A DNA stretch of 64,000 nucleotides. It comes from an uncultured Candidatus Saccharibacteria bacterium (GTDB taxonomy: Bacteria > Patescibacteriota > Saccharimonadia > Saccharimonadales > CAIOMD01). The stretch's first letter is position 1; each line of letters opens with the position of its first letter. The position numbers were made by a program, and so were the translations under genes. Shown in pieces: positions 1-64,000 of this stretch. The notes beneath the pieces were generated by a model that did not search any database, was not told the origin of the DNA, and saw only the letters and a program-made list of their open reading frames with translations. The DNA is taken from contig CAZMHM010000002.1 in NCBI GenBank assembly GCA_964566135.1, positions 1,925-65,924 of the forward strand. Reading direction: 5' to 3'.

Positions 1-849
1 TGGGCTTGGCAGGTAATCGTTCATCATGTCTAGAACTTTTTCAACAATCACACCACGGCCGTCACCACCAGATACTGGGAAGAACTTACCACCCAATGTA
101 GCGGTACGGATAGCTTGCTTTACTTCGTCGATACTGAGGCCTTCTTCACCTACTTCAAAGTACTTTTCTAGCATAGCTTCGTCTTCGGCGACAGCGTTTT
201 CAACAAGGAGGCTTCGATACTTCTTGGCCTTATCAAGCATGTCAGCAGGAATTTCACCTTCGACAAGTGCGTGGTCTGCAAATTCTTTGTAGGTGTATGC
301 TTTCATTTCTACAAGGTCAACAACACCATTGATGCTTTGTTCAAAGCCAATAGGTAAATGTACTGGGAACGCACGCTTGTTTAGGCGATTGTGGATGCTA
401 TCAAGAGATTTGTAGAAATCACCGCCAGTTTGGTTAATCTTGTTGATGAAACAAATGCGAGGCACGCCGTATTTGTCGGCCTGGCGCCAGACAGTTTCGG
501 ATTGTGATTCAACACCCATCTTACCGTCAAAAACAACACAAGCGCCGTCGAGCACGCGCAAAGAGCGTTCTACTTCAACGGTAAAGTCAATGTGTCCTGG
601 GGTGTCAATAATGTTAATTTGGCAATGCTTCCAGAAACAGGTAACTGAGGCTGCAACAATGGTAATACCACGCTCGCGTTCTTGAGCCATCCAGTCGGTT
701 GTAGTTTCGCCGTCGTGTACAGCGCCAATTTTGTGGCTTAAACCGGTGCGGTACAAAATACCTTCGGTTGTAGTTGTCTTACCGGCGTCAATATGCGCGA
801 TAATACCGACGTTACGAATCTTATCCATTGGGGTTGCTTTAGTTGCCAT
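1..849 (-). CDS. fusA: Elongation factor G, N-terminal 283 codons (gene runs off the window's left edge)
   Basis: Hand translation of the reverse strand from ATG 849..847 gives MATKATPMDKIRNVGIIAHIDAGKTTTTEGILYRTG...DWMAQERERGITI...NIIDTPGHIDF. These are the G1-G3 GTPase motifs, and the N-terminus is EF-G type rather than EF-Tu type. The ORF is absent from the track because no stop occurs before the edge. Confidence 0.9.
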   Translation of the reverse strand, partial: MATKATPMDKIRNVGIIAHIDAGKTTTTEGILYRTGLSHKIGAVHDGETTTDWMAQERERGITIVAASVTCFWKHCQINIIDTPGHIDFTVEVERSLRVLDGACVVFDGKMGVESQSETVWRQADKYGVPRICFINKINQTGGDFYKSLDSIHNRLNKRAFPVHLPIGFEQSINGVVDLVEMKAYTYKEFADHALVEGEIPADMLDKAKKYRSLLVENAVAEDEAMLEKYFEVGEEGLSIDEVKQAIRTATLGGKFFPVSGGDGRGVIVEKVLDMMNDYLPSP

Positions 850-931
850 AGTTCCTCTTATTGTTACAAATTATTATTGTTGCTCTCCACGTTTGTGAAT
901 TTTGGCCACAAACAGCAACACTCGGTGGTCA

Positions 932-960
932 ATTATACGCGATTTTTCCCTGTTTGGCTA
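932..960 (-). promoter_or_regulatory. Putative sigma70-type promoter for fusA (TAGCCA-N17-TATAAT)
   Basis: On the minus strand, TATAAT is at 937..932 and a weak -35 TAGCCA is at 960..955 with a 17-nt spacer. The site lies about 80 nt upstream of the fusA ATG. Confidence 0.35.
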
Positions 961-1105
961 GGCTAAAATGCACTACCCAAATAATTCGTAAATGTCGTCA
1001 CGACCCGACTCATCGTCTTGGTCTGTATCAGCATCAAGTATTGCAAGCATATTTGCACATGCAATCCTGCCAGGCCCGTCGCCTCGTATACAGCTCGCGT
1101 GGCGT

Positions 1106-1408
1106 TCAAGAGTGTCTGCCGTCTATACCGTCAGCTTGTTTGAGCTTGCCGGCCCTAATTGCGGCTTCACGAGCACGGATATCAACAATATCAAGCGGGC
1201 ACGAATGCTCATCAGAGGTTTCCGCTGGTTCTGTTACTATCGGCACCACATCTGCAACTGTTTCTTCACTTACTTCTTGGCGGGGCTCAGGCACAGTTGC
1301 GCGAGCAGCAATTTCTGCTTCTTCTAGTATTTCAGCAGCCGTCCAATTGCCTTCGGCAATTAGTCGTTCCATTTCAGGGGTTACAATACGTTCAAATGAT
1401 TCGGTCAT
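1106..1408 (-). CDS. Hypothetical acidic 100-aa protein
   Basis: ORF track entry. AGGA lies 5 nt upstream of the ATG, and the ORF has its own TTTACA-N16-TATAAT promoter upstream. The protein is Glu/Ala-rich and I recognise no motif. Confidence 0.4.
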   Translation of the reverse strand: MTESFERIVTPEMERLIAEGNWTAAEILEEAEIAARATVPEPRQEVSEETVADVVPIVTEPAETSDEHSCPLDIVDIRAREAAIRAGKLKQADGIDGRHS

Positions 1409-1436
1409 GGGGTTCCTATCGATTTATAAATTATTT

Positions 1437-1464
1437 ATTATATAACTTTTACTTTTTTTGTAAA
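1437..1464 (-). promoter_or_regulatory. Putative promoter TTTACA-N16-TATAAT for the 100-aa ORF
   Basis: On the minus strand, -35 TTTACA is at 1464..1459 and -10 TATAAT is at 1442..1437 with a 16-nt spacer. Confidence 0.4.
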
Positions 1465-1472
1465 GTGTAGCA

Positions 1473-1844
1473 TTACACTGGTTGTTCTGGCGGTACCGAG
1501 CCATCATACCCATCGTGCTCTTGCCTGAAGTAATCGAGTACGGCACTCGTGCCTAAATCAAGCAAAATATGCTCTACTGTTGCTCGCACTCGTGCCTCGT
1601 TTGTGAGGCTACCGAACCCACTATTTATATTAAATCGTAGTAGTGTTGCATGTTCCGAAGTCAGCATGTGCTCTAGGTTAACTGATACATCACCCTTAAC
1701 AAATTCCAGATATTCTGCCGAAGGCGAAAATGGAGGTTCAATCCTGATTTGGCCAGTATTGAGCTCTTCAGTTCCACCAACGTATGCACGGTATGGATTA
1801 CCGTCTCTTTCATATTCGGGAGGTAGTACTTCAAAAAATGCCAT
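1473..1844 (-). CDS. Hypothetical 123-aa protein
   Basis: ORF track entry. Its ATG lies 1 nt after the stop of the upstream 103-aa ORF, which suggests translational coupling. No recognisable motif. Confidence 0.55.
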   Translation of the reverse strand: MAFFEVLPPEYERDGNPYRAYVGGTEELNTGQIRIEPPFSPSAEYLEFVKGDVSVNLEHMLTSEHATLLRFNINSGFGSLTNEARVRATVEHILLDLGTSAVLDYFRQEHDGYDGSVPPEQPV

Positions 1845-1845
1845 A

Positions 1846-2157
1846 TTACTCCGTACCTTCTTGCGTTAGGTTGTCAAGCTTTGCAACCAAACCATCCAGC
1901 TCGGAATGCTGGCCAATAACAAAGTCCTGCATAATTGCATGATATCCAAGATTGTAGGCCATATGATCTTGCGCGTCACGTATAGCTCGATACATAACGC
2001 CAGTATCAATAACGTCACCTAGTTCCTCTGGGGTATTAATACTTACGCTGACACTCTGTTTTACTACATCCCTTGCCAGACGAATATATAAGTCGGCTGG
2101 CTGCTCAAAATATACTCCGGGGTATACCTTTTCTGCTACTTCTATCCATTTGCGCAT
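1846..2157 (-). CDS. Hypothetical 103-aa protein
   Basis: ORF track entry. It is the first gene after the rpsG terminator, and a TAAGG sequence lies about 10 nt upstream of the ATG. Confidence 0.55.
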   Translation of the reverse strand: MRKWIEVAEKVYPGVYFEQPADLYIRLARDVVKQSVSVSINTPEELGDVIDTGVMYRAIRDAQDHMAYNLGYHAIMQDFVIGQHSELDGLVAKLDNLTQEGTE

Positions 2158-2222
2158 TGTTATTTCGCCTTACTTTTTAACTACAACTATATCTAGGAGT
2201 ATAAACTCGATACTTCAAGTAA

Positions 2223-2256
2223 CCAAAAGCGCCTTACGTAATGATGCGTAAGGCGC
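2223..2256 (-). terminator. Intrinsic terminator after rpsG
   Basis: The minus strand reads GCGCCTTACG-CATCATTA-CGTAAGGCGC followed by TTTTGG. This is a perfect 10-bp stem. Confidence 0.8.
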
Positions 2257-2280
2257 AATTTAGTCTGTTTAATACAGGAT

Positions 2281-2760
2281 TTAGGTACGGGCGAAGTGAG
2301 CAAACGCGCGGTTTGACTCAGCCATCTTGTGCGTATCTTCACGCTTCTTAACAGCTGCACCGGTGCCGTTAAAGGCATCCATGATTTCTGCTGCTAAGCG
2401 ATCAGCCATTGGCATGCCCTTGCGAGCACGAGCGGCAGCCACGAACCACATAAGGGTAAGGTGACTTTGGCGCTGGCCACGAACTTCAAAAGGAATCTGA
2501 TAGTTCGCACCACCGACACGGCGAGAACGAGTCTCGACGCTAGGCTTTACGTTATCGAGTGCTTTGTTAAGCACCTCTAGTGCGTCTTCTTGCTTTAGCT
2601 TAGCTGCTGCTGATTCCATTGCGTCATACACAATGCGCTCTGCAAGCTGCTTTTTACCATCAAGCATGACACGGTTGATTAAACGTGCAACGCGGACGTT
2701 GTGATACTTTCGGTCTGGTTCAACTTCTCGGACCAGGCTCTTGGTTTTCTTTCGTGGCAT
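2281..2760 (-). CDS. rpsG: 30S ribosomal protein S7
   Basis: The 159-aa sequence [45 protein letters not shown]... is typical S7, and the gene lies downstream of rpsL. Confidence 0.97.
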
Positions 2761-2837
2761 TTCTGTACTCCTTTATTTAATACTTCGGTGTGTTCCTGGC
2801 TGGTAGGCCGGCGGTCACTGAAGCCACGTTAAAATTA

Positions 2838-3251
2838 CTATTTACTATCTTTTTTGGCGCCGTACTTACTGCGACCTTGCTTGCGGTTGTTAACACCTTG
2901 CAAGTCGAGTGAGCCACGTACCACGTGGTAACGAACACCAGGAAGGTCAGGCACACGGCCACCGCGGATTAATACCACAGCGTGCTCTTGTAGGTTGTGA
3001 CCTTCACCACCAATGTAGGCCCATACTTCGTAGCCATTAGTAAGGCGCACACGTGCTACCTTACGCAAAGCTGAGTTAGGCTTTTTTGGAGTCTTGGTTG
3101 TTACCTTTACGCAGACACCACGCTTAAATGGTGCTGGTTTTTCGTAAGCCTTAGTCTTAAGGCTGTTTGTTACGCGCATCAAAGCAGGAGACTTGCTTTT
3201 TACACTTGCTCTCCCACGAGGTTTGCGAACTAATTGATTGATTGTTGGCAT
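2838..3251 (-). CDS. rpsL: 30S ribosomal protein S12
   Basis: [12 protein letters not shown]...[36 protein letters not shown]...[14 protein letters not shown] is a canonical S12 sequence. Confidence 0.97.
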
Positions 3252-3273
3252 ACAGGTTCCTATTTAAACAGAT

Positions 3274-6200
3274 TTATACTTCTTCGTCAAGAAGTTCGTC
3301 GTCATCGACATCTGGCGTGTAGCCAGTGCCAACTGGAATCTTGCGACCCAGGATAACGTTTTCTTTAAGACCATACAGCTGATCGACCTTGCCACTTGTT
3401 GCTGCTGCGATAAGAACACGAGTTGTGTCTTGGAAGCTTGCAGCTGACAAGAAGCTATCAGCCCAGGTTGATACCTTGGTAATTCCGAGTAGTAGCTGGC
3501 TGTATCCTGCTGGCTTTTTGCCTTCTTCTACAAGACGCAAGTTTGCCTCGAATACTGCAGCACGGCTCGCAATATCACCAGTTACAAATTCACTATCACC
3601 AGGTTCTTCGATGGTTACACGGCTAAACATCTGACGCACAACGATTTCGAGGTGCTTATCAGCGATGTTCTGACCTTGGGTTGCGAAAATCTTGCTGATT
3701 TCGTTCATGATGTAGCGCTGAGTATCTTCAACACTCTTAAGACGCATTAAGTCATGAAGGTTAACAGAACCACTCGTAAGACGATCGCCAGCCTTAACGC
3801 TGTCGCCATCTTTAACAAGCAATTGCTTAAAGCCAGGGATTTCGTAACGGACAACCGCTTGGCTCTTTGGCACGATGGTAATTTCGGTTTCTTTAACAGT
3901 TACCTTACCAGCCATGCTTGCTACTAACGGTTCAGCACCCTTTTCACGAGCGGCAAGTACATCACCAATTGATACCTCTTGGCCATCGGTAACACCTGCA
4001 GTGCGACCGAGTAGTGGCAATACTAATGACTGCTCTTCTACGCCGGTTACTTGTACTACATAGTGATCACCTTCTTCCCAAAGGTTAACAGCACCGTCAA
4101 CATCAGAAAGATATGCTTGACCCTTAGGAGTACGAACTTCAAAGAGCTCTTCTACACGGTTAAGACCTTGGGCGGTTTCGTCGGCCATGATTGCGCCGGC
4201 ACGGTGCTTAGAGTCAAGTGAAAGCTGGGTACCAGGCTCACCAATACTCTGTGCAGCAATAACACCAACTGGGTGGCGATTAACCACTAATTGGCCAGTT
4301 GCTGGGTCAACACCATAGCTCTTGCGGCTAATACCACGAACGTTGCCACTTGTTAGTGCGCTCATGATTTTAACGCTTGCAAGGTCGCTCGTTTCAACAT
4401 CAGCTGCGGCTGAGCGAGTGATTAAATCACCCTTAGCAACAAGTGTTTTGCCTGCAACAACAACATCTTCGGCAGCAAAGCGGCCTTCGAGCTTGTGTGC
4501 AAAGGTTACACCAATTTCTTCGGCGTCAGCGCGATAGATAGTGAATCCTGGATCTTCGGCGTCATCTTCTACGGTAAATACATCTTGCGATACATCAACT
4601 AAACGACGTGTTAGGTAGCCAGAGTCAGCGGTCTTCAGGGCGATGTCGATAAGCGCCTTACGAGTACCACGGGTACCGGTAAAGTATTCAAGTGGGCTAA
4701 GACCATGCTTGTAGCCAGCCTTAATTGGGAGTTCGATAGCACGGCCACTGGTGTCAGATACAACACCAAGCATACCAACACTACTCTTCATCTGACCGAT
4801 ATTACCACGAGCACCAGATGTAACGGCGATAGACATAGAATTGTCTTGGCCAGCAAGCTGATCGGCGAGTGTTGTTTGTACACGGCCGTCAACCTTCATC
4901 CAGTTTTCAACAGTCAAGCGATATCGCTCGTCGTTTGTCATAAAACCAGCTTCGTATTGATTGCTGATTTCAGCAGCTCGATCTTCACCTTCTTGGATGA
5001 GACCAGCCATTCCCTTGATATCAGGGAAGTCGTCCATACCCATTGAAAGGCCAGAGATAGTTGCATATTCAAACGCAAGGTCTTTAAGGAAGTCGGCGAT
5101 TTCTGCAGTCTTTTCTTGACCATACTTTTCGTATACTTGGGCCATAACCTTCTGAATTTTCTTCTTGGTCATAGCTTCGTTCTGGTATGGGAAGTCGCTT
5201 GGGAATAACTCGTTGAACAATAGGCGTCCTAGAGTAGTTTCACGCTTTTCGCCACGGAACTGTACCGAAATTGGGCTTTGAAGCTTAATAGTACCTTCTT
5301 CGTAGGCCATTAACGTTTCGTCAATGTCGCTGTAGTTTCGGGTAGCATCTTTTTGGTACTTGTCGTACGTCAAGTAGTAGGTGCCAAGCACGATATCTTG
5401 TTCGATGTGGAGCACCGGTGAACCGTCAGCTGGCTTTAGAATGTTCTTGCTTGCTGCCATGATGTCACGAGCTTCTGCTTGTGCGGCATCTGATAGTGGC
5501 AAGTGAACAGCCATCTGGTCACCGTCAAAGTCAGCGTTAAAACCTTTACAAACTAATGGATGCAGCTGGATAGCCTTACCTTCGATAAGTCGAGGTTGGA
5601 ACGCTTGGATACTTAGGCGGTGCAATGAAGGAGCACGGTTTAATAGCACGTACTTACCCTTAATTACTTCGTCGAGTGCATCCCAAACCGTAATATCACC
5701 AAGCTCGATTAAACGAGTTGCTGAACGGATGTTGTGTGCATGTTCATTAACAATGAGGTGGCCAATAACAAATGGTTTGAATAGTTCAAGCGCCATCATC
5801 TTTGGTAGACCACATTCGTTAATCTTAAGTTCTGGGCCAGCAACAATTACTGAACGGCCAGAGTAGTCAACACGCTTACCTAAAAGGTTTTGGCGGAATC
5901 GACCCTGCTTACCCTTAAGCATGTCAGAAAGACTCTTAAGGCGACGGCGTTGGCCGGTGCTACTTACCGCACGACCGCTACGTGCAGAGTTGTTGTCGAT
6001 GAGTGCATCAACAGCTTCTTGCAGCATACGCATTTCGTTACGGCGGATAACTTCTGGAGCGTTAAGGTCAATGAGCTTCTTAAGACGGTTATTACGGTTA
6101 ATAACACGTCGGTAAAGGTCGTTAAGGTCACTGGTTGCGAAACGGCCGCCAGTAAGCTGCACCATTGGGCGCAAATCTGGAGGAATAACTGGCAACACCG

Positions 6201-7086
6201 TTAGGCACATGCTTGCGGGTTCGATACCGGCGCGTTGCATGCTCTCTAGAATTCGGAGGCGCTTCATTATCTTCTTCTTGCGTTGTCCCTTAGCTTCTTC
6301 TACTTCGACAGAAAGCTGTGCGATGAGTTCTGAAAGATCAACGCTATCAAGCATTGCCTTAACAGCATCACCACCCATACCAACCTTGATGAAATCTTGC
6401 AAATCATCAGGAAGCGCGCGGTAATCAGTCTCGCTAAGAAGTGCGTGTCGCTGTAGGCTATCGAGTTGTGCCTTAAGTTTTTCGTATTCTTTAGCAGTTT
6501 CTTCAAGCTCTTTGGTGCGCTCTGTAGCCAAAGCTTTCACATCAGCACCGTCTTCTGCTGCAGTTTGCTCGTAGCGAGCTTCGATAGCAATTTTAGCAGC
6601 TGCTGCTTCGGCTTCTTTGTCGGCCATCATCTGGTCGCGCTTAGCTTCGTCAACTTCTAGGATTACATAGCTTGCAAAGTAGGCAATGCGCTCTAGGTTC
6701 TTAACAGTCATGTTAAGTACGAGGCCGGTTGCACTTGGTGTACCACGGAGGAACCAAATGTGCGTTACTGGGCTTGCTAAGGTAATGTGCCCCATTCGTT
6801 CACGTCGTACAATTGCCTTGGTTACGATTTCGCCGTTTTTATCAACAGCGGCTTCGCGACTTCGAAGACCCTTGTACTTCGCATCATGTGGGTTAATATC
6901 TTTTACTGGTCCAAAAATCTTTTCGCAGAACAAACCATCTCGTTCTGGCTTCTGGGTTCGGTAGTTGATGGTTTCTGGTTTTGTAACCTCGCCATAACTC
7001 CAATCCATGATATCGCTAGGGCTAGCAACCGCGAGGCGCACAGCATCAAAGTCGGCGATATTGGTACCGTGAGAGTATTTTCGCAT
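3274..7086 (-). CDS. rpoC: DNA-directed RNA polymerase subunit beta'
   Basis: 1270 aa. It contains the NADFDGDQMAVH catalytic Mg motif and starts 4 nt after the rpoB stop. Confidence 0.98.
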   Translation of the reverse strand: MRKYSHGTNIADFDAVRLAVASPSDIMDWSYGEVTKPETINYRTQKPERDGLFCEKIFGPVKDINPHDAKYKGLRSREAAVDKNGEIVTKAIVRRERMGHITLASPVTHIWFLRGTPSATGLVLNMTVKNLERIAYFASYVILEVDEAKRDQMMADKEAEAAAAKIAIEARYEQTAAEDGADVKALATERTKELEETAKEYEKLKAQLDSLQRHALLSETDYRALPDDLQDFIKVGMGGDAVKAMLDSVDLSELIAQLSVEVEEAKGQRKKKIMKRLRILESMQRAGIEPASMCLTVLPVIPPDLRPMVQLTGGRFATSDLNDLYRRVINRNNRLKKLIDLNAPEVIRRNEMRMLQEAVDALIDNNSARSGRAVSSTGQRRRLKSLSDMLKGKQGRFRQNLLGKRVDYSGRSVIVAGPELKINECGLPKMMALELFKPFVIGHLIVNEHAHNIRSATRLIELGDITVWDALDEVIKGKYVLLNRAPSLHRLSIQAFQPRLIEGKAIQLHPLVCKGFNADFDGDQMAVHLPLSDAAQAEARDIMAASKNILKPADGSPVLHIEQDIVLGTYYLTYDKYQKDATRNYSDIDETLMAYEEGTIKLQSPISVQFRGEKRETTLGRLLFNELFPSDFPYQNEAMTKKKIQKVMAQVYEKYGQEKTAEIADFLKDLAFEYATISGLSMGMDDFPDIKGMAGLIQEGEDRAAEISNQYEAGFMTNDERYRLTVENWMKVDGRVQTTLADQLAGQDNSMSIAVTSGARGNIGQMKSSVGMLGVVSDTSGRAIELPIKAGYKHGLSPLEYFTGTRGTRKALIDIALKTADSGYLTRRLVDVSQDVFTVEDDAEDPGFTIYRADAEEIGVTFAHKLEGRFAAEDVVVAGKTLVAKGDLITRSAAADVETSDLASVKIMSALTSGNVRGISRKSYGVDPATGQLVVNRHPVGVIAAQSIGEPGTQLSLDSKHRAGAIMADETAQGLNRVEELFEVRTPKGQAYLSDVDGAVNLWEEGDHYVVQVTGVEEQSLVLPLLGRTAGVTDGQEVSIGDVLAAREKGAEPLVASMAGKVTVKETEITIVPKSQAVVRYEIPGFKQLLVKDGDSVKAGDRLTSGSVNLHDLMRLKSVEDTQRYIMNEISKIFATQGQNIADKHLEIVVRQMFSRVTIEEPGDSEFVTGDIASRAAVFEANLRLVEEGKKPAGYSQLLLGITKVSTWADSFLSAASFQDTTRVLIAAATSGKVDQLYGLKENVILGRKIPVGTGYTPDVDDDELLDEEV

Positions 7087-7090
7087 CGAA

Positions 7091-10000
7091 TTATGCCTCC
7101 CCTTCTTCTATTACTTCATCTGATTCATCGAGTTCCTCGACAGCGCCAACGGCAACTTCTTCACCCTTTTCGTCTAGTACTAAAAATTCATCTGCAACAA
7201 TGTCTTCGGTTACGTCAACATCGCTAATTGCGTCTTGAGGAACTTCGACATCTGATTGATGGCTTGCTTCGTCTTTGATGTTAACTTCGAGGAGTTCCTC
7301 GGCGTCAACAACATGGCCGATGCTTTGATCAACGAGATCAACCTTAAGGCCGAGACCTTGCAGTTCTTTCACAAGCACGTTAAAGCTTTCTGGAACCTTT
7401 GGTCCAACAATCTCGGTTTGCTTGATGATGCTTTCGTAAGCCTTTGCGCGTCCGTAAACATCGTCAGACTTAATGGTAAGCATTTCTTGTAGTGTGCTGG
7501 CGGCGCCGTAAGCTTCGAGCGCCCACACTTCCATCTCTCCAAAGCGCTGACCACCATTTTGCGCCTTACCACCAAGTGGCTGCTGGGTAACCATAGTGTA
7601 TGGCCCAGTGCTACGAGCGTGAATCTTATCGGCAATCATGTGGTTAAGCTTAATCATGTACATACTGCCAACGGTGGTTCGTTCTTTGAACGGTTCACCA
7701 TTGCGGCCATCGTACAACTGTTGCTTGCCGTCTTCTGGCAAGCCAGCTTCCTTAAGCAAACTTTGAATCTTATCAATTGGCACACCATTAAATGGTGGGC
7801 TGGCTACCTTTAGGCCTAGGGCACGTGCGGCCATACCAAGGTGAGTTTCGAACAACTGTCCGATGTTCATACGACTCGGCACACCGAGTGGGTTAAGCAC
7901 TAAGTCCATTGGCGTACCGTCTTCGGTAAATGGCATGTCTTCTTGTGGAAGAACGCGGGCAATAACACCCTTGTTACCGTGACGACCACCAAGCTTGTCT
8001 CCAACTGCAACTTTACGCATTTGGGCAACAAACACCTGGATTTGCATAATCACACCGGCTTTAAGCTCGTGGCCGTTAGCGCGGCTAAATACCTTAACGC
8101 CAACAACTTTACCGTGCTTACCGTTACTCATACGCTGTGAAGTATCACGTACTTCCTTGGCTTTTTCACCAAAGATAGCGCGCAATAGGCGTTCTTCGCT
8201 TGAAAGTTCTTGCTCACCCTTAGGGGTAATCTTACCAACAAGGATATCGCCTGGGCGAACTTCGGCACCAATGCGGACAATACCGTCATCATCAAGGTGA
8301 CGGAGCGCTTCTTCAGATACGTTTGGTATATCGCGAGTAACAACTTCTGGTCCGAGCTTTGTTTCACGAACTTCGGTCATGTAATCAACAATGTGGATGC
8401 TCGTAAAGACATCGTCTTTAACTAAGCGATCGCTTACGATGATAGCGTCTTCAAAGTTGTAGCCGCTCCATGGCATGAATGCCACTAGTACGTCTTTACC
8501 AAGTGCAAGTTCGCCGTTTTCGACGCTCATGCCCTCGATGAGCACATCACCAGCTTTTACTGCATCACCAGAGTTAACAACAACTTTTTGGTTGATGCTT
8601 GAACCCTCGTTACTGCGCTGGAAGTGAAGTGGGTGGTATGACTTTTTGACTTTACCGTATTCAACAACAACTTCGTCACCACTTGCCTTAGTAACAATAC
8701 CGTCTTCTTCGGCAAGAGTAATCTGGCCCGTGTTACGTGCGGCAGTTGCCTCGATACCAGTACCAACAATCGGAGATTGTGGGTTGATAAGTGGCACAGC
8801 CTGACGTTGCTGGTTGCTACCCATGAGTGAGCGGTACACGTAGTTCTTTTCAATAAATGGAATCAATGCAGCAGATGAACCAACGATTTGCTTTAGGGCT
8901 GCGTCCATGTGTGTAACTTCGTTGGCATCGACTTCACCGGCAACTAAACGAGCACGTACCGAAACACGTGGCTCTACAAAGTAACCGTTTTCGTCAATAT
9001 CATTACCGGCACCGGCAATAACAGCTTTTTCTTCTTCGCTTGCGTCAAGGTAAATGACTTCGGTGGTAACCTTAGCCTTGATTGGCCAGGTAATTTTGCT
9101 TTTTACAGCTTCGAGCTTTTTAGCATCAGCAGCAGTAATGGTTGCACCTTTTTTAACGATGGTCTTGCCCTTTTCGTCTTCTAAATCAACGGCAGCAATA
9201 TGGCCTGCTGCGTCTTTTGCTGGTACAGCGTTCAATACTTTGCGATATGGAGTTTCAAGGAAACCATACTCGTTAATACGAGCATAGCTAGCCATGTTAA
9301 GTACCAAACCAATGTTGGCACCTTCTGGTGTTTCAACGGCACAAATACGACCGTAGTGAGTAGCGTGCGCGTCACGAACTTCAAAACCAGCGCGTTCGCG
9401 TGATAGGCCACCAGGACCCATCGAGCTCAGGCGTCGCTTGTGGGCGAGCTCAGATAGCGGATTAATTTGGTCCATGAACTGGCTAAGTTGTGAGCTTGCA
9501 AAGAATTCGCGGACAGCAGCAACAACCGGGCGAGCATTAATAAGCTGGCCAGGGGTTACTGTTTCGATTTCGCTCATACTCATGCGGTCTTTAGCGTTTC
9601 GTTCCATGCGGAGTAAACCAATACGGAACTGGCGCTGTACGAGTTCACCAACCAATTTCACACGGCGATTAGCAAGGCTATCGATATCGTCTGCTAAGTC
9701 TTGTGTGTTGTTAAGGCGAATAACTTCGGCAACAATAGCAATGAGGTCTTCTAGACGCATAACACGGTTTTCAGCAGTGTTAGGCACATCTAGGTCTAGG
9801 CGCTTGTTAATCTTGTAACGACCAACACGGCTAAAGTCAAAGCGCTTAAAGTTGTAGAACATGTTTTCTAGCAAGCTTCGAGCGTTATCAACAGTAGCTA
9901 AATCACCTGGGCGCAAACGACGATACACTTCGATAAGCGCTTCGTTGCTACCCTTAGCAGGATCTTTTTCGAGTGTTGCATTGATGTAATTGAGCTTGCC

Positions 10001-10642
10001 AGTATCAACGTGCTTTACGGCTTCGTGGATAGCAGTTTCGCTCATACCAAGTGCCTTAAATAGAGTTGTAACCGCAATCTTACGACGGCGATCAATCTTT
10101 ACATAAAGAGCACCGCTGGCTGCAGTCTCAAATTCAAGCCATGCACCACGGTTAGGGATAACCTTAGCGCCATAGAGCTTGTGTCCACCATGATTATCAG
10201 ACGTAAAGAACACGCCTGGGCTACGAATAAGCTGGCTAACAACAACGCGCTCAGCGCCATTGATAACGAACGTACCGCGCTCGGTCATCCATGGGTAATC
10301 ACCCAAGTAGATTTCTTGTTCTTTAACTTCGCCTGTTACCTTGTTGGTAAGTTCTACAACTGCCTTTAATGGGGCATCGTAGCTGACGTTGTTTTCGCGA
10401 GCTTCAGCTTCGGAAATTTTTGGTTCCTCAAAGTGGTAGCTCTTGAAACTTAATGATAGTTTTGTACCAGTGTAGTCATCGATAGGACTAACTTCGGCTA
10501 AAAGCTCACCCAAACCCTCATCAACAAACCACTGGAAACTCTTGTTCTGGTGGTCAACTAGGTTCGGGAGGCTGATATCTTCACTTTTTGTGTAATATGT
10601 ACGCGAAACTTGCGTCGTATCCTTGGCTGCTGTCTTGGCCAT
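7091..10642 (-). CDS. rpoB: DNA-directed RNA polymerase subunit beta
   Basis: 1183 aa with conserved beta-subunit blocks (GEMEVWALEAYGAA, NMGQ-like region). It has an acidic C-terminal tail. Confidence 0.98.
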   Translation of the reverse strand: MAKTAAKDTTQVSRTYYTKSEDISLPNLVDHQNKSFQWFVDEGLGELLAEVSPIDDYTGTKLSLSFKSYHFEEPKISEAEARENNVSYDAPLKAVVELTNKVTGEVKEQEIYLGDYPWMTERGTFVINGAERVVVSQLIRSPGVFFTSDNHGGHKLYGAKVIPNRGAWLEFETAASGALYVKIDRRRKIAVTTLFKALGMSETAIHEAVKHVDTGKLNYINATLEKDPAKGSNEALIEVYRRLRPGDLATVDNARSLLENMFYNFKRFDFSRVGRYKINKRLDLDVPNTAENRVMRLEDLIAIVAEVIRLNNTQDLADDIDSLANRRVKLVGELVQRQFRIGLLRMERNAKDRMSMSEIETVTPGQLINARPVVAAVREFFASSQLSQFMDQINPLSELAHKRRLSSMGPGGLSRERAGFEVRDAHATHYGRICAVETPEGANIGLVLNMASYARINEYGFLETPYRKVLNAVPAKDAAGHIAAVDLEDEKGKTIVKKGATITAADAKKLEAVKSKITWPIKAKVTTEVIYLDASEEEKAVIAGAGNDIDENGYFVEPRVSVRARLVAGEVDANEVTHMDAALKQIVGSSAALIPFIEKNYVYRSLMGSNQQRQAVPLINPQSPIVGTGIEATAARNTGQITLAEEDGIVTKASGDEVVVEYGKVKKSYHPLHFQRSNEGSSINQKVVVNSGDAVKAGDVLIEGMSVENGELALGKDVLVAFMPWSGYNFEDAIIVSDRLVKDDVFTSIHIVDYMTEVRETKLGPEVVTRDIPNVSEEALRHLDDDGIVRIGAEVRPGDILVGKITPKGEQELSSEERLLRAIFGEKAKEVRDTSQRMSNGKHGKVVGVKVFSRANGHELKAGVIMQIQVFVAQMRKVAVGDKLGGRHGNKGVIARVLPQEDMPFTEDGTPMDLVLNPLGVPSRMNIGQLFETHLGMAARALGLKVASPPFNGVPIDKIQSLLKEAGLPEDGKQQLYDGRNGEPFKERTTVGSMYMIKLNHMIADKIHARSTGPYTMVTQQPLGGKAQNGGQRFGEMEVWALEAYGAASTLQEMLTIKSDDVYGRAKAYESIIKQTEIVGPKVPESFNVLVKELQGLGLKVDLVDQSIGHVVDAEELLEVNIKDEASHQSDVEVPQDAISDVDVTEDIVADEFLVLDEKGEEVAVGAVEELDESDEVIEEGEA

Positions 10643-10848
10643 AAAAAAGCAGACTCCTCGTTAAAATTGATTTGTTGTTGCCAATATCTTGGCTATTACC
10701 TTTTGCGCGCGAAGGTTAACTAAGCGGGGGTCTTGGGTACTCGTGATTTGGAGACACGCGAGCACTGCCCGATTACACTACTTCTTGATACTAAGTCTAT
10801 AGACTCTGTAAAACAATGTAAAGATTACTACTATGTAGTTTTTACAAC

Positions 10849-11559
10849 TTATCTAAAGTTACGTTCGTAGGGCTGAAGCTGCTGCAATCGGCGCCGTACA
10901 TATAGCAAATCGGGTAGCTCTAGCGCCTTTTCAGCGCGCCATTGCTTATCATCACCTCTTGTCTCACTCATGAAATTTTGTGGCTTTGCCTCTAGCGCTT
11001 CGAGAGCCCGATGACTTGAGCTATCAAGATGTGCACTAGAAACTCTAACGCCTCGCCCCCTGCCGTAACTAAGATCATTTATAAATCCGTCAGTATCAAA
11101 TGCCTGTAGTGCAAAGCGTACAAGATGCAGTTTTGCAGCAACTCGATTAACATCTGGAAGTTCAAGCGAAATCGGGCCTTTAAACAAACTCTGCACTACC
11201 ACTTTTTCAATCGGTACTGCGCCGCCATTTATGCCTACTCCGTATTCTTTTACTTGCTCAAAACCGACAAATGCGTGACCGACCATACTGTTCGGACTCC
11301 CGGGATCTGCGGTTAGATTATCAAATAAGCCGACCGCCAACACACCGTTACCATACTTAGCAATTCGGGCCGCTACTGGAGTTAACTGTTGCTGATTACG
11401 GGCAGCGGAGCCGGACTCAAATGCAACTGCAGTTTCTGCGGCAGCAGCATATTGCGATGCATTCCAAACAGGCAACTTTTCACCAATTGCCTGTAACGAG
11501 AACGGATGATCATTAATCGTAATTAGTTCGGGTTCAGGGACTATAAGATTTCGTTTCAT
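10849..11559 (-). CDS. Hypothetical protein (about 236 aa from MKRNLIV; the track ORF extends to GTG 11601)
   Basis: ORF track 10849..11601. I prefer the ATG at 11559 because TATACT lies 7 nt upstream of it. I recognise no family. Confidence 0.5.
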   Translation of the reverse strand: MKRNLIVPEPELITINDHPFSLQAIGEKLPVWNASQYAAAAETAVAFESGSAARNQQQLTPVAARIAKYGNGVLAVGLFDNLTADPGSPNSMVGHAFVGFEQVKEYGVGINGGAVPIEKVVVQSLFKGPISLELPDVNRVAAKLHLVRFALQAFDTDGFINDLSYGRGRGVRVSSAHLDSSSHRALEALEAKPQNFMSETRGDDKQWRAEKALELPDLLYVRRRLQQLQPYERNFR

Positions 11560-11646
11560 GTTACATAGTATAGTGCTGCTTTTCACGCTAGCCATGAGCA
11601 CTTTACCTGTTTCAAGTTATCGGTATGGCTTATATTACACAACAAC

Positions 11647-11670
11647 AAGCGGCCCCATATGGGGCCGCTT
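11647..11670 (-). terminator. Hairpin terminator after clpP
   Basis: AAGCGGCCCC-ATAT-GGGGCCGCTT is a perfect 10-bp palindromic stem, followed on the minus strand by GTTGTTGTTG, which is only a weak U tract. Confidence 0.6.
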
Positions 11671-11689
11671 AGATTAGCCGTGCGTAAAA

Positions 11690-12280
11690 CTACTTGCGGT
11701 TTGTGATGATATCGTCGATAAGGCCGTATTTTTTGGCTTCTTCGGCGGTCATCCAATAATCACGCTCTACATCTTTTTCGATAGTTGCGAGCTTTTGGCC
11801 AGTGTTTTTTGCCAACACTTCGTTAAGTAACTTCTTAAGGCGAAGACCCTCCTTAAGGTCAATTTCCATATCGGTAACCTTACCACGGGTGCCGCTACTT
11901 GGCTGGTGAATCATCGTTGTAGCGTGTGGCAACATAAATCGCTTGCCTTTGGCGCCACTGCTTAGCAAGAATGCGCCCATACTCGCCTGTACACCAATAC
12001 CAACAGTCTGTACGTCACACTTTACAAATTGCATGGTGTCGTAAATGGCCATGCCATCATAGACACTGCCGCCCGGGCTGTTAATATAAAAAATAATGTC
12101 TTTTCTAGGGTCTTCTGCCTCTAAAAATAGCATCTGTGCAACCACGAGGTTGGCGGTGTGCTCGTTTACGTCTTCGCCTAAAAAGATGATACGGTCTTTT
12201 AATAGTCGGCTATAAATATCATAGGCACGTTCTACACGGCCATCGTTTTCGATTACGGTTGGAATAAGCATGTTTTTCAT
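11690..12280 (-). CDS. clpP: ATP-dependent Clp protease proteolytic subunit
   Basis: 196 aa with typical ClpP sequence: ...[52 protein letters not shown]...QASMGAFLL...IHQP. Confidence 0.95.
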
Positions 12281-12287
12281 ACCCTAA

Positions 12288-12329
12288 ATTGTAGTCCGTA
12301 AATTAGCACTCGTCAAGCCTGAGTGCTAA
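12288..12329 (-). promoter_or_regulatory. clpP promoter overlapped by a perfect CIRCE inverted repeat
   Basis: TTAGCACTC-N9-GAGTGCTAA occupies 12303..12329, a perfect match to the HrcA operator consensus. On the minus strand, -35 TTGACG (12316..12311) lies inside the element. A 17-nt spacer separates it from -10 TACAAT (12293..12288), which is 7 nt from the ATG. Confidence 0.8.
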
Positions 12330-12727
12330 TTATGTGTTTTACCAATATACCGATACTCGACAGTGTCATCGGGGAATCGAACAAGTACATCATCGGTTTC
12401 GCCATATAACGGCATTGTAGCCTCCAGCAACCGAGCACGCGCTTGTGCGAGCAAGGCAGCTTGTGCAACATCTTGTACGTTTGTTGCAAACAAGTAGCGC
12501 TCACCGCTCCTTGTCTGACCCAGTAGGTCAATGGCACCCGGCGTACGAATGAACGGGTAGGCATCTACATGGTCAAACTCTTCGCCAGGTAGTAGCAAAA
12601 CACTTTTGTGCCAAAATCGAGGTAATGAGACCTTCGTCGGTTCGGCAACAGTAGGAGGCTGCGACGTTCGAGCTTCGAGCGTTCGATCAATGAAAAATCT
12701 GCTTCTATTGAACTTAGAACTAGTCAT
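12326..12727 (-). CDS. Hypothetical 133-aa protein
   Basis: ORF track entry. TATAAT (12739..12734) lies 6 nt upstream of the ATG and there is no SD. No motif recognised. Confidence 0.5.
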   Translation of the reverse strand: MTSSKFNRSRFFIDRTLEARTSQPPTVAEPTKVSLPRFWHKSVLLLPGEEFDHVDAYPFIRTPGAIDLLGQTRSGERYLFATNVQDVAQAALLAQARARLLEATMPLYGETDDVLVRFPDDTVEYRYIGKTHN

Positions 12728-12765
12728 GCAACAATTATAAGCCCAGCCAAGGACAAAACCATGAG

Positions 12766-13227
12766 CTATTTACCTGCAATGCTAGCGAGGAAATTGTTAA
12801 TAGCATTTTTTGCCTTGGTCATGCCGGCAGTATCCCGGGTATATTCGATAATTGTAAGATTAGGGTGGGTGTTCGGAGCACCTGCAATCATTGCTGAAAG
12901 CGAATGACCATCTTCAACCTTAGCGAATAAGCACAGTACTGGCTTGCTAAGAGTTAGTGCATGATGAATCTCATATCCAACACCTAAACTTGGATTAGTC
13001 ACTTCTGCAATGATGCCATTAGATTCATCTATCCAAGCAAGATCACGATCATGTATAAATTCAGGTGGCTGATTTTGCCCATTTTGCGACAAATTTGCAT
13101 AACCAACATGTTCACACAGCACGGTTGCACCCTGAGCCTTTATGTCTTCAATCAGTTGGTTATATACAGCTTGGTCTTTGCGACCACCACGGATAGAACC
13201 AGCGAAATATACTTTTAGCTCACTCAT
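12766..13227 (-). CDS. 2'-deoxynucleoside 5'-phosphate N-hydrolase (DNPH1/Rcl family; nucleoside 2-deoxyribosyltransferase-like fold)
   Basis: It carries YFAGSIRGGR, EHV, IHDRDLAWI, AEVTNPSLGVGYE, LCLF and LSAMIAG. These line up block-for-block with the DNPH1 signature as I recall it (YFCGSIRGGR...AEVTQPSLGVGYE...LSAMIRGA). Confidence 0.8.
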   Translation of the reverse strand: MSELKVYFAGSIRGGRKDQAVYNQLIEDIKAQGATVLCEHVGYANLSQNGQNQPPEFIHDRDLAWIDESNGIIAEVTNPSLGVGYEIHHALTLSKPVLCLFAKVEDGHSLSAMIAGAPNTHPNLTIIEYTRDTAGMTKAKNAINNFLASIAGK

Positions 13228-13275
13228 AGCTACAGTATACCCAAAGTGAGTACAATAGTTTACAAGGAAATATGA

Positions 13276-14559
13276 TTAAGCTTTTGCGTAACTAACAAGC
13301 TTGGCGATGGTTTTTTCGGTAAGTAGGCGTGACGCGATGTCGCGACGAGCTTCGGGCTTTTCGAGCTCAGCCTGCATCTGAGGGTCGCTATATTGTCCCT
13401 TCATAATCTGCATGCGGATCTCAATCTCATCGGCCGATACGGTAAGCTTTTCGAGTGTGGCAATTTCACTCAGCAACAATCCTGCCTTCAAACGCTCTTC
13501 TGCCGCTGGCTTAAGTTCTTTTTCGCGATATTCTTGTTCGGTTTGCTGCGTGTTCTCTAAATATTCTTTGATAGTCTCGCCACGATAGGTAAGATTCTGC
13601 TTGAACTCGCGGTCGACTGCCTCGATTTGCTCTTCTAGCAATGCTTCTGGCAAGTTGATTTTAGCCTTAGCAACAAGGCTCTTAATGATTTGATTTTCAA
13701 ACTCTTGGTTGGCTTGATTCTCGCGCTCTATACCAATTTGCTTTTTAATATCCGCTTTAAGCTCGGTAATATCTTTAAATGGACCAACCTTAGCTGCGAA
13801 CGCATCATTGAGCTCTTCGAGCTTTGTTTCTTCAACTTTCTTAACTGTAACGGCAAATGTAACTTTTTTACCCTGTAAGGCCTTCACGCCATAGTCTTTA
13901 GGAAACGGAATAGTGAATGTTTTGTCGTCACCGGCTTTTAGGCCAATTACGGCGTCTTCGAACCCAGGAATAAACGTATTGCTTCCAAGCGCTAACGGAT
14001 AATCTTTACCGGTTGCGCCGTTGACCGGCGCGCCTTTGTCGTCATTGCCTTCGAAATCAATCGTCGCGCGGTCACCGCTTTTCGCAGCTCGCTCGACTTC
14101 AACATATTCGGCAGTTTGTGTTCGTAAGCGCTCAAGCACTTCGTCTACATCTTTGGCAGTTACTTTAACTTCTGGTTTTTTAGCAGTCGTCTTTTTGTAA
14201 TCAGGCACAACAATCTTGCCAATTACTTCTACTTCAGCAGTAAATTCGAGCTCGGAATAAGGTACAAACTTAACAAGCTCAACCTTGGGCTGAGACACAA
14301 CGCGCAGTTCTTTATCTGATATGGCATCACCATAGTAGTGATTAATGGCTTCGTCTAATAGCTCGGCTTGTAATGTGTTTGGATCGAGCTGTTTTTCGAC
14401 TAGCTCTAGTGGCACTTTACCGGCACGAAAACCAGGAATTCTCACTTTGGGTGCAAGCTTTTCAACCACGTGCTTTTTCATCGCGGCCAAATCTTTTGCA
14501 TCGGCAGAAATAGTTAGTTTAGTAATGTTGTCTGAGATTGATTTAAGAGTTACTTGCAT
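13276..14559 (-). CDS. tig: Trigger factor
   Basis: 427 aa. The N-terminal ribosome-binding loop PGFRAGKVP and a central FKBP-like PPIase region (FIPGFEDAVIGLKAGD) are present. Confidence 0.93.
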   Translation of the reverse strand: MQVTLKSISDNITKLTISADAKDLAAMKKHVVEKLAPKVRIPGFRAGKVPLELVEKQLDPNTLQAELLDEAINHYYGDAISDKELRVVSQPKVELVKFVPYSELEFTAEVEVIGKIVVPDYKKTTAKKPEVKVTAKDVDEVLERLRTQTAEYVEVERAAKSGDRATIDFEGNDDKGAPVNGATGKDYPLALGSNTFIPGFEDAVIGLKAGDDKTFTIPFPKDYGVKALQGKKVTFAVTVKKVEETKLEELNDAFAAKVGPFKDITELKADIKKQIGIERENQANQEFENQIIKSLVAKAKINLPEALLEEQIEAVDREFKQNLTYRGETIKEYLENTQQTEQEYREKELKPAAEERLKAGLLLSEIATLEKLTVSADEIEIRMQIMKGQYSDPQMQAELEKPEARRDIASRLLTEKTIAKLVSYAKA

Positions 14560-14582
14560 ACAAGGGGTAACTTTACCATAAT

Positions 14583-14978
14583 TTAGGCAAATTTCATAGG
14601 ACCCATTGCAGGCGTACGCTCAACTGCAGGAGATTCAAGCCTATCAAGCGCCGCTTCAACCGCCTTACACAGCAACCGCGACGAGAACGGCGTGCTGCCA
14701 CCATATTCTTTCGATAGGCTCACGACGTCGTCACCTGCTAAAAACAAATAGCCATTACGTTGTAACCATACCAACGAACTTGCAAGGTCTTCCTCTGATG
14801 GGAAGGGGTTACGAGCCGAATGCTCTGGCCCAAAAAGCATGTAATCATGTACGAGATAATCGAGGCTTACAAGTTCGGTTCCATCGAGCCGACACCTGTC
14901 AAGCCCAACACTCAGCAAAAATTGTATGCAATCTGCCCGAGGCTTTCGTGCGCCAATCATAATATTAGTTTGGTTCAT
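14583..14978 (-). CDS. Hypothetical protein (about 131 aa from MNQTNIM; the track ORF extends to 15107)
   Basis: ORF track 14583..15107. The internal ATG at 14978 overlaps the stop of the upstream 72-aa ORF by 14 nt. Confidence 0.45.
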   Translation of the reverse strand: MNQTNIMIGARKPRADCIQFLLSVGLDRCRLDGTELVSLDYLVHDYMLFGPEHSARNPFPSEEDLASSLVWLQRNGYLFLAGDDVVSLSKEYGGSTPFSSRLLCKAVEAALDRLESPAVERTPAMGPMKFA

Positions 14979-15183
14979 AGCTGGGCTCCTTGCCGACAGC
15001 GACATATTCAATTGGTGCTTGCGCCTTAAATAGTTTGCTTTCAGAATTTTTGCCAAAGTGAATAACACTTGCATCTCTGGCCTGCTGCCGGCGAATTGCT
15101 TCGGCACGCATATGTATTTGGCTTTTTATTTGAAATATACTGTTGGATTTTTTGTTGGTTTTTCGAGTAAAATCGACGACCAT
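14965..15183 (-). CDS. Hypothetical basic 72-aa protein
   Basis: ORF track entry. A strong SD is present (GGTTAGGAGGATGAAATG, with AGGAGG 7 nt upstream of the ATG). Confidence 0.45.
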   Translation of the reverse strand: MVVDFTRKTNKKSNSIFQIKSQIHMRAEAIRRQQARDASVIHFGKNSESKLFKAQAPIEYVAVGKEPSYEPN

Positions 15184-15448
15184 TTCATCCTCCTAACCTT
15201 ATATTTCTCCCCTTTTCCGCGATTCTTTTATACAAAAAAAGCCCGCGTTTTTTTGACAGGGCTATTTATTTTCGTGGAAAATTCAGGGATGTAACAAACT
15301 TTTAGAGTGGGTTCGCTACTAGCTCCACAGTACACAAGCGACCAAATACATGTACTGCTTCAACGCTCCTAAAATGTTAACGTTCTCTCACTCTTACCTT
15401 TAATTATACGCCTAGTTGTCAATAATTTAGTTATTAATAATAATTAAA

Positions 15449-16735
15449 TTATTGAGCGGTAGTCGCTAAGAAGTTACTGAGCTGTTCTACATTCAGGTGT
15501 TGCTCGTCGCCACTGGCAAGGTTTTTAAGTGCAAACTCGTTTTTATCTATCTCTTGATCGCCTACGAAAAGCACAAACTGGTAGCCGGCTTTATCAGCTG
15601 ATTTAATTTTCTTATCTATCTTACGGTCGGTCGCATCAACGGCTACATTAATACCGTTGCGGCGCAGCTCACTGATGAGTGACTGGGCGCGACTGTATAC
15701 GTCATCAATCAAAATGATTCCGACATGCACTTTAGACTCTAAGCGCGGTAGCAACTCATGCAGCTCGAGGAATTCGCGGATTGTGACATCTCCCATTCCA
15801 AAGCCAACCGTCGGCACTGGTTCGACACCAAATAAGCCAACTAAACCATCATAGCGACCACCGCCAAACATACTTCGGTTGTTTTCAGGGTTTGTGTCTA
15901 CCATTTCAAATACAATATCGGTGTAATAATCAAAACCGCGCATAAGGCTCACGTCAAACTGGGCGTTCGTGACACCACCTTCTGCCAATAATACCTGTAG
16001 GTCGTGCACGCGTTGTGCGGCAGGATGTTCTTGCACATCTTGTGGCAATGCCTCAAACGAGCTAGCGCGCAAAATCGAGAGTAACTCGCCAGTTGGCTCG
16101 CCAACTATCGCGCCAAGCATCGCATCGAACTCTTCTGGTTTGAGTTTTTTCATGCGGTCAATCAGCCGAATCGCTTGCAAGCTTTTTTCTGCATCAAGCC
16201 CATATCGTTCTTGCAACAAATAATTAACCAGTTTACGGCTATTCAGTTGAATGGTGTACATGTCGCGGGTGGCACCAAACTTTTGCATAATTGCATCTGC
16301 TATAAGCACGAGCTCGTGATCACCTGCAACCCCTGCTTCGCCAAACAAATCAACGTTAAGTTGCCAGTGCTCGCGCAAGCGACCGCGTTGGGGGCGTTCG
16401 TATCGCCACAAATTAGGAATACTAAACCACCTAAGCGGGTATGCAAGTTCCTGGCGCTTACCTGCCACCATGCGGCTAACAGTCGGCGTCATTTCAGGGC
16501 GAAGCGTTACTTTGCGACCACCACGGTCTTCAAATACATAGGTTTGTTCGCTAACTATTTCCTCGCTGGTTTTTGCTAAATATAAATCAATCGGTTCGAT
16601 AATTGAGGCGTCATATTCCTCGTATCCAAAACTTGTAGCGACAGTGCGCCAAACACCAAAAATATAATCTTGTACCCGCTTATCATTTGGGTAAAAATCG
16701 CGAGCACCTTTATAGGGTTGAGTAGAGAGAGCCAT
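15449..16735 (-). CDS. hisS: Histidine--tRNA ligase
   Basis: 428 aa with class II HisRS blocks: GARDFYP, LRPEMTPTVSRMV, RYERPQRGRLREHWQLNVDLFG, GGGRYDGL. Confidence 0.95.
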   Translation of the reverse strand: MALSTQPYKGARDFYPNDKRVQDYIFGVWRTVATSFGYEEYDASIIEPIDLYLAKTSEEIVSEQTYVFEDRGGRKVTLRPEMTPTVSRMVAGKRQELAYPLRWFSIPNLWRYERPQRGRLREHWQLNVDLFGEAGVAGDHELVLIADAIMQKFGATRDMYTIQLNSRKLVNYLLQERYGLDAEKSLQAIRLIDRMKKLKPEEFDAMLGAIVGEPTGELLSILRASSFEALPQDVQEHPAAQRVHDLQVLLAEGGVTNAQFDVSLMRGFDYYTDIVFEMVDTNPENNRSMFGGGRYDGLVGLFGVEPVPTVGFGMGDVTIREFLELHELLPRLESKVHVGIILIDDVYSRAQSLISELRRNGINVAVDATDRKIDKKIKSADKAGYQFVLFVGDQEIDKNEFALKNLASGDEQHLNVEQLSNFLATTAQ

Positions 16736-16746
16736 ATTGCCTTGTA

Positions 16747-17067
16747 TTATACCTGTTCTTTAAGCTTGCCGTGGATAATTGCGTGCAAAATAATTCCAGG
16801 TGCCTTTTTAGGCGAAGTTTTTTTGACGATTGCCGCAATTGGCTTACCAACAATCAAAAAACCACCCAAACCGATGATTGTTTGGATAATAACCACTACC
16901 GTAGTGACCATAGCTACATCACTAATTCCTAATGCCTTACTAATTGCTGGTGCCGCCGCCCAGATTGGAATCCACCATAGCATAATGAGGACGAAACCTA
17001 TGCGTAAGCGAGTTGCGGACATTGGATTATTGTTCATTCCGCTTAGTATACCTTTTACAAATAACAT
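16747..17067 (-). CDS. Small hydrophobic membrane protein (start uncertain)
   Basis: ORF track entry. Two to three predicted TM helices (FVLIMLWWIPIWAAAP, VVVIIQTIIGLGGFLIV). It ends 11 nt before hisS. Confidence 0.45.
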   Translation of the reverse strand: MLFVKGILSGMNNNPMSATRLRIGFVLIMLWWIPIWAAAPAISKALGISDVAMVTTVVVIIQTIIGLGGFLIVGKPIAAIVKKTSPKKAPGIILHAIIHGKLKEQV

Positions 17068-17121
17068 TGACCATATAGCGCCACTAGTGTTGAATGAAGA
17101 TATACAAATAAGGAGGTAAGG

Positions 17122-17802
17122 ATGGCTACATCAAAGGATGCGCCGGCTAGTGGTGATGATTTCATCACGATTGTCGTCAACGCATTTAAACTCATCAATG
17201 AAAGTTGGGAAGCTCTTAAGCTTAACTTAGTAACGTTTATCGTTTTGGCACTCGTGCCAGCAATTTTGTTTGCAGCGGCGATTCCGTTTTTGCTTTTACC
17301 AGCAATAACTGACGGTGGCAGTGCAAGCACCGTTGTCATGGTTATTGGGCTCATTGCGTTATTTATCGTTGGCTGTATCTTTTTGCCAGCTATTACAATC
17401 ACACAAATAGAAAGTGCCCGAGGAAAAGCTATCGATTTTTCAGCGGTGTTTGAAAAAAGCAAGTCGCTAGTCTTGCCATTTATCGGCCTCGCTCTATTAG
17501 CGGGTCTTGCAATCGGCATTGGATTTTTGTTTTTTGTTATTCCGGGTCTGATTTTAGCTTTCTTCTTAACATTTAGCGCTTACATTCTTGTAGACAAGAA
17601 GCTGGGTGTTATCGATTCTATGAAGGCAAGCTTCGAACTCGTGAAAGCAAACTGGCAGTGGGTTGTTGCACTATTTATCGTGCAGTTCGCAATCTCACTT
17701 GTTTCATACTTTCCACTTGTTGGCTGGCTCGCAGGCATCGTTTTGAGCGTTGCATACTTCTGTTTACCAGCAATTGTGTACGTCAAAATTAGTAAAAAAT
17801 AA
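17122..17802 (+). CDS. Multi-pass membrane protein, unknown function
   Basis: 226 aa with a strong SD (AAGGAGGTAAGGATG) and several hydrophobic helices. Confidence 0.7.
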   Translation: MATSKDAPASGDDFITIVVNAFKLINESWEALKLNLVTFIVLALVPAILFAAAIPFLLLPAITDGGSASTVVMVIGLIALFIVGCIFLPAITITQIESARGKAIDFSAVFEKSKSLVLPFIGLALLAGLAIGIGFLFFVIPGLILAFFLTFSAYILVDKKLGVIDSMKASFELVKANWQWVVALFIVQFAISLVSYFPLVGWLAGIVLSVAYFCLPAIVYVKISKK

Positions 17803-17820
17803 GGTTTTTGCACCCTTAGC

Positions 17821-17849
17821 AAAAAAGCCACCTGTTTGGTGGCTTTTTT
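17821..17849. terminator. Bidirectional intrinsic terminator
   Basis: AAAAAA-AGCCACC-TGTTT-GGTGGCT-TTTTT lies between convergent genes. Confidence 0.75.
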
Positions 17850-18861
17850 AGTGTCTAGGACTGTGTACGGATGCAATATATTTCTCGGCACGATTAGCAA
17901 TTGTTGCAACAACTTTTGCTATATTTCTTTTAAAATTATCCTCATCATTTTTTATATCGTTATATAGTGCGTCTCTCTTCTGAGATAGCTCTTGAGCAAC
18001 GGTGAAAGCCTGTGAGATTTCGTCGTTGAGCTCAGTGGCTGCTACGGTGCCAGCAATAGTTTCGTACGTCGCAACAAGCGCTGTAACTTCGAGAATCCGT
18101 TGCTTAATTGTGGGGCTAATCAATGTTACATCGGGTTTTTTGGTAGTACCAAGTACTTCGTGCGTTGCTGTTGCTAGCGTACCAAAGTTTGTCTTGGCAA
18201 GCGCAACGCCATCACGCAAGGTTTTTACTTCGCTAAACATTTCCCAGCTACGACCTTGGATGACAGCATCACTGGCGCCTTTTAAATCAGTGTGATGTGC
18301 TTCCCATTCTTGAAGCGCATCCTCTTTAGCCCAGTACGTAGCTCGAAGTCCTTTAAGTAATTCCGTTGCTTCGTCGATAAGTGCCAGTAGCTCGGTGCGT
18401 ATTTGGCCAACGGCAATCGTGTTATGCGCGTGCAACAAACGCTCTACGGCCATATATGGTTTCGTTTGCTGAAGTGCATCTTGTTTTTTTGTCTCGAGGC
18501 CATACATTGCTATTTCATCTGCGGCGAGTTCTGCGTCTAGCGCCGCGAGTTCTTCTGCTTTTGTTGCAAGTCGGCTGAGATCATCTAGTCGCTTATCAAG
18601 CCGGACGACATCATCAGGCTTAACAACTTGTATACTAGCGCCCGAATCAACAAGTGCATGCATAGCATCAAGGAGCTCTTGTTCGGAAATTTTTGCGTAA
18701 CGGTACCTGAGTACCATCTCTAGTACGGTTTCGGCGGTTGCAACATTGTCTGAAAGATCTACCTGCACATCAAGAACAGTAATGGTTGTGTCGCCTACCA
18801 AAGGTGGCTCAGTATACTCACCCGGTTCGGATGCTAGGGATTCCTTGCTCATATCGAGCAA
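17848..18861 (-). CDS. Hypothetical 337-aa, predominantly alpha-helical/coiled-coil protein
   Basis: ORF track entry, 22 nt downstream of tyrS. It has heptad-like Ala/Glu/Leu-rich stretches, no TM segment and no recognised motif. Confidence 0.6.
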   Translation of the reverse strand: MLDMSKESLASEPGEYTEPPLVGDTTITVLDVQVDLSDNVATAETVLEMVLRYRYAKISEQELLDAMHALVDSGASIQVVKPDDVVRLDKRLDDLSRLATKAEELAALDAELAADEIAMYGLETKKQDALQQTKPYMAVERLLHAHNTIAVGQIRTELLALIDEATELLKGLRATYWAKEDALQEWEAHHTDLKGASDAVIQGRSWEMFSEVKTLRDGVALAKTNFGTLATATHEVLGTTKKPDVTLISPTIKQRILEVTALVATYETIAGTVAATELNDEISQAFTVAQELSQKRDALYNDIKNDEDNFKRNIAKVVATIANRAEKYIASVHSPRH

Positions 18862-18883
18862 TACTATATCATTTTATTGAATT

Positions 18884-20137
18884 CTAGACAATTTTGATGA
18901 TTACTTGTGAGTTTTTGCCCCGACGCAAGACAATGTAGCCATTAATCGTATCATCGTTATCAAGAGCTGTTTTAGAAAGCGGAATTTGTGAACCATTAAT
19001 GTAAATTGCATTTGACTCTAGAAACCTACGAGCCTCACCCTTACTACTCACGAGACCCGCATCTACAAGTGCACCGGCAAGCTCAACCCCGTGAAATGCT
19101 TCAAAAATGCCGAGCTCTTTACCAAGTTCTTCAAAATCTGCAGCCGTTAGGTCGCTATATTCGCGAGCACCAAACAATACTTCGCTAATACGTTTTACAC
19201 TTTCGGCTCGCTCGGCGCCATGAACAATCTTGGTCACTTCGTACGCGAGTGTCTTCTGAGCCAAACGGTTACTTTTATCTTGTTCAAAATCTGCAATTAC
19301 AGTTTCGATTTCTTCTTTGCTAAGCAACGTGTAAATCTTTAGATAATCCGAAACACCTTCGTCGTCCACATTAAGCCAGAACTGATAAAACTGGTACGGA
19401 CTGGTCAAAGTTTCATCCAACCAAACCGCGCCACCCTCTGACTTGCCAAACTTTACACCTGTAGCCTTATTGATAACCAATGGCGCAGACCAAATATGTG
19501 CTTCGGCGCCTTCTATGCGCCTAATAAGTTCAACACCAGCGATACTGTTGCCCCACTGGTCGGCGCCGCAAACTTGCAAAGTTGCACCATGTTCGCGATA
19601 TAAGTGTAAAAAGTCATAGCCCTGGATAAGTGAATAGCTAAATTCGGCATAGCTAATGCCCGCACCTTCTTCACCCAAGCGGCTTTGCACAAATTCGCGC
19701 CCGAGCATCTGACGCATAGGCACATGCTTGCCGACATCACGCAAAAATTCTAGATATCCAATGTTTTTAAACCAGTCATAGTTATCGACGGGGATAAACG
19801 GCAACTCGCCTAAAATTTGCTTGTACTGCTTTGCAATATTAGCTTTATTCTGGGCGATTTGTTCGAGTGTCAGTAAATTGCGTTCCTCCGCCTTGCCGTC
19901 CGGGTCACCAATCATACCGGTAGCACCACCAACTAACAAAATTGCTTTGTGACCTGCAGCAACAAAATGACGCACCATTAATACCGTTGCAAGATTACCA
20001 ATCTGCATACTGATAGCACTCGGGTCTACACCCAAATAAAACGTAATCGGAGCACCGTCTAAGGCTGTAGCGTCCTTAAAAGTCGTTTGGTTAACAAAAC
20101 CGCGCCATTGGAGTTCTTCTGAAAGTGTGTTTGCCAT
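18884..20137 (-). CDS. tyrS: Tyrosine--tRNA ligase
   Basis: MANTLSEELQWRGFVNQTT...GVDPSA...GGATGMIGDPDGK...KFGKSEGGAVWL (KMSKS-like) plus a C-terminal S4-like domain. I placed the start at ATG 20137, because the track's GTG at 20257 would read through a terminator hairpin. Confidence 0.93.
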   Translation of the reverse strand: MANTLSEELQWRGFVNQTTFKDATALDGAPITFYLGVDPSAISMQIGNLATVLMVRHFVAAGHKAILLVGGATGMIGDPDGKAEERNLLTLEQIAQNKANIAKQYKQILGELPFIPVDNYDWFKNIGYLEFLRDVGKHVPMRQMLGREFVQSRLGEEGAGISYAEFSYSLIQGYDFLHLYREHGATLQVCGADQWGNSIAGVELIRRIEGAEAHIWSAPLVINKATGVKFGKSEGGAVWLDETLTSPYQFYQFWLNVDDEGVSDYLKIYTLLSKEEIETVIADFEQDKSNRLAQKTLAYEVTKIVHGAERAESVKRISEVLFGAREYSDLTAADFEELGKELGIFEAFHGVELAGALVDAGLVSSKGEARRFLESNAIYINGSQIPLSKTALDNDDTINGYIVLRRGKNSQVIIKIV

Positions 20138-20165
20138 ATCTGTTAAATAGCATACCACAAGAAAT

Positions 20166-20190
20166 AAAAAGCCCCAGATAAACTGGGGTA
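20166..20190 (-). terminator. Intrinsic terminator-like hairpin about 30 nt upstream of the tyrS ATG
   Basis: The minus strand reads CCCCAG-TTTAT-CTGGGG followed by CTTTTTATTT. Confidence 0.7.
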
Positions 20191-20195
20191 TTTTA

Positions 20196-20219
20196 TTTGG
20201 TACCGCGGAGAGAACTTGA
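20196..20219 (-). repeat. Duplicate of the 3' T-arm/acceptor/CCA end of tRNA-Leu (23/24 nt identical to 20350..20373)
   Basis: Plus-strand tttggtaccgcggagagaacttga compares with tttggtaccgcggagaggacttga inside the tRNA gene. The two copies are direct repeats 154 nt apart. Confidence 0.85.
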
Positions 20220-20320
20220 CCTGACCAGCAAAAGAATATTACTTTTGCTAAAGTCACCCCTTACGGGGCTAAAGGGCGGCCAACACTCACTGGGTATTGT
20301 CGTTCAAGTCCAAGACCAAA

Positions 20321-20343
20321 CAAAAACCCCTCTTGAGAGGGGC
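20321..20343 (-). terminator. Intrinsic terminator after tRNA-Leu
   Basis: The minus strand reads CCCCTC-TCAA-GAGGGG followed by TTTTTG. Confidence 0.75.
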
Positions 20344-20351
20344 TGTTGTTT

Positions 20352-20436
20352 TGGTACCGCGGAGAGGACTTGAACCTCCACGTCTTGCGACACTAGCTCC
20401 TAAGGCTAGCGTGTCTACCAATTCCACCACCGCGGC
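20352..20436 (-). tRNA. tRNA-Leu (anticodon UAG), class II with long variable arm, CCA encoded
   Basis: The reverse complement is GCCGCGG TG GTGG AATTGGTAGA CACG CTAGC CTTAGGA GCTAG TGTCGCAAGACGT GGAGG TTCAAGT CCTCT CCGCGGT ACCA. It folds as a cloverleaf closely resembling bacterial tRNA-Leu, with anticodon loop CU-UAG-GA. Confidence 0.92.
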
Positions 20437-20458
20437 AAATTAGTACTGATATAATCTA

Positions 20459-20989
20459 TCAAATTTTGCGATAAAAAACTAGGGTACCATCACCATAGTT
20501 CTTTTTACTAATAAGTTCTAGACCATTCAGGTCAAAATCTGCTGACCCTGTGGGCTTTGATATTACCAACAGTCCATCTTTAGCAACACTACTACTCAGT
20601 TGAATGATTTGAGTCGGATGCATATCGTCATACGGCGGATCACAAATCACAATATTGTAATGTTCATACGGGTAGTTTTGGCTGTAACTAGCCGCGTTAA
20701 CTCGCACTAAGCGCACAGTATCTTTTAGGTCTAAGGATTTGATATTTGCAGTGATTGTTTTGGCGACAATAGGGTCAATCTCGGTAATAAGCGCCTTTTT
20801 CGCACCACGACTAATTGCCTCAAAAGCAATCGCACCACTGCCACCATATGCATCAAATACCGTTAGATCACTGATATCACCAAGAACATTAAACAAAGCA
20901 CCTCGCATTTTTTCGCTCATGGGGTGCGTTTTGTGGTGATGCGGGCTTTCGAAATTGCGTCCGCGTAGTGTTCCGGCAATTATTCTCAT
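20459..20989 (-). CDS. rsmD: 16S rRNA (guanine966-N2)-methyltransferase RsmD family
   Basis: MRIIAGTLRGRNF...PMSEKMRGALFNVLG...DAYGGSGAIAFEAISRGA...VICDPPY. These are the typical RsmD N-terminus, SAM-binding motif and DPPY motif. Confidence 0.85.
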   Translation of the reverse strand: MRIIAGTLRGRNFESPHHHKTHPMSEKMRGALFNVLGDISDLTVFDAYGGSGAIAFEAISRGAKKALITEIDPIVAKTITANIKSLDLKDTVRLVRVNAASYSQNYPYEHYNIVICDPPYDDMHPTQIIQLSSSVAKDGLLVISKPTGSADFDLNGLELISKKNYGDGTLVFYRKI

Positions 20990-21028
20990 ACTTGTAGGGT
21001 ACTCACGAAACTGGCAAGAGTAAAGCAG

Positions 21029-21775
21029 CTATCGCCGTATCTCATATGTTTTAGCAAGCCGTTTGTCGCACGGGCTACAAAAGCCAGTTTTATATTCTGC
21101 TTGGCTTGGAAGAAAGCGCCCCTTAGAGGTAAAAGCACCTTTAAATAATCCAACCATCTGGCTTGGGTGCTGCACTTGGCGCATAAGACACCCTGCAGAT
21201 GTGCAACTTCTATCAAAAAAGTCACCGACATCTGATTTCTGGTCCACAGTAACGCCTGTTGGCAAACCATGTAATTCGCCCCACGCACGCCGTGCCAAAA
21301 ACCGTGCTGCAAATTCTTGCATAGTATCGGCTTCGACCGCCGCAAACGATACTATGGCAACGCGGTCATCGGCCCCAACCTTAACTGGTTCTATTGGATT
21401 AAAGACACTCGAGGGTTGTAAGGGATAATCTGTAAAGATAAACGTAGATTTAGCATCATCTTTAATACCGAACCGAGGATCTTTACCGAAAATTTCAAGT
21501 GTTCTATTAACCGCAACTTGCGCACGTCCGGGGACCATGCAAAATCTATCAAAAGCAGTCAAAAACTGAGGTTGTGGTCGCTGAACAGTGCTTGTAACAG
21601 GTTGGCCATATTGTACCCAAAGCTGCTCAAGACTTTCTTGCGCATGACCCGCAAGGCGTTCGCTTACTGGATTTCGAAAAATATTGTAAATACGAAGTTC
21701 GCAAGGCGGAGGTAGTAATTCGCGAGTATCGATATACCCTGAATGTTTATTGGGGTTATTCATCTGGTGTTGCAT
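21029..21775 (-). CDS. Hypothetical protein with C-terminal Cys cluster (start taken at MQHQMNN)
   Basis: ORF track 21029..21856. The earlier start would overlap the upstream gene by 49 nt, so I used ATG 21775. The C-terminal region contains CTSAGC...CSPC. No family recognised. Confidence 0.5.
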   Translation of the reverse strand: MQHQMNNPNKHSGYIDTRELLPPPCELRIYNIFRNPVSERLAGHAQESLEQLWVQYGQPVTSTVQRPQPQFLTAFDRFCMVPGRAQVAVNRTLEIFGKDPRFGIKDDAKSTFIFTDYPLQPSSVFNPIEPVKVGADDRVAIVSFAAVEADTMQEFAARFLARRAWGELHGLPTGVTVDQKSDVGDFFDRSCTSAGCLMRQVQHPSQMVGLFKGAFTSKGRFLPSQAEYKTGFCSPCDKRLAKTYEIRR

Positions 21776-21807
21776 ATTATGCAACGATGAATAAGAATAT
21801 GCAAATA

Positions 21808-22635
21808 TTATACTTCGGCGTTGGCGATGCCAGCTTCGCGTGCTGCCATGTACCATGCCAAAGTAACTGTTTTAGCCATACGTGGAGCCAAATCTGTACG
21901 CACCTGTTTAGACAGTTTTGGAGTCCAACCACGCTTATAAAACTGCTCGTACATATCCAAAAGAGCTACTTCACGCGCGATACGCTTAAAGTATTCATTT
22001 AGGCCAAGATGTTCCACGGTCTTAAGCTCGTACCGATTTGGGCGGGCAATGCGCCCCGACATTGGGGCCATTATCATAGCAGCACCCCATTCGAATAAGG
22101 CATGGGTAGTAAATAGCCCTTTTGCTCCCCACATCTCCCAGTTTTTCGCAAACAACTCACGTTTAGTATCGGCTGGAATCACGACTTTTTTATACACTGT
22201 AGTACGTGTTTCTTTGCCCTCGCCACGTAAGCGTTCGAGTTCTGCCTCGAATGGGTAGTGGTGTGCTGGGGTTAACCCATCGACAATTGCATGCGCCAGC
22301 CAACTCGCTTCAAACGCCGAGCGTTCATGATTCTTCTCTATAAGTGCCTCGACAAGCTTGTTAAAATGAGTTTCCATTTGTTCGAGCAACAAGCCATCGT
22401 CCGGATCAAACGGGTCGTAAAAATGCCATGGGGCATGCACACCATCCAGTTTTGCTTTTGCACTGTCCGGCCCATTTTTACCCTCAAAATGTAGGAGTAA
22501 TTTTTTTGATGGAAAGCCTTTGTCTACCGCCAATAAATCACGCAGCGCCTTACGGGCGGTGCGGTCTATTTTTTGGTGAGCGCCAATGACGTTACCAGAA
22601 ATATTAGTGAGTGTTGAGCCTGAATACATGTTCAA
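21808..22635 (-). CDS. Putative zinc-dependent phospholipase C / P1-nuclease-fold family protein
   Basis: 275 aa. AHAIVDGLTPAHH fits the H-x3-D-x3-P-x-H zinc-ligand pattern of that fold. The function is tentative. Confidence 0.45.
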   Translation of the reverse strand: MNMYSGSTLTNISGNVIGAHQKIDRTARKALRDLLAVDKGFPSKKLLLHFEGKNGPDSAKAKLDGVHAPWHFYDPFDPDDGLLLEQMETHFNKLVEALIEKNHERSAFEASWLAHAIVDGLTPAHHYPFEAELERLRGEGKETRTTVYKKVVIPADTKRELFAKNWEMWGAKGLFTTHALFEWGAAMIMAPMSGRIARPNRYELKTVEHLGLNEYFKRIAREVALLDMYEQFYKRGWTPKLSKQVRTDLAPRMAKTVTLAWYMAAREAGIANAEV

Positions 22636-22647
22636 TTTTGCTGAATT

Positions 22648-24687
22648 TTAGTTCAAGTAGGTCAGCTTACTTGCGCGCTGCACATTTGCAGCGATTTGCT
22701 TGTATTGTAGCAGGTTTTCACCTTTGGCCTGAAAAGATTTTACCGCCAAGCGAGTTTTTGCAATCAATTTTGTATCTGTTAATTGGGCAATCCGTAAATC
22801 TAGCGAGCCATGTTGGCGAGTACCGTAAATTGCACCCGGCCCTCGTATTTCTAAGTCAAGTTCGGCTAGTTCAAAACCATTCGTCGTACCGGCAATAGCT
22901 CGCATGCGGCGCGATGGTGCTTTGCTGTCACTTAATACCAAATAGCAATGCCCCCGATGCTCGGCGCGGCCTACCCGACCCCGTAGTTGATGGAGTTGCG
23001 CAAGACCAAACCTATCCGCAGCCTGGATAACCATAACAGTCGCGTTCGCAACATCAACGCCTACCTCAATCACAGTAGTTGCTACTAGTACATCAATTTC
23101 GTGAGCCGCAAATGCGCGCATGACTGCATCTTTTTCATCTGCTTTCATGCGGCCATGCAATAGACCAACTCGCCAGGCTTTAAATTCTTTTTGAGTTAGT
23201 TCTTTGTAAGTTTTCTCTGCGCTGGCAACCTGAAGTACTTCGCTCTCGGCAATCAGTGGGCAGACAACATACGCCTGACGGCCCGCTTTAAGTTGCTCAA
23301 TAACCGAAGCATACATTTGTGCAGTCGAGTTTGGCGAAACAATACTCGTATCAACACCAGCCCGCGTACTGGGGGCTTGATCAAGAATGCTAATATCGAG
23401 CTCGCCATACACAGTAAGTGCAAGGCTACGCGGAATTGGGGTTGCAGTAAGGCATAAAACGTGTGGCATATGACCGGCTTTGGCGTGTAACTTCTGTCGT
23501 TGTTGAACACCAAATCGATGTTGCTCATCAATGATAACCAGTCCAAGCCGGTGCCAATCAACAGATTCCTGCAATAAGGCATGCGTACCGACTAGTATGC
23601 GTATCTCATTATCCTTAAGCCGTTGCTTAATTTCTGCTTTCATTTTTGACTTTACACTACCCGTTAGCAATGCAAGCTTGTTTGCAAGTTTGCTATGTGC
23701 AAGGAGTTTTGCAAGTGTTTCTGCATGTTGTTGCGCCAGTAACTCGGTAGGTGCAATAAATGCTACTTGTAAGCCTGCTTCGGCCACCATGAGCGCAGAC
23801 ATTGCTGCCACGACTGTTTTGCCAGACCCAACATCGCCTTCTATCAAGCGATTCATTGGCTCTTCGCTATCAATGTCCTTATATACCTGCCATACGTTCT
23901 TCCGTTGTGCATCGGTTAACGTAAATGGTAACTTCGTAACAAAATCAGTTGCTACTTGCTGTTTAAATGGTACAGCGACAGCTTTTGCGCTTATTGCCTC
24001 AAGCCTATTCGCCTGGGCCGCCATCATAACAACAAATAGCTCCTCAAAACCAAGCCTTTCTTTGGCTTGTGCCAAATCCTCTGCGCTTTGTGGCAAATGC
24101 ATACTTTTAACTGCTTCGGCATGAGGGATAAGATGAAATTCTGCAACGAGCCACTGTGGTAATGTTTCGGGTAATAGCGCAATAACACCTGTCACTTGAG
24201 ATATCAACTTACGGATTAGTACTGACGTCACTTGGCCGCTTTCACGATACGTCGGCACAATTCTAGCGGTATGAGCATGCATTTCATCGCCAACAAGCTC
24301 TATGGCTGGATTAATTACCTGTAGACGCTCGCGCTGCAAGCCAAATTCACCGCTAATGTAATACTTTTTGCCCGCCTGAAGATTTTTTGCCCTGTACGGT
24401 TGATTAAACCAGACGATTTTAACTCGACCCGTATCATCATTGGCGACAGCTTCAGTAATATGCATGCCTCTGCGTACTCGGCGTTCTTTAATCTCACTAA
24501 AATGCGCCTTGAGTGTTACCAGACCTGGCCGTAACTGACCGATGGTAATTACATGCGAATAATCGTCGTACTTCCGGGGATAATATTGGATTAAGTCACC
24601 GACTGTGCGTAAACCAATAACCTCAAGACGTTCGGCAACAACGCTGCCCACACCACGCAACTCCGTCAGGCTTGTCTGGGTATTCAT
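22648..24687 (-). CDS. recG: ATP-dependent DNA helicase RecG
   Basis: Wedge domain plus helicase motifs GDVGSGKT, DEQHRFG, TATPIPR and QLHQLRGRVGR. The start is taken at ATG 24687 (MNTQTSLTELRGVG). Confidence 0.93.
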   Translation of the reverse strand: MNTQTSLTELRGVGSVVAERLEVIGLRTVGDLIQYYPRKYDDYSHVITIGQLRPGLVTLKAHFSEIKERRVRRGMHITEAVANDDTGRVKIVWFNQPYRAKNLQAGKKYYISGEFGLQRERLQVINPAIELVGDEMHAHTARIVPTYRESGQVTSVLIRKLISQVTGVIALLPETLPQWLVAEFHLIPHAEAVKSMHLPQSAEDLAQAKERLGFEELFVVMMAAQANRLEAISAKAVAVPFKQQVATDFVTKLPFTLTDAQRKNVWQVYKDIDSEEPMNRLIEGDVGSGKTVVAAMSALMVAEAGLQVAFIAPTELLAQQHAETLAKLLAHSKLANKLALLTGSVKSKMKAEIKQRLKDNEIRILVGTHALLQESVDWHRLGLVIIDEQHRFGVQQRQKLHAKAGHMPHVLCLTATPIPRSLALTVYGELDISILDQAPSTRAGVDTSIVSPNSTAQMYASVIEQLKAGRQAYVVCPLIAESEVLQVASAEKTYKELTQKEFKAWRVGLLHGRMKADEKDAVMRAFAAHEIDVLVATTVIEVGVDVANATVMVIQAADRFGLAQLHQLRGRVGRAEHRGHCYLVLSDSKAPSRRMRAIAGTTNGFELAELDLEIRGPGAIYGTRQHGSLDLRIAQLTDTKLIAKTRLAVKSFQAKGENLLQYKQIAANVQRASKLTYLN

Positions 24688-24851
24688 ACTATATAAAGTG
24701 TACCAGTACAGATGAATACTCAGCGACTTATCAGCAAAAAAATGCACACTATTACGCAATAATATGAGTAAAAAATCATAAGAATAATTACGTCTCGGCT
24801 ACCAGATTTGGTATACTAGGCAGTGATATTCAGTGAGTTTCAAAGAGGATA

Positions 24852-27551
24852 ATGAGTAAAGATAACAACCCGTTTTCGTCTTTTAAAGACAGAGCAAAAC
24901 GAATGACAAAAAAGCCGGACAAGAACAGCAAGGGTGTTCGCGTTAATCGGAGCGTAAGCGACCGTGTTAAAGCACGTAAAGATGCTAAGGCCCGTAAGCG
25001 AGCAGAATATCTTGCAACCTTACCTAAAAATCCTGTTAAGCGATTTGTTTACCGTATGCACCCTAAGCGCCTTGCCAAGTTCTGGTTTAGCCGTGATGGT
25101 GCAATTATGGCGCTTAAAGTTGTTGGGATAGGCTTTGCCATATTTATGGTATTAACACTTGCAACGTTCGCCTACTTCCGTAAAGACTTGCCTAAAAACA
25201 TTACTGACTTACGTACCTGTTCGCAGGGTGCGAGTACTACCTATTACGACCGCACTGGGCAAACACTGCTTTGGGCTAGTTCAGGCGATGTCGAATGTTA
25301 TCCAGTTAAGTTTGACCAAATTTCGCCCTACTTACGTAACGCAGTAATCGCATCAGAAGATAAGAACTTTTATAAGCACGGCGGGTTTAGCGCCGATGGT
25401 ATCTTGCGTGCTGGTTTGAATAACTTGCGTGGCGGTAATACCCAGGGTGGTTCGACCATTACGCAACAGTTTGTTAAAAACTCACTGTTAACCCAAGAGC
25501 AAAAGATATCCCGTAAAATCAAAGAACTTATTTTGTCTATCGAGCTCGAGCGCAGTTATTCAAAAGATGAAATTCTGAATGCCTACCTAAACGAGATTCC
25601 ATTTGGCTCAACATATGACGGAGCAGAAGCAGCATCACGCGGGTACTTTAACAAGCCTTCAAAGGACCTCACACTCGACGAGGCAGCACTTATGACTGCA
25701 ATTATTCCTGCCCCAAGTTACTACTCGCCGTACGGTAAACACACCGATAAGCTGATAGCACGCCAGCACTATGTGCTCGATATCATGGCCGAACAAGGCT
25801 ACATCAAAAAGAGCGAAGCAGAAGCAGCCAAGAAGGTTGATACGCTTGCCAAGCTATCGACAAGTCGTAGCAAATATAAAGATATTATTGCACCGTACTT
25901 TGTGCTCGAAGTTCAAGAACAGCTTGAATCTAAATATGGCGCCTCAAACGTACAAAAACTTGGCTATAAGGTAATCACAACCCTTGATTTACGTTTACAA
26001 AAGAGTGCCGAGGCAGTTGTGGCAGATACGATGCCAAAAGTTACCCGCAACAACGCCGACAACATGGCCGTTGTAGCTGCAGATGCTCAAACGGGTCAGG
26101 TGCTTGCACTTGTTGGTGGTCGTGGCTTTGACTACCCTGGCTATGGACAAAACAACATGGCTACAACCCCTCGTAGCCCAGGCTCAACCATGAAGCCATA
26201 TGACTACGCATCACTTATGACGCAAAACAAGAGCTGGGGCGCAGGTAGTACATTCTATGACTTAAAGACGAATTTTGGCTTTGGCTATTCACCAGATGAC
26301 TACGACCTTCGCCAGCCGGGCGCAATGAGCATGCGCCAAGCACTTGGTGGCTCGCGTAACATTCCTGCAATTAAAGCAACTTACATCGCGGGCGTCCAAA
26401 ACACCATTGACCTTGCCAAGAAAATGGGTGTTATTAGCGGAACATCCTGTGAGCCAAATTGTGGCCTTTCGGCAGCAATCGGTGACGGTAGCGAAATTAG
26501 GCTCGACGAACACGTAAATGGCTTTTCTACTTTTGCCCGCGGCGGTAAATACAAGCCACAAACCTACATCCTAAAAGTAACCGACGCGAAAGATAAGATA
26601 ATCAGCGAGTGGAAAGACACCGCCGGCGAACAAGTCGTTGATCCGCAAATTGCATACATTGTTGCCGACATGATGAGCGACCCTAAAACAAGCTATTTTG
26701 GTAACTCATATCGCCTGAATAACGGTTGGAAAACTGCACTTAAAACCGGTACCACAAACAACAAAGATAATGGTTGGCTCATGGGCTACACCAATAAGCT
26801 AACCTTTGGTATGTGGATGGGCCGCCAAAACGATAATAAAGCGCAGTATAACTTTACCGATACCATTCTTGGGCCAGCCTGGAACCGCTTTATGACCGAA
26901 GCCAACCAAACACTTGGTTACACACAAGGTTCTGGCTTTACCAAGCCTGCTGGTATCAAAACTGTTTGTATCAACCAAACAACTGGCTATGCAACAACGA
27001 GTGGCGGTAACTGCGATATCTTCCCGAGCTGGTATCAGGCACAATACCCTGATAGCTCAAAGAAGGCTGAAATCGATACCGTTTCTAAAAAACTTGCAAC
27101 TGAATGTACTCCAGAGTTAGCCAAGCAATCAATCACCGGTGGTGGTTTGCGGTCTGAGCTGCCAACCAGTGATCCGATGTACAAAAACTGGATTGGACCC
27201 GTGCAGGCACGCTACGGTGCGGCTGGCGGAGCTATTCCAACTGATAAAGATGATGTACACACCTGTGACCCTGCAGACAAACCAACAGCTTCCCTTACGA
27301 CAACACTTGTGTCGCCAGGAGTCTACAAATTGACGGCAACCGTCGTACAGGGCAAGAACCCACTGACAACCGTAAACTTCAAGGTTAACGGCAATATCAT
27401 CGACGGTGGTTCTGTCGACATAACGACAAGTGGAACAACACCTGCCGTTACCTATACCGTATCAGGTACGGACCCCGTGCAAGTTACGGCACAAGTAATC
27501 GATAGTGTGCTCTACGACGCAACATCAGAGCCGAAAACACTAACCCCATAA
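24852..27551 (+). CDS. Class A penicillin-binding protein (glycosyltransferase GT51 + transpeptidase) with C-terminal Ig-like extension
   Basis: N-terminal TM segment. GT51 motifs EDKNFYKHGG and GGSTITQQ are present, as are the transpeptidase motifs STMKP (SxxK), SRN and KTGTT. Confidence 0.93.
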   Translation: MSKDNNPFSSFKDRAKRMTKKPDKNSKGVRVNRSVSDRVKARKDAKARKRAEYLATLPKNPVKRFVYRMHPKRLAKFWFSRDGAIMALKVVGIGFAIFMVLTLATFAYFRKDLPKNITDLRTCSQGASTTYYDRTGQTLLWASSGDVECYPVKFDQISPYLRNAVIASEDKNFYKHGGFSADGILRAGLNNLRGGNTQGGSTITQQFVKNSLLTQEQKISRKIKELILSIELERSYSKDEILNAYLNEIPFGSTYDGAEAASRGYFNKPSKDLTLDEAALMTAIIPAPSYYSPYGKHTDKLIARQHYVLDIMAEQGYIKKSEAEAAKKVDTLAKLSTSRSKYKDIIAPYFVLEVQEQLESKYGASNVQKLGYKVITTLDLRLQKSAEAVVADTMPKVTRNNADNMAVVAADAQTGQVLALVGGRGFDYPGYGQNNMATTPRSPGSTMKPYDYASLMTQNKSWGAGSTFYDLKTNFGFGYSPDDYDLRQPGAMSMRQALGGSRNIPAIKATYIAGVQNTIDLAKKMGVISGTSCEPNCGLSAAIGDGSEIRLDEHVNGFSTFARGGKYKPQTYILKVTDAKDKIISEWKDTAGEQVVDPQIAYIVADMMSDPKTSYFGNSYRLNNGWKTALKTGTTNNKDNGWLMGYTNKLTFGMWMGRQNDNKAQYNFTDTILGPAWNRFMTEANQTLGYTQGSGFTKPAGIKTVCINQTTGYATTSGGNCDIFPSWYQAQYPDSSKKAEIDTVSKKLATECTPELAKQSITGGGLRSELPTSDPMYKNWIGPVQARYGAAGGAIPTDKDDVHTCDPADKPTASLTTTLVSPGVYKLTATVVQGKNPLTTVNFKVNGNIIDGGSVDITTSGTTPAVTYTVSGTDPVQVTAQVIDSVLYDATSEPKTLTP

Positions 27552-27570
27552 TAGAAACGTAATGTAGTAA

Positions 27571-27598
27571 AAACTCCGCTATCGCTAGCGGAGTTTTT
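27571..27598. terminator. Bidirectional intrinsic terminator
   Basis: AAA-ACTCCGCTA-TCGC-TAGCGGAGT-TTTT lies between convergent genes. Confidence 0.8.
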
Positions 27599-27619
27599 AC
27601 TATTGTTTACAGGTGTAGG

Positions 27620-28549
27620 TTACTTATCTGCCATTTCATCAATGGCATTGAGTAGCGATGCCTCGCGCTCACTTTTGCTGCGTGGTCGCTGCGAGTTTGG
27701 GTTGTTTTGCGCAGACTTTCGATATCGTTGTTGCGGAGCACGTTTTGGCGGTACCCCACCAACACGAGGTTTTGGTGTAGCTGGGCGTGGTGCCGGTGCG
27801 CGACGCGGGCGCTGGGCAGGCTGACGAACGAGTTCTTCGACTGGCTTTGATACATGCGCCACTGGCTCGGAAAGCTTTGTTGCAAATAGCATTTTACCCG
27901 CAATAGTCTGATGTGTGCGCGTAATGCGTACTTTCACTGATTTTCCAATATCATTGCGGGCACCATCAATCACAATCATGGTGCCGTCTTCCATGTATCC
28001 TACGCCCTGGTCGCGGTTGCTACCCGGTTGTACGACTTTCACATCAAAACCTTCACCAGGTAACGCTACAGGGCGCAAGGCGTGCGATAGTTCGTTAACA
28101 TTCAATACGCGCACACCTTCGATGCTTGCAACTTGGTTAAGATTAAAATCGGTCGTGAATAAATCTGCACTAATTTTTTTGGCTAGCTTTACAAGTTTGT
28201 CATCGGTAGTTTTAGCCTGCACTTTGGTACGTTCGATATGCACTGATATCTCTGGCTCGCGCTGAAGCTGTTGCACAACTTCGAGTCCAAAGCGGGCGCG
28301 TTCGCGCTTGTGAGAATCACTACCGTCTGCTAAAAATTGCAGCTCGGCGACAATAAATTCTGGCACAGCAAGCTCGTATGGTACAAAACCAGCTTTTGCG
28401 AGCTCTACTACCCTGCCGTCGATAAGTGCACAACTATCAAGAAGTGCGACCTTTTGCTTATTTTTTGATGGGATGAGTCGTGGAAACTCTTTAGTTACTA
28501 CCACGGCTCCGATTGCAACAATGGCAATCGATTGAATTATTTCTAACAT
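27620..28549 (-). CDS. PIN/TRAM-domain protein (YacL-like) with Arg/Pro-rich C-terminal tail
   Basis: N-terminal TM segment, a PIN-like region (LLDSCALIDGR...DDKLVKLAK) and a TRAM-like region (GVGYMEDGTMIVIDGA...VKVRITRTHQTIAGKMLFA). It lies immediately upstream of radA, as in many Gram-positives. Confidence 0.78.
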   Translation of the reverse strand: MLEIIQSIAIVAIGAVVVTKEFPRLIPSKNKQKVALLDSCALIDGRVVELAKAGFVPYELAVPEFIVAELQFLADGSDSHKRERARFGLEVVQQLQREPEISVHIERTKVQAKTTDDKLVKLAKKISADLFTTDFNLNQVASIEGVRVLNVNELSHALRPVALPGEGFDVKVVQPGSNRDQGVGYMEDGTMIVIDGARNDIGKSVKVRITRTHQTIAGKMLFATKLSEPVAHVSKPVEELVRQPAQRPRRAPAPRPATPKPRVGGVPPKRAPQQRYRKSAQNNPNSQRPRSKSEREASLLNAIDEMADK

Positions 28550-28558
28550 ATATGTCCT

Positions 28559-29917
28559 TTATGAGTCTTTAGATAAAAAAGTATTGAGCGCGCTACGTAC
28601 ATCGCGCATCTGATGCAACCACGTCGGTGGCTTAGAACCATTAATTTTTGGCCCGATTGCATCGGTAAATCCGAGTTTTTTGGCTTCGGCAAGGCGCTTA
28701 TCCGCCCATGGCACATGGCGGATTTCACCGCTTAAACCTACTTCGCCAAACACAACTGCATCTGTTTTAAGCTGCATTCCTTTTGCAGCCGAGGCGATTG
28801 CCATACAAATGGCTAAGTCGGCGGCAGGCTCGGTTATTTTCATACCACCAACTATATTAATATAAATGTCTTTGTCGGCTAGTTTTAGTTTTGTGCGGCG
28901 CTCGAGCATGGCAACTAATAAATTTAGCCTGTTTAAATCAATACCTGCTGCTGCACGCTTTGGGTAGCCGTAGCTCGTCGTGTTAACGAGTGCCTGCACT
29001 TCTACCAAAATCGGACGAGTTCCCTCTAGTGTCGCCAGCACAATTGAGCCATCACTAAGCTGCCGCTCCGCCAAAAGTGCCGCTGATGGATTGTCAACAA
29101 CCTTAAGGCCTGTGTCGACCATTTCCAGTATAGCTGCTTCGTTCGTAGACCCGAACCTGTTCTTGATACCACGTAGCACTCTAAAGCCACCGTAGCGATC
29201 CCCCTCGAGCTGCAATACCACATCAACTGCGTGCTCAAGTACTTTTGGCCCGGCAATGCTCCCTTCTTTTGTGACATGGCCGACTAAAATAAGTGCTGTT
29301 TTTGCCTGTTTAGCTGCGACGGTTAATAGTTGCGTGCTGTTGGTAACTTGGCTAACGCTACCTGGTACACCGGTAATCTCGGCTGCAGCTATCGTTTGAA
29401 TTGAGTCTACGATTACCAAGTCGTAGGCATCACTTGCGATGGTTGCAGCAATATCATTAGCACTCGTGCTACTTGCAAGCTGCAAATTCTCGTGCTCTGC
29501 CTTTAAACGCTGGCCGCGCAGGCTAACTTGTTCTGGCGACTCTTCGCCACTGACATATAATACGTTTACTTTTTTTGCCGCATTATAGGCTAGTTGCAGT
29601 AACAGGGTACTTTTCCCAATACCAGGTTGCCCAGCTATTAATACAACGCTACCCGGTACAACACCGCCGCCCAATACCTCGTCGATATCAGGAATGCCGA
29701 GGCTTAGCCGACCCGTAGGCTTGGCGGCTTTCTTATCGAGGGTAACGGGCTTTAAAACATTACCACTTGCTAGTGCTTGTTCTGTTTTGGTGCCACCTCG
29801 AACGTCAATTTGCTGTTCGAGCGTGTTCCATGCACCACAAATACTACATTTACCTGCCCAACTCGTATGATTTGCGCCGCAGGCACTACAAACATACGCT
29901 ACTTTCGCTTTCGCCAT
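28559..29917 (-). CDS. radA: DNA repair protein RadA/Sms
   Basis: Zinc finger CSACGANHTSWAGKCSICGAWNT, Walker A GQPGIGKST, KNRFG and a C-terminal Lon-like domain. Confidence 0.95.
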   Translation of the reverse strand: MAKAKVAYVCSACGANHTSWAGKCSICGAWNTLEQQIDVRGGTKTEQALASGNVLKPVTLDKKAAKPTGRLSLGIPDIDEVLGGGVVPGSVVLIAGQPGIGKSTLLLQLAYNAAKKVNVLYVSGEESPEQVSLRGQRLKAEHENLQLASSTSANDIAATIASDAYDLVIVDSIQTIAAAEITGVPGSVSQVTNSTQLLTVAAKQAKTALILVGHVTKEGSIAGPKVLEHAVDVVLQLEGDRYGGFRVLRGIKNRFGSTNEAAILEMVDTGLKVVDNPSAALLAERQLSDGSIVLATLEGTRPILVEVQALVNTTSYGYPKRAAAGIDLNRLNLLVAMLERRTKLKLADKDIYINIVGGMKITEPAADLAICMAIASAAKGMQLKTDAVVFGEVGLSGEIRHVPWADKRLAEAKKLGFTDAIGPKINGSKPPTWLHQMRDVRSALNTFLSKDS

Positions 29918-29934
29918 TACTTTAGTTTAACAGA

Positions 29935-30450
29935 TTACTGACTGCTAACGAGTACTGAGTTATTTGTGCTAAATATTGCTTGGGTCTTATGGATAAAACG
30001 TGTGACCCTCGCTTCGGGTGAAATGTCCTCGCGCAATTGGCTTTTGGAACGCAGGGCGGCTTCTGTCAAACCTCGCACATGGAGGCTACACTGCAAATCA
30101 GCGCAGCAATAATAGGCAACTGTTTTAGTTTTTTCGCGGTTTAGGGTAAACGTAATAAGCGCAGTTTGATTGCGAGGTTGCATAGTGAAACAAAAATCAC
30201 AGATTATAGGTTTTGATGCACCACTCAAACCAGGTTTAATCTTTTTTAGCTCATACATAACCGCCTGGAGCTGTCCTGTAGCCTCGAACATAAGCACACC
30301 TTTAACCTCGGCTTTGTCGCATAGCGGCGCAAGATCAATTTCAGGCCAGTACTCTTTAAACTGTGATGGTACTCGGTATTCCTTTAGCTTTTTCTTATTA
30401 AAGCCACTAGTGGCAAGACTAGAGGCTAGTGATTCGAGACTGGTTAGCAT
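29935..30450 (-). CDS. FBP (FusB/FusC-type EF-G-binding protein) domain protein
   Basis: 171 aa. CDFC...CCADLQCSLHVRG resembles the C-terminal treble-clef zinc finger of FBP-family proteins. This call is from memory of the motif only. Confidence 0.55.
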   Translation of the reverse strand: MLTSLESLASSLATSGFNKKKLKEYRVPSQFKEYWPEIDLAPLCDKAEVKGVLMFEATGQLQAVMYELKKIKPGLSGASKPIICDFCFTMQPRNQTALITFTLNREKTKTVAYYCCADLQCSLHVRGLTEAALRSKSQLREDISPEARVTRFIHKTQAIFSTNNSVLVSSQ

Positions 30451-30469
30451 TTAGGCATTCTAACACGTC

Positions 30470-30571
30470 CTAGTGGACAGGGGTTTGGATTGTTGTCATG
30501 TAAATCACATAGCATACACCGACAACAAGTAGTCCAGCCAAAATAATCGTGCGTTTCCACTCTTGATTCAT
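30470..30571 (-). CDS. 33-aa single-TM mini-protein (MNQEWKRTIILAGLLVVGVCYVIYMTTIQTPVH)
   Basis: Hand-translated; it is below the track's size cut-off. Its ATG overlaps the sortase TGA as TGATG. One clear hydrophobic helix. Confidence 0.35.
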   Translation of the reverse strand: MNQEWKRTIILAGLLVVGVCYVIYMTTIQTPVH

Positions 30572-31173
30572 CATTTTTGCCCTTCTGGGAGTGCCGTAAT
30601 CACAAGTCGCTCAACAGGGTTCCATATTGGCGTACAGGTGTACAGTGTCAGTTGTGCGTTTGCCGTTGGCGCCTCTACACTAACCTCTGTTGCCTTGACA
30701 ACTTTTGCTGACTTAACGGTGTATACAAACGTCTTGCCATTCCACTGCAGGTATATTTTTTCACCAACTTTCAATTTATCGAGATGATAAAAAGGCTGCA
30801 CAACTCCATGGTTATACGAAAACCTATGGCCAACAACTACCATATTGCCTATAGCATCAGGCGTTGCGGTTGCTGGCCGATGCCACAAGCCTTTGTCGAC
30901 GGTATTTTTATCGGTTCCTTCTATGATTGGCGCAAGTGCCCCGATGCTCGGAATATACAATTGATTTTCAGATGTAGCCTGGCTGGGAGTGCCAGATGTC
31001 GTATTGCTTGATGTTGTCTGGGCACCGCTTTGTACGGCATAGGCAGGTGCAGCAACCGATTGCGGGCCATTAAAGATATAGTCTAACTGTGGCAAGAACG
31101 GTGCTAGCAAAATATAGATTGCTAGCACCACCACGAATACTGATAGACAGTTATTAATGTCCCTGTGTGTCAT
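30571..31173 (-). CDS. Sortase family transpeptidase
   Basis: N-terminal TM anchor, catalytic His (VVVGHRFSY), TLYTCTP (TLxTC Cys motif) and a downstream Arg (VERLVITA). Confidence 0.87.
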   Translation of the reverse strand: MTHRDINNCLSVFVVVLAIYILLAPFLPQLDYIFNGPQSVAAPAYAVQSGAQTTSSNTTSGTPSQATSENQLYIPSIGALAPIIEGTDKNTVDKGLWHRPATATPDAIGNMVVVGHRFSYNHGVVQPFYHLDKLKVGEKIYLQWNGKTFVYTVKSAKVVKATEVSVEAPTANAQLTLYTCTPIWNPVERLVITALPEGQK

Positions 31174-31191
31174 TTGACCTTAGTATATAAC

Positions 31192-34100
31192 TTATTTCTT
31201 TACAGTACGCGTACGAGTTGCGATAAACACACCGCCAAGCATGATTGCTGTGATAAACCAGCTTGCTGAAATCGCGCTACCAGAACCAGTGTTAACAAGT
31301 TCGGCTGGTTTTTCGACATTGAGTGTATGCGTATCGGTTGCACATACCTTTATGGCATCGTTCTTTGGCACGTTAATTGCATCAGTATTAATCTTTAAGA
31401 TACTGATTTCAGGGTTTGATTCCTCGAGCTGAGGCTCAAAACCGCAAGACGTTACGGTATTAGTTATCTGCTTGCCTTCGCTACCTGATGGAACAGTGTA
31501 TTTAGCAGTGTATATCCATGTTTCAGTAACATCTAACTTGTTGTCGCTGTTGGTATCACCAGACTGATACACGCCATTACCGGCAATATTATCTGATACA
31601 GCAATGCCTTCAAGTGGCTCGTCGCCAGCATTTGTAACGGTAAACGTATAGGTAACTACATCGCCAACCTTTGCAGTTGTTGGACCTGCTTTAACAACCT
31701 TAATTGCGGGATGAAGCACGTCTAATGTGTGCGTATCGGTTGCGCAAACTTGCGTACCTTCTTCTTCGCTGTAACCATATTCACGACCTTCGTTCCATCG
31801 ATCACCATAGTAATCACCACATGAAGTAACCGTATTTTCGACGTTAGCTACCTGTGGAGCTGGAATTGTGTACTCAACACTGCAGTAGACCCAGTCGCCG
31901 GGATATAGTGACGTAACACCATAACAATCTGCCGTACCAGCAATATCATCAACAACACTCAGATTATCGATATAGGTATCTCCAGAGTTGTATACCCAGA
32001 AGCTATAAGCAACTGTATCCCCTTCGTGAGCTACGTCAGGGCCATATTTGTAAACCTCTAGGCCAGGATTCTGGTTGTCATTATTCGTGATATAACAGGT
32101 TACATTTTCGCCGAGTGCTAGTGTTATAACGTTGCCATCTTGTTCGCCATCATTACACCACCATGTACCTGCAGCATAGCCAGTTGGACCCTGCTCTGAC
32201 AACGCATAGGCAACATTTGCAACAGCAGTTTCTTCGACAACGCCATCTTCGCCATTGCCACTAATAGTGTCTGCACCATCTTCGTCATCAGAAGGAGTTG
32301 CGGTTAATGTCCAATCACTTGGGCTGCTTTCGCCGCTATTGTTATTGATCACCTGCTTCTTCAGGGTAAGCGTTGGTGCGATTGCCGTATTCGTAACTGT
32401 ACAGGTCTTGTCGTCACCTAGTGATATTGTGCCTTCACAATCTTCGGAATACGTAACATTATAGCCATCATGGCTACCTTCGCTTACTTCGTACTCGCCA
32501 ACATTTAGAGTCAATTTCGTACCTGTCTCGCTACCATCAAATTCTTCATCGGATACATTAGTACCGTCGACATACATAGTAAAGTCACTAGCCTCGCCCG
32601 TTCCTCCACTTTTACCGTTTTCAACGTGCTTTATAACCGTTAATTTAGGCTGCACACCAGAATTGGTAATGGTGCAGGTAAAGCTTTGGCCAAGTGCAAT
32701 CGCAAGTGCTGAACTAATTGTTGTAGTCTGCTGAGTTACATTATTGACGCATGACCATTGGCTAGCAGTAAAGCCACTAGGGCCGCCAGTTTCACCAAAT
32801 GTATAGGTATCTGCCTTGAAGTTTGAACCGCTTGTTGCACCAGCAGTGCCGGTAGCACCCGAAAGGTTCGTTGGGTTATTTCCAGTACCGGTTGCTGTTA
32901 GCGTCCAGTTTGATGGATCAACTTTGCTTCCATAGGTTTCGCCAAGCTTTTTAACGAGCGTGAGCGCAGGAGTGTCATCATCATTCACAATCGTACAAAC
33001 AGTAGTTTTTCCATTCGTAAGAGTAATTTTGCTACTAACTACTGTCACGCCATTAGTACATGTCCAGGCACTTGCGGTATAACCACTAGGACCACCTGTT
33101 TCACTAAGTGTATAGGTATCTGCCTTGAAGTTTGAACCGCTTGTTGCACCAGCAGTGCCGGTAGCACCCGAAAGGTTCGTTGGCAAAGCAAGCGTACCCG
33201 TTGCCTTAAGCGTCCAATCAGTTGCATTCGCTGTTCCACCGTTATCCTTGATTAGGCTCTTTACTAACGTAAGCCCCGCAGCTTTGTCGTCATTTGTAAC
33301 AATACACGTTTTCGTTTCTCCAAGTGCAATCGAACCTGAGCAGTCAGCTCCTAAAGATTTGACATACTCATTATCTACAGTTTCATCAACCGTGTATGAA
33401 CCAGGATTTAATGTTACCGTTGTGCCCTGCTCGTCACCTGCAAAACTTGTGTTACTAACATTTGTTCCTGTTACCTTCATGGTAAAGTTTCCAGCAACTT
33501 TAGTGCCGCCGTTATCATTAACGACATGTTTTTTGATAATCAGCTTTGGAGTTACATCGTCATTTGTAATTGTGCAGTTTGTTGTCTGGTTGTGCGAAAC
33601 AACAACGTTGCTACATGTATTGGACGTCATCTGGTACCCACCCGTGTTAGGGTTTACCTCATCAACCGTGTATGTTCCGGTAGGCAAAACAATCGAGTTT
33701 GTACCGTTCCCGTTGAATGTGTACGTCTGGCCATTTACTACGAAACTAAAGTTTCCAGGAGTCTTAGTACCACCATGGTTATTGTGAACAACCTTATTTA
33801 CTACAAGTGTTCCCTTTGTAGCTGAGTTTACAAACTTGCATGAAACGATGTTGTTTGAGGCAATTTGGATACCTGTTACTGCGTTGCCATTCTTTGAACC
33901 ATTATTTGCAGCCCCTGTACAGCTAGCAGATAAAAGAGTGTAGCCAGCTTTTTGGGTCTCATTTACTGAGTACCCCGAAGCAGCGTCAACTTTGACAGCA
34001 GGAGTCTTGCCCTGGGCATCAGTTTGCGAGGCAGCTGGATTAGAGCCACCATTGACATCAAACTCCCAGCCCGCACCGGCAAGAGTCTGATCATTGGTAG

Positions 34101-34890
34101 TATTTGCATTACCATCAGCATCAATGTACTTAGTTGTAGTGACCGTACCGCCACAAGTTTGGCTTGCGAAAGTTGCAAGGCTGGTAGCCAATTGTGCAAA
34201 ATCGGTTGTGATTACATCAGATGTTAGAACATTGCCAGTGTTAGCACTTGGACCAGAGATAGCCTTTAGACGATCAAGTGAACCGCCCGATACCCCAATG
34301 CCCATCGCAAGCATACGAGTTCCGCCGTTCTTGATTGTATTAGCGGCAACAATCGCTGGGTCAAGATGCGCATTTGGTTGACCTGAATCAATCCCACCAA
34401 CTGTGTTGCTAGTCGTTGGATCTCCGTCAGTAGCAAAAATAACAAGGTTTGGGTTTGACGTCCCAGAGGCAAAAGTACTATTTGCCTTAATAAGGCCATC
34501 TTCCCAGTTGGTATAGCCGCCACCAGTAGAGACTGAATCAATTGCATTGTTTGCCGTCGTTACGTCGCTGGTGAAGTTTTGGAGCACTGTTGCACTTGTT
34601 GCGAAACGTGTCACAGAAAACTGCGTAGGAGTGCCGCTCAGCGCATTTGTAAATGCTTTTAGTGCACTTTTGAATGAGTTCATTTCATTAGTGCTAATAC
34701 TTGTAGAATTATCGATAACTATAGCTATATCGAGGCCACACGCTCTTGCAAGTGATGGATTCGCGACGGGAGAAGCAGCATGCGCCGTCCCCGCTAAAGT
34801 CGTCAATGGCCCAAACTGAGCGACCACAAACAGTAAACTTAATAATATCCACCGTGCCCTATTCAATGGGTTCTTTGCTCGCAGCTGCAT
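31192..34890 (-). CDS. Sortase-anchored surface protein: signal peptide, vWA domain, repeated Cna-B/SpaA-like Cys-pair domains, DUF11-like repeats, LVNTG sorting signal
   Basis: Signal peptide ...AGTAHA/AS. vWA MIDAS motif DNSTS at 34699..34713. At least 8 modules of about 90-100 aa end in C-x-(I/V)-(T/V)-N-(D/T/S). Near the C-terminus are VTYTFTVTNAGD-type repeats. The C-terminus reads ELVNTG (31285..31299) plus a hydrophobic helix plus RTRTVKK. The SD is strong (AAAGGAGGCGGTTATG). Confidence 0.87.
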   Translation of the reverse strand: MQLRAKNPLNRARWILLSLLFVVAQFGPLTTLAGTAHAASPVANPSLARACGLDIAIVIDNSTSISTNEMNSFKSALKAFTNALSGTPTQFSVTRFATSATVLQNFTSDVTTANNAIDSVSTGGGYTNWEDGLIKANSTFASGTSNPNLVIFATDGDPTTSNTVGGIDSGQPNAHLDPAIVAANTIKNGGTRMLAMGIGVSGGSLDRLKAISGPSANTGNVLTSDVITTDFAQLATSLATFASQTCGGTVTTTKYIDADGNANTTNDQTLAGAGWEFDVNGGSNPAASQTDAQGKTPAVKVDAASGYSVNETQKAGYTLLSASCTGAANNGSKNGNAVTGIQIASNNIVSCKFVNSATKGTLVVNKVVHNNHGGTKTPGNFSFVVNGQTYTFNGNGTNSIVLPTGTYTVDEVNPNTGGYQMTSNTCSNVVVSHNQTTNCTITNDDVTPKLIIKKHVVNDNGGTKVAGNFTMKVTGTNVSNTSFAGDEQGTTVTLNPGSYTVDETVDNEYVKSLGADCSGSIALGETKTCIVTNDDKAAGLTLVKSLIKDNGGTANATDWTLKATGTLALPTNLSGATGTAGATSGSNFKADTYTLSETGGPSGYTASAWTCTNGVTVVSSKITLTNGKTTVCTIVNDDDTPALTLVKKLGETYGSKVDPSNWTLTATGTGNNPTNLSGATGTAGATSGSNFKADTYTFGETGGPSGFTASQWSCVNNVTQQTTTISSALAIALGQSFTCTITNSGVQPKLTVIKHVENGKSGGTGEASDFTMYVDGTNVSDEEFDGSETGTKLTLNVGEYEVSEGSHDGYNVTYSEDCEGTISLGDDKTCTVTNTAIAPTLTLKKQVINNNSGESSPSDWTLTATPSDDEDGADTISGNGEDGVVEETAVANVAYALSEQGPTGYAAGTWWCNDGEQDGNVITLALGENVTCYITNNDNQNPGLEVYKYGPDVAHEGDTVAYSFWVYNSGDTYIDNLSVVDDIAGTADCYGVTSLYPGDWVYCSVEYTIPAPQVANVENTVTSCGDYYGDRWNEGREYGYSEEEGTQVCATDTHTLDVLHPAIKVVKAGPTTAKVGDVVTYTFTVTNAGDEPLEGIAVSDNIAGNGVYQSGDTNSDNKLDVTETWIYTAKYTVPSGSEGKQITNTVTSCGFEPQLEESNPEISILKINTDAINVPKNDAIKVCATDTHTLNVEKPAELVNTGSGSAISASWFITAIMLGGVFIATRTRTVKK
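32801..32874 (-). repeat. 74-nt perfect intragenic direct repeat, copy 1
   Basis: gtataggtatctgccttgaagtttgaaccgcttgttgcaccagcagtgccggtagcacccgaaaggttcgttgg is identical to 33110..33183. The offset is 309 nt, which is 103 codons and therefore in frame. Confidence 0.95.
33110..33183 (-). repeat. 74-nt perfect intragenic direct repeat, copy 2
   Basis: Identical to 32801..32874. Both copies encode PTNLSGATGTAGATSGSNFKADTYT. Confidence 0.95.
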
Positions 34891-35066
34891 AACCGCCTCC
34901 TTTAAATTGCAAAAAGACAGCCAGCCTATTTTGTCCCTTTTTTTGGGAAGCTAGGCTAGTTGTGTTTTCTATTATTCAAACTCCGCAGAGGAGGTTTCGC
35001 CACTTGCTCCGATTACGCTTGGCGACCAAGATACCGCGTAACCATCAATGCACTCTGTTAAAAATT

Positions 35067-35094
35067 ACTATACTCGCATACATGACATTTGCAA
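35067..35094 (-). promoter_or_regulatory. Putative promoter of the vWA surface-protein gene (TTGCAA-N16-TATAGT)
   Basis: On the minus strand, -35 is at 35094..35089 and -10 at 35072..35067. This predicts a 5' UTR of about 170 nt. Confidence 0.45.
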
Positions 35095-35217
35095 ATACAT
35101 TTTTTTATTTTATAGCTATACCGCTTATGTTAAAGAAAATACTGCATTTTATATACACGAGGTGGCCTGTCATCAACAATGACATCTCAAAATTTAGTAT
35201 TGATACTACGTTCCGGA

Positions 35218-35676
35218 TTACGATAAATACTTCGTGAATCTCTGATTCTTTTTGCCAGATTCGACAATTTCACGCAACATATTTAGTTCGTCACTATCAA
35301 GTTTTGTAAGCCCTTGGGCTAGAAAGTCAATAATGAGATTATCGTTTGGGTCTGCTAACTCTAGTGCCCGCAAGAACACTTTGTTGTAACCTTCTTTGTA
35401 CACTTGGCTTAATAAGGTGGCGAGCTCAATATAATCGTCATTTGGTAATTCTGGCCCTAGGTGGGAAGCAATTATATCTGCAACCTGCTTATCGCCAATA
35501 CAATACATCTGAATATCAAGGTAATGCTCTACTGTCGAATTAACACTATGCACGGCAGCAAGAACTGTGCTAAATCTAGTGTCCATTTCAGAAACCAAAG
35601 CCGAATTCTCTTTTAACCAAGTTTGATGCTGATTAGAGATAGCCTGTTTCTCTGCCTTTGAAAATATCGACTGCAC
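35218..35676 (-). CDS. Hypothetical 152-aa cytoplasmic protein (candidate orphan immunity protein)
   Basis: ORF track entry. Third small gene downstream of the RHS toxin. No signal peptide, acidic and helical. Confidence 0.5.
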   Translation of the reverse strand: MQSIFSKAEKQAISNQHQTWLKENSALVSEMDTRFSTVLAAVHSVNSTVEHYLDIQMYCIGDKQVADIIASHLGPELPNDDYIELATLLSQVYKEGYNKVFLRALELADPNDNLIIDFLAQGLTKLDSDELNMLREIVESGKKNQRFTKYLS

Positions 35677-35700
35677 TTGCGTCTTTCTGGTGGTTATCCT

Positions 35701-36216
35701 TTAGCGAGTCTTGTAGGCAAAAATACTATTGATATCTTTGATTACGTCATTAGCCCGATCTTCAACTTGCGATATTTCCCAACCCTTATTTTTATACGTG
35801 TTTGCAATATCCGCTCTGAGTATATCGCAAGCTTTTTCGTAATTGCCGAAAATCTCGCTTACATAGTGAGAAATCTGTCGTTGATACTCACGGGAAAGAT
35901 TTGCTTGCGCCTGAGCGTAATTGTTGTTTTGAGGGTCATCAAGTGTCTCATAGAACATAGGGTTATTTGCCCACTCGGGGAACGAAGTAATGTCACCTGA
36001 TGCTTCGTGGTGCGACGTAACCCAGTCTTCTGGCACCCAATCATCAATAACTTGCAAATCGGACGCATTAATAGGATACGGATACGTGTCATCAGGACCA
36101 CGCATCACCGCTAGAACCTCTCCGCCCTTCTCATTGGCAATAATTGCCGTAACCAAGTAAAAATGGTTACTTTCTATCGGATATTCCTGCGTTTCATTAG
36201 CCAAGGCTACAATCAT
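35701..36216 (-). CDS. Hypothetical 171-aa cytoplasmic protein (candidate immunity protein)
   Basis: ORF track entry. Second small gene downstream of the RHS toxin. No signal peptide, acidic, Trp/Asp-rich. Confidence 0.5.
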   Translation of the reverse strand: MIVALANETQEYPIESNHFYLVTAIIANEKGGEVLAVMRGPDDTYPYPINASDLQVIDDWVPEDWVTSHHEASGDITSFPEWANNPMFYETLDDPQNNNYAQAQANLSREYQRQISHYVSEIFGNYEKACDILRADIANTYKNKGWEISQVEDRANDVIKDINSIFAYKTR

Positions 36217-36292
36217 TATCTAGTTCTTTCAGAATGGATTTCTTTTAAGTCAGCGAGCATTCTCATTTGATTAATAACAGTGGTGCAACTGG

Positions 36293-36721
36293 CTATATAA
36301 GTGCTTTCTTTAAACTTGAGAATTTTTCAGGAATTGACTCTTTCTCGCCATCAAGAATTCGCTTCATCACCCAAGCCATAGGGAAAATTGTATAACCATC
36401 TTTCAGCACATACGGATAGGTATTACTACCTACTGTTTCGTCATCCTGAAACCAGTCACCATCGATATCATTTTTTCTAAGGAAACTCACGATTACGGCT
36501 GCATTTTTAATTGCAATACTACTCAATAAGAGCTCAGGGTCCCGACTTGCATATATCGAATTAAGTCTGCTGTTCAGGTCAAGCGCTATGGCGTCAATCG
36601 TCACCAGACAGTTTTTGTCAACATTTAGTTCGAAACCGAGGTCGGCAGCCGCCGAGATTGCGTCTCGTATATATTTTTGCTCAAGTTCATGCGGAATATT
36701 GTTCATGGTTGTTAATAGCAT
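36293..36721 (-). CDS. Hypothetical 142-aa protein, probable cognate immunity protein of the RHS C-terminal toxin
   Basis: Its start lies 4 nt after the RHS stop codon, on the same strand, and it has no signal peptide. The assignment is by position only. Confidence 0.55.
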   Translation of the reverse strand: MLLTTMNNIPHELEQKYIRDAISAAADLGFELNVDKNCLVTIDAIALDLNSRLNSIYASRDPELLLSSIAIKNAAVIVSFLRKNDIDGDWFQDDETVGSNTYPYVLKDGYTIFPMAWVMKRILDGEKESIPEKFSSLKKALI

Positions 36722-36725
36722 ACAC

Positions 36726-39700
36726 TTAATACTTTGTAATTGTCAGTAAACCGTTACTAGCTGCGTCTTCAAGAGGGCCCGATAGCCGTGCGTCGGAATT
36801 GATTTTTAAAATAAAGGAGAGGTTATCCCTTTGGCTAATACTAACGTAGTCGCGAATTTGATTGGTATATGTTTGATATTGAACATTCTTAGTCTCGCCA
36901 AGAACTCGAGAATTAAGTGTGTCAGGAACACGATATCTCCCAGGTCGCAATACCGAATCGACCCTCGTTGTATTTTGTACTGTATTTGATCGCACCATAC
37001 CGTCGGCGTACTTTTCAAATGCAGTGGCAACTTTTCCTTCAGCTTCAGAAGCATGGGGAGCTATTTGTGCTGCGGTCGGCGTCGAGAACCAATTTTTTAC
37101 TGCTGTTACAACCTTGCCGCCAGAGCTCAACGCTCTACTGCCAGTTGAAATGATTGCACCAGAGCTTCTTGCAACTAGAGCCGCCGCAGTAATATATGGG
37201 GCACTCGCTGCGATTGCTCCAGCTGCCGCGGCGCAGAATGCAATACACGCCGCTACTGCCGCTACTGCAACAACTACTGCTACGGCCACTACAACAGCCT
37301 TGCCCCACGATGGTAGCCCGTTAAACCATTTCTTGACACTCCACATCCCGTTATAATCCGCATAATTGACTGGGTCTAGTACGTATGAGTAGCTATTCGG
37401 CGTGCCGCCCTCAACAGGGTCTACCTGTAGGAACCTGCCTAGCGTAGGCAAGTATACGCGTGCACCCATTTGGATTATTGGGATGCTAAACATGCTTTCT
37501 GACTTACGGGCAGGGTTTGCCGCCCAGCCCATACCTTCGTTACTTGCATTTGTTGGATTCCCACTAGTGCCAAAAGTTGTCGATGCGATAGGTAAGCCAA
37601 ACGGATCATAAAGGTAAACTGCACTTGTGGCAGTCCCATCTTTGCCAACAGTTATAGCGGTGTCGCCATGGAAATTCTTTATAGAATACGTATCGGTGGT
37701 GTTAATGGTCAGCCCTACACCACCAGGTAACGAAACATACTTATCGGCTATTGCGCACTGATTTTCATCTTGTACGTTGCACGTAAGCATTACACTCGAG
37801 CTATTTCGATATATCTTATCAAGTACGCCGTTTCTGAATTCTTTTTTTACAAGGACACTGCCGCTGACAGTTTTGGTGTACTCGACACGGTTTTGACCTT
37901 GCGTAATCGAGATATTCTGATCGTCAGCAGTGTATCCAAATGAAATCGGCGTACCAGCACCAGCAAGCTCGGTAATATTGCCATGATCGTCATAAACAGG
38001 AGTGCCTATTTGCCCATCGCTCGAACTAATCAGCCTATCGGCGCTATCGTAACAGCTGTTTACCGTCGTGGTGACACTTGTAGTGTTATTTGTCACTGTA
38101 TAGGATGTTCTGTTGCCATTCTTATTGGCGTTGGCATTATAGCCGGTCAAGCTACTACAGCTCGAGTCTTGTGCTCCAAATCCATACTGATACAGCATAT
38201 TATCGACGGATGTACTCGTTAGCCTACCGCCTGTGTCATATCCATAGGTTGCCCCTCCGGTTTTGCCATCAAAGCTATTCGCGTAATTAAGCACTATACC
38301 TGATTGCAATGATGATGTGACAGTTTCATCAAATTGCTTACCATCGCTAAGGCTAAATGTTGCTCCCGAATTCTGTTGCATGGCGTCACGTTTAACCTGG
38401 GTAAGTTTCATGTTTGTTCCGTTGGCCTGCGCCTGCGGATATTCAACATTCAGAATTCGGCCAAATTGATCATAGCTTGTTGACGCATATATCTTTCCGT
38501 CTATCGAGTAACTCGTTGGCCTATCGAGAGAATCATATAGATACGATTCTGAACCTTTTATAGATACGATTGACACAATGTGACCAAAGTTATCGCGATT
38601 GATAGTAGTCTCATATCCAAAACTATCGGTTACCTTGACAGGCCTGCCAAGCAAATCAGATTCACTGATACTCGTGCCCGTAACACTGTCCGTCTGGGCA
38701 GTAATGAGTGGATTACCATTGTGCGCAAAGTTATTACTGATGGTGCGCCCAGGCCTTCCATTAACCGTAGGCGAAACCATCTGAACAATCCGGCCTCTAG
38801 CATCAAGACGGGTACAAGTCCATGCATCGTTATTAAACCTTGTTGCTACTACGCGACCCGAGGCATCATACACCGATTCGCTGGTGCGCGACGTTAATGG
38901 ACCTGCGCCATCAGGGTCAGGCTCAGCCTTACCTTTAGCAAATCCAGCCTGGCTAACGGCAATACTGTTTGCGTCACAAGGGTTAGCAATTACGTCTTCT
39001 GTTGCACGATAATACTGATACGCATAGCTATTTCCGCCAGGTAGGGTCTTGGCTGTTTGGCGCATTAAGCTCCCTGCTTGGTATGGCTCGTAAGCAATTG
39101 AGCTTGTAAGATTTAGCCCGCCAGCGTCAGCAGTGATTGATTTTTCTTGGCCAAGTTCTGGTTGCGAACCATAATCTTTTTTTAGCGTGACATTCGAAGT
39201 TTGACTATCATAGGTCGTTGTCGAGGTTACGAGGTTATATGCCGGCCTCATAACATTCGACCAGAACGGATTGCCCGTAGAAAGATCCAGGCCGCCTCCC
39301 TTTATTCTCATACTAAATGCCATGTAGTCATTACCGACGTTGGCATAGTCATACTTAAACCTATAGGGTTTGTTGGCTTCAAGCGTTATTGCCGCCGAGT
39401 AGCTCATCTTGATAGCAGTCCCCCGGTTTGCCCAGTCATCTATGACAAGTTTATCGTCGATATAAAGTCTGGCGGCATCTTCGTGGTTAATCTGGAAGGT
39501 ATAGCTTGCATTTGCGGGCAATACCAGTACGCCTGTTGCAATAAATCCTACACCAGTTGCGCTAGTTGATTTTGTAATCGGCGCAGCCCGATAGTTTGAA
39601 TCTTGCCAAAACAAGTCCGGCTGCTGGCTGTCAAAGCCAGTCTGGTGATACTTTGAAGCTCCAACAAAGGATCCGCCGTTAGCCGAAGAATAGTCATACC

Positions 39701-42700
39701 ATGCCACTGCAGGGCCCTTAAAACCTTCATCATACTTCGTGCTTGTGCGCGGAACTTTGTTCTCGTTTTCGACAAGTGGTTTTAGGTTCGTCCCAAACCA
39801 TCCACTTGGCGCCGGACCGTATGATTCAATTGGCAAATCATTCGCATCGTAAATGGTCGTTGATTTCAGACCGGTTGGATCCGTAGACGCATACAATAAG
39901 TCTTTTGTGCTATCCCATGTACGGGTAGACACGAGACCATCCTTGGCCATGGTACGAACTGGGCGCAACAATGAATCGTATTCCACTCGTTGTGCGTATC
40001 CGTTCGGCATTGAAGATTTCGTGATAACCCATTTATCGTTTGCATCCTTAGCTGACGTGTAGCCATCAGTCATCTCTGCAAAGCCAACGACCTTTTCTTT
40101 CTCATCGCCTGTCCCTAATAAAGTAGAGTTTGGCACATACCTATATGTATGTATTCCCCTCACTCCTCCACTAGAGGCCGAAGGCATAACTACCTGCTCG
40201 ACACGCCCAATACTGTCGTAGACAAACTGCGTCGTTACGGTGTCGTCATTTGCGCGCACGCCAGCATCTACGACATCATTGGCGGTGCTACCTTTGAGTT
40301 GTACAATTCTTCCGTTGGTGTCATATCCGATATCTTGCCTGATACCACCACTCGTTGCGAGTTGCGATAACCTATAGACTTCCTGGTTATTAATGACTAC
40401 TTTTTTGTACCAGAAATTTGTAAAGTTATTATCGGTAGTCTCTGTCCGACACAACATTCCAGCCGGAGCGCGCACTAAGCCATCAGGAGCATTATTCGGA
40501 GAATTACACTGACTATCGCCGCCATAGTACACACGCAAGTTTCGGCTAATATCTACACCATCAATGATCTTTGTTACGTGAGCCGGCGAGCCACCATATT
40601 CATAACGCAATGCCGCTAGTCGTAAATCATCAGTTGGAGTCGTCACTGTTTTTAGTAAACCATCCGTACCAAAATCATATGTCCTGCCATCACTATCAAG
40701 TAGCACAAAAGTACCGTCTGCATTGCGTGCAAGATAGCCGTATTCGTTTACGGGTGGCTTATATGCGCTGCCCGTCCATGTATACTCATGCGTATCGCCG
40801 TTAGAGTCATAGATTAAGGCGCCAGTTGACGTCGCCTTAAGCCTCTCGTAGGCAATACTACCAGTAGGGTCGATGCCCATCGTCCAGCCTTCTGGCAATG
40901 TATTTGCTCCTGTAGTAAGCCAACTACTTGGTACCGTTTCGCTTCGGGTAGCGTTAAGCCATTTAACATAGAACTGCATGGCTGCACCACTGCCATTCTC
41001 ATAGTAGTCAATCGTAACTTTTCGAGTTGTCCCCTCTGCTAGTCGCAGTAATGCCCCACACTGATTTGCGGTTACGCCCTGATCCCTCCAGTAATCTGCA
41101 TACAGCGCATCGTCAAGATACAACCTAAAGCCATCATCGGCCCCGATACAAAACTGATAATCTGTTGTTTGCGGAACCGTGATATAGCCCGACCATCGAG
41201 TCACGACCCTATCTGCAATTCCCGAGCCTGGCAAGAACTCGCCTGTTCCCCAGTTGAATTGCATAACTTTGTCTTGACGCGTCATAAATGGTGCCCTTGC
41301 TTGAGGAACTGCGAAGCCCTCGCCGTCGTTCAGCTTGTAATAACGACCGGTCAAACCAGCATTAGGTTTAGTTGCTTTCAAGCCAGTGCGTAACCAGTCG
41401 TTTGGAATAACGCGGTCGCTGATAATGACAGCTCCTGAGGTATCTTTAGCCCGAACCCACATCTTTGCCTGTGCGCCGCCACCATATTCAATCATCCATG
41501 CATTAAGTGGAACGGCTTGGCCTTCGACCAAATCAATGCCAACAGTGTCCCCCCAACTACTTCCGGGAGCGGTGTAGTCGAACACAAGCGTTCCGTTAAT
41601 AGCCGCGGACATTTTGTCATCGCGGGTTGAACCAAAATAGTACTTTCCCGTCTTAGGGGCCACGAAATATCCAGTCCAATTAGCCGCAAAGTTATCCGCG
41701 ACAATTGTCCCTGGCTGCGGGCTTGATAGCCCCCAATCAAAGTCAATATTTGCATCAACACGCGTTAGGCCAACTTTTGTAGCATCTCCGCCTGGCGCAT
41801 TGTAATACGTTGCATCAAGCCCTTTTTGACTCATAACAGGCGAATTGTAATCCAAATTTATACCCATCGCCCCGCCAAGCGCATTCATAGTGTTAGAGCC
41901 TACACTAGTCGTAAGGTTACCCGTTACCAAGTTAACTGATGTGCCTGCGACTTCGTCGTATACCTGAGAATTATTTTTACCCGTTCGCAAGTCTACTTTA
42001 AATGGTATTGGTTGTGTCACGTTCCAATAGTCACCACCCCTTGCATAGTGAGTTGTGACATCGGCGTTATCAAATACATAACCGCAGAACCAATACGTCT
42101 GACCATCGTCAAGCACTCCGTCAGGTACAGTCCACTGCGTAGCTGGTACTAATTGCGAATCGACTAAAATGCTAGCCGGATTCCAACAATCTACTGGTTT
42201 CGATGTCATAACCCTAAACCAATATTTAAGTGTATCGCCATTACCGTCACCACTTGCTCCCATTTTAAACGAAGGCTGAGTGCTCGTTAGAATCTGAGGG
42301 TTGCCCGAACTATTGGCAGGTAAGGCAGGCACTATTGGGGTCGGTGCGGTTGGTTGTTTGTTGTAGTCTACGAGATACATATCTACAAAGGTGCCGTATG
42401 GGTCAAGTTGTTTAAAGCTCGTTGTGTTCCATTCTTCGCCATAAATCATTAGCCAACCACCATAGTCACCACGGCTTTGTAGCCATCTAAAGATTGGTGC
42501 AATATCTGCCCATCCATCCGTTGCCATCTGGAATTGGACAACTGGCGCACCGCCTCCGTTATTGTAATTAAACGCAGGTAGCCATGTAACATACATCCAG
42601 CGAGTATCGGTATAGCCTACCCAACTTGCTGTACCAAGGCGCATATTGGTATGTAGCCATGCAGACTCAATGTAGCGACCGTTCGCATCACCGTAAGGGA

Positions 42701-43964
42701 TTTGAAATCCGGTATGCCAAAGTCTCTTACCGGCACCAGCTTGGTTTAATGAACCTGTATACATCCAACAGTTTGCACTAGAACACACGTAGCCGTCAGA
42801 CTTGTAATCGACATAACTATTGCTGTTGTTGTTTACCCCTCTACGCCACGCCCCAAAACTTGGGTCGACTACCACCGGAAAGCTCGTCTTTGGCAAAGAG
42901 CTCAACCAGCTTGGCAGAACTTGTACCACAAAGAAACCGTTTTTGTAGGTGACTTTGATTGGTGGATTACTCATCGGGCCCTCACCCCAAACACTAACCG
43001 TAAAAGGGGCGATGTTGATTTTCGAATCTTTAACCGCCCAATAACCGTCACCTGCATCTACAAGCTCGCCTCCAAGAACCTTAAACATATATGTGTTTGC
43101 AGCCGAAGCATTCTTTATAACAATTGATTCTTTGATTGATTCCGGGCTGATATCGTACTGCAAATCAATGCCATTCCAGGCATCTTTATATGCAATGTAG
43201 TTCCGCCCCTTATCTGTAACTTCTTTAGGGATTACTTTGTCTGATGTACCAATTGGCACAAAACGCACGCTTTTTACTCCGTCACTCACAAGCATACCGT
43301 CACCATCCATGAGCGTCTGCAGTTGTACAGACAGCTCGGATGTTTTTGCATTTAGCGCGGTAGGTTGCGAAGAACCAGGGAGTATTTTTTGCAGGATACT
43401 TTCGCTTTGCTTACGATTTTTGGCGTAGTTTGTATCACTACTTGTCGAGTTATCATGTTTTTGCCAGCCTGATGACGTCTTATCATTTGTAGATGTCGCA
43501 CCAATCCGTTTTGCCAGTGTACCGTCGGCTAACGTCTGCTGGTTTGTCTTTGCATCGACAGCTTCCAGTTTACCTGTGTCAATTTTCCTCGCAGATTTTT
43601 GGTGCTCTGAAGTAATGCTTTTGCCAACATCAGAAGGATTAATAGTATCTTCTTGTTTTGCACTCTCTGGAATACTACTCATATCAGCGGCCTGCGTTAT
43701 TTTCTGGTCTTGGGCAGATTTTTGGCTGGCAGATAAAGGCTTTGATTTCCCGTTTTCGGCAACCGCCTTATTAACATTCGTAGCAATAGGTAGCAAGAAC
43801 GATGCTACAAATGCAACAATAAAAAACAGCGCCATGAGACGCTGTTTTTGGGAGTTAACCTTTGAAAGAGGGCGCGAAAAAGCGCCTGTCGCCGCGATAA
43901 ATAGTGGACGTTTTGGACTTTTTGCGGTGTTTGTGTGGATGCGCTTCAAATGCAAATATGGCAT
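36726..43964 (-). CDS. RHS/YD-repeat polymorphic toxin (WapA-like): signal/TM, N-terminal beta-rich region, 3 PA14 domains, YD-repeat shell, RHS core motif, hydrophobic linker, PD-ExK nuclease-like C-terminus
   Basis: 2412 aa. The N-terminal hydrophobic segment is MALFFIVAFVASFLLPIATNVNKAVA. PA14-like blocks lie at about aa 715-845 (41430..41822), 869-1003 (40956..41360) and 1415-1560 (39285..39722), each with YY...F.W...P...F..RWTG-type patterns. There are many YD repeats (YEYGG, IGYDTNGR, FVYDSIGR, VEYDSLLR, YGYDTGGR...). The RHS core end reads GARVYLPTLGRFLQVDPVEGG..NSYSYVLDPVNYADYNGMW. A 204-aa C-terminal module follows. Confidence 0.92.
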   Translation of the reverse strand: MPYLHLKRIHTNTAKSPKRPLFIAATGAFSRPLSKVNSQKQRLMALFFIVAFVASFLLPIATNVNKAVAENGKSKPLSASQKSAQDQKITQAADMSSIPESAKQEDTINPSDVGKSITSEHQKSARKIDTGKLEAVDAKTNQQTLADGTLAKRIGATSTNDKTSSGWQKHDNSTSSDTNYAKNRKQSESILQKILPGSSQPTALNAKTSELSVQLQTLMDGDGMLVSDGVKSVRFVPIGTSDKVIPKEVTDKGRNYIAYKDAWNGIDLQYDISPESIKESIVIKNASAANTYMFKVLGGELVDAGDGYWAVKDSKINIAPFTVSVWGEGPMSNPPIKVTYKNGFFVVQVLPSWLSSLPKTSFPVVVDPSFGAWRRGVNNNSNSYVDYKSDGYVCSSANCWMYTGSLNQAGAGKRLWHTGFQIPYGDANGRYIESAWLHTNMRLGTASWVGYTDTRWMYVTWLPAFNYNNGGGAPVVQFQMATDGWADIAPIFRWLQSRGDYGGWLMIYGEEWNTTSFKQLDPYGTFVDMYLVDYNKQPTAPTPIVPALPANSSGNPQILTSTQPSFKMGASGDGNGDTLKYWFRVMTSKPVDCWNPASILVDSQLVPATQWTVPDGVLDDGQTYWFCGYVFDNADVTTHYARGGDYWNVTQPIPFKVDLRTGKNNSQVYDEVAGTSVNLVTGNLTTSVGSNTMNALGGAMGINLDYNSPVMSQKGLDATYYNAPGGDATKVGLTRVDANIDFDWGLSSPQPGTIVADNFAANWTGYFVAPKTGKYYFGSTRDDKMSAAINGTLVFDYTAPGSSWGDTVGIDLVEGQAVPLNAWMIEYGGGAQAKMWVRAKDTSGAVIISDRVIPNDWLRTGLKATKPNAGLTGRYYKLNDGEGFAVPQARAPFMTRQDKVMQFNWGTGEFLPGSGIADRVVTRWSGYITVPQTTDYQFCIGADDGFRLYLDDALYADYWRDQGVTANQCGALLRLAEGTTRKVTIDYYENGSGAAMQFYVKWLNATRSETVPSSWLTTGANTLPEGWTMGIDPTGSIAYERLKATSTGALIYDSNGDTHEYTWTGSAYKPPVNEYGYLARNADGTFVLLDSDGRTYDFGTDGLLKTVTTPTDDLRLAALRYEYGGSPAHVTKIIDGVDISRNLRVYYGGDSQCNSPNNAPDGLVRAPAGMLCRTETTDNNFTNFWYKKVVINNQEVYRLSQLATSGGIRQDIGYDTNGRIVQLKGSTANDVVDAGVRANDDTVTTQFVYDSIGRVEQVVMPSASSGGVRGIHTYRYVPNSTLLGTGDEKEKVVGFAEMTDGYTSAKDANDKWVITKSSMPNGYAQRVEYDSLLRPVRTMAKDGLVSTRTWDSTKDLLYASTDPTGLKSTTIYDANDLPIESYGPAPSGWFGTNLKPLVENENKVPRTSTKYDEGFKGPAVAWYDYSSANGGSFVGASKYHQTGFDSQQPDLFWQDSNYRAAPITKSTSATGVGFIATGVLVLPANASYTFQINHEDAARLYIDDKLVIDDWANRGTAIKMSYSAAITLEANKPYRFKYDYANVGNDYMAFSMRIKGGGLDLSTGNPFWSNVMRPAYNLVTSTTTYDSQTSNVTLKKDYGSQPELGQEKSITADAGGLNLTSSIAYEPYQAGSLMRQTAKTLPGGNSYAYQYYRATEDVIANPCDANSIAVSQAGFAKGKAEPDPDGAGPLTSRTSESVYDASGRVVATRFNNDAWTCTRLDARGRIVQMVSPTVNGRPGRTISNNFAHNGNPLITAQTDSVTGTSISESDLLGRPVKVTDSFGYETTINRDNFGHIVSIVSIKGSESYLYDSLDRPTSYSIDGKIYASTSYDQFGRILNVEYPQAQANGTNMKLTQVKRDAMQQNSGATFSLSDGKQFDETVTSSLQSGIVLNYANSFDGKTGGATYGYDTGGRLTSTSVDNMLYQYGFGAQDSSCSSLTGYNANANKNGNRTSYTVTNNTTSVTTTVNSCYDSADRLISSSDGQIGTPVYDDHGNITELAGAGTPISFGYTADDQNISITQGQNRVEYTKTVSGSVLVKKEFRNGVLDKIYRNSSSVMLTCNVQDENQCAIADKYVSLPGGVGLTINTTDTYSIKNFHGDTAITVGKDGTATSAVYLYDPFGLPIASTTFGTSGNPTNASNEGMGWAANPARKSESMFSIPIIQMGARVYLPTLGRFLQVDPVEGGTPNSYSYVLDPVNYADYNGMWSVKKWFNGLPSWGKAVVVAVAVVVAVAAVAACIAFCAAAAGAIAASAPYITAAALVARSSGAIISTGSRALSSGGKVVTAVKNWFSTPTAAQIAPHASEAEGKVATAFEKYADGMVRSNTVQNTTRVDSVLRPGRYRVPDTLNSRVLGETKNVQYQTYTNQIRDYVSISQRDNLSFILKINSDARLSGPLEDAASNGLLTITKY

Positions 43965-44028
43965 TTAGTGGGCTCCAATGGTTATTGTAAATATTCGTCT
44001 TGGTTAACTCCACCGAGACTTAAGCCGA

Positions 44029-44056
44029 ATTATAAGCAAAAATTTATGAAATGCAA
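44029..44056 (-). promoter_or_regulatory. Putative promoter of the RHS gene (TTGCAT-N16-TATAAT)
   Basis: On the minus strand, -35 is at 44056..44051 and -10 at 44034..44029, about 60 nt upstream of the ATG. Confidence 0.45.
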
Positions 44057-44123
44057 GTACATTTTTGTCAAATTAACTTTAATATTCGTCAAAGTTATTA
44101 TTTAGCAATGTCTCAGATTGTAG

Positions 44124-45083
44124 TTATTTGATGTTATCAAGACGGCTATCAAGGCTCTTTGCAAGCCCCTGTTGCTGTACGGCAAGATTGTTTCGTTGTT
44201 CTACTATTTTGTTGTATTCGTCTATAAGCACCTTAACGTTGGCAACCTCTGCATTGTAGGCGCTAACAGATGCGTTATACGATGAAACTTGTGCATTATA
44301 TGCTTTGGTTTGTCCGGAACGTAGTTGAGTATCCATCTGCAGTTTTTGGGCTTCGAGCTGCTTTCCCTTAGCATCTAAGGCCGCTTCTCGCTGCGTAATT
44401 TCCGCCTTGCGGAGCGTCAAATCTGCATCGTATTTTGCAACCTGCGTATTAATGTCTTCAAAAACTTTTTTGTAGCTATTCGAGAGTGCCACAACCTTGC
44501 CCCTATCGGTGAAGTATTTCGCATAGTACGCCTCAAGCTCGGGGCCTAAGTTTGCGTATTCGGTACCGAGTATCGAGTGTAGCTCGTTAGCTTCTTCGCC
44601 AGGTTCTGTCTTTTGATAGCTTGCCATTACCTCAGTTAAGTGAGGATCATTCACACGCTTATAGGCGTCCTGCACAAGTGCGTCAATCCGCTGCTTATCT
44701 TTTTTCGATAACCGTTGATAGGCGGCATGGAGCATCTCGTGAGCGGCGGTAACTTCTTCTACACCATTCAATTTTGCGTCTTCAACTTTAAAAACGTAAA
44801 TATTTGTGCCGGTATAGCACCCGAGTACAATGGTCTGTTCTGTTGTTTTGCATTCCGAATTAAATGTTTGCCTGTCGGATATCTGCGGTTCGTTAACATA
44901 AAAAAGTCGTTTGCCGTAATCATTCATGCCACTGTTGTTTGATAGTTCGGCAACAGCCACTGGCGCAGTATAGTTGCGCAACCGCGACCAGTCATAGATA
45001 TTAAACCGATTACTCCACACTAAACCTGCAATAGCTAGGATTGCAATCAACGCAAACAGTGATCCGAGTGTCTTTTTTGACAT
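44124..45083 (-). CDS. Membrane-anchored protein with HExxH motif and C-terminal coiled coil (putative metallopeptidase)
   Basis: N-terminal TM segment (LGSLFALIAILAIAGLVW). It contains HEMLH and a Cys pair (CKTTEQTIVLGC). The C-terminal 110 aa are heptad-like and rich in Gln/Ala/Lys. Confidence 0.6.
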   Translation of the reverse strand: MSKKTLGSLFALIAILAIAGLVWSNRFNIYDWSRLRNYTAPVAVAELSNNSGMNDYGKRLFYVNEPQISDRQTFNSECKTTEQTIVLGCYTGTNIYVFKVEDAKLNGVEEVTAAHEMLHAAYQRLSKKDKQRIDALVQDAYKRVNDPHLTEVMASYQKTEPGEEANELHSILGTEYANLGPELEAYYAKYFTDRGKVVALSNSYKKVFEDINTQVAKYDADLTLRKAEITQREAALDAKGKQLEAQKLQMDTQLRSGQTKAYNAQVSSYNASVSAYNAEVANVKVLIDEYNKIVEQRNNLAVQQQGLAKSLDSRLDNIK

Positions 45084-45107
45084 ACAACTACTAGTATACG
45101 TTCAATA

Positions 45108-47585
45108 CTATTCTTTGACGACAGAAAAACGTAAGCCTTTTTTGTCAGTTCCCACCTTAATTACATCTCCATCATTGTAAGCACCGCTTAAGACCGCTTC
45201 TGCTATATGGTCTTCAATTGTATCTTGGATCAGGCGTCGCATTGGTCGCACACCGTTATGCGCATCATAGCCGTTTTCGAGCAGCCATTCCTTAGCGGGA
45301 GTATTAAGAACTAAACCTAGTTTCTTGCGTTGCAATCGACTCTGTAGCTCTGCGATTTGGACATCGATAATCTTTTTGACGTCGTCTTTCGTAAGCGCAC
45401 GGAACACAATAATCTTATCGATTCGGTTAATGAGTTCAGGACGCATGTGCTTTTTAAGCTCGTCATTGACTTTGTCTTTATTCTCTTCGTGAAGAGTATC
45501 AAGATCTTTTGCGTCTTTAGCGCCAACCCTGAATCCTAAACTAGCTTCTTTTTGCAACAAATGCGCACCGATATTACTTGTCATGATGATGATGGTATTC
45601 CTAAAATCAACCTTGCGACCTTTCGCATCGGTTAACTCACCATCTTCGAAAATCTGCAAAAGCATGTTAAAGACTTCTGGGTGAGCTTTTTCGATTTCAT
45701 CAAACAGCACGAGACTATATGGTTGGCGACGAATCTTATCGGTTAACTGGCCCCCTTCTTCGTATCCGACATAGCCCGCAGGCGCACCAACTAGTCGAGC
45801 AACGGTATGTCGTTCACTAAACTCACTCATATCAATCTTAATTAACGCATCATCACGACCAAAGAATTCGTGTGCCAAAATGCGTGCAAGCTCTGTCTTA
45901 CCAACACCCGTCGGACCCATAAAGATAAACGAACCAATGGGGCGCTTTTCGCTACCAATTCCAGAGCGACTTCGGCGAATTGCCTTAGCCACTGCCTCGA
46001 CCGCTTCTTTTTGTCCAATGACGTGCCTTGTAAGCTGCTGCTCTAGCTTCAAAAGGTTCTTAGCCTCTTGACGTACAAGTTTGCGAACCGGTACACCGGT
46101 CGCCTGGCTAACAACGGCAGCGATATCATCGCTACTTAGTGTTAGGCGCTTGTGTGACGCAGTCTTTTCTTTAAGTGATTCTAACTTTTCTTGTGCGGCA
46201 CTAATACGTTGCTTATACTTCGCAGCGCGTTCATAATCTTCTTGCTCTACGGCATCATCACGGCGAACCGTCAGTAGTTTAATTTCTTTTAAGAGGGTTC
46301 GGTATTCAGTAGGAGTCTTGCCTTTATCAACGCGCAACAAAGCTGCTGCTTCGTCGAGCAAGTCAATCGCCTTATCGGGCATAAATCGATCGTTAATATA
46401 GCGATCTGCAAAATAGACTGCATCTTCGACAATTTTATCGTCGATAACCACGCCATGAAAATGCTCATAATGGCTTTTGAGCCCTTTTAAGATAGCTATT
46501 GTTTCTGGGACGGTAGTTTCTGGGACAACAACAGGCTGGAATCGACGCTCAAGCGCGGCGTCTTTTTCGATATGCTTATGATATTCACTCGTCGTGGTAG
46601 CGCCAATAACTTGGATATGCCCACGCGCAAGTGCTGGCTTTAAAATATTGCCGGCATCTATCGCACCTTCGGCAGCACCAGCGCCAACCAGTAGGTGCAT
46701 TTCATCAATAAAGACAATGATTTTCCTGTCATTAGTAAGCTCATCCATCACCTTTTTTAGGCGTTCTTCAAACTCACCACGATATTTGGTGCCTGCAATC
46801 ATAGCAGCTAAATCAAGCATAACTATTCTCTTATCAAGCAGGCTATCAGGCACATCCTCGGCAACAATGCGCTGGGCAAGGCCTTCGACGACTGCAGTTT
46901 TGCCAACTCCCGGCTCACCAATAAGGACAGGATTGTTTTTGCTACGTCGATTTAAGATAGTAATCATTCGACGCACAACGCCTTCTCTGCCAATTACTGG
47001 ATCTAGCTTTCCGCTCGCAGCAAGCGCGGTTAAGTCTGTTCCAAAGTATTCAAGTGCACTTTTGTTGCCTTTCTTTTTCGTACGCGTAGCTGTGCGCTTT
47101 TGGCCATCTTGTTCGCTTTCATACTGTTGGCGATGCAAAAACTGCTCGAGTTCTTCAAGCAACCTATCAATATCGACATTCATATCACGTAGCAGTACTG
47201 TTGCTCGGGCATTCTTTTGCATAAGCATGCTATACAAAATGTGCTCTGTACCGCACATATCTTGGTTAAAGTCTTGGGCGTAATCCCAGCTAAGCTTTAA
47301 AGCCAGCTTGGCTGTTTCGCTCAGGCCTTTAGCACCTAAGTTGATGACAAGGTTCTTAGGCGTCAAATTGAGTGCAAGTTGTGCACGCTGGAAGTTAACC
47401 CCTGCAGATTCGAGCATCTTTGCTGCAACAGAAGATTCTTGGCTTAAAACGCCGAGCAGTACGTGTTCGGTACCGACATACGCACTACCTTGCGTACGCG
47501 CAATTTGATCAGCCTGCTTAAGGCTCATCAAAGCATTTTCGGTTAAATGGTTCAAAAATTCTTGAAAATCAGGTGATTCAGGCAT
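45108..47585 (-). CDS. clpC: ATP-dependent Clp protease ATP-binding subunit ClpC-type (class I AAA+)
   Basis: 825 aa. Duplicated Clp_N repeat, Walker A motifs GEPGVGKTA and GPTGVGKTE, and two AAA+ modules. Confidence 0.93.
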   Translation of the reverse strand: MPESPDFQEFLNHLTENALMSLKQADQIARTQGSAYVGTEHVLLGVLSQESSVAAKMLESAGVNFQRAQLALNLTPKNLVINLGAKGLSETAKLALKLSWDYAQDFNQDMCGTEHILYSMLMQKNARATVLLRDMNVDIDRLLEELEQFLHRQQYESEQDGQKRTATRTKKKGNKSALEYFGTDLTALAASGKLDPVIGREGVVRRMITILNRRSKNNPVLIGEPGVGKTAVVEGLAQRIVAEDVPDSLLDKRIVMLDLAAMIAGTKYRGEFEERLKKVMDELTNDRKIIVFIDEMHLLVGAGAAEGAIDAGNILKPALARGHIQVIGATTTSEYHKHIEKDAALERRFQPVVVPETTVPETIAILKGLKSHYEHFHGVVIDDKIVEDAVYFADRYINDRFMPDKAIDLLDEAAALLRVDKGKTPTEYRTLLKEIKLLTVRRDDAVEQEDYERAAKYKQRISAAQEKLESLKEKTASHKRLTLSSDDIAAVVSQATGVPVRKLVRQEAKNLLKLEQQLTRHVIGQKEAVEAVAKAIRRSRSGIGSEKRPIGSFIFMGPTGVGKTELARILAHEFFGRDDALIKIDMSEFSERHTVARLVGAPAGYVGYEEGGQLTDKIRRQPYSLVLFDEIEKAHPEVFNMLLQIFEDGELTDAKGRKVDFRNTIIIMTSNIGAHLLQKEASLGFRVGAKDAKDLDTLHEENKDKVNDELKKHMRPELINRIDKIIVFRALTKDDVKKIIDVQIAELQSRLQRKKLGLVLNTPAKEWLLENGYDAHNGVRPMRRLIQDTIEDHIAEAVLSGAYNDGDVIKVGTDKKGLRFSVVKE

Positions 47586-47631
47586 GATATGTATACCCTT
47601 TCTATACCGAGCTACCCCCGGATATACATCT

Positions 47632-47672
47632 AGTATAGCAATAAATTAGCACTCGTCAATAACGAGTGCTAA
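47632..47672 (-). promoter_or_regulatory. clpC promoter overlapped by a perfect CIRCE inverted repeat
   Basis: TTAGCACTC-N9-GAGTGCTAA occupies 47646..47672. On the minus strand, -35 TTGACG (47659..47654) lies inside the element. A 16-nt spacer separates it from -10 TATACT (47637..47632). Confidence 0.8.
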
Positions 47673-47694
47673 TTATACATTGTAAGTATGCGAA

Positions 47695-48876
47695 TTACTC
47701 TGTAGCGTCTTCGCCGTGTTCTTCGATAGCTTCAAGGAGGCTATTTTCTAAATCACTCTTGCGCTTTAGCTTAGGTGCATTAGCAGCGTGAACAACCTTT
47801 GCCTCTTCGGGCTTAATTGGCTCTTCTGCCTTAACTGGCTGTTCGCTTTCGATATCAAGTTCATAGCCACTTAGCTTGCTCGCAAGGCGAACATTTTGGC
47901 CACTCTTACCGATTGCAACTGAAAGCTGATCTTCGGGTACAATAACGCGCGCCTTGTGATTCTTTTCATCAAGTTCGACGCGAGTCACATTTGTTGGGCT
48001 CAGCGCATTTGTAATGTACTGCTTAGTTTCGTCAGCCCAGATAACAATATCAATCTTCTCTTGTTCGCCAATTTCACTCATAACTGCTTGCACACGAGTA
48101 CCATGACCACCAACAAAGGTGCCAACAGGGTCTACGCCCTGTACTGTGCTGGCAACTGCAATCTTACTGCGCACGCCGGCTTCGCGGGCAATACCTTTAA
48201 TAACAACTGCGCCGTTTTCCATTTCTGGCACTTCTGCACGAAATAGATGTTCTAGGAATTCTGGGCAACCGCGACTAACAATAAGCTGTGCACCCCTAAA
48301 ACCACGCTCGACATCTTTTAGATATACCTTTAAGCGTTGTCCGGGATAGTAGCGCTCACCTTGAATTTGTTCGCTAGCAGGCATGATGCCTTGTGCTTTG
48401 TTAAGCTCAAGGCGAATCAAACGACCTTCTACGCGAGTTACAGTACCGTTGATAACGGTGTGAATCTTATCTTCGAACTCAGCCATAACGATTTCTCGCT
48501 CGGCTTCACGCAAACGCTGCAAGATAACTTGCTTCGCAGTCTGCGCAGCAACACGGCCAAAGTTTTCAACCTTTTCTTCGATTTCAACAGTCTCGCCTGC
48601 TTTTGCGTTCTTACGGATAACTTGCGCATCGCCGACACTAATTTGCAAGAACTCGTTTTCAACTTCGTCAACGACTTCTTTGGTGATGTACACAAATACC
48701 GTACCGTTGTTTACATTGATAACTGCTCGAACTTCTTGTTCGCGATCACCGTAGTCGCGACGCCATGCTGCAGCAAGTGCTTGCTCAACTGCATCTTGTA
48801 CGACGTCTTCTGGTAAATTCTTTTCTTCGGCGATTGCCTTAACCGCCATCACTAGTTGTTTTGTCTCTAATTCCAT
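47695..48876 (-). CDS. nusA: Transcription termination/antitermination factor NusA
   Basis: N-terminal domain, S1 and two KH regions (..GQNVRLASKLSGYELDI..). The start is taken at ATG 48876, 7 nt after AAGGAG; the track's first Met is a TTG. Confidence 0.93.
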   Translation of the reverse strand: MELETKQLVMAVKAIAEEKNLPEDVVQDAVEQALAAAWRRDYGDREQEVRAVINVNNGTVFVYITKEVVDEVENEFLQISVGDAQVIRKNAKAGETVEIEEKVENFGRVAAQTAKQVILQRLREAEREIVMAEFEDKIHTVINGTVTRVEGRLIRLELNKAQGIMPASEQIQGERYYPGQRLKVYLKDVERGFRGAQLIVSRGCPEFLEHLFRAEVPEMENGAVVIKGIAREAGVRSKIAVASTVQGVDPVGTFVGGHGTRVQAVMSEIGEQEKIDIVIWADETKQYITNALSPTNVTRVELDEKNHKARVIVPEDQLSVAIGKSGQNVRLASKLSGYELDIESEQPVKAEEPIKPEEAKVVHAANAPKLKRKSDLENSLLEAIEEHGEDATE

Positions 48877-48895
48877 CAAAAATCTCCTTATCTCA

Positions 48896-48917
48896 TGAAA
48901 AAAGCCGACCTTTCGGC
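48896..48917 (-). terminator. Terminator-like hairpin inside the nusA leader
   Basis: The minus strand reads GCCGA-AAGG-TCGGC followed by TTTTTT, ending 7 nt before the SD of nusA. Confidence 0.5.
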
Positions 48918-48989
48918 CGGACTCAGTAACAAATAAATGGTATCATACTTATTGACTATTTTCAAACCGTCTAACGAAAGAACAATACA

Positions 48990-51518
48990 ATGACTGCAGT
49001 TGTCCACCTCTATGAATTTTTTAAGCCAAGCTACTATGAGCTTAGCCTAACCCCCAATAAAGACACATTGTTATTCAGTGGCAACGTATCAATAACCGGG
49101 AAACTCAAGAGTGGGCAGACCCAGCTGCGCTTGCATGCTAAAGAGCTACAGATTAGCGCTGTCGCAATCAATACGAGTAGCCGACAATTTACGTTAGATG
49201 CAGAAAACGATGAGATTATCATAAGCCTAAAGCCAGAAGACAAAGGAACGATTCGCGTAAGTATTGAGTTTGATGGCGTTATTACCAAGCCAATGCATGG
49301 TTTATATCCTTGCTACTCACGCGGTAAAGAGGTTATTTTGGCAACGCAGTTCGAAAGCCACCACGCACGTGAGGTGTTTCCGTCCATTGATGAGCCAGAG
49401 GCTAAGGCAGTGTTTAGTCTCAGCCTGACGACGCCAAGCACCGATGTTGTACTCGCCAATACCGAGCCAAAAGAAACATTACGTGGGGCTGAGTTAACCA
49501 CCACCCTCTTCGAGGATACGCCAATCATGAGTACGTATTTGTTGGCATTTGTTACCGGTAGCTTGCATGCCGTTGAAGGGGAAACAAAAAACGGCACCGA
49601 TGTCCGCGTTTGGGCAAGCAATGACCACGCCGACGAAACGCTTACATTTGCGTTAGACGCCGCAATCCGCGTTACCGAATTCTTTAATGATTATTTCGAC
49701 ACACCCTATCCATTATCTAAGTGCGACCATGTTGCATTGCCTGATTTTAGCAGTGGCGCAATGGAAAACTGGGGCCTTATTACGTACCGGGAAGTCTGCC
49801 TCGTCGTTGACCCAGCGACAACTTCAACGAATACCAAGGAATACGCGGCGACCGTTATTGCTCATGAGCTTTCGCACCAATGGTTTGGCAACTTGGTCAC
49901 TATGAAGTGGTGGGATGATTTATGGCTTAACGAAAGTTTTGCAACCTTAATGGAATACATTGCAATTGATGCGCTGTATCCAGAGTGGGACGTAATGCTC
50001 AGCTTTGCTTCACAAGAGGCCTTAGGCGCCTTCTGGCGCGATAGCATCCCTGGCGTTCAGCCTGTAAAATGCGTTGTGAATCATCCAGACGAAATTAGCA
50101 CACTATTTGACGCATCGATTGTATACGCCAAGGGCGCCCGACTCTTACTAATGGTTCATAACTATGTTGGTAAAGCAGCTTTTAAAAAGGGCTTGCGGCT
50201 CTATTTTGACCGCTTTGCATATCAAAACACCAAAGGAAATGATTTATGGCAGGCGCTCGAGGATGCTTCTGGCAAACAAGTTAAGCGCTTTATGAACACC
50301 TGGATTGAACAATCCGGCTTCCCGCTCGTGAGCGTCAATCAAGATGGTGCTAGATTGCACCTAACCCAAAAACAATTTGCTGAAAGCACCGCAGAATCAA
50401 GCAACAAAACCTGGCCCGTGCCACTCGCCATTCGTCCTAAGCAAGAATCGCTCGAGATATTTAGCAAACCCGCAAAAACATATGACCTAGGTAGCAGCCG
50501 TTTTGTGCGACTAAACGCGGATGGCGCACATTATTCAGTCAGGTACGAATCAGCCGAACACCGAGCATATCTTAAAGACCTTATTGAAAATGGGAAAATC
50601 GCGCCAGCAGAACGATTATTCATGCTCAATGATAGTCTTATGCAAGCTCGCTCTGGCCAAGGGTCAATCGCCGAGACAATGGATATCCTAGAGGCACTCA
50701 GAAACGAAACCGAGGACCCGGTATGGGGAGTTATGAGTTTATGCATGAGCGACGCACGAACGCTTGTTGAATCGAACAAAAAACTCGAAGAAAGTATGAA
50801 ACGCTTTGCATGGCAATTAGTACAAACTCACTATGAGAGCCTTGGTTGGGAGAAGCGAAATAAAGAACCGCTCAACACCACCAAGCTTAGGGGGATTATT
50901 TTAGGGCTGGCTACCTATAGCGAAGAACCACATGTTATCGCCGAAGCACTGAAACAATTTAATCGGTACGAAAACCTCGAACAGATGCCTGCTGATACTA
51001 GGCACATTATTCTAACAGGTGCAGTACGTCATGGTAGTAAAGATATTTTCGACAGATTGCTCGCTGTCTATCCAACAATTGGCAACGCCGAACTCCAGCA
51101 AGATGTTTGCAACGCGCTTGCAAGCACAAAGGATGTTGCAGCTGCAAAAGAAATCCTTACAAAGCTCAAAGATCCTACGTTCGTACGTTTGCAGGATTTC
51201 GACAGATGGATTATTTATCTTTTACGCAACCGTAAAGCTCGTACCAATACTTGGAATTGGTTTACCAACAATTGGCAATGGATTGAGGAGAACTTTGGCA
51301 GCGATAAATCGTACGATAATTATCCACGATACGCAGGACGAGTATTCTCAACCCAGCAATGGCTTGATAAATACATTGCGTTCTTTGAACCACTAAAATC
51401 GTCGGTCTCGCTCAAGCGCAACATCGAGCTCGGTATCGAAGAGATTACTTCTCGGATTATCTGGCGTCAACGCGACGAAGCAGCCTTAAAACAATGGCTG
51501 TCAGATCGCTTTAATTAA
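48990..51518 (+). CDS. pepN: Aminopeptidase N (M1 family)
   Basis: 842 aa with GAMENWG and HELSHQWFGNLVT-x-WLNESFA (HExxH-x18-E). Confidence 0.93.
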   Translation: MTAVVHLYEFFKPSYYELSLTPNKDTLLFSGNVSITGKLKSGQTQLRLHAKELQISAVAINTSSRQFTLDAENDEIIISLKPEDKGTIRVSIEFDGVITKPMHGLYPCYSRGKEVILATQFESHHAREVFPSIDEPEAKAVFSLSLTTPSTDVVLANTEPKETLRGAELTTTLFEDTPIMSTYLLAFVTGSLHAVEGETKNGTDVRVWASNDHADETLTFALDAAIRVTEFFNDYFDTPYPLSKCDHVALPDFSSGAMENWGLITYREVCLVVDPATTSTNTKEYAATVIAHELSHQWFGNLVTMKWWDDLWLNESFATLMEYIAIDALYPEWDVMLSFASQEALGAFWRDSIPGVQPVKCVVNHPDEISTLFDASIVYAKGARLLLMVHNYVGKAAFKKGLRLYFDRFAYQNTKGNDLWQALEDASGKQVKRFMNTWIEQSGFPLVSVNQDGARLHLTQKQFAESTAESSNKTWPVPLAIRPKQESLEIFSKPAKTYDLGSSRFVRLNADGAHYSVRYESAEHRAYLKDLIENGKIAPAERLFMLNDSLMQARSGQGSIAETMDILEALRNETEDPVWGVMSLCMSDARTLVESNKKLEESMKRFAWQLVQTHYESLGWEKRNKEPLNTTKLRGIILGLATYSEEPHVIAEALKQFNRYENLEQMPADTRHIILTGAVRHGSKDIFDRLLAVYPTIGNAELQQDVCNALASTKDVAAAKEILTKLKDPTFVRLQDFDRWIIYLLRNRKARTNTWNWFTNNWQWIEENFGSDKSYDNYPRYAGRVFSTQQWLDKYIAFFEPLKSSVSLKRNIELGIEEITSRIIWRQRDEAALKQWLSDRFN

Positions 51519-51868
51519 AGTTCTATAAGCTCGTCAACCCTAGGTGGGCTACCGCTAGCGCTGGCCACCAGTAGTACCGTGTCGTTCTGCCAATTGTGCT
51601 CACTAACCCATAGTTCCGCCGCAAACATCATTTGCTGGAGCTTTTTTGGCGTTATCGCATCTAAGCCATCACCCCAAGTACCTACTTTTCTGTACTTAAC
51701 TTCTACAAAATATACTCGCTTGTGGCGTTTCGCAACAATATCAATCTCGCACCACCGCGTACGCCAATTCTGTGCTAGAATTTCATACCCCTGCTTTTGC
51801 AATGTTTGGGCAACAACCTGCTCTGCCTCGCGGCCAATCTGCGTCGTAGACATCTTGCCTCCTATCAT
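51515..51868 (-). CDS. yraN: YraN-family (UPF0102) endonuclease-like protein
   Basis: GREAEQVVAQTLQKQGYEILAQNWRTRWCEIDIVA...VYFVEVKYR is the typical YraN PD-(D/E)xK signature. Its stop shares the palindrome TTAA with the pepN stop. Confidence 0.85.
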   Translation of the reverse strand: MIGGKMSTTQIGREAEQVVAQTLQKQGYEILAQNWRTRWCEIDIVAKRHKRVYFVEVKYRKVGTWGDGLDAITPKKLQQMMFAAELWVSEHNWQNDTVLLVASASGSPPRVDELIEL

Positions 51869-51926
51869 AATGAAACGTAAGCTCTATGGAAATAGATTTT
51901 TGACAGATTAACGATGCTCAAATAGC

Positions 51927-52463
51927 CTAAATAGTAATTTTAAACGATTTTCTGTGCTCTGCGCATAGTCCATGTGCCGCAATCGCGGCCCGATGTTTGG
52001 CGGTACCGTACCCGACATGTGACGCAAATGCATACCTTGGTAAGTCCTGATCGAGTTTAGCCATATAGGCATCCCGTGCAACTTTAGCAACAATACTTGC
52101 AGCACTGACTGCAGCGATATGCAGATCAGCCTTAACGACGGTTTTTGAGTTGAGCAGTGGCAAGAAATTAACACTGCCGTCAATGACTATTTCTTCGTTC
52201 GGTTCTGGCACGACCCCTGCAATCGCTCGCTTCGATGCTAACCGCAAGGCTGGGCCGAGTCCGATAGTGTCGATTTCTTGGGCAGTAACCCAGCCAAAAC
52301 CAATGTCCGCATTAGCAAGAATCTGTTCTGATAATTGCTCTCGTTTTTTTGGGGTTACTAGTTTCGAATCCGTCAGACCCGGAATATCGGCGTGCAAACG
52401 CGCAGCACAAACTAGTAGCGGGCCTGCCCATGCCCCCCGCCCAACCTCGTCAATACCTATCAT
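51927..52463 (-). CDS. rnhB: Ribonuclease HII
   Basis: MIGIDEVGRGAWAGPLLV...DSK... is the canonical RNase HII N-terminus. Confidence 0.92.
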   Translation of the reverse strand: MIGIDEVGRGAWAGPLLVCAARLHADIPGLTDSKLVTPKKREQLSEQILANADIGFGWVTAQEIDTIGLGPALRLASKRAIAGVVPEPNEEIVIDGSVNFLPLLNSKTVVKADLHIAAVSAASIVAKVARDAYMAKLDQDLPRYAFASHVGYGTAKHRAAIAAHGLCAEHRKSFKITI

Positions 52464-53275
52464 TAGTTGCGCGCCTTTGCATCTTTGAATAGTGGATAGA
52501 CTTCCTCTAGCGTAAGGTTAGCTTGCTTCATTGCAAGCGCAAGCTTGGTACCAACGTAGCGATAATGCCAATTTTCTGACGGATATCCAGTAATAGTCAC
52601 TTTGTCTGTGGGGTATCGCAGGATAAACCCATACTCAGCAGCATGGCTTGCAAGCCATCCAGCGCCCTTATTGCTCAATGCACATGTTGTGACGCAAGAA
52701 CTATCAGTCGTATTAAAATCAATCGCCAGCCCCGTTTGGTGTTCACTCGTACCCGGAACTGCCACGTATTCGCCTCCGCCGGTCTGCTGTGTCGCATTGT
52801 ATAATTCTCGCTGCTCATTAGCCGAGCGAAAAGCACTACGTACCATTAGTTGTACATTGTCTTTTTGTGCGGCTTGGCTCAGTTGTACTAATGATTCTTG
52901 CAGCTCATCCCTTGCCGTAACTGCACTGTCATTCTGGTATTTAGAAATTCTCACGGTAGTAAGATGGGTTGGCGCATAATCAATTGGGAGGCTATGAGCC
53001 TTGTTGACGAGCGTCCATAGCCCATTTGGTTGCGCATATATCGCACTACTAGGTACCAAAAAGAGCTTGTTATTCAGCGAGATATATTTATACCGCTGCT
53101 TAACTGCATCATACGATGCGTTCGCTTGTGTAATCTGGTGCGTATACTGCTTGTTCAGTTCATTACACACAGAAACAACGTGCCAAGCAATCCCAATGAC
53201 CGCCACTATACATACCGCCCATCCAAAACCCTGCAAGGCAATGTTTTTTACACCACTGCGTACCATTTTTCCCAT
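52463..53275 (-). CDS. M15B (VanY-type) D-alanyl-D-alanine carboxypeptidase
   Basis: N-terminal TM segment. It contains SAFRSANEQ, PGTSEHQTGLAIDF and ENWHYRYVG (the H-x6-D...H zinc motif). Confidence 0.85.
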   Translation of the reverse strand: MGKMVRSGVKNIALQGFGWAVCIVAVIGIAWHVVSVCNELNKQYTHQITQANASYDAVKQRYKYISLNNKLFLVPSSAIYAQPNGLWTLVNKAHSLPIDYAPTHLTTVRISKYQNDSAVTARDELQESLVQLSQAAQKDNVQLMVRSAFRSANEQRELYNATQQTGGGEYVAVPGTSEHQTGLAIDFNTTDSSCVTTCALSNKGAGWLASHAAEYGFILRYPTDKVTITGYPSENWHYRYVGTKLALAMKQANLTLEEVYPLFKDAKARN

Positions 53276-53379
53276 TACATACTATTATGGCACATCTGTT
53301 GCAATCACATACGATGTATTGCTATTTTGTTAATTTTATTCTATTATATAGTTTCGTCCAGCACTCATAGGGAGCTATC

Positions 53380-53826
53380 ATGAATGACGTGGCAATGGGC
53401 CTTCGGCTCGATCTTTCGCAGGTTACCTTCGGGACTCCCGAAGTCGGCCTCGTCGGAATCATCGGACCGATGCTCAGCAAGACCAGTGGTGCTCTCCAGG
53501 GTGGCAAGTTGCTCGACAAGAGCTTCATCGACCTCGAGTTCGCCCGTCGAACAGAAGGTGGCCCCGAGCTTCACACCGTCAAGTCGGAGGTTATCGCCGA
53601 CAAGACCGACAGAAACGCGGGAGTCATCTCGTTCGTCACGATTGGCGAGGTCGAAATCGGTGCCAAATACCGGTACCTCGTTGTCGTCGTCAAGCATCAG
53701 CTTTGCGCCAACGACGAGGCGTGGATCATCACCAAGGCGTATCTTTCGCCTGCCTTCGAGCTCGACAACCGCGACGAAACTGTCGACGAACTCTGGCGCC
53801 AGAAAGCCGTCGACTTGCTGGACTAG
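53380..53826 (+). CDS. Hypothetical 148-aa protein in a GC-rich, GC3-biased segment (probable horizontal acquisition)
   Basis: GGAG lies 6 nt upstream of the ATG, and a TTGCTA-N17-TATTAT promoter-like sequence is upstream. A GC-rich hairpin follows the stop. By hand count, 41 of the first 60 codons end in G or C. A competing antisense ORF exists (see rejected list). Confidence 0.55.
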   Translation: MNDVAMGLRLDLSQVTFGTPEVGLVGIIGPMLSKTSGALQGGKLLDKSFIDLEFARRTEGGPELHTVKSEVIADKTDRNAGVISFVTIGEVEIGAKYRYLVVVVKHQLCANDEAWIITKAYLSPAFELDNRDETVDELWRQKAVDLLD

Positions 53827-53832
53827 GGCTGC

Positions 53833-53864
53833 GGTGGGGGATAGTGCGCGCACTCTCCCCCACC
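53833..53864 (+). terminator. GC-rich near-perfect 16-bp palindrome/hairpin after the GC-rich ORF
   Basis: GGTGGGGGATAGTGCG/CGCACTCTCCCCCACC with one mismatch. The style is unlike the A/U-flanked terminators elsewhere in the window. Confidence 0.5.
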
Positions 53865-53885
53865 CGCCCCCCTCAACATTCGCAA

Positions 53886-53916
53886 TAAAAAAGACCCTCG
53901 TAATGAGGGTCTTTTA
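53886..53916. terminator. Bidirectional intrinsic terminator (serves rplS and the GC-rich ORF)
   Basis: AAAAAA-AGACCCTC-GTAAT-GAGGGTCT-TTT. Confidence 0.8.
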
Positions 53917-53931
53917 GTAACAAAAAATCGT

Positions 53932-54450
53932 CTAGGCTTCTTCGTGAGACTTAACAGCCTCTTCGAACTTTTTATCAGCCTCTGCAGCTTCAGCTGCTTT
54001 TGCGGCCTCTTCGGCTTTGTGGGCTGCTTCTGCTTCTGCAGCAAGCTTAGCCTCTTCTTCTTCGGCTTTGGTATCACGAATAGTGTTTACCGCGTGCTTA
54101 TCGAAATCAACACCACTTAAACGAGCTGATTTACCTGTAAGCTTACGCATGTAGGTAAGGTAGTTTCGGCGAACTTTGCTACGCTTGGTAACTTCAATTT
54201 TGAGCACGTTAGGTCCGTGAAGTAAAAAGCTTTTTTCTACACCAACGCCACTTGCAATACGGCGAACCGTAATACTACTCGTTAGGCTTGCCTTACGGCT
54301 TGTGCGAATAACAAGACCTTCAAAAATCTGAACACGCTCTTTGTTGCCTTCTTTAATCTTTTGGTGAACACGAACTGTGTCACCGGTTTTGACATCGACA
54401 ACCTGCGATTTTAGGTGCTTGGCTTCGACTTTTTGAATAACGCTTTGCAT
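53932..54450 (-). CDS. rplS: 50S ribosomal protein L19 with about 50-aa Ala/Glu/Lys-rich C-terminal extension
   Basis: The L19 core reads MQSVIQKVEAKHLKSQVVDVKTGDTVRVHQKIKEGNKERVQIFEGLVI...RRIASGVGVEKSF..HGPNV. An extra tail, ...KAEEEEAKLAAEAEAAHKAEEAAKAAEAAEADKKFEEAVKSHEEA, follows. Confidence 0.93.
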   Translation of the reverse strand: MQSVIQKVEAKHLKSQVVDVKTGDTVRVHQKIKEGNKERVQIFEGLVIRTSRKASLTSSITVRRIASGVGVEKSFLLHGPNVLKIEVTKRSKVRRNYLTYMRKLTGKSARLSGVDFDKHAVNTIRDTKAEEEEAKLAAEAEAAHKAEEAAKAAEAAEADKKFEEAVKSHEEA

Positions 54451-54566
54451 AACTCTATAAAAATCCCAAAAAATTAGTTTACTAAAAGATAGTCCAAAAC
54501 ACTATACCACATCTGTTTCAAATTGAAAAGAGTGCCAGGAGAGTTTTTGGCCTGTACACTAATAAC

Positions 54567-55703
54567 ATGACAATTTATGACGAGGCTATGCAAGCGCATA
54601 GGAATTTACGAGGCAAGTTAGAGGTAATATCAAAAGTTCATCTTGAGTCTGCGCATGATCTGAGCACCTATTACAGCCCTGGCGTTGGTGCGGTTGCCAC
54701 TCACCTAGCAAATAATCCTTCCGAAACTCCCCTGTATACTGGTACAAATAATTCGGTTGCTATTATTTCTGATGGCTCAGCAGTGCTTGGGTTGGGCAAT
54801 ATTGGGCCAGAAGGCGCCCTACCCGTTATGGAAGGTAAAGCAATGCTATTTAAGCAATTTGCGGGTATCGACGCGTATCCGATTGTGCTAAATACTCAAG
54901 ATCCTAATAAAATTATTGAAACAGTGATGGCGATTGCCCCCAGCTTCGGAGGTATCAACCTCGAAGACATTGCGGCACCCCAATGTTTTTATATCGAAAC
55001 AGAGCTCAAGAAACGGCTCAAGATGCCTATCATGCACGATGATCAGCATGGAACTGCCATCGTGGTACTTGCTGGACTCATTAACGCGTGTCGCGTCACG
55101 AGGCGTAATCTGAGCGATTGTAAGATTGTACTCATCGGTGCTGGAGCTGCTGGGATTGCAATTGCAAAGCTACTCCGTGAATACGCTAAGCCAAAGATTG
55201 TTGCGGTAGATAGTAAGGGCATCATCACAAAAGCACGGACGGATTTAAATCAAGAAAAACAATTACTCCTTGAGTTCGGTGACAAAAATCAGCAACCAGG
55301 CAATCTCCAAGACGCAGTCATTGATGCTGATATTTTTATCGGTGTTTCACGAGGTGGATTATTAACACCCGAAATGGTGGCAACAATGGCCAAGAACCCA
55401 ATTATTTTTGCAATGGCTAATCCTGAACCAGAAATTCTACCCGAGCTAGCCCTTAAAGCAGGCGCTGCCATTGTCGCGACAGGTCGCAGCGATTATCCTA
55501 ACCAAGTAAATAATGTTTTAGCATTCCCTGGTATCTTTAGGGGCGCGCTTAATGCTCACTCGCCAATTACCGAAGCGCATAAAATGGCAGCAGCAGAAGC
55601 AATTGCAGATATCGTACGACACCCAACCCCAGAATTAATTGTACCCAGTGCGCTTGACGAAAAAGTTGTGCGCGCTGTTTCTTCAGTCTTTTTGAGCGAG
55701 TAA
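54567..55703 (+). CDS. NAD(P)-dependent malic enzyme (short, about 380-aa form)
   Basis: YSPGVG...SDGSAVLGLGNIGPEGALPVMEGKAMLFK...FGGINLEDI...HDDQHGTA...GAGAAG are characteristic malic-enzyme blocks. Confidence 0.9.
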   Translation: MTIYDEAMQAHRNLRGKLEVISKVHLESAHDLSTYYSPGVGAVATHLANNPSETPLYTGTNNSVAIISDGSAVLGLGNIGPEGALPVMEGKAMLFKQFAGIDAYPIVLNTQDPNKIIETVMAIAPSFGGINLEDIAAPQCFYIETELKKRLKMPIMHDDQHGTAIVVLAGLINACRVTRRNLSDCKIVLIGAGAAGIAIAKLLREYAKPKIVAVDSKGIITKARTDLNQEKQLLLEFGDKNQQPGNLQDAVIDADIFIGVSRGGLLTPEMVATMAKNPIIFAMANPEPEILPELALKAGAAIVATGRSDYPNQVNNVLAFPGIFRGALNAHSPITEAHKMAAAEAIADIVRHPTPELIVPSALDEKVVRAVSSVFLSE

Positions 55704-56387
55704 TTCGCTAACCGTAACAAATGCATAGCCTTGTTTCGCTAGTGCTTTCGTAACCTGTCGAACTGCCTCGACTGTTTGGAATCGAGGTGCCGCTTGAGCA
55801 TTGTAGCCATCATGAAAAATAATAATGGCACCTGGCTTTGCAATCTTTAGGGTATGTTTAATAATCTTTGCTGAATCGACCTGAAACGGCTCAAATGCAT
55901 GCGAAAATTGCCCTGAAATTGGTGTTGGATAGCCGGCTTTTTTAACTGATTCCAGTAGCCAAGGAGTGCGGAACAACCACGGGAACCGAAACAGCTCTGC
56001 AGTAACTCCTTGTTGTTCCAAAACTTGCTTAGACTTGCTTATCTCGCCGTTATAGAGCGGATCAACTATGTAGCGATGAAACGCGTGTCGATACGAGTGT
56101 GTACCTATTTGATGGCCCCTAGCTTGCATTTTTTTAGCAACCCCCGGAAACCGCTCACAGTTTTTGCCCACAACAAAAAAAGTCGCCTTACCACCATAAG
56201 ATTCAATAATGTCAGCAATCTGAGTCGTAAAGGGTTCGTTTGGGCCATCATCAAACGTTAAAGCAATGATTTTTTTATTAGTTTTAATATGCCATGGCAT
56301 CGGACCAAAAAGATAACTTTTGTAAAATAACGACGCCCAGGCAAAAATACCAAGCAGTAAGGCTGCAATTCCGATAGGTACTACCAT
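55683..56387 (-). CDS. Polysaccharide deacetylase (NodB/CE4 family)
   Basis: N-terminal TM segment. LTFDDGPNEPFT, ATFFVVG, HQIGTHSYRH and IIFHDG are present. Confidence 0.88.
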   Translation of the reverse strand: MVVPIGIAALLLGIFAWASLFYKSYLFGPMPWHIKTNKKIIALTFDDGPNEPFTTQIADIIESYGGKATFFVVGKNCERFPGVAKKMQARGHQIGTHSYRHAFHRYIVDPLYNGEISKSKQVLEQQGVTAELFRFPWLFRTPWLLESVKKAGYPTPISGQFSHAFEPFQVDSAKIIKHTLKIAKPGAIIIFHDGYNAQAAPRFQTVEAVRQVTKALAKQGYAFVTVSELLAQKD

Positions 56388-57211
56388 AAGTGATACCTGA
56401 TTATTGCAATAATTGCGATTGCTGCGACACTAACAACTGCCCATTGAGTGACCAATATTGGCCAATGTGCCATCTTGGCTTCTGTGCGAATTGCAGGCGG
56501 TGGCCCTATTTTGCTATAACCATTCTTTTTCGTATGCCATACGTTATAGCCATAATAATATCCAATCGTCATGACCATACTATGCCAAAAGCCTTGGTTA
56601 ACGCGCCTGCTAGAGGTATACACAGGGTTCTGGAGCGTAACGTATACTCGTCCTTTATCGACAAGCTGAAGCAATACTCCCCGCTCATCCGCACCTTGAT
56701 AAAATCGGGTGTCATAACCACTAAAGGCCTTCTTTCGAAAGCTAAGATTAGCACCTGAGACATAAATAGGACGATGCGTAGCTAGCGTCAGCATCCAAAC
56801 CGCCACAGCACCAAGAGGGGGAAATATCTTTGCCCACAAAGCAGCTTTATAGAAGTAGTAGTGACCGGCTAAACCAGATGCGCCCTCGTGCGTATCAAAA
56901 AAAGTACCAATATATGCCAGCCATGTCGGCCGAAAAAACGAATCAGCATCAGTTGAAACAATAATATTCCCTTTGGCGGCGCGTAAGCCATCTTCACGAG
57001 CATGCACGACACCTTGGGTCGGTTCATAAATGACACGGGCGCCATACTCTTTCGCTACTGTAGCTGTTTCATCGGTACTCGCATTATCAACAACAATTAC
57101 TTCAAAGTTTGGTGCGTCAATTTGTGCATTCAGTGATTTAAGGCAACGGGGTAGAAAGTCTGCCTCGTTATAGGCAGGAATAATGACACTTATTTGAATG
57201 TTTTTTGACAT
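56381..57211 (-). CDS. Family 2 glycosyltransferase
   Basis: ISVIIPAYNEADFLPRCLKSL..VVDNASTDET..TDADS, with C-terminal TM segments. It overlaps the deacetylase gene by 7 nt. Confidence 0.88.
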   Translation of the reverse strand: MSKNIQISVIIPAYNEADFLPRCLKSLNAQIDAPNFEVIVVDNASTDETATVAKEYGARVIYEPTQGVVHAREDGLRAAKGNIIVSTDADSFFRPTWLAYIGTFFDTHEGASGLAGHYYFYKAALWAKIFPPLGAVAVWMLTLATHRPIYVSGANLSFRKKAFSGYDTRFYQGADERGVLLQLVDKGRVYVTLQNPVYTSSRRVNQGFWHSMVMTIGYYYGYNVWHTKKNGYSKIGPPPAIRTEAKMAHWPILVTQWAVVSVAAIAIIAIIRYHLW

Positions 57212-57216
57212 AGTTT

Positions 57217-57507
57217 CTAGCGAGTCCTTTTTTCTTCTCGTTTGCGCTGCGCTATCATCGCGCGCCGCTCAAGCTCTGTTTTGCCGGCCCATATCCCTGC
57301 CATATGCTCATCACTGAGGGCAAATTCTAGGCAAGCAGACGTTACAGTGCATTTTCGGCAAACAGCTTTTGCTTGCTCGATCTGATTAAGGTATACGCCC
57401 GAATTGCCTATTGGGAAGAATAGTTCAGGATCTTCATTCCGGCAGACCGCTTTGTGACGCCAATCTAAACGCTTGTCACTGTCGGGCTCCGAAATGGATT
57501 CTGACAT
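57217..57507 (-). CDS. whiB: WhiB-like (Wbl) iron-sulfur transcription factor
   Basis: Four Cys in a C-x29-C-x2-C-x5-C arrangement (AVCRNEDPELFFP...AKAVCRKCTVTSAC), a G(I/V)W(G/A)G turn (GIWAG) and a basic tail (RRAMIAQRKREEKRTR). Confidence 0.88.
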   Translation of the reverse strand: MSESISEPDSDKRLDWRHKAVCRNEDPELFFPIGNSGVYLNQIEQAKAVCRKCTVTSACLEFALSDEHMAGIWAGKTELERRAMIAQRKREEKRTR

Positions 57508-57534
57508 AAAGTTATTTTCTCAGGAACAAGACTA

Positions 57535-59133
57535 CTACGCAAGCACACGCATGATTTCTTCAAGGCTTGTATCACCAGCAATAGCCCGTAACACACCATC
57601 TTGTAGCATAGTCAGCATGCCGTCGCGCACCGCGACAGTTTCGAGCCCTGCAGTCGTGATTTGTTGAGCCGGCTTACGAAGTTCAGCTTGCAGATTATCA
57701 GTCATTAGTAATAGTTCTCGCACAGCAAACTGGCCTGCATATCCAAACGGTACCTCGGGTGAGCTTCCGGGTCGATAAAGCTGAATTCCGTTAAGTGATG
57801 GTTTTTCGATATGTGCGGGCAGACCATCAATTACTGTCTGTAGCCAGCGTAATGTTTGTTCGTCGGGTGTATATACTTGCTTTGAGGCATCATCTAGACG
57901 CCTCACAAGGCGCTGGGCGGTCACAAGACGTATAGCAGAGGCAAACAGCGGATTATCACCAATAGAATCAAGCATACGCGTTAATGCGGCAGTTGCCGAA
58001 CTTGCATGGTAGGTCGAAAGCACTAAATGACCAGTAAGAGCAGACTGGAGGGCTGTCTTTGCGGTGTCATGGTCACGGATTTCTCCGACCATGATCACAT
58101 CTGGGTCAAGCCTGAGCACTGCACGGAATTTTTCTGCAAACCCATTTTCTCCCTGACGCGAATCAACGGGAATCTGTGTAATCCCCTTAACATAGTATTC
58201 AACGGGATCTTCGAGCGTAATAATCTTACGTTCAGGATGATTGAGTTCGTTGAGCATGCTGTAGAGTGTTGTTGTTTTACCTGACCCAGTTGGTCCGACA
58301 ATAAGCACCAACCCAGATGGGTGGCTAATAATGTCATCAATAATTGCTTTTTCATCTGGGTTAAGTCCTAAGCTAGCAAGCTGCATAAGCTCTGGCTTTA
58401 GGTTAAAAAGGCGCAAGACGCCATCAATACCATACACCGTGGGAACGGTCTCGACGCGAAGGTTTACTGTTACTTCACTACCGTCTGCAAGTTGGTATGT
58501 TTTATTAATATGTCCAGTTTGGGCATCATCAGTGCTTGTAGAAATATTTGCTGCAATAGCAAGGCTTGAAAGCATTTGTCGATATTTATCATTTTCGAGC
58601 TCAGCAACAGGGTGTAAGACACCATCGACACGAAACCTAATGCGAACGCCATTCTCTTGTGTCTCAAGGTGGATATCTGACGCTTTGAGCCGATATGCCT
58701 GCTGCACAACGTAGGCCAACATATCATCAGCCCTAACAGAATTAAGGGTTTGCGATACAATAGATAGCTGATCTGTGGCCTCGCCAGAAGTCAATGAAAT
58801 ATCTTGGTATACAACTTGTTTTGGCGGGTCGTACCGTCGCATTAAATCCCGAAAGCCAGTGTCAGAAATGATTGCAAAGCTAACTCTTTGATCGGCAAAC
58901 CGTTGCTGTAAATTTGTCATGGTTGATTGCGACGTCGTATTTGTTACGCCAAATTGTAGGTTGCTTTGGTCGGCAAACAACGGCACAGCCTTAAGCTGGT
59001 AGAGTTCTGGTACGGGTAATACTTCGGGGTATAGCGAAATTTCACGATTTGACGTGTCTTCATAACTCATATTTAACAAACGTGCGCGCCTAAGCGTACT
59101 TTGTTCTTCAATAATCCGTGCTTCATCTGCCAT
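57535..59133 (-). CDS. pilB: GspE/PilB-family type IV pilus / type II secretion ATPase
   Basis: Walker A GPTGSGKTT, Asp box, Walker B (DPDVIMVGEIRD) and His box (TGHLVLSTYH). The start is taken at ATG 59133; the track's first codon is a TTG. Confidence 0.88.
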   Translation of the reverse strand: MADEARIIEEQSTLRRARLLNMSYEDTSNREISLYPEVLPVPELYQLKAVPLFADQSNLQFGVTNTTSQSTMTNLQQRFADQRVSFAIISDTGFRDLMRRYDPPKQVVYQDISLTSGEATDQLSIVSQTLNSVRADDMLAYVVQQAYRLKASDIHLETQENGVRIRFRVDGVLHPVAELENDKYRQMLSSLAIAANISTSTDDAQTGHINKTYQLADGSEVTVNLRVETVPTVYGIDGVLRLFNLKPELMQLASLGLNPDEKAIIDDIISHPSGLVLIVGPTGSGKTTTLYSMLNELNHPERKIITLEDPVEYYVKGITQIPVDSRQGENGFAEKFRAVLRLDPDVIMVGEIRDHDTAKTALQSALTGHLVLSTYHASSATAALTRMLDSIGDNPLFASAIRLVTAQRLVRRLDDASKQVYTPDEQTLRWLQTVIDGLPAHIEKPSLNGIQLYRPGSSPEVPFGYAGQFAVRELLLMTDNLQAELRKPAQQITTAGLETVAVRDGMLTMLQDGVLRAIAGDTSLEEIMRVLA

Positions 59134-59198
59134 ATATTGCCCATAGTATAGCAACTAACCATAAGCGCTGGGTAGTGATTTGTTATTATTAAGCTACG

Positions 59199-59708
59199 AT
59201 GTTCAAAGTAACTCTTATCCTAGAAGATATTCGCAGCACTCACAATGTTGGCAGCATCCTCAGGACTGCTGATGGATTTGGTGTAAGCCATGTCTTTTTT
59301 TGCGGATACACCCCATACCCTACTATCATCAATGATCCACGTCTGCCCCACGAACGCGAAAAAATTACTCGTGCCATACATAAGACTGCTCTTGGTGCAG
59401 AAACTACGATGTCAATCAGCGTCCACGAAACCGTGCAACAAGCAATACAAGAAGCACGAGCAAATGGCTATTCTATCGCATCACTCGAGCAATCTGCGTC
59501 GAGCACCGATATCCGTGATTATGTCCAAAACAGCGATATGGCAATCATACTTGGCAACGAGGTAACTGGCGTCGCAAATGATACACTAGATGCTAGTGAT
59601 ATAACACTAGAAATTCCTATGTTCGGAAACAAAGAATCATTCAACGTAAGCGTATCGGCAGCAATCTGCCTGTATGAGCTTGCAAGGGAAAAACCCAATG
59701 CAAACTGA
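59199..59708 (+). CDS. TrmH/SpoU-family RNA 2'-O-methyltransferase
   Basis: HNVGSILRTADGFGV...LGNEVTGV...IPMFGNKESFNVSVSAAICLYEL are SPOUT motifs. Confidence 0.85.
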   Translation: MFKVTLILEDIRSTHNVGSILRTADGFGVSHVFFCGYTPYPTIINDPRLPHEREKITRAIHKTALGAETTMSISVHETVQQAIQEARANGYSIASLEQSASSTDIRDYVQNSDMAIILGNEVTGVANDTLDASDITLEIPMFGNKESFNVSVSAAICLYELAREKPNAN

Positions 59709-60393
59709 TCATCATGCTCATCATCGTATCGGTCATACGCTATTCGCGTTTGGCGCATTTTTACTACTAATTGTCGGCACAATATTGTTACCAATCACGA
59801 GCGTCAATACTCATGCGTTTGGCGTTAGTGACATCGTAAAAGGTAGCAATGATGCCCGAACACAGCTTAATAAAACCCCGTTGGTTGCTAATAATACACT
59901 CATGTCTGCCGCCCAAATGAAGGCAGAAGACATGGCAAAGGGCCACTTTTTTGCGCATACCGCACCAGATGGCACGGTAGCTTGGGATTACTTTAAAAAA
60001 GTAGGCTACGCCTACGAAGTTGCTGGTGAAAATCTTGCAATCACCAACGAGAGCTCAGATTCAGTAATCAATGGCTGGCTTAACAGTCCGACGCATCGAG
60101 ACAACTTACTAAGTACCGAATATAGTGATTTTGGTATTGGTATTGCACCCTTTGGTGACTATCAAGGACATAAAAACACATTTGTTGTTGTCGCATTCTA
60201 TGGCCGACGTGGTGCAACCCAAGCCGTGACCGCCCAAACGAACCCTGCCGGTGGCACCACTACATTGAAGCCTCGCTTTATTAGCATCCCACCAGCCGCA
60301 CTAGCCTCTGTTGGGGTTGGCCTCATGCTCATCGGGGTTGGGTTTGAGATCCGTCACATTCGACGTCTACACAACGCCAAGCATCTCGCGTAA
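59698..60393 (+). CDS. CAP/SCP (PR-1-like, YkwD-type) domain protein with N- and C-terminal TM segments
   Basis: AEDMAKGHFFAHT..G......GY....AGENLA......V.NGWLNSPTHRDNLL...YSDFGIGIA. The start is ambiguous (59674 or 59698). Confidence 0.75.
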   Translation: MQTDHHAHHRIGHTLFAFGAFLLLIVGTILLPITSVNTHAFGVSDIVKGSNDARTQLNKTPLVANNTLMSAAQMKAEDMAKGHFFAHTAPDGTVAWDYFKKVGYAYEVAGENLAITNESSDSVINGWLNSPTHRDNLLSTEYSDFGIGIAPFGDYQGHKNTFVVVAFYGRRGATQAVTAQTNPAGGTTTLKPRFISIPPAALASVGVGLMLIGVGFEIRHIRRLHNAKHLA

Positions 60394-60401
60394 TATCGAA
60401 T

Positions 60402-63400
60402 TTATTGAAATTTAATGTGTTCTTTGCCGACCAGCTTCTGTAAAGACAGCACCATTTCGGGGCTATCGCCAACGCGTTGTGGCAGTTTAATTATCTGCTT
60501 GTCCGCACCACCCAACACAAGGACCGCCTCGTGCTTTCCGCTAAAATCATCTAAAATCGATTTCAACTTTTCTAAGGTTTTGCCATCACTCGTGTCTTGA
60601 AGACGAATGTATAATCGCTCTTGTTCTTTAGTAGATTTGGTAGTGGCAGGTTTCGCCGCCTCGGCCGCTGCTCTGCCGGCACTTTTCTTGCGCACCTTTG
60701 GCGTGCCAAGCTCGGGTTTAAGCCCCGCGCGTGCATAGGCTCGCGCCTCATCGATTGGCACAATGCGAGCACTATCAACCAGAATCTTCGCTTCTTGCAT
60801 CACAACACCCGAACGATCTAAGCCATTAACCTTGCCAGTAACTAACAGTATTTTTTCCTTATTCCAGGCATCGGCAGTATCTTTGTAAACAGTAGGGAAC
60901 ACGACTAATTCGCGTTCATCACCCATGATGTCTTCGAGTTTTACAAAAGCCATCGGCTGCCCATTTTTGGTAGTAATCTGTCGTATGTCATTAATTGTGC
61001 CGCCGACAATCGCGGTTTTGCCATCCGCATTACCGGTGATAAGTGACAAAGGGACTGCCTGCTCGGTCAAAAATGCATCATACGCCTCGAGTGGATGACT
61101 CGAAAGATAGAGACCGAGTAGTTCACGTTCCCACTGCAAATATTCGTGCTCACCAAATACACCTGTACTTGGTGGAATCTCAATAGTGAACATCGGCGCT
61201 GCTGTGTCGCCGTCACCGCCAAATAAATCAGTTTGGCCAATCTTTTGATCTTTATTTAATTTTGCGGCAATCGCGATAATCGTATCAATGTTTTCAAGGA
61301 TAGCTCCTCTATCCGCAAAACGGTCAAATGCACCTGCCTTTGTTAAACTTTCCCAAACTTTCTTGTTTACCAGTCGCCCATTAACGCGTGCAATAAAATC
61401 TGCAATAGAAGTAAATGGGCCGCCTTCTTCACGGGCGCGAATAATTTCAGCGACCGCACCATGGCCAACATTTTTAATAGCATCCATACCAAAACGAATT
61501 TGTAGTGGTTCGTTTTCTTGATGTGGCACAACACCAAACTCGTGATACGACTCATTCACATCCGGTGGGAGCACCTTTATGTTCATATGCTTACATTCGC
61601 TAATTTCAATCGCAAGCCTATCCGTATCATCAAAGTCGCTTGTCATTACAGCTGCCATAAACGCAGCCGGATAATGTGCCTTTAAGTATGCCGTCCAGTA
61701 AGCTACCAGTGCATAGCAAGCGGCATGGCTCTTGTTAAAACAGTAATTAGCAAATTCTTCGAGTTGATCCCAAAATTTTTCCATCAAAAGTGGGTCAGCA
61801 CCACTATTTTTTACACCGCCTTCGATAAATTCTGGCTTTACTTTGCGCATAAGGTCGATATTTTTCTTACCGACGGCTTTACGCAAAGTATCTGCTTGTC
61901 CACCGGTAAAGCCACTCACGTCTTTACTGATTTGCATAAACTGCTCTTGATAGACCAAAACACCATACGTACTGCCAAGCGCGTTTTCCATTTTTGGATG
62001 TAAATACGATATTGCTTCTTCGCCATGTTTTCGAGCAATAAAACTATCGATAAACTGCATCGGTCCCGGGCGATACAAAGCGACCATCGCAATAATGTCT
62101 TCGAACGTAGACGGCTTAAGCTCTTTAAGGTACCGCTTCATACCGGCAGATTCAAGCTGAAAAACCCCTGTTGAGTCTCCCCGACCAAGCAGCTCATACG
62201 TTTTCACATCATCAAGCGGTAAAGTATCAATATCGATTTCAACACCATACACTTTTTTAACAATTCGCAGAGCGTTTTTGATGGTTGTGAGGTTAGATAG
62301 CCCCAAAAAATCCATCTTAAGGAGCCCAAGCTCTTCGATTGGACCCATAGGGTACTGCGTCGAAACAACACCTTTTTGTGCCATCTCGAGCGGGACAAAC
62401 TTTACAATTTCATCTGGTGCAATCACAACACCAGCGGCGTGAATACCATGACTTCGCACAGTGCCTTCTAGCCGAATCGCCATATCAAATACCAATTTTG
62501 CAGTTGGATTTTTCTCGTATTCTGCCTTAAGGTCGGCATTCTCAACAATCGATTTTTCGAGCGGAATATGACGACCCTGTACAGGTGGCGGAATCATCTT
62601 AGCTAATCTATCGGCATCACCGTACGGCACTTGTAGCACACGGGCAACATCACGTACGGCAGCCCGTGCAGCCATTCGGCCAAACGTTACAATATTTGCT
62701 ACCCTATCAGAGCCATATTTTTCAACACAATACTGAATAACTTCATCACGCCGAGTATCCTGAATATCAATATCAATATCCGGCATGCTAATGCGGTCTG
62801 GATTCAAGAAACGTTCGAATAGCAAGTCGTATTTTAAGGGGTCAAGTTCGGTAATTTTAAGGCTAAACGCAATAATCGAGCCTGCAGCACTACCACGACC
62901 CGGGCCGAACACGATTCCATTATCTTTACCCCATTTAATGAAGTCCCAAATAATTAAGAAATAGCCGTTAAAGCCCATTTTATCGATAACACCAAGCTCA
63001 TATTCGGCTCGAGTTAGGATATCTTCCGGCAATTTCGCTTTTGACTCATCAATTGAGAGCGTTTTACTATCACTCTCATGAACGCCTCCATATCGAAATG
63101 CCAAGCCTTGATAGACAAGGGTGTGCAAATAGGATTTTTCAGTCTCGCCTTTTGGAACGGGGAATTTTGGGATTAATATTTTGCCAAGCTCAATATCTAC
63201 ATTGCACCTATCGGCAATTGCTTTAGTGTTCGTAATGACATCAGGATGTTCTGAACCCCAGCGTTCAATGATTTCTTTGGGTTCTGTCACATGTAGCGGA
63301 AAATCTTTAAGTGACATACGGTTGGTATCGCTTAGGTATGAGCCCGTGCCGACGCACAATAAGATTTCGTGCGCTTCTTGGTCTTCGTGCTTCAGATAGT

Positions 63401-64000
63401 GGGCGTCACAGGTTACGACAACTTTGATATCAAGTTTCTTGCCAAGCTCAATCACTTTTTCGTTAATGGTTTGTTGCTCTTTGTTAGGGATAGGATTATC
63501 GGGGTGGCCATGATCTTGGATTTCGAGGTAATATCGGTCACCAAACACTTTTTTATACCATTTGGCGATTTTCTCGGCTGCTTCACCCTGGCCTTCTTTT
63601 AAGGCATTGCCAATTTCTCCACCCATGCAAGCACTGAGTGCAATCAGACCTTCGTTGTATTCCTCTAATAAGTCATGGTCAACGCGCGGGAAGTAATAAT
63701 AGCCATCAAGATTCGCTTTTGTAGAAAGACGCATGAGGTTCTGATAACCAGTGTTGTTCATGGCAAGCAAGATAAGGTGAAAACGGTTTTTGTCTTTCTG
63801 TGGGTCTTTGTCAGTATGCTTCCTGGTTGCAACATAGGTTTCAAGCCCAATAATCGGCTTGATGCCGCGAGCCTTAGCCTCTTTATAGAACTCTATTGTT
63901 CCACTTAACGTACCATGGTCTGTCATCGCGACAGCTTCCATTCCCTGTTCTTTGACAAAATCTAATAGCGCACCAATCTTGGTGAGACCATCAAGCAGAC
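60402..64000 (-). CDS. dnaE: DNA polymerase III alpha subunit (N-terminus runs off the window's right edge)
   Basis: PHP domain, polymerase core and OB fold are present. The frame stays open to position 64000; the in-frame residues LLDGLTKIGALLDFVKEQG precede the Met listed in the track. Confidence 0.95.
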   Translation of the reverse strand, partial: LLDGLTKIGALLDFVKEQGMEAVAMTDHGTLSGTIEFYKEAKARGIKPIIGLETYVATRKHTDKDPQKDKNRFHLILLAMNNTGYQNLMRLSTKANLDGYYYFPRVDHDLLEEYNEGLIALSACMGGEIGNALKEGQGEAAEKIAKWYKKVFGDRYYLEIQDHGHPDNPIPNKEQQTINEKVIELGKKLDIKVVVTCDAHYLKHEDQEAHEILLCVGTGSYLSDTNRMSLKDFPLHVTEPKEIIERWGSEHPDVITNTKAIADRCNVDIELGKILIPKFPVPKGETEKSYLHTLVYQGLAFRYGGVHESDSKTLSIDESKAKLPEDILTRAEYELGVIDKMGFNGYFLIIWDFIKWGKDNGIVFGPGRGSAAGSIIAFSLKITELDPLKYDLLFERFLNPDRISMPDIDIDIQDTRRDEVIQYCVEKYGSDRVANIVTFGRMAARAAVRDVARVLQVPYGDADRLAKMIPPPVQGRHIPLEKSIVENADLKAEYEKNPTAKLVFDMAIRLEGTVRSHGIHAAGVVIAPDEIVKFVPLEMAQKGVVSTQYPMGPIEELGLLKMDFLGLSNLTTIKNALRIVKKVYGVEIDIDTLPLDDVKTYELLGRGDSTGVFQLESAGMKRYLKELKPSTFEDIIAMVALYRPGPMQFIDSFIARKHGEEAISYLHPKMENALGSTYGVLVYQEQFMQISKDVSGFTGGQADTLRKAVGKKNIDLMRKVKPEFIEGGVKNSGADPLLMEKFWDQLEEFANYCFNKSHAACYALVAYWTAYLKAHYPAAFMAAVMTSDFDDTDRLAIEISECKHMNIKVLPPDVNESYHEFGVVPHQENEPLQIRFGMDAIKNVGHGAVAEIIRAREEGGPFTSIADFIARVNGRLVNKKVWESLTKAGAFDRFADRGAILENIDTIIAIAAKLNKDQKIGQTDLFGGDGDTAAPMFTIEIPPSTGVFGEHEYLQWERELLGLYLSSHPLEAYDAFLTEQAVPLSLITGNADGKTAIVGGTINDIRQITTKNGQPMAFVKLEDIMGDERELVVFPTVYKDTADAWNKEKILLVTGKVNGLDRSGVVMQEAKILVDSARIVPIDEARAYARAGLKPELGTPKVRKKSAGRAAAEAAKPATTKSTKEQERLYIRLQDTSDGKTLEKLKSILDDFSGKHEAVLVLGGADKQIIKLPQRVGDSPEMVLSLQKLVGKEHIKFQ

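Follow-up and report, generated by a model that had tools for sequence, protein, structure and literature searches.

To our knowledge, almost nothing is known about how genes are regulated in Saccharibacteria and other bacteria of the Candidate Phyla Radiation (CPR), and full-text searches of the literature returned no paper on HrcA or CIRCE in Saccharibacteria, Patescibacteria or the CPR. HrcA is normally a controller of chaperones only. In the window analyzed here (the whole 64-kb stretch of DNA, from a divergent Saccharibacterium), CIRCE palindromes instead lie at the promoters of two Clp genes, clpC and clpP. This raises the question of whether the element at clpC is an HrcA operator that would place the Clp protease under heat-shock control, or whether it is a terminator of the preceding nusA gene, a relic, or the site of some other factor.

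The clpC element, its promoter and its neighbors

A perfect CIRCE, TTAGCACTC-N9-GAGTGCTAA, is located at 47646-47672 on the minus strand, i.e., in the sense of the genes, upstream of a gene for a clpC-type ATPase. The plus strand of this interval reads TTAGCACTCGTCAATAACGAGTGCTAA and the gene-sense strand reads TTAGCACTCGTTATTGACGAGTGCTAA, which is parsed as TTAGCACTC-GTTATTGAC-GAGTGCTAA and has no mismatch to the CIRCE consensus (18/18). Scanning of both strands of the 64 kb with up to 3 mismatches allowed gave two CIRCE sites, this one and a sister at 12303-12329, both on the minus strand, compared to a chance expectation of ~0.03 matches (mean of 100 dinucleotide-preserving shuffles). Each of the two overlaps a clp promoter candidate, in both cases the one good promoter-like site ahead of the gene. 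For the clpC element, an Rfam search returned no known RNA family, the lone match (E = 0.49) being meaningless.

The element is interlocked with the promoter. A promoter scan of the region 47300-48000 returned a single promoter-like site, the clpC promoter on the minus strand, consisting of TTGACG (47659-47654), a 16-nt spacer and TATACT (47637-47632) with a preceding TG. Of the –35 hexamer, five bases sit inside the N9 spacer of the CIRCE and the final G opens the right arm, with the left arm just upstream of the –35 and the right arm filling the first half of the –35/–10 spacer. Relative to the predicted transcription start, the element would span about –47 to –21. The same layout is found at clpP, and an 18-mer, TTGACGAGTGCTAATTTA, is common to the two sites. 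The original prediction had read a perfect CIRCE at 47646..47672 with TTGACG embedded in it and TATACT 16 nt on, had counted two such sites in 64 kb, both at clp genes, and had put the nusA stop 22 nt upstream of the element. Each of these readings was borne out, by the exact 18/18 match, by the promoter scan, by the two-strand scan and by the coordinates of the open reading frames, respectively. The features concerned, all on the minus strand, are as follows.

47646..47672, minus strand: predicted CIRCE operator of the clpC promoter; exact match, kept at orthologous clpC promoters
47654..47659, minus strand: –35 hexamer TTGACG of clpC, from the promoter scan and the sequence
47632..47640, minus strand: extended –10 element TGcTATACT of clpC, 16 nt past the –35; 10/12 matches in the scan, TG present
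47586..47625, minus strand: predicted clpC 5' UTR of ~40 nt, placed from the –10 position, with AAAGGG before the ATG
47642..47676, minus strand: extended palindrome or RNA hairpin, from the RNA fold; 3' region of any nusA read-through transcript
45108..47585, minus strand: clpC-type Hsp100 ATPase of 825 aa; Pfam Clp_N (x2), AAA, AAA_lid_9, UVR, AAA_2 and ClpB_D2-small
47695..48879, minus strand: nusA; Pfam NusA_N, S1 and KH_5
44124..45083, minus strand: open reading frame for a 319-aa protein, starting 24 nt after clpC and probably co-transcribed with it
12303..12329, minus strand: sister CIRCE at the clpP promoter; exact match, kept before clpP in four related loci
12288..12316, minus strand: clpP promoter TTGACG-17-TACAAT, laid out as at clpC with the –35 inside the element
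11690..12280, minus strand: clpP; Pfam CLP_protease (2.6e-80), above the cutoff of the NCBIfam ClpP subfamily

The protein encoded by clpC has two Clp_N repeats, two AAA+ modules, a short UVR-type middle domain and a D2-small domain. It reaches neither the ClpB nor the ClpA equivalog cutoff of NCBIfam, and its translated D2 module carries an SLGF loop of the kind used for ClpP docking. The TAA stop of nusA (47697-47695) is the feature lying 22 nt upstream of the CIRCE. A structured leader or RNA thermometer in the clpC 5' UTR was considered and rejected, given that the region folds no better than its shuffles (z = –0.64). The 319-aa protein, which starts with a membrane helix, contains an HExxH-type motif (HEMLH) and ends in a long tail resembling a coiled coil, matched no family in Pfam or NCBIfam. 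Because its gene is kept directly after clpC in relatives (four loci), it probably belongs to a clpC stress operon.

Several further observations were made on the window. In relatives, clpC, the 319-aa gene (where present), radA and a gene for a PIN protein are contiguous; here, ~14 kb (29935-44124) is inserted between the clpC/319-aa pair and radA, and this insert carries genes for a 2412-aa RHS/YD-repeat-like protein and a 1232-aa protein, together with small open reading frames. Two matches to the c-di-GMP-II riboswitch exceed the Rfam gathering thresholds, one at 15297-15378 (minus strand), upstream of the reading frame 14583-15107, and one at 34980-35063 (minus strand), upstream of the gene for the 1232-aa secreted or surface protein (31192-34890). 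The leader of nusA (48905-48965, minus strand) resembles an attenuator: a promoter TTGAAA-17-TGaTACCAT is followed by the short hairpin CCGGCC-gaaa-GGTCGG with UUUUUU, and beyond the hairpin come a Shine-Dalgarno sequence AAGGAG and the nusA ATG (48875), so that this may be a leader terminator autoregulated by NusA. A WhiB-family gene is found at 57217-57507 (minus strand; Pfam Whib, 3e-23) in this Saccharibacteria genome; WhiB regulators are usually associated with Actinobacteria. At clpP, a 133-aa reading frame (12326-12727, minus strand) ends in a TAG that falls inside the left arm of the CIRCE; it has no family match, and because a homologue is absent from the related loci, it may be no real gene. 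The clpP –10 ends 6-7 nt ahead of the ATG (12280-12293), and with this gap of ~7 nt the clpP mRNA is probably leaderless. Two related clpP loci have the same leaderless look, and clpC of several relatives (four loci) looks leaderless too.

Conservation of the composite promoter and its proposed partner repressor

ClpC relatives were searched among one genome per GTDB species. The nearest came from uncultured Candidatus Saccharibacteria, with identities of 68, 61, 51, 48 and 47%, followed by unrelated phyla; the closest ClpC identity of ~68-70% marks the window as coming from a divergent member of the group. A CIRCE with 0-2 mismatches lies immediately upstream of clpC in all five Saccharibacteria reference loci and in none of 75 loci from other phyla, two Clostridia loci among the latter carrying one elsewhere. 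The one imperfect element among the five reference loci (L002) bears the identical base change in both arms, and its symmetry is thereby kept. More than five further metagenome loci also have a CIRCE before clpC. The gene order nusA-CIRCE-clpC-319-aa gene-radA is common to five of the related loci, and the tight spacing between nusA and the CIRCE (5-45 nt) recurs in four of these.

To what extent the promoter shares this conservation was seen in an anchored comparison of 19 sites (14 at clpC and 5 at clpP). The arms are invariant, whereas the flanks and the N9 spacer have diverged so far that they are not alignable. In all 19 the spacer nevertheless holds a –35 of the TTG type, with a –10 following at a distance of 16-18 nt. 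This –35 mostly follows directly on the left arm in relatives (TTAGCACTC-TTGACA...); compared to that common register it is shifted by 2 nt in L002 and by 4 nt, deeper into the spacer, in both promoters of the window. The register found in the window, TTAGCACTC-N5-TTGACGAGTGCTAA, had no match in a viral-contig scan or in any of the retrieved loci. Because the –35 register varies in this way among relatives, the shared 18-mer is a lineage-specific register of a phylum-wide design. The original prediction took the shared string as the mark of a conserved composite promoter and operator; the composite design is indeed phylum-wide, but the exact string belongs to this lineage. CIRCE is thus kept at both clp promoters across Saccharibacteria with ClpC identities of only 47-70%.

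The composite promoter was then surveyed in metagenomes with a pattern for the common Saccharibacteria form, TTAGCACTCTTG-N6-GAGTGCTAATT, which matched at least 120 loci. The pattern fixes a TTG behind the left arm and a TT behind the right one, which biases the gene-class counts as a census of the regulon, and the classes were assigned by simple sequence motifs; read in this light, the first downstream gene among the matches listed was HrcA at least 38 times, DnaK at least 15, DnaJ at least 8, HtpG at least 7, ClpC at least 6, N-terminally short ClpB and ClpP at least 4 each, full ClpB and Hsp20 at least 3 each, and GroES at least 2, with one locus reading groES-groEL. Among the matches listed, a –10 hexamer stands at a distance of 16-18 nt from the embedded TTGNNN in 73 of 113 deduplicated sites, compared to ~11% by chance. 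The correctly spaced –10 is present, among these same matches, at all sites before ClpC (7), ClpP (4), ClpB (7), DnaK (16) and DnaJ (6) and at 20 of 25 before short HrcA; it is present at none of the 11 listed sites before long HrcA (~355 aa) and none of the 3 before HtpG. These long-HrcA and HtpG sites, which are probably from other phyla, are followed at some distance downstream by a promoter of their own. In relatives and in CPR-type metagenome contigs, the composite promoter thus precedes hrcA-grpE-dnaK-dnaJ, dnaK, dnaJ and groES-groEL.

A tandem arrangement was also observed. The dnaK and hrcA promoters of relatives have two CIRCE copies (nine loci), one surrounding the –35 and another, with slight degeneracy (often TTGGCACTC...GAGTGCTAA), located in the leader just past the –10. 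At the clp promoters, only the copy around the –35 is present.

A six-frame motif search found no HrcA in the 64-kb window or in the first 80 loci, and groESL and dnaK, like hrcA, are absent from the window. In the metagenome loci, short HrcA genes (217-245 aa, ~235) head hrcA-grpE-dnaK-dnaJ operons. A protein search with one short HrcA returned more than 8000 relatives that have the HrcA_C and HrcA winged-helix domains, several of them named by NCBI as Candidatus Saccharibacteria bacterium, and on the contigs of two such proteins hrcA-grpE-dnaK-...-dnaJ stands behind a perfect CIRCE with TTGACA in the spacer; a weaker, degenerate second CIRCE is found in the leader of the short-hrcA operons. 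In two loci, the sequence flanking hrcA, up to 10 kb in length, was free of clp genes, so that hrcA and a CIRCE-bearing clpC were not seen together on one contig.

By domain content the short protein is an HrcA: it matches the Pfam HrcA_C and HrcA winged-helix families (PF01628 and PF03444), and its N-terminal domain aligns to the structure of Thermotoga maritima HrcA, 1STZ (E = 1e-27). It is ~100 aa shorter than characterized HrcA (~340 aa); by profile coordinates the missing ~100 residues are central, and only the second half of HrcA_C is matched. Its scores of 178-187 bits fall just under the 197-bit cutoff of the NCBI HrcA equivalog, which is why it is annotated merely as 'transcriptional regulator'. 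A structure prediction from a 28-sequence alignment had a mean pLDDT of 42, too low for use. We assume that the DNA specificity of the short HrcA and its regulation by GroEL are the same as in characterized HrcA. Because the promoter of the short hrcA itself bears this element, repressor and operator appear to be paired in the phylum. At the phylum level, HrcA and its operator would then be a working pair, with clpC and clpP as regular carriers of the operator.

Function of the element: operator, terminator or relic

These comparisons suggest that the clpC element is probably a functional HrcA operator built into a sigma-70-type clpC promoter. The original prediction, which merged an HrcA-type CIRCE operator with the promoter of clpC in a design like that at clpP, is supported, since the element is exact, far from expected by chance (two sites compared to ~0.03), embedded in the promoter and conserved. 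By sequence, the Clp genes of this genome are probably switched by HrcA as part of a class-I heat-shock regulon. For the mechanism we infer that this genome encodes HrcA, that HrcA binds and represses, that heat induces, and where transcription starts. An HrcA dimer on both half-sites would cover the –35 together with the first half of the promoter spacer, and at normal temperature would thereby exclude RNA polymerase. When unfolded proteins accumulate, HrcA activity would be lost and the clpC promoter freed; in model bacteria, inactivation of HrcA follows titration of GroEL (PMC3842655). The clpC gene would then be transcribed together with the 319-aa gene behind it, and the like design at 12303-12329 would lead to a parallel induction of clpP. 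Since the –35 is offset by 0, 2 or 4 bp depending on the relative and the overlap is always kept, steric exclusion fits better than a face-specific contact.

A second function, compatible with an HrcA operator, is suggested by the position of the palindrome: once transcribed, the hairpin followed by UUUAUU could terminate nusA transcripts or protect their 3' end, insulating clpC from read-through. The extended palindrome that the original prediction had described is present, with perfect 13-bp arms, AATTAGCACTCGT/ACGAGTGCTAATT, around a 5-nt center (47644-47674), and outer RNA pairs extend it further. The predicted fold has a 14-pair stem with a 3-nt loop and a centroid energy of –21.1 kcal/mol (z = –3.4 for the 91-nt region), and the tail that follows is UUUAUUGCU. 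A stable hairpin of 14 pairs and about –21 kcal/mol thus begins 22 nt past the nusA stop, with no other terminator-like structure between nusA and clpC. Its tail, TTTATTGCTA, is about as T-rich as those of convincing terminators in the window, e.g., after clpP (TTGTTGTGTA, 11671-11646) and after rpsG, and the tails of the other convincing ones, after a tRNA and between convergent genes at 27565-27602, are no more T-rich. The tightness of the nusA-CIRCE spacing (5-45 nt) recurs in relatives, and 45 of 80 composite sites follow a co-directional reading frame within 60 nt. However, a consensus terminator scan made no call at the clpC element on the gene strand, the stem is GC-poor, and the extra inner pairs of the clpC site (GT/AC) are not kept in relatives. 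Moreover, sites after a co-directional reading frame (n = 45) do not differ from those without one (n = 28): their hairpins have energies of –15.05 vs –14.86 kcal/mol (p = 0.76), and the T count of the next 10 nt is 5.58 vs 5.54 (p = 0.84). Because adjacent and non-adjacent sites are alike, the terminator-like look is better seen as a generic by-product of an operator joined to an AT-rich promoter spacer. Of the claim that the element also acts as an RNA hairpin at the end of the nusA transcript, the stable hairpin 22 nt past the stop was confirmed, but hairpin and tail are not stronger after co-directional genes. A terminator role for nusA is physically plausible without specific support, as an added role and not as an alternative to the operator; we regard the dual use as possible though somewhat doubtful.

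Two other readings would take HrcA out of the picture. If the lineage had lost HrcA, the palindromes would be relic operators that are decaying or now serve as mere promoter-flanking hairpins; HrcA is indeed absent from the 64-kb window, and CPR genomes are strongly reduced. Against this, both sites are perfect (18/18) although their N9 spacers and flanks have diverged from all relatives, and HrcA is widespread in the phylum. That both promoters have been re-registered by 4 nt with the arms intact argues for continuing selection on the arms, and we consider a relic very unlikely. Even less probable, in our judgment, is that the element is bound by another clp regulator such as CtsR or ClgR, or that it has nothing to do with HrcA and is a mobile repeat or a product of chance. 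The usual regulators of clpC and clpP in Firmicutes and Actinobacteria are CtsR or ClgR and not HrcA (background in PMC3842655), yet the sequence here is the exact CIRCE consensus and not a CtsR heptad repeat, and in relatives hrcA, dnaK, dnaJ and groES stand behind an identical element. The CtsR box RGTCAAA-N3-RGTCAAA gave 6 matches in the window at 3 mismatches compared to 7.0 expected, none of them near clpC or clpP. A dispersed repeat is contradicted by the presence of just two copies in the window, both at orthologously conserved positions, and, like another binder, draws no support from Rfam. Since no CtsR box lies near the clp genes and no ctsR-mcsA-mcsB precedes clpC, HrcA seems to replace the Firmicute clp regulator here.

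Relation to known HrcA/CIRCE systems and implications

In Bacillus subtilis, CIRCE is transcribed into the mRNA, since it is located at the transcription start or beyond it. The elements of the window, by contrast, lie upstream of the predicted start and enclose the –35. In the class I heat-shock response of B. subtilis and many other bacteria, HrcA acts with CIRCE at groESL and hrcA-grpE-dnaK-dnaJ (PMC3842655). The system proposed here shares with it the identical 9-bp inverted repeat with a 9-nt spacer, the vegetative sigma-70-type promoters and, in Saccharibacteria relatives, an hrcA that heads the dnaK operon and, bearing the element at its own promoter, would control itself. It differs in that its targets here are clpC and clpP, and in that the HrcA of the phylum is ~100 aa shorter.

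A closer likeness in reach is offered by Mollicutes, in which HrcA/CIRCE regulons comprise the dnaK operon together with lon and clpB (PMC5138195), a CIRCE at lon having been described in M. pneumoniae (PMC7737663). There, too, genomes are small, HrcA is the one conserved stress regulator, its regulon extends to genes for AAA+ proteases or disaggregases, and some promoters have tandem CIRCE, as the hrcA and dnaK promoters do in Saccharibacteria. Unlike Saccharibacteria, Mollicutes are without ClpP and ClpC, their targets being lon and clpB, and they belong to an unrelated phylum; the –35-embedded design is reported in neither of the two Mollicutes papers (PMC5138195, PMC7737663).

The repression of clpC can also be compared with that in the ctsR-mcsA-mcsB-clpC-radA operon of Firmicutes. 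Both have a stress-inducible repression of clpC at an operator that overlaps the promoter (predicted in the present case), and the order clpC-radA-PIN protein is kept in Saccharibacteria relatives. Repressor and operator differ, however, and nusA stands upstream in place of ctsR, mcsA and mcsB. A precedent for a CIRCE-bearing clpP in an HrcA regulon is Streptococcus salivarius clpP, which, in work by Chastanet and Msadek from 2003 (cited in PMC3842655), was reportedly found to be dually controlled by CtsR and HrcA. That gene has a CtsR box as well, whereas clpP and clpC of the window are without one, and clpC, a classic CtsR target, bears CIRCE instead.

The finding thus extends the known HrcA/CIRCE system, in kind unchanged, to a further phylum and a further member of the regulon; its two local peculiarities are the –35 inside the operator and the short HrcA. 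It leaves knowledge of how HrcA and CIRCE work unchanged. Because the operator design is the same, the Clp protease would fall into one regulon with hrcA-grpE-dnaK-dnaJ, groESL, clpB and hsp20. A wider proposal, which we advance tentatively and with slightly more doubt than belief, is that in Saccharibacteria, and probably much of the CPR, the whole proteostasis network (DnaK/DnaJ/GrpE, GroESL, Hsp20, ClpB and ClpCP) may run on one minimal circuit with a truncated HrcA (~235 aa), a phylum-specific promoter with the –35 in the CIRCE, and a palindrome that, genes being densely packed in these genomes, doubles as the terminator or 3' stabilizer of the upstream gene; the literature searched describes no circuit of this type in a CPR organism.

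For the biology of these organisms, the implication is that one conserved repressor-operator pair appears to govern both chaperones and the Clp protease in ultra-small epibionts, in parallel to Mollicutes, where HrcA became the main stress regulator. The module in which the –35 lies inside the CIRCE may be of aid in reading CPR promoters and in building inducible expression tools for cultivable strains.
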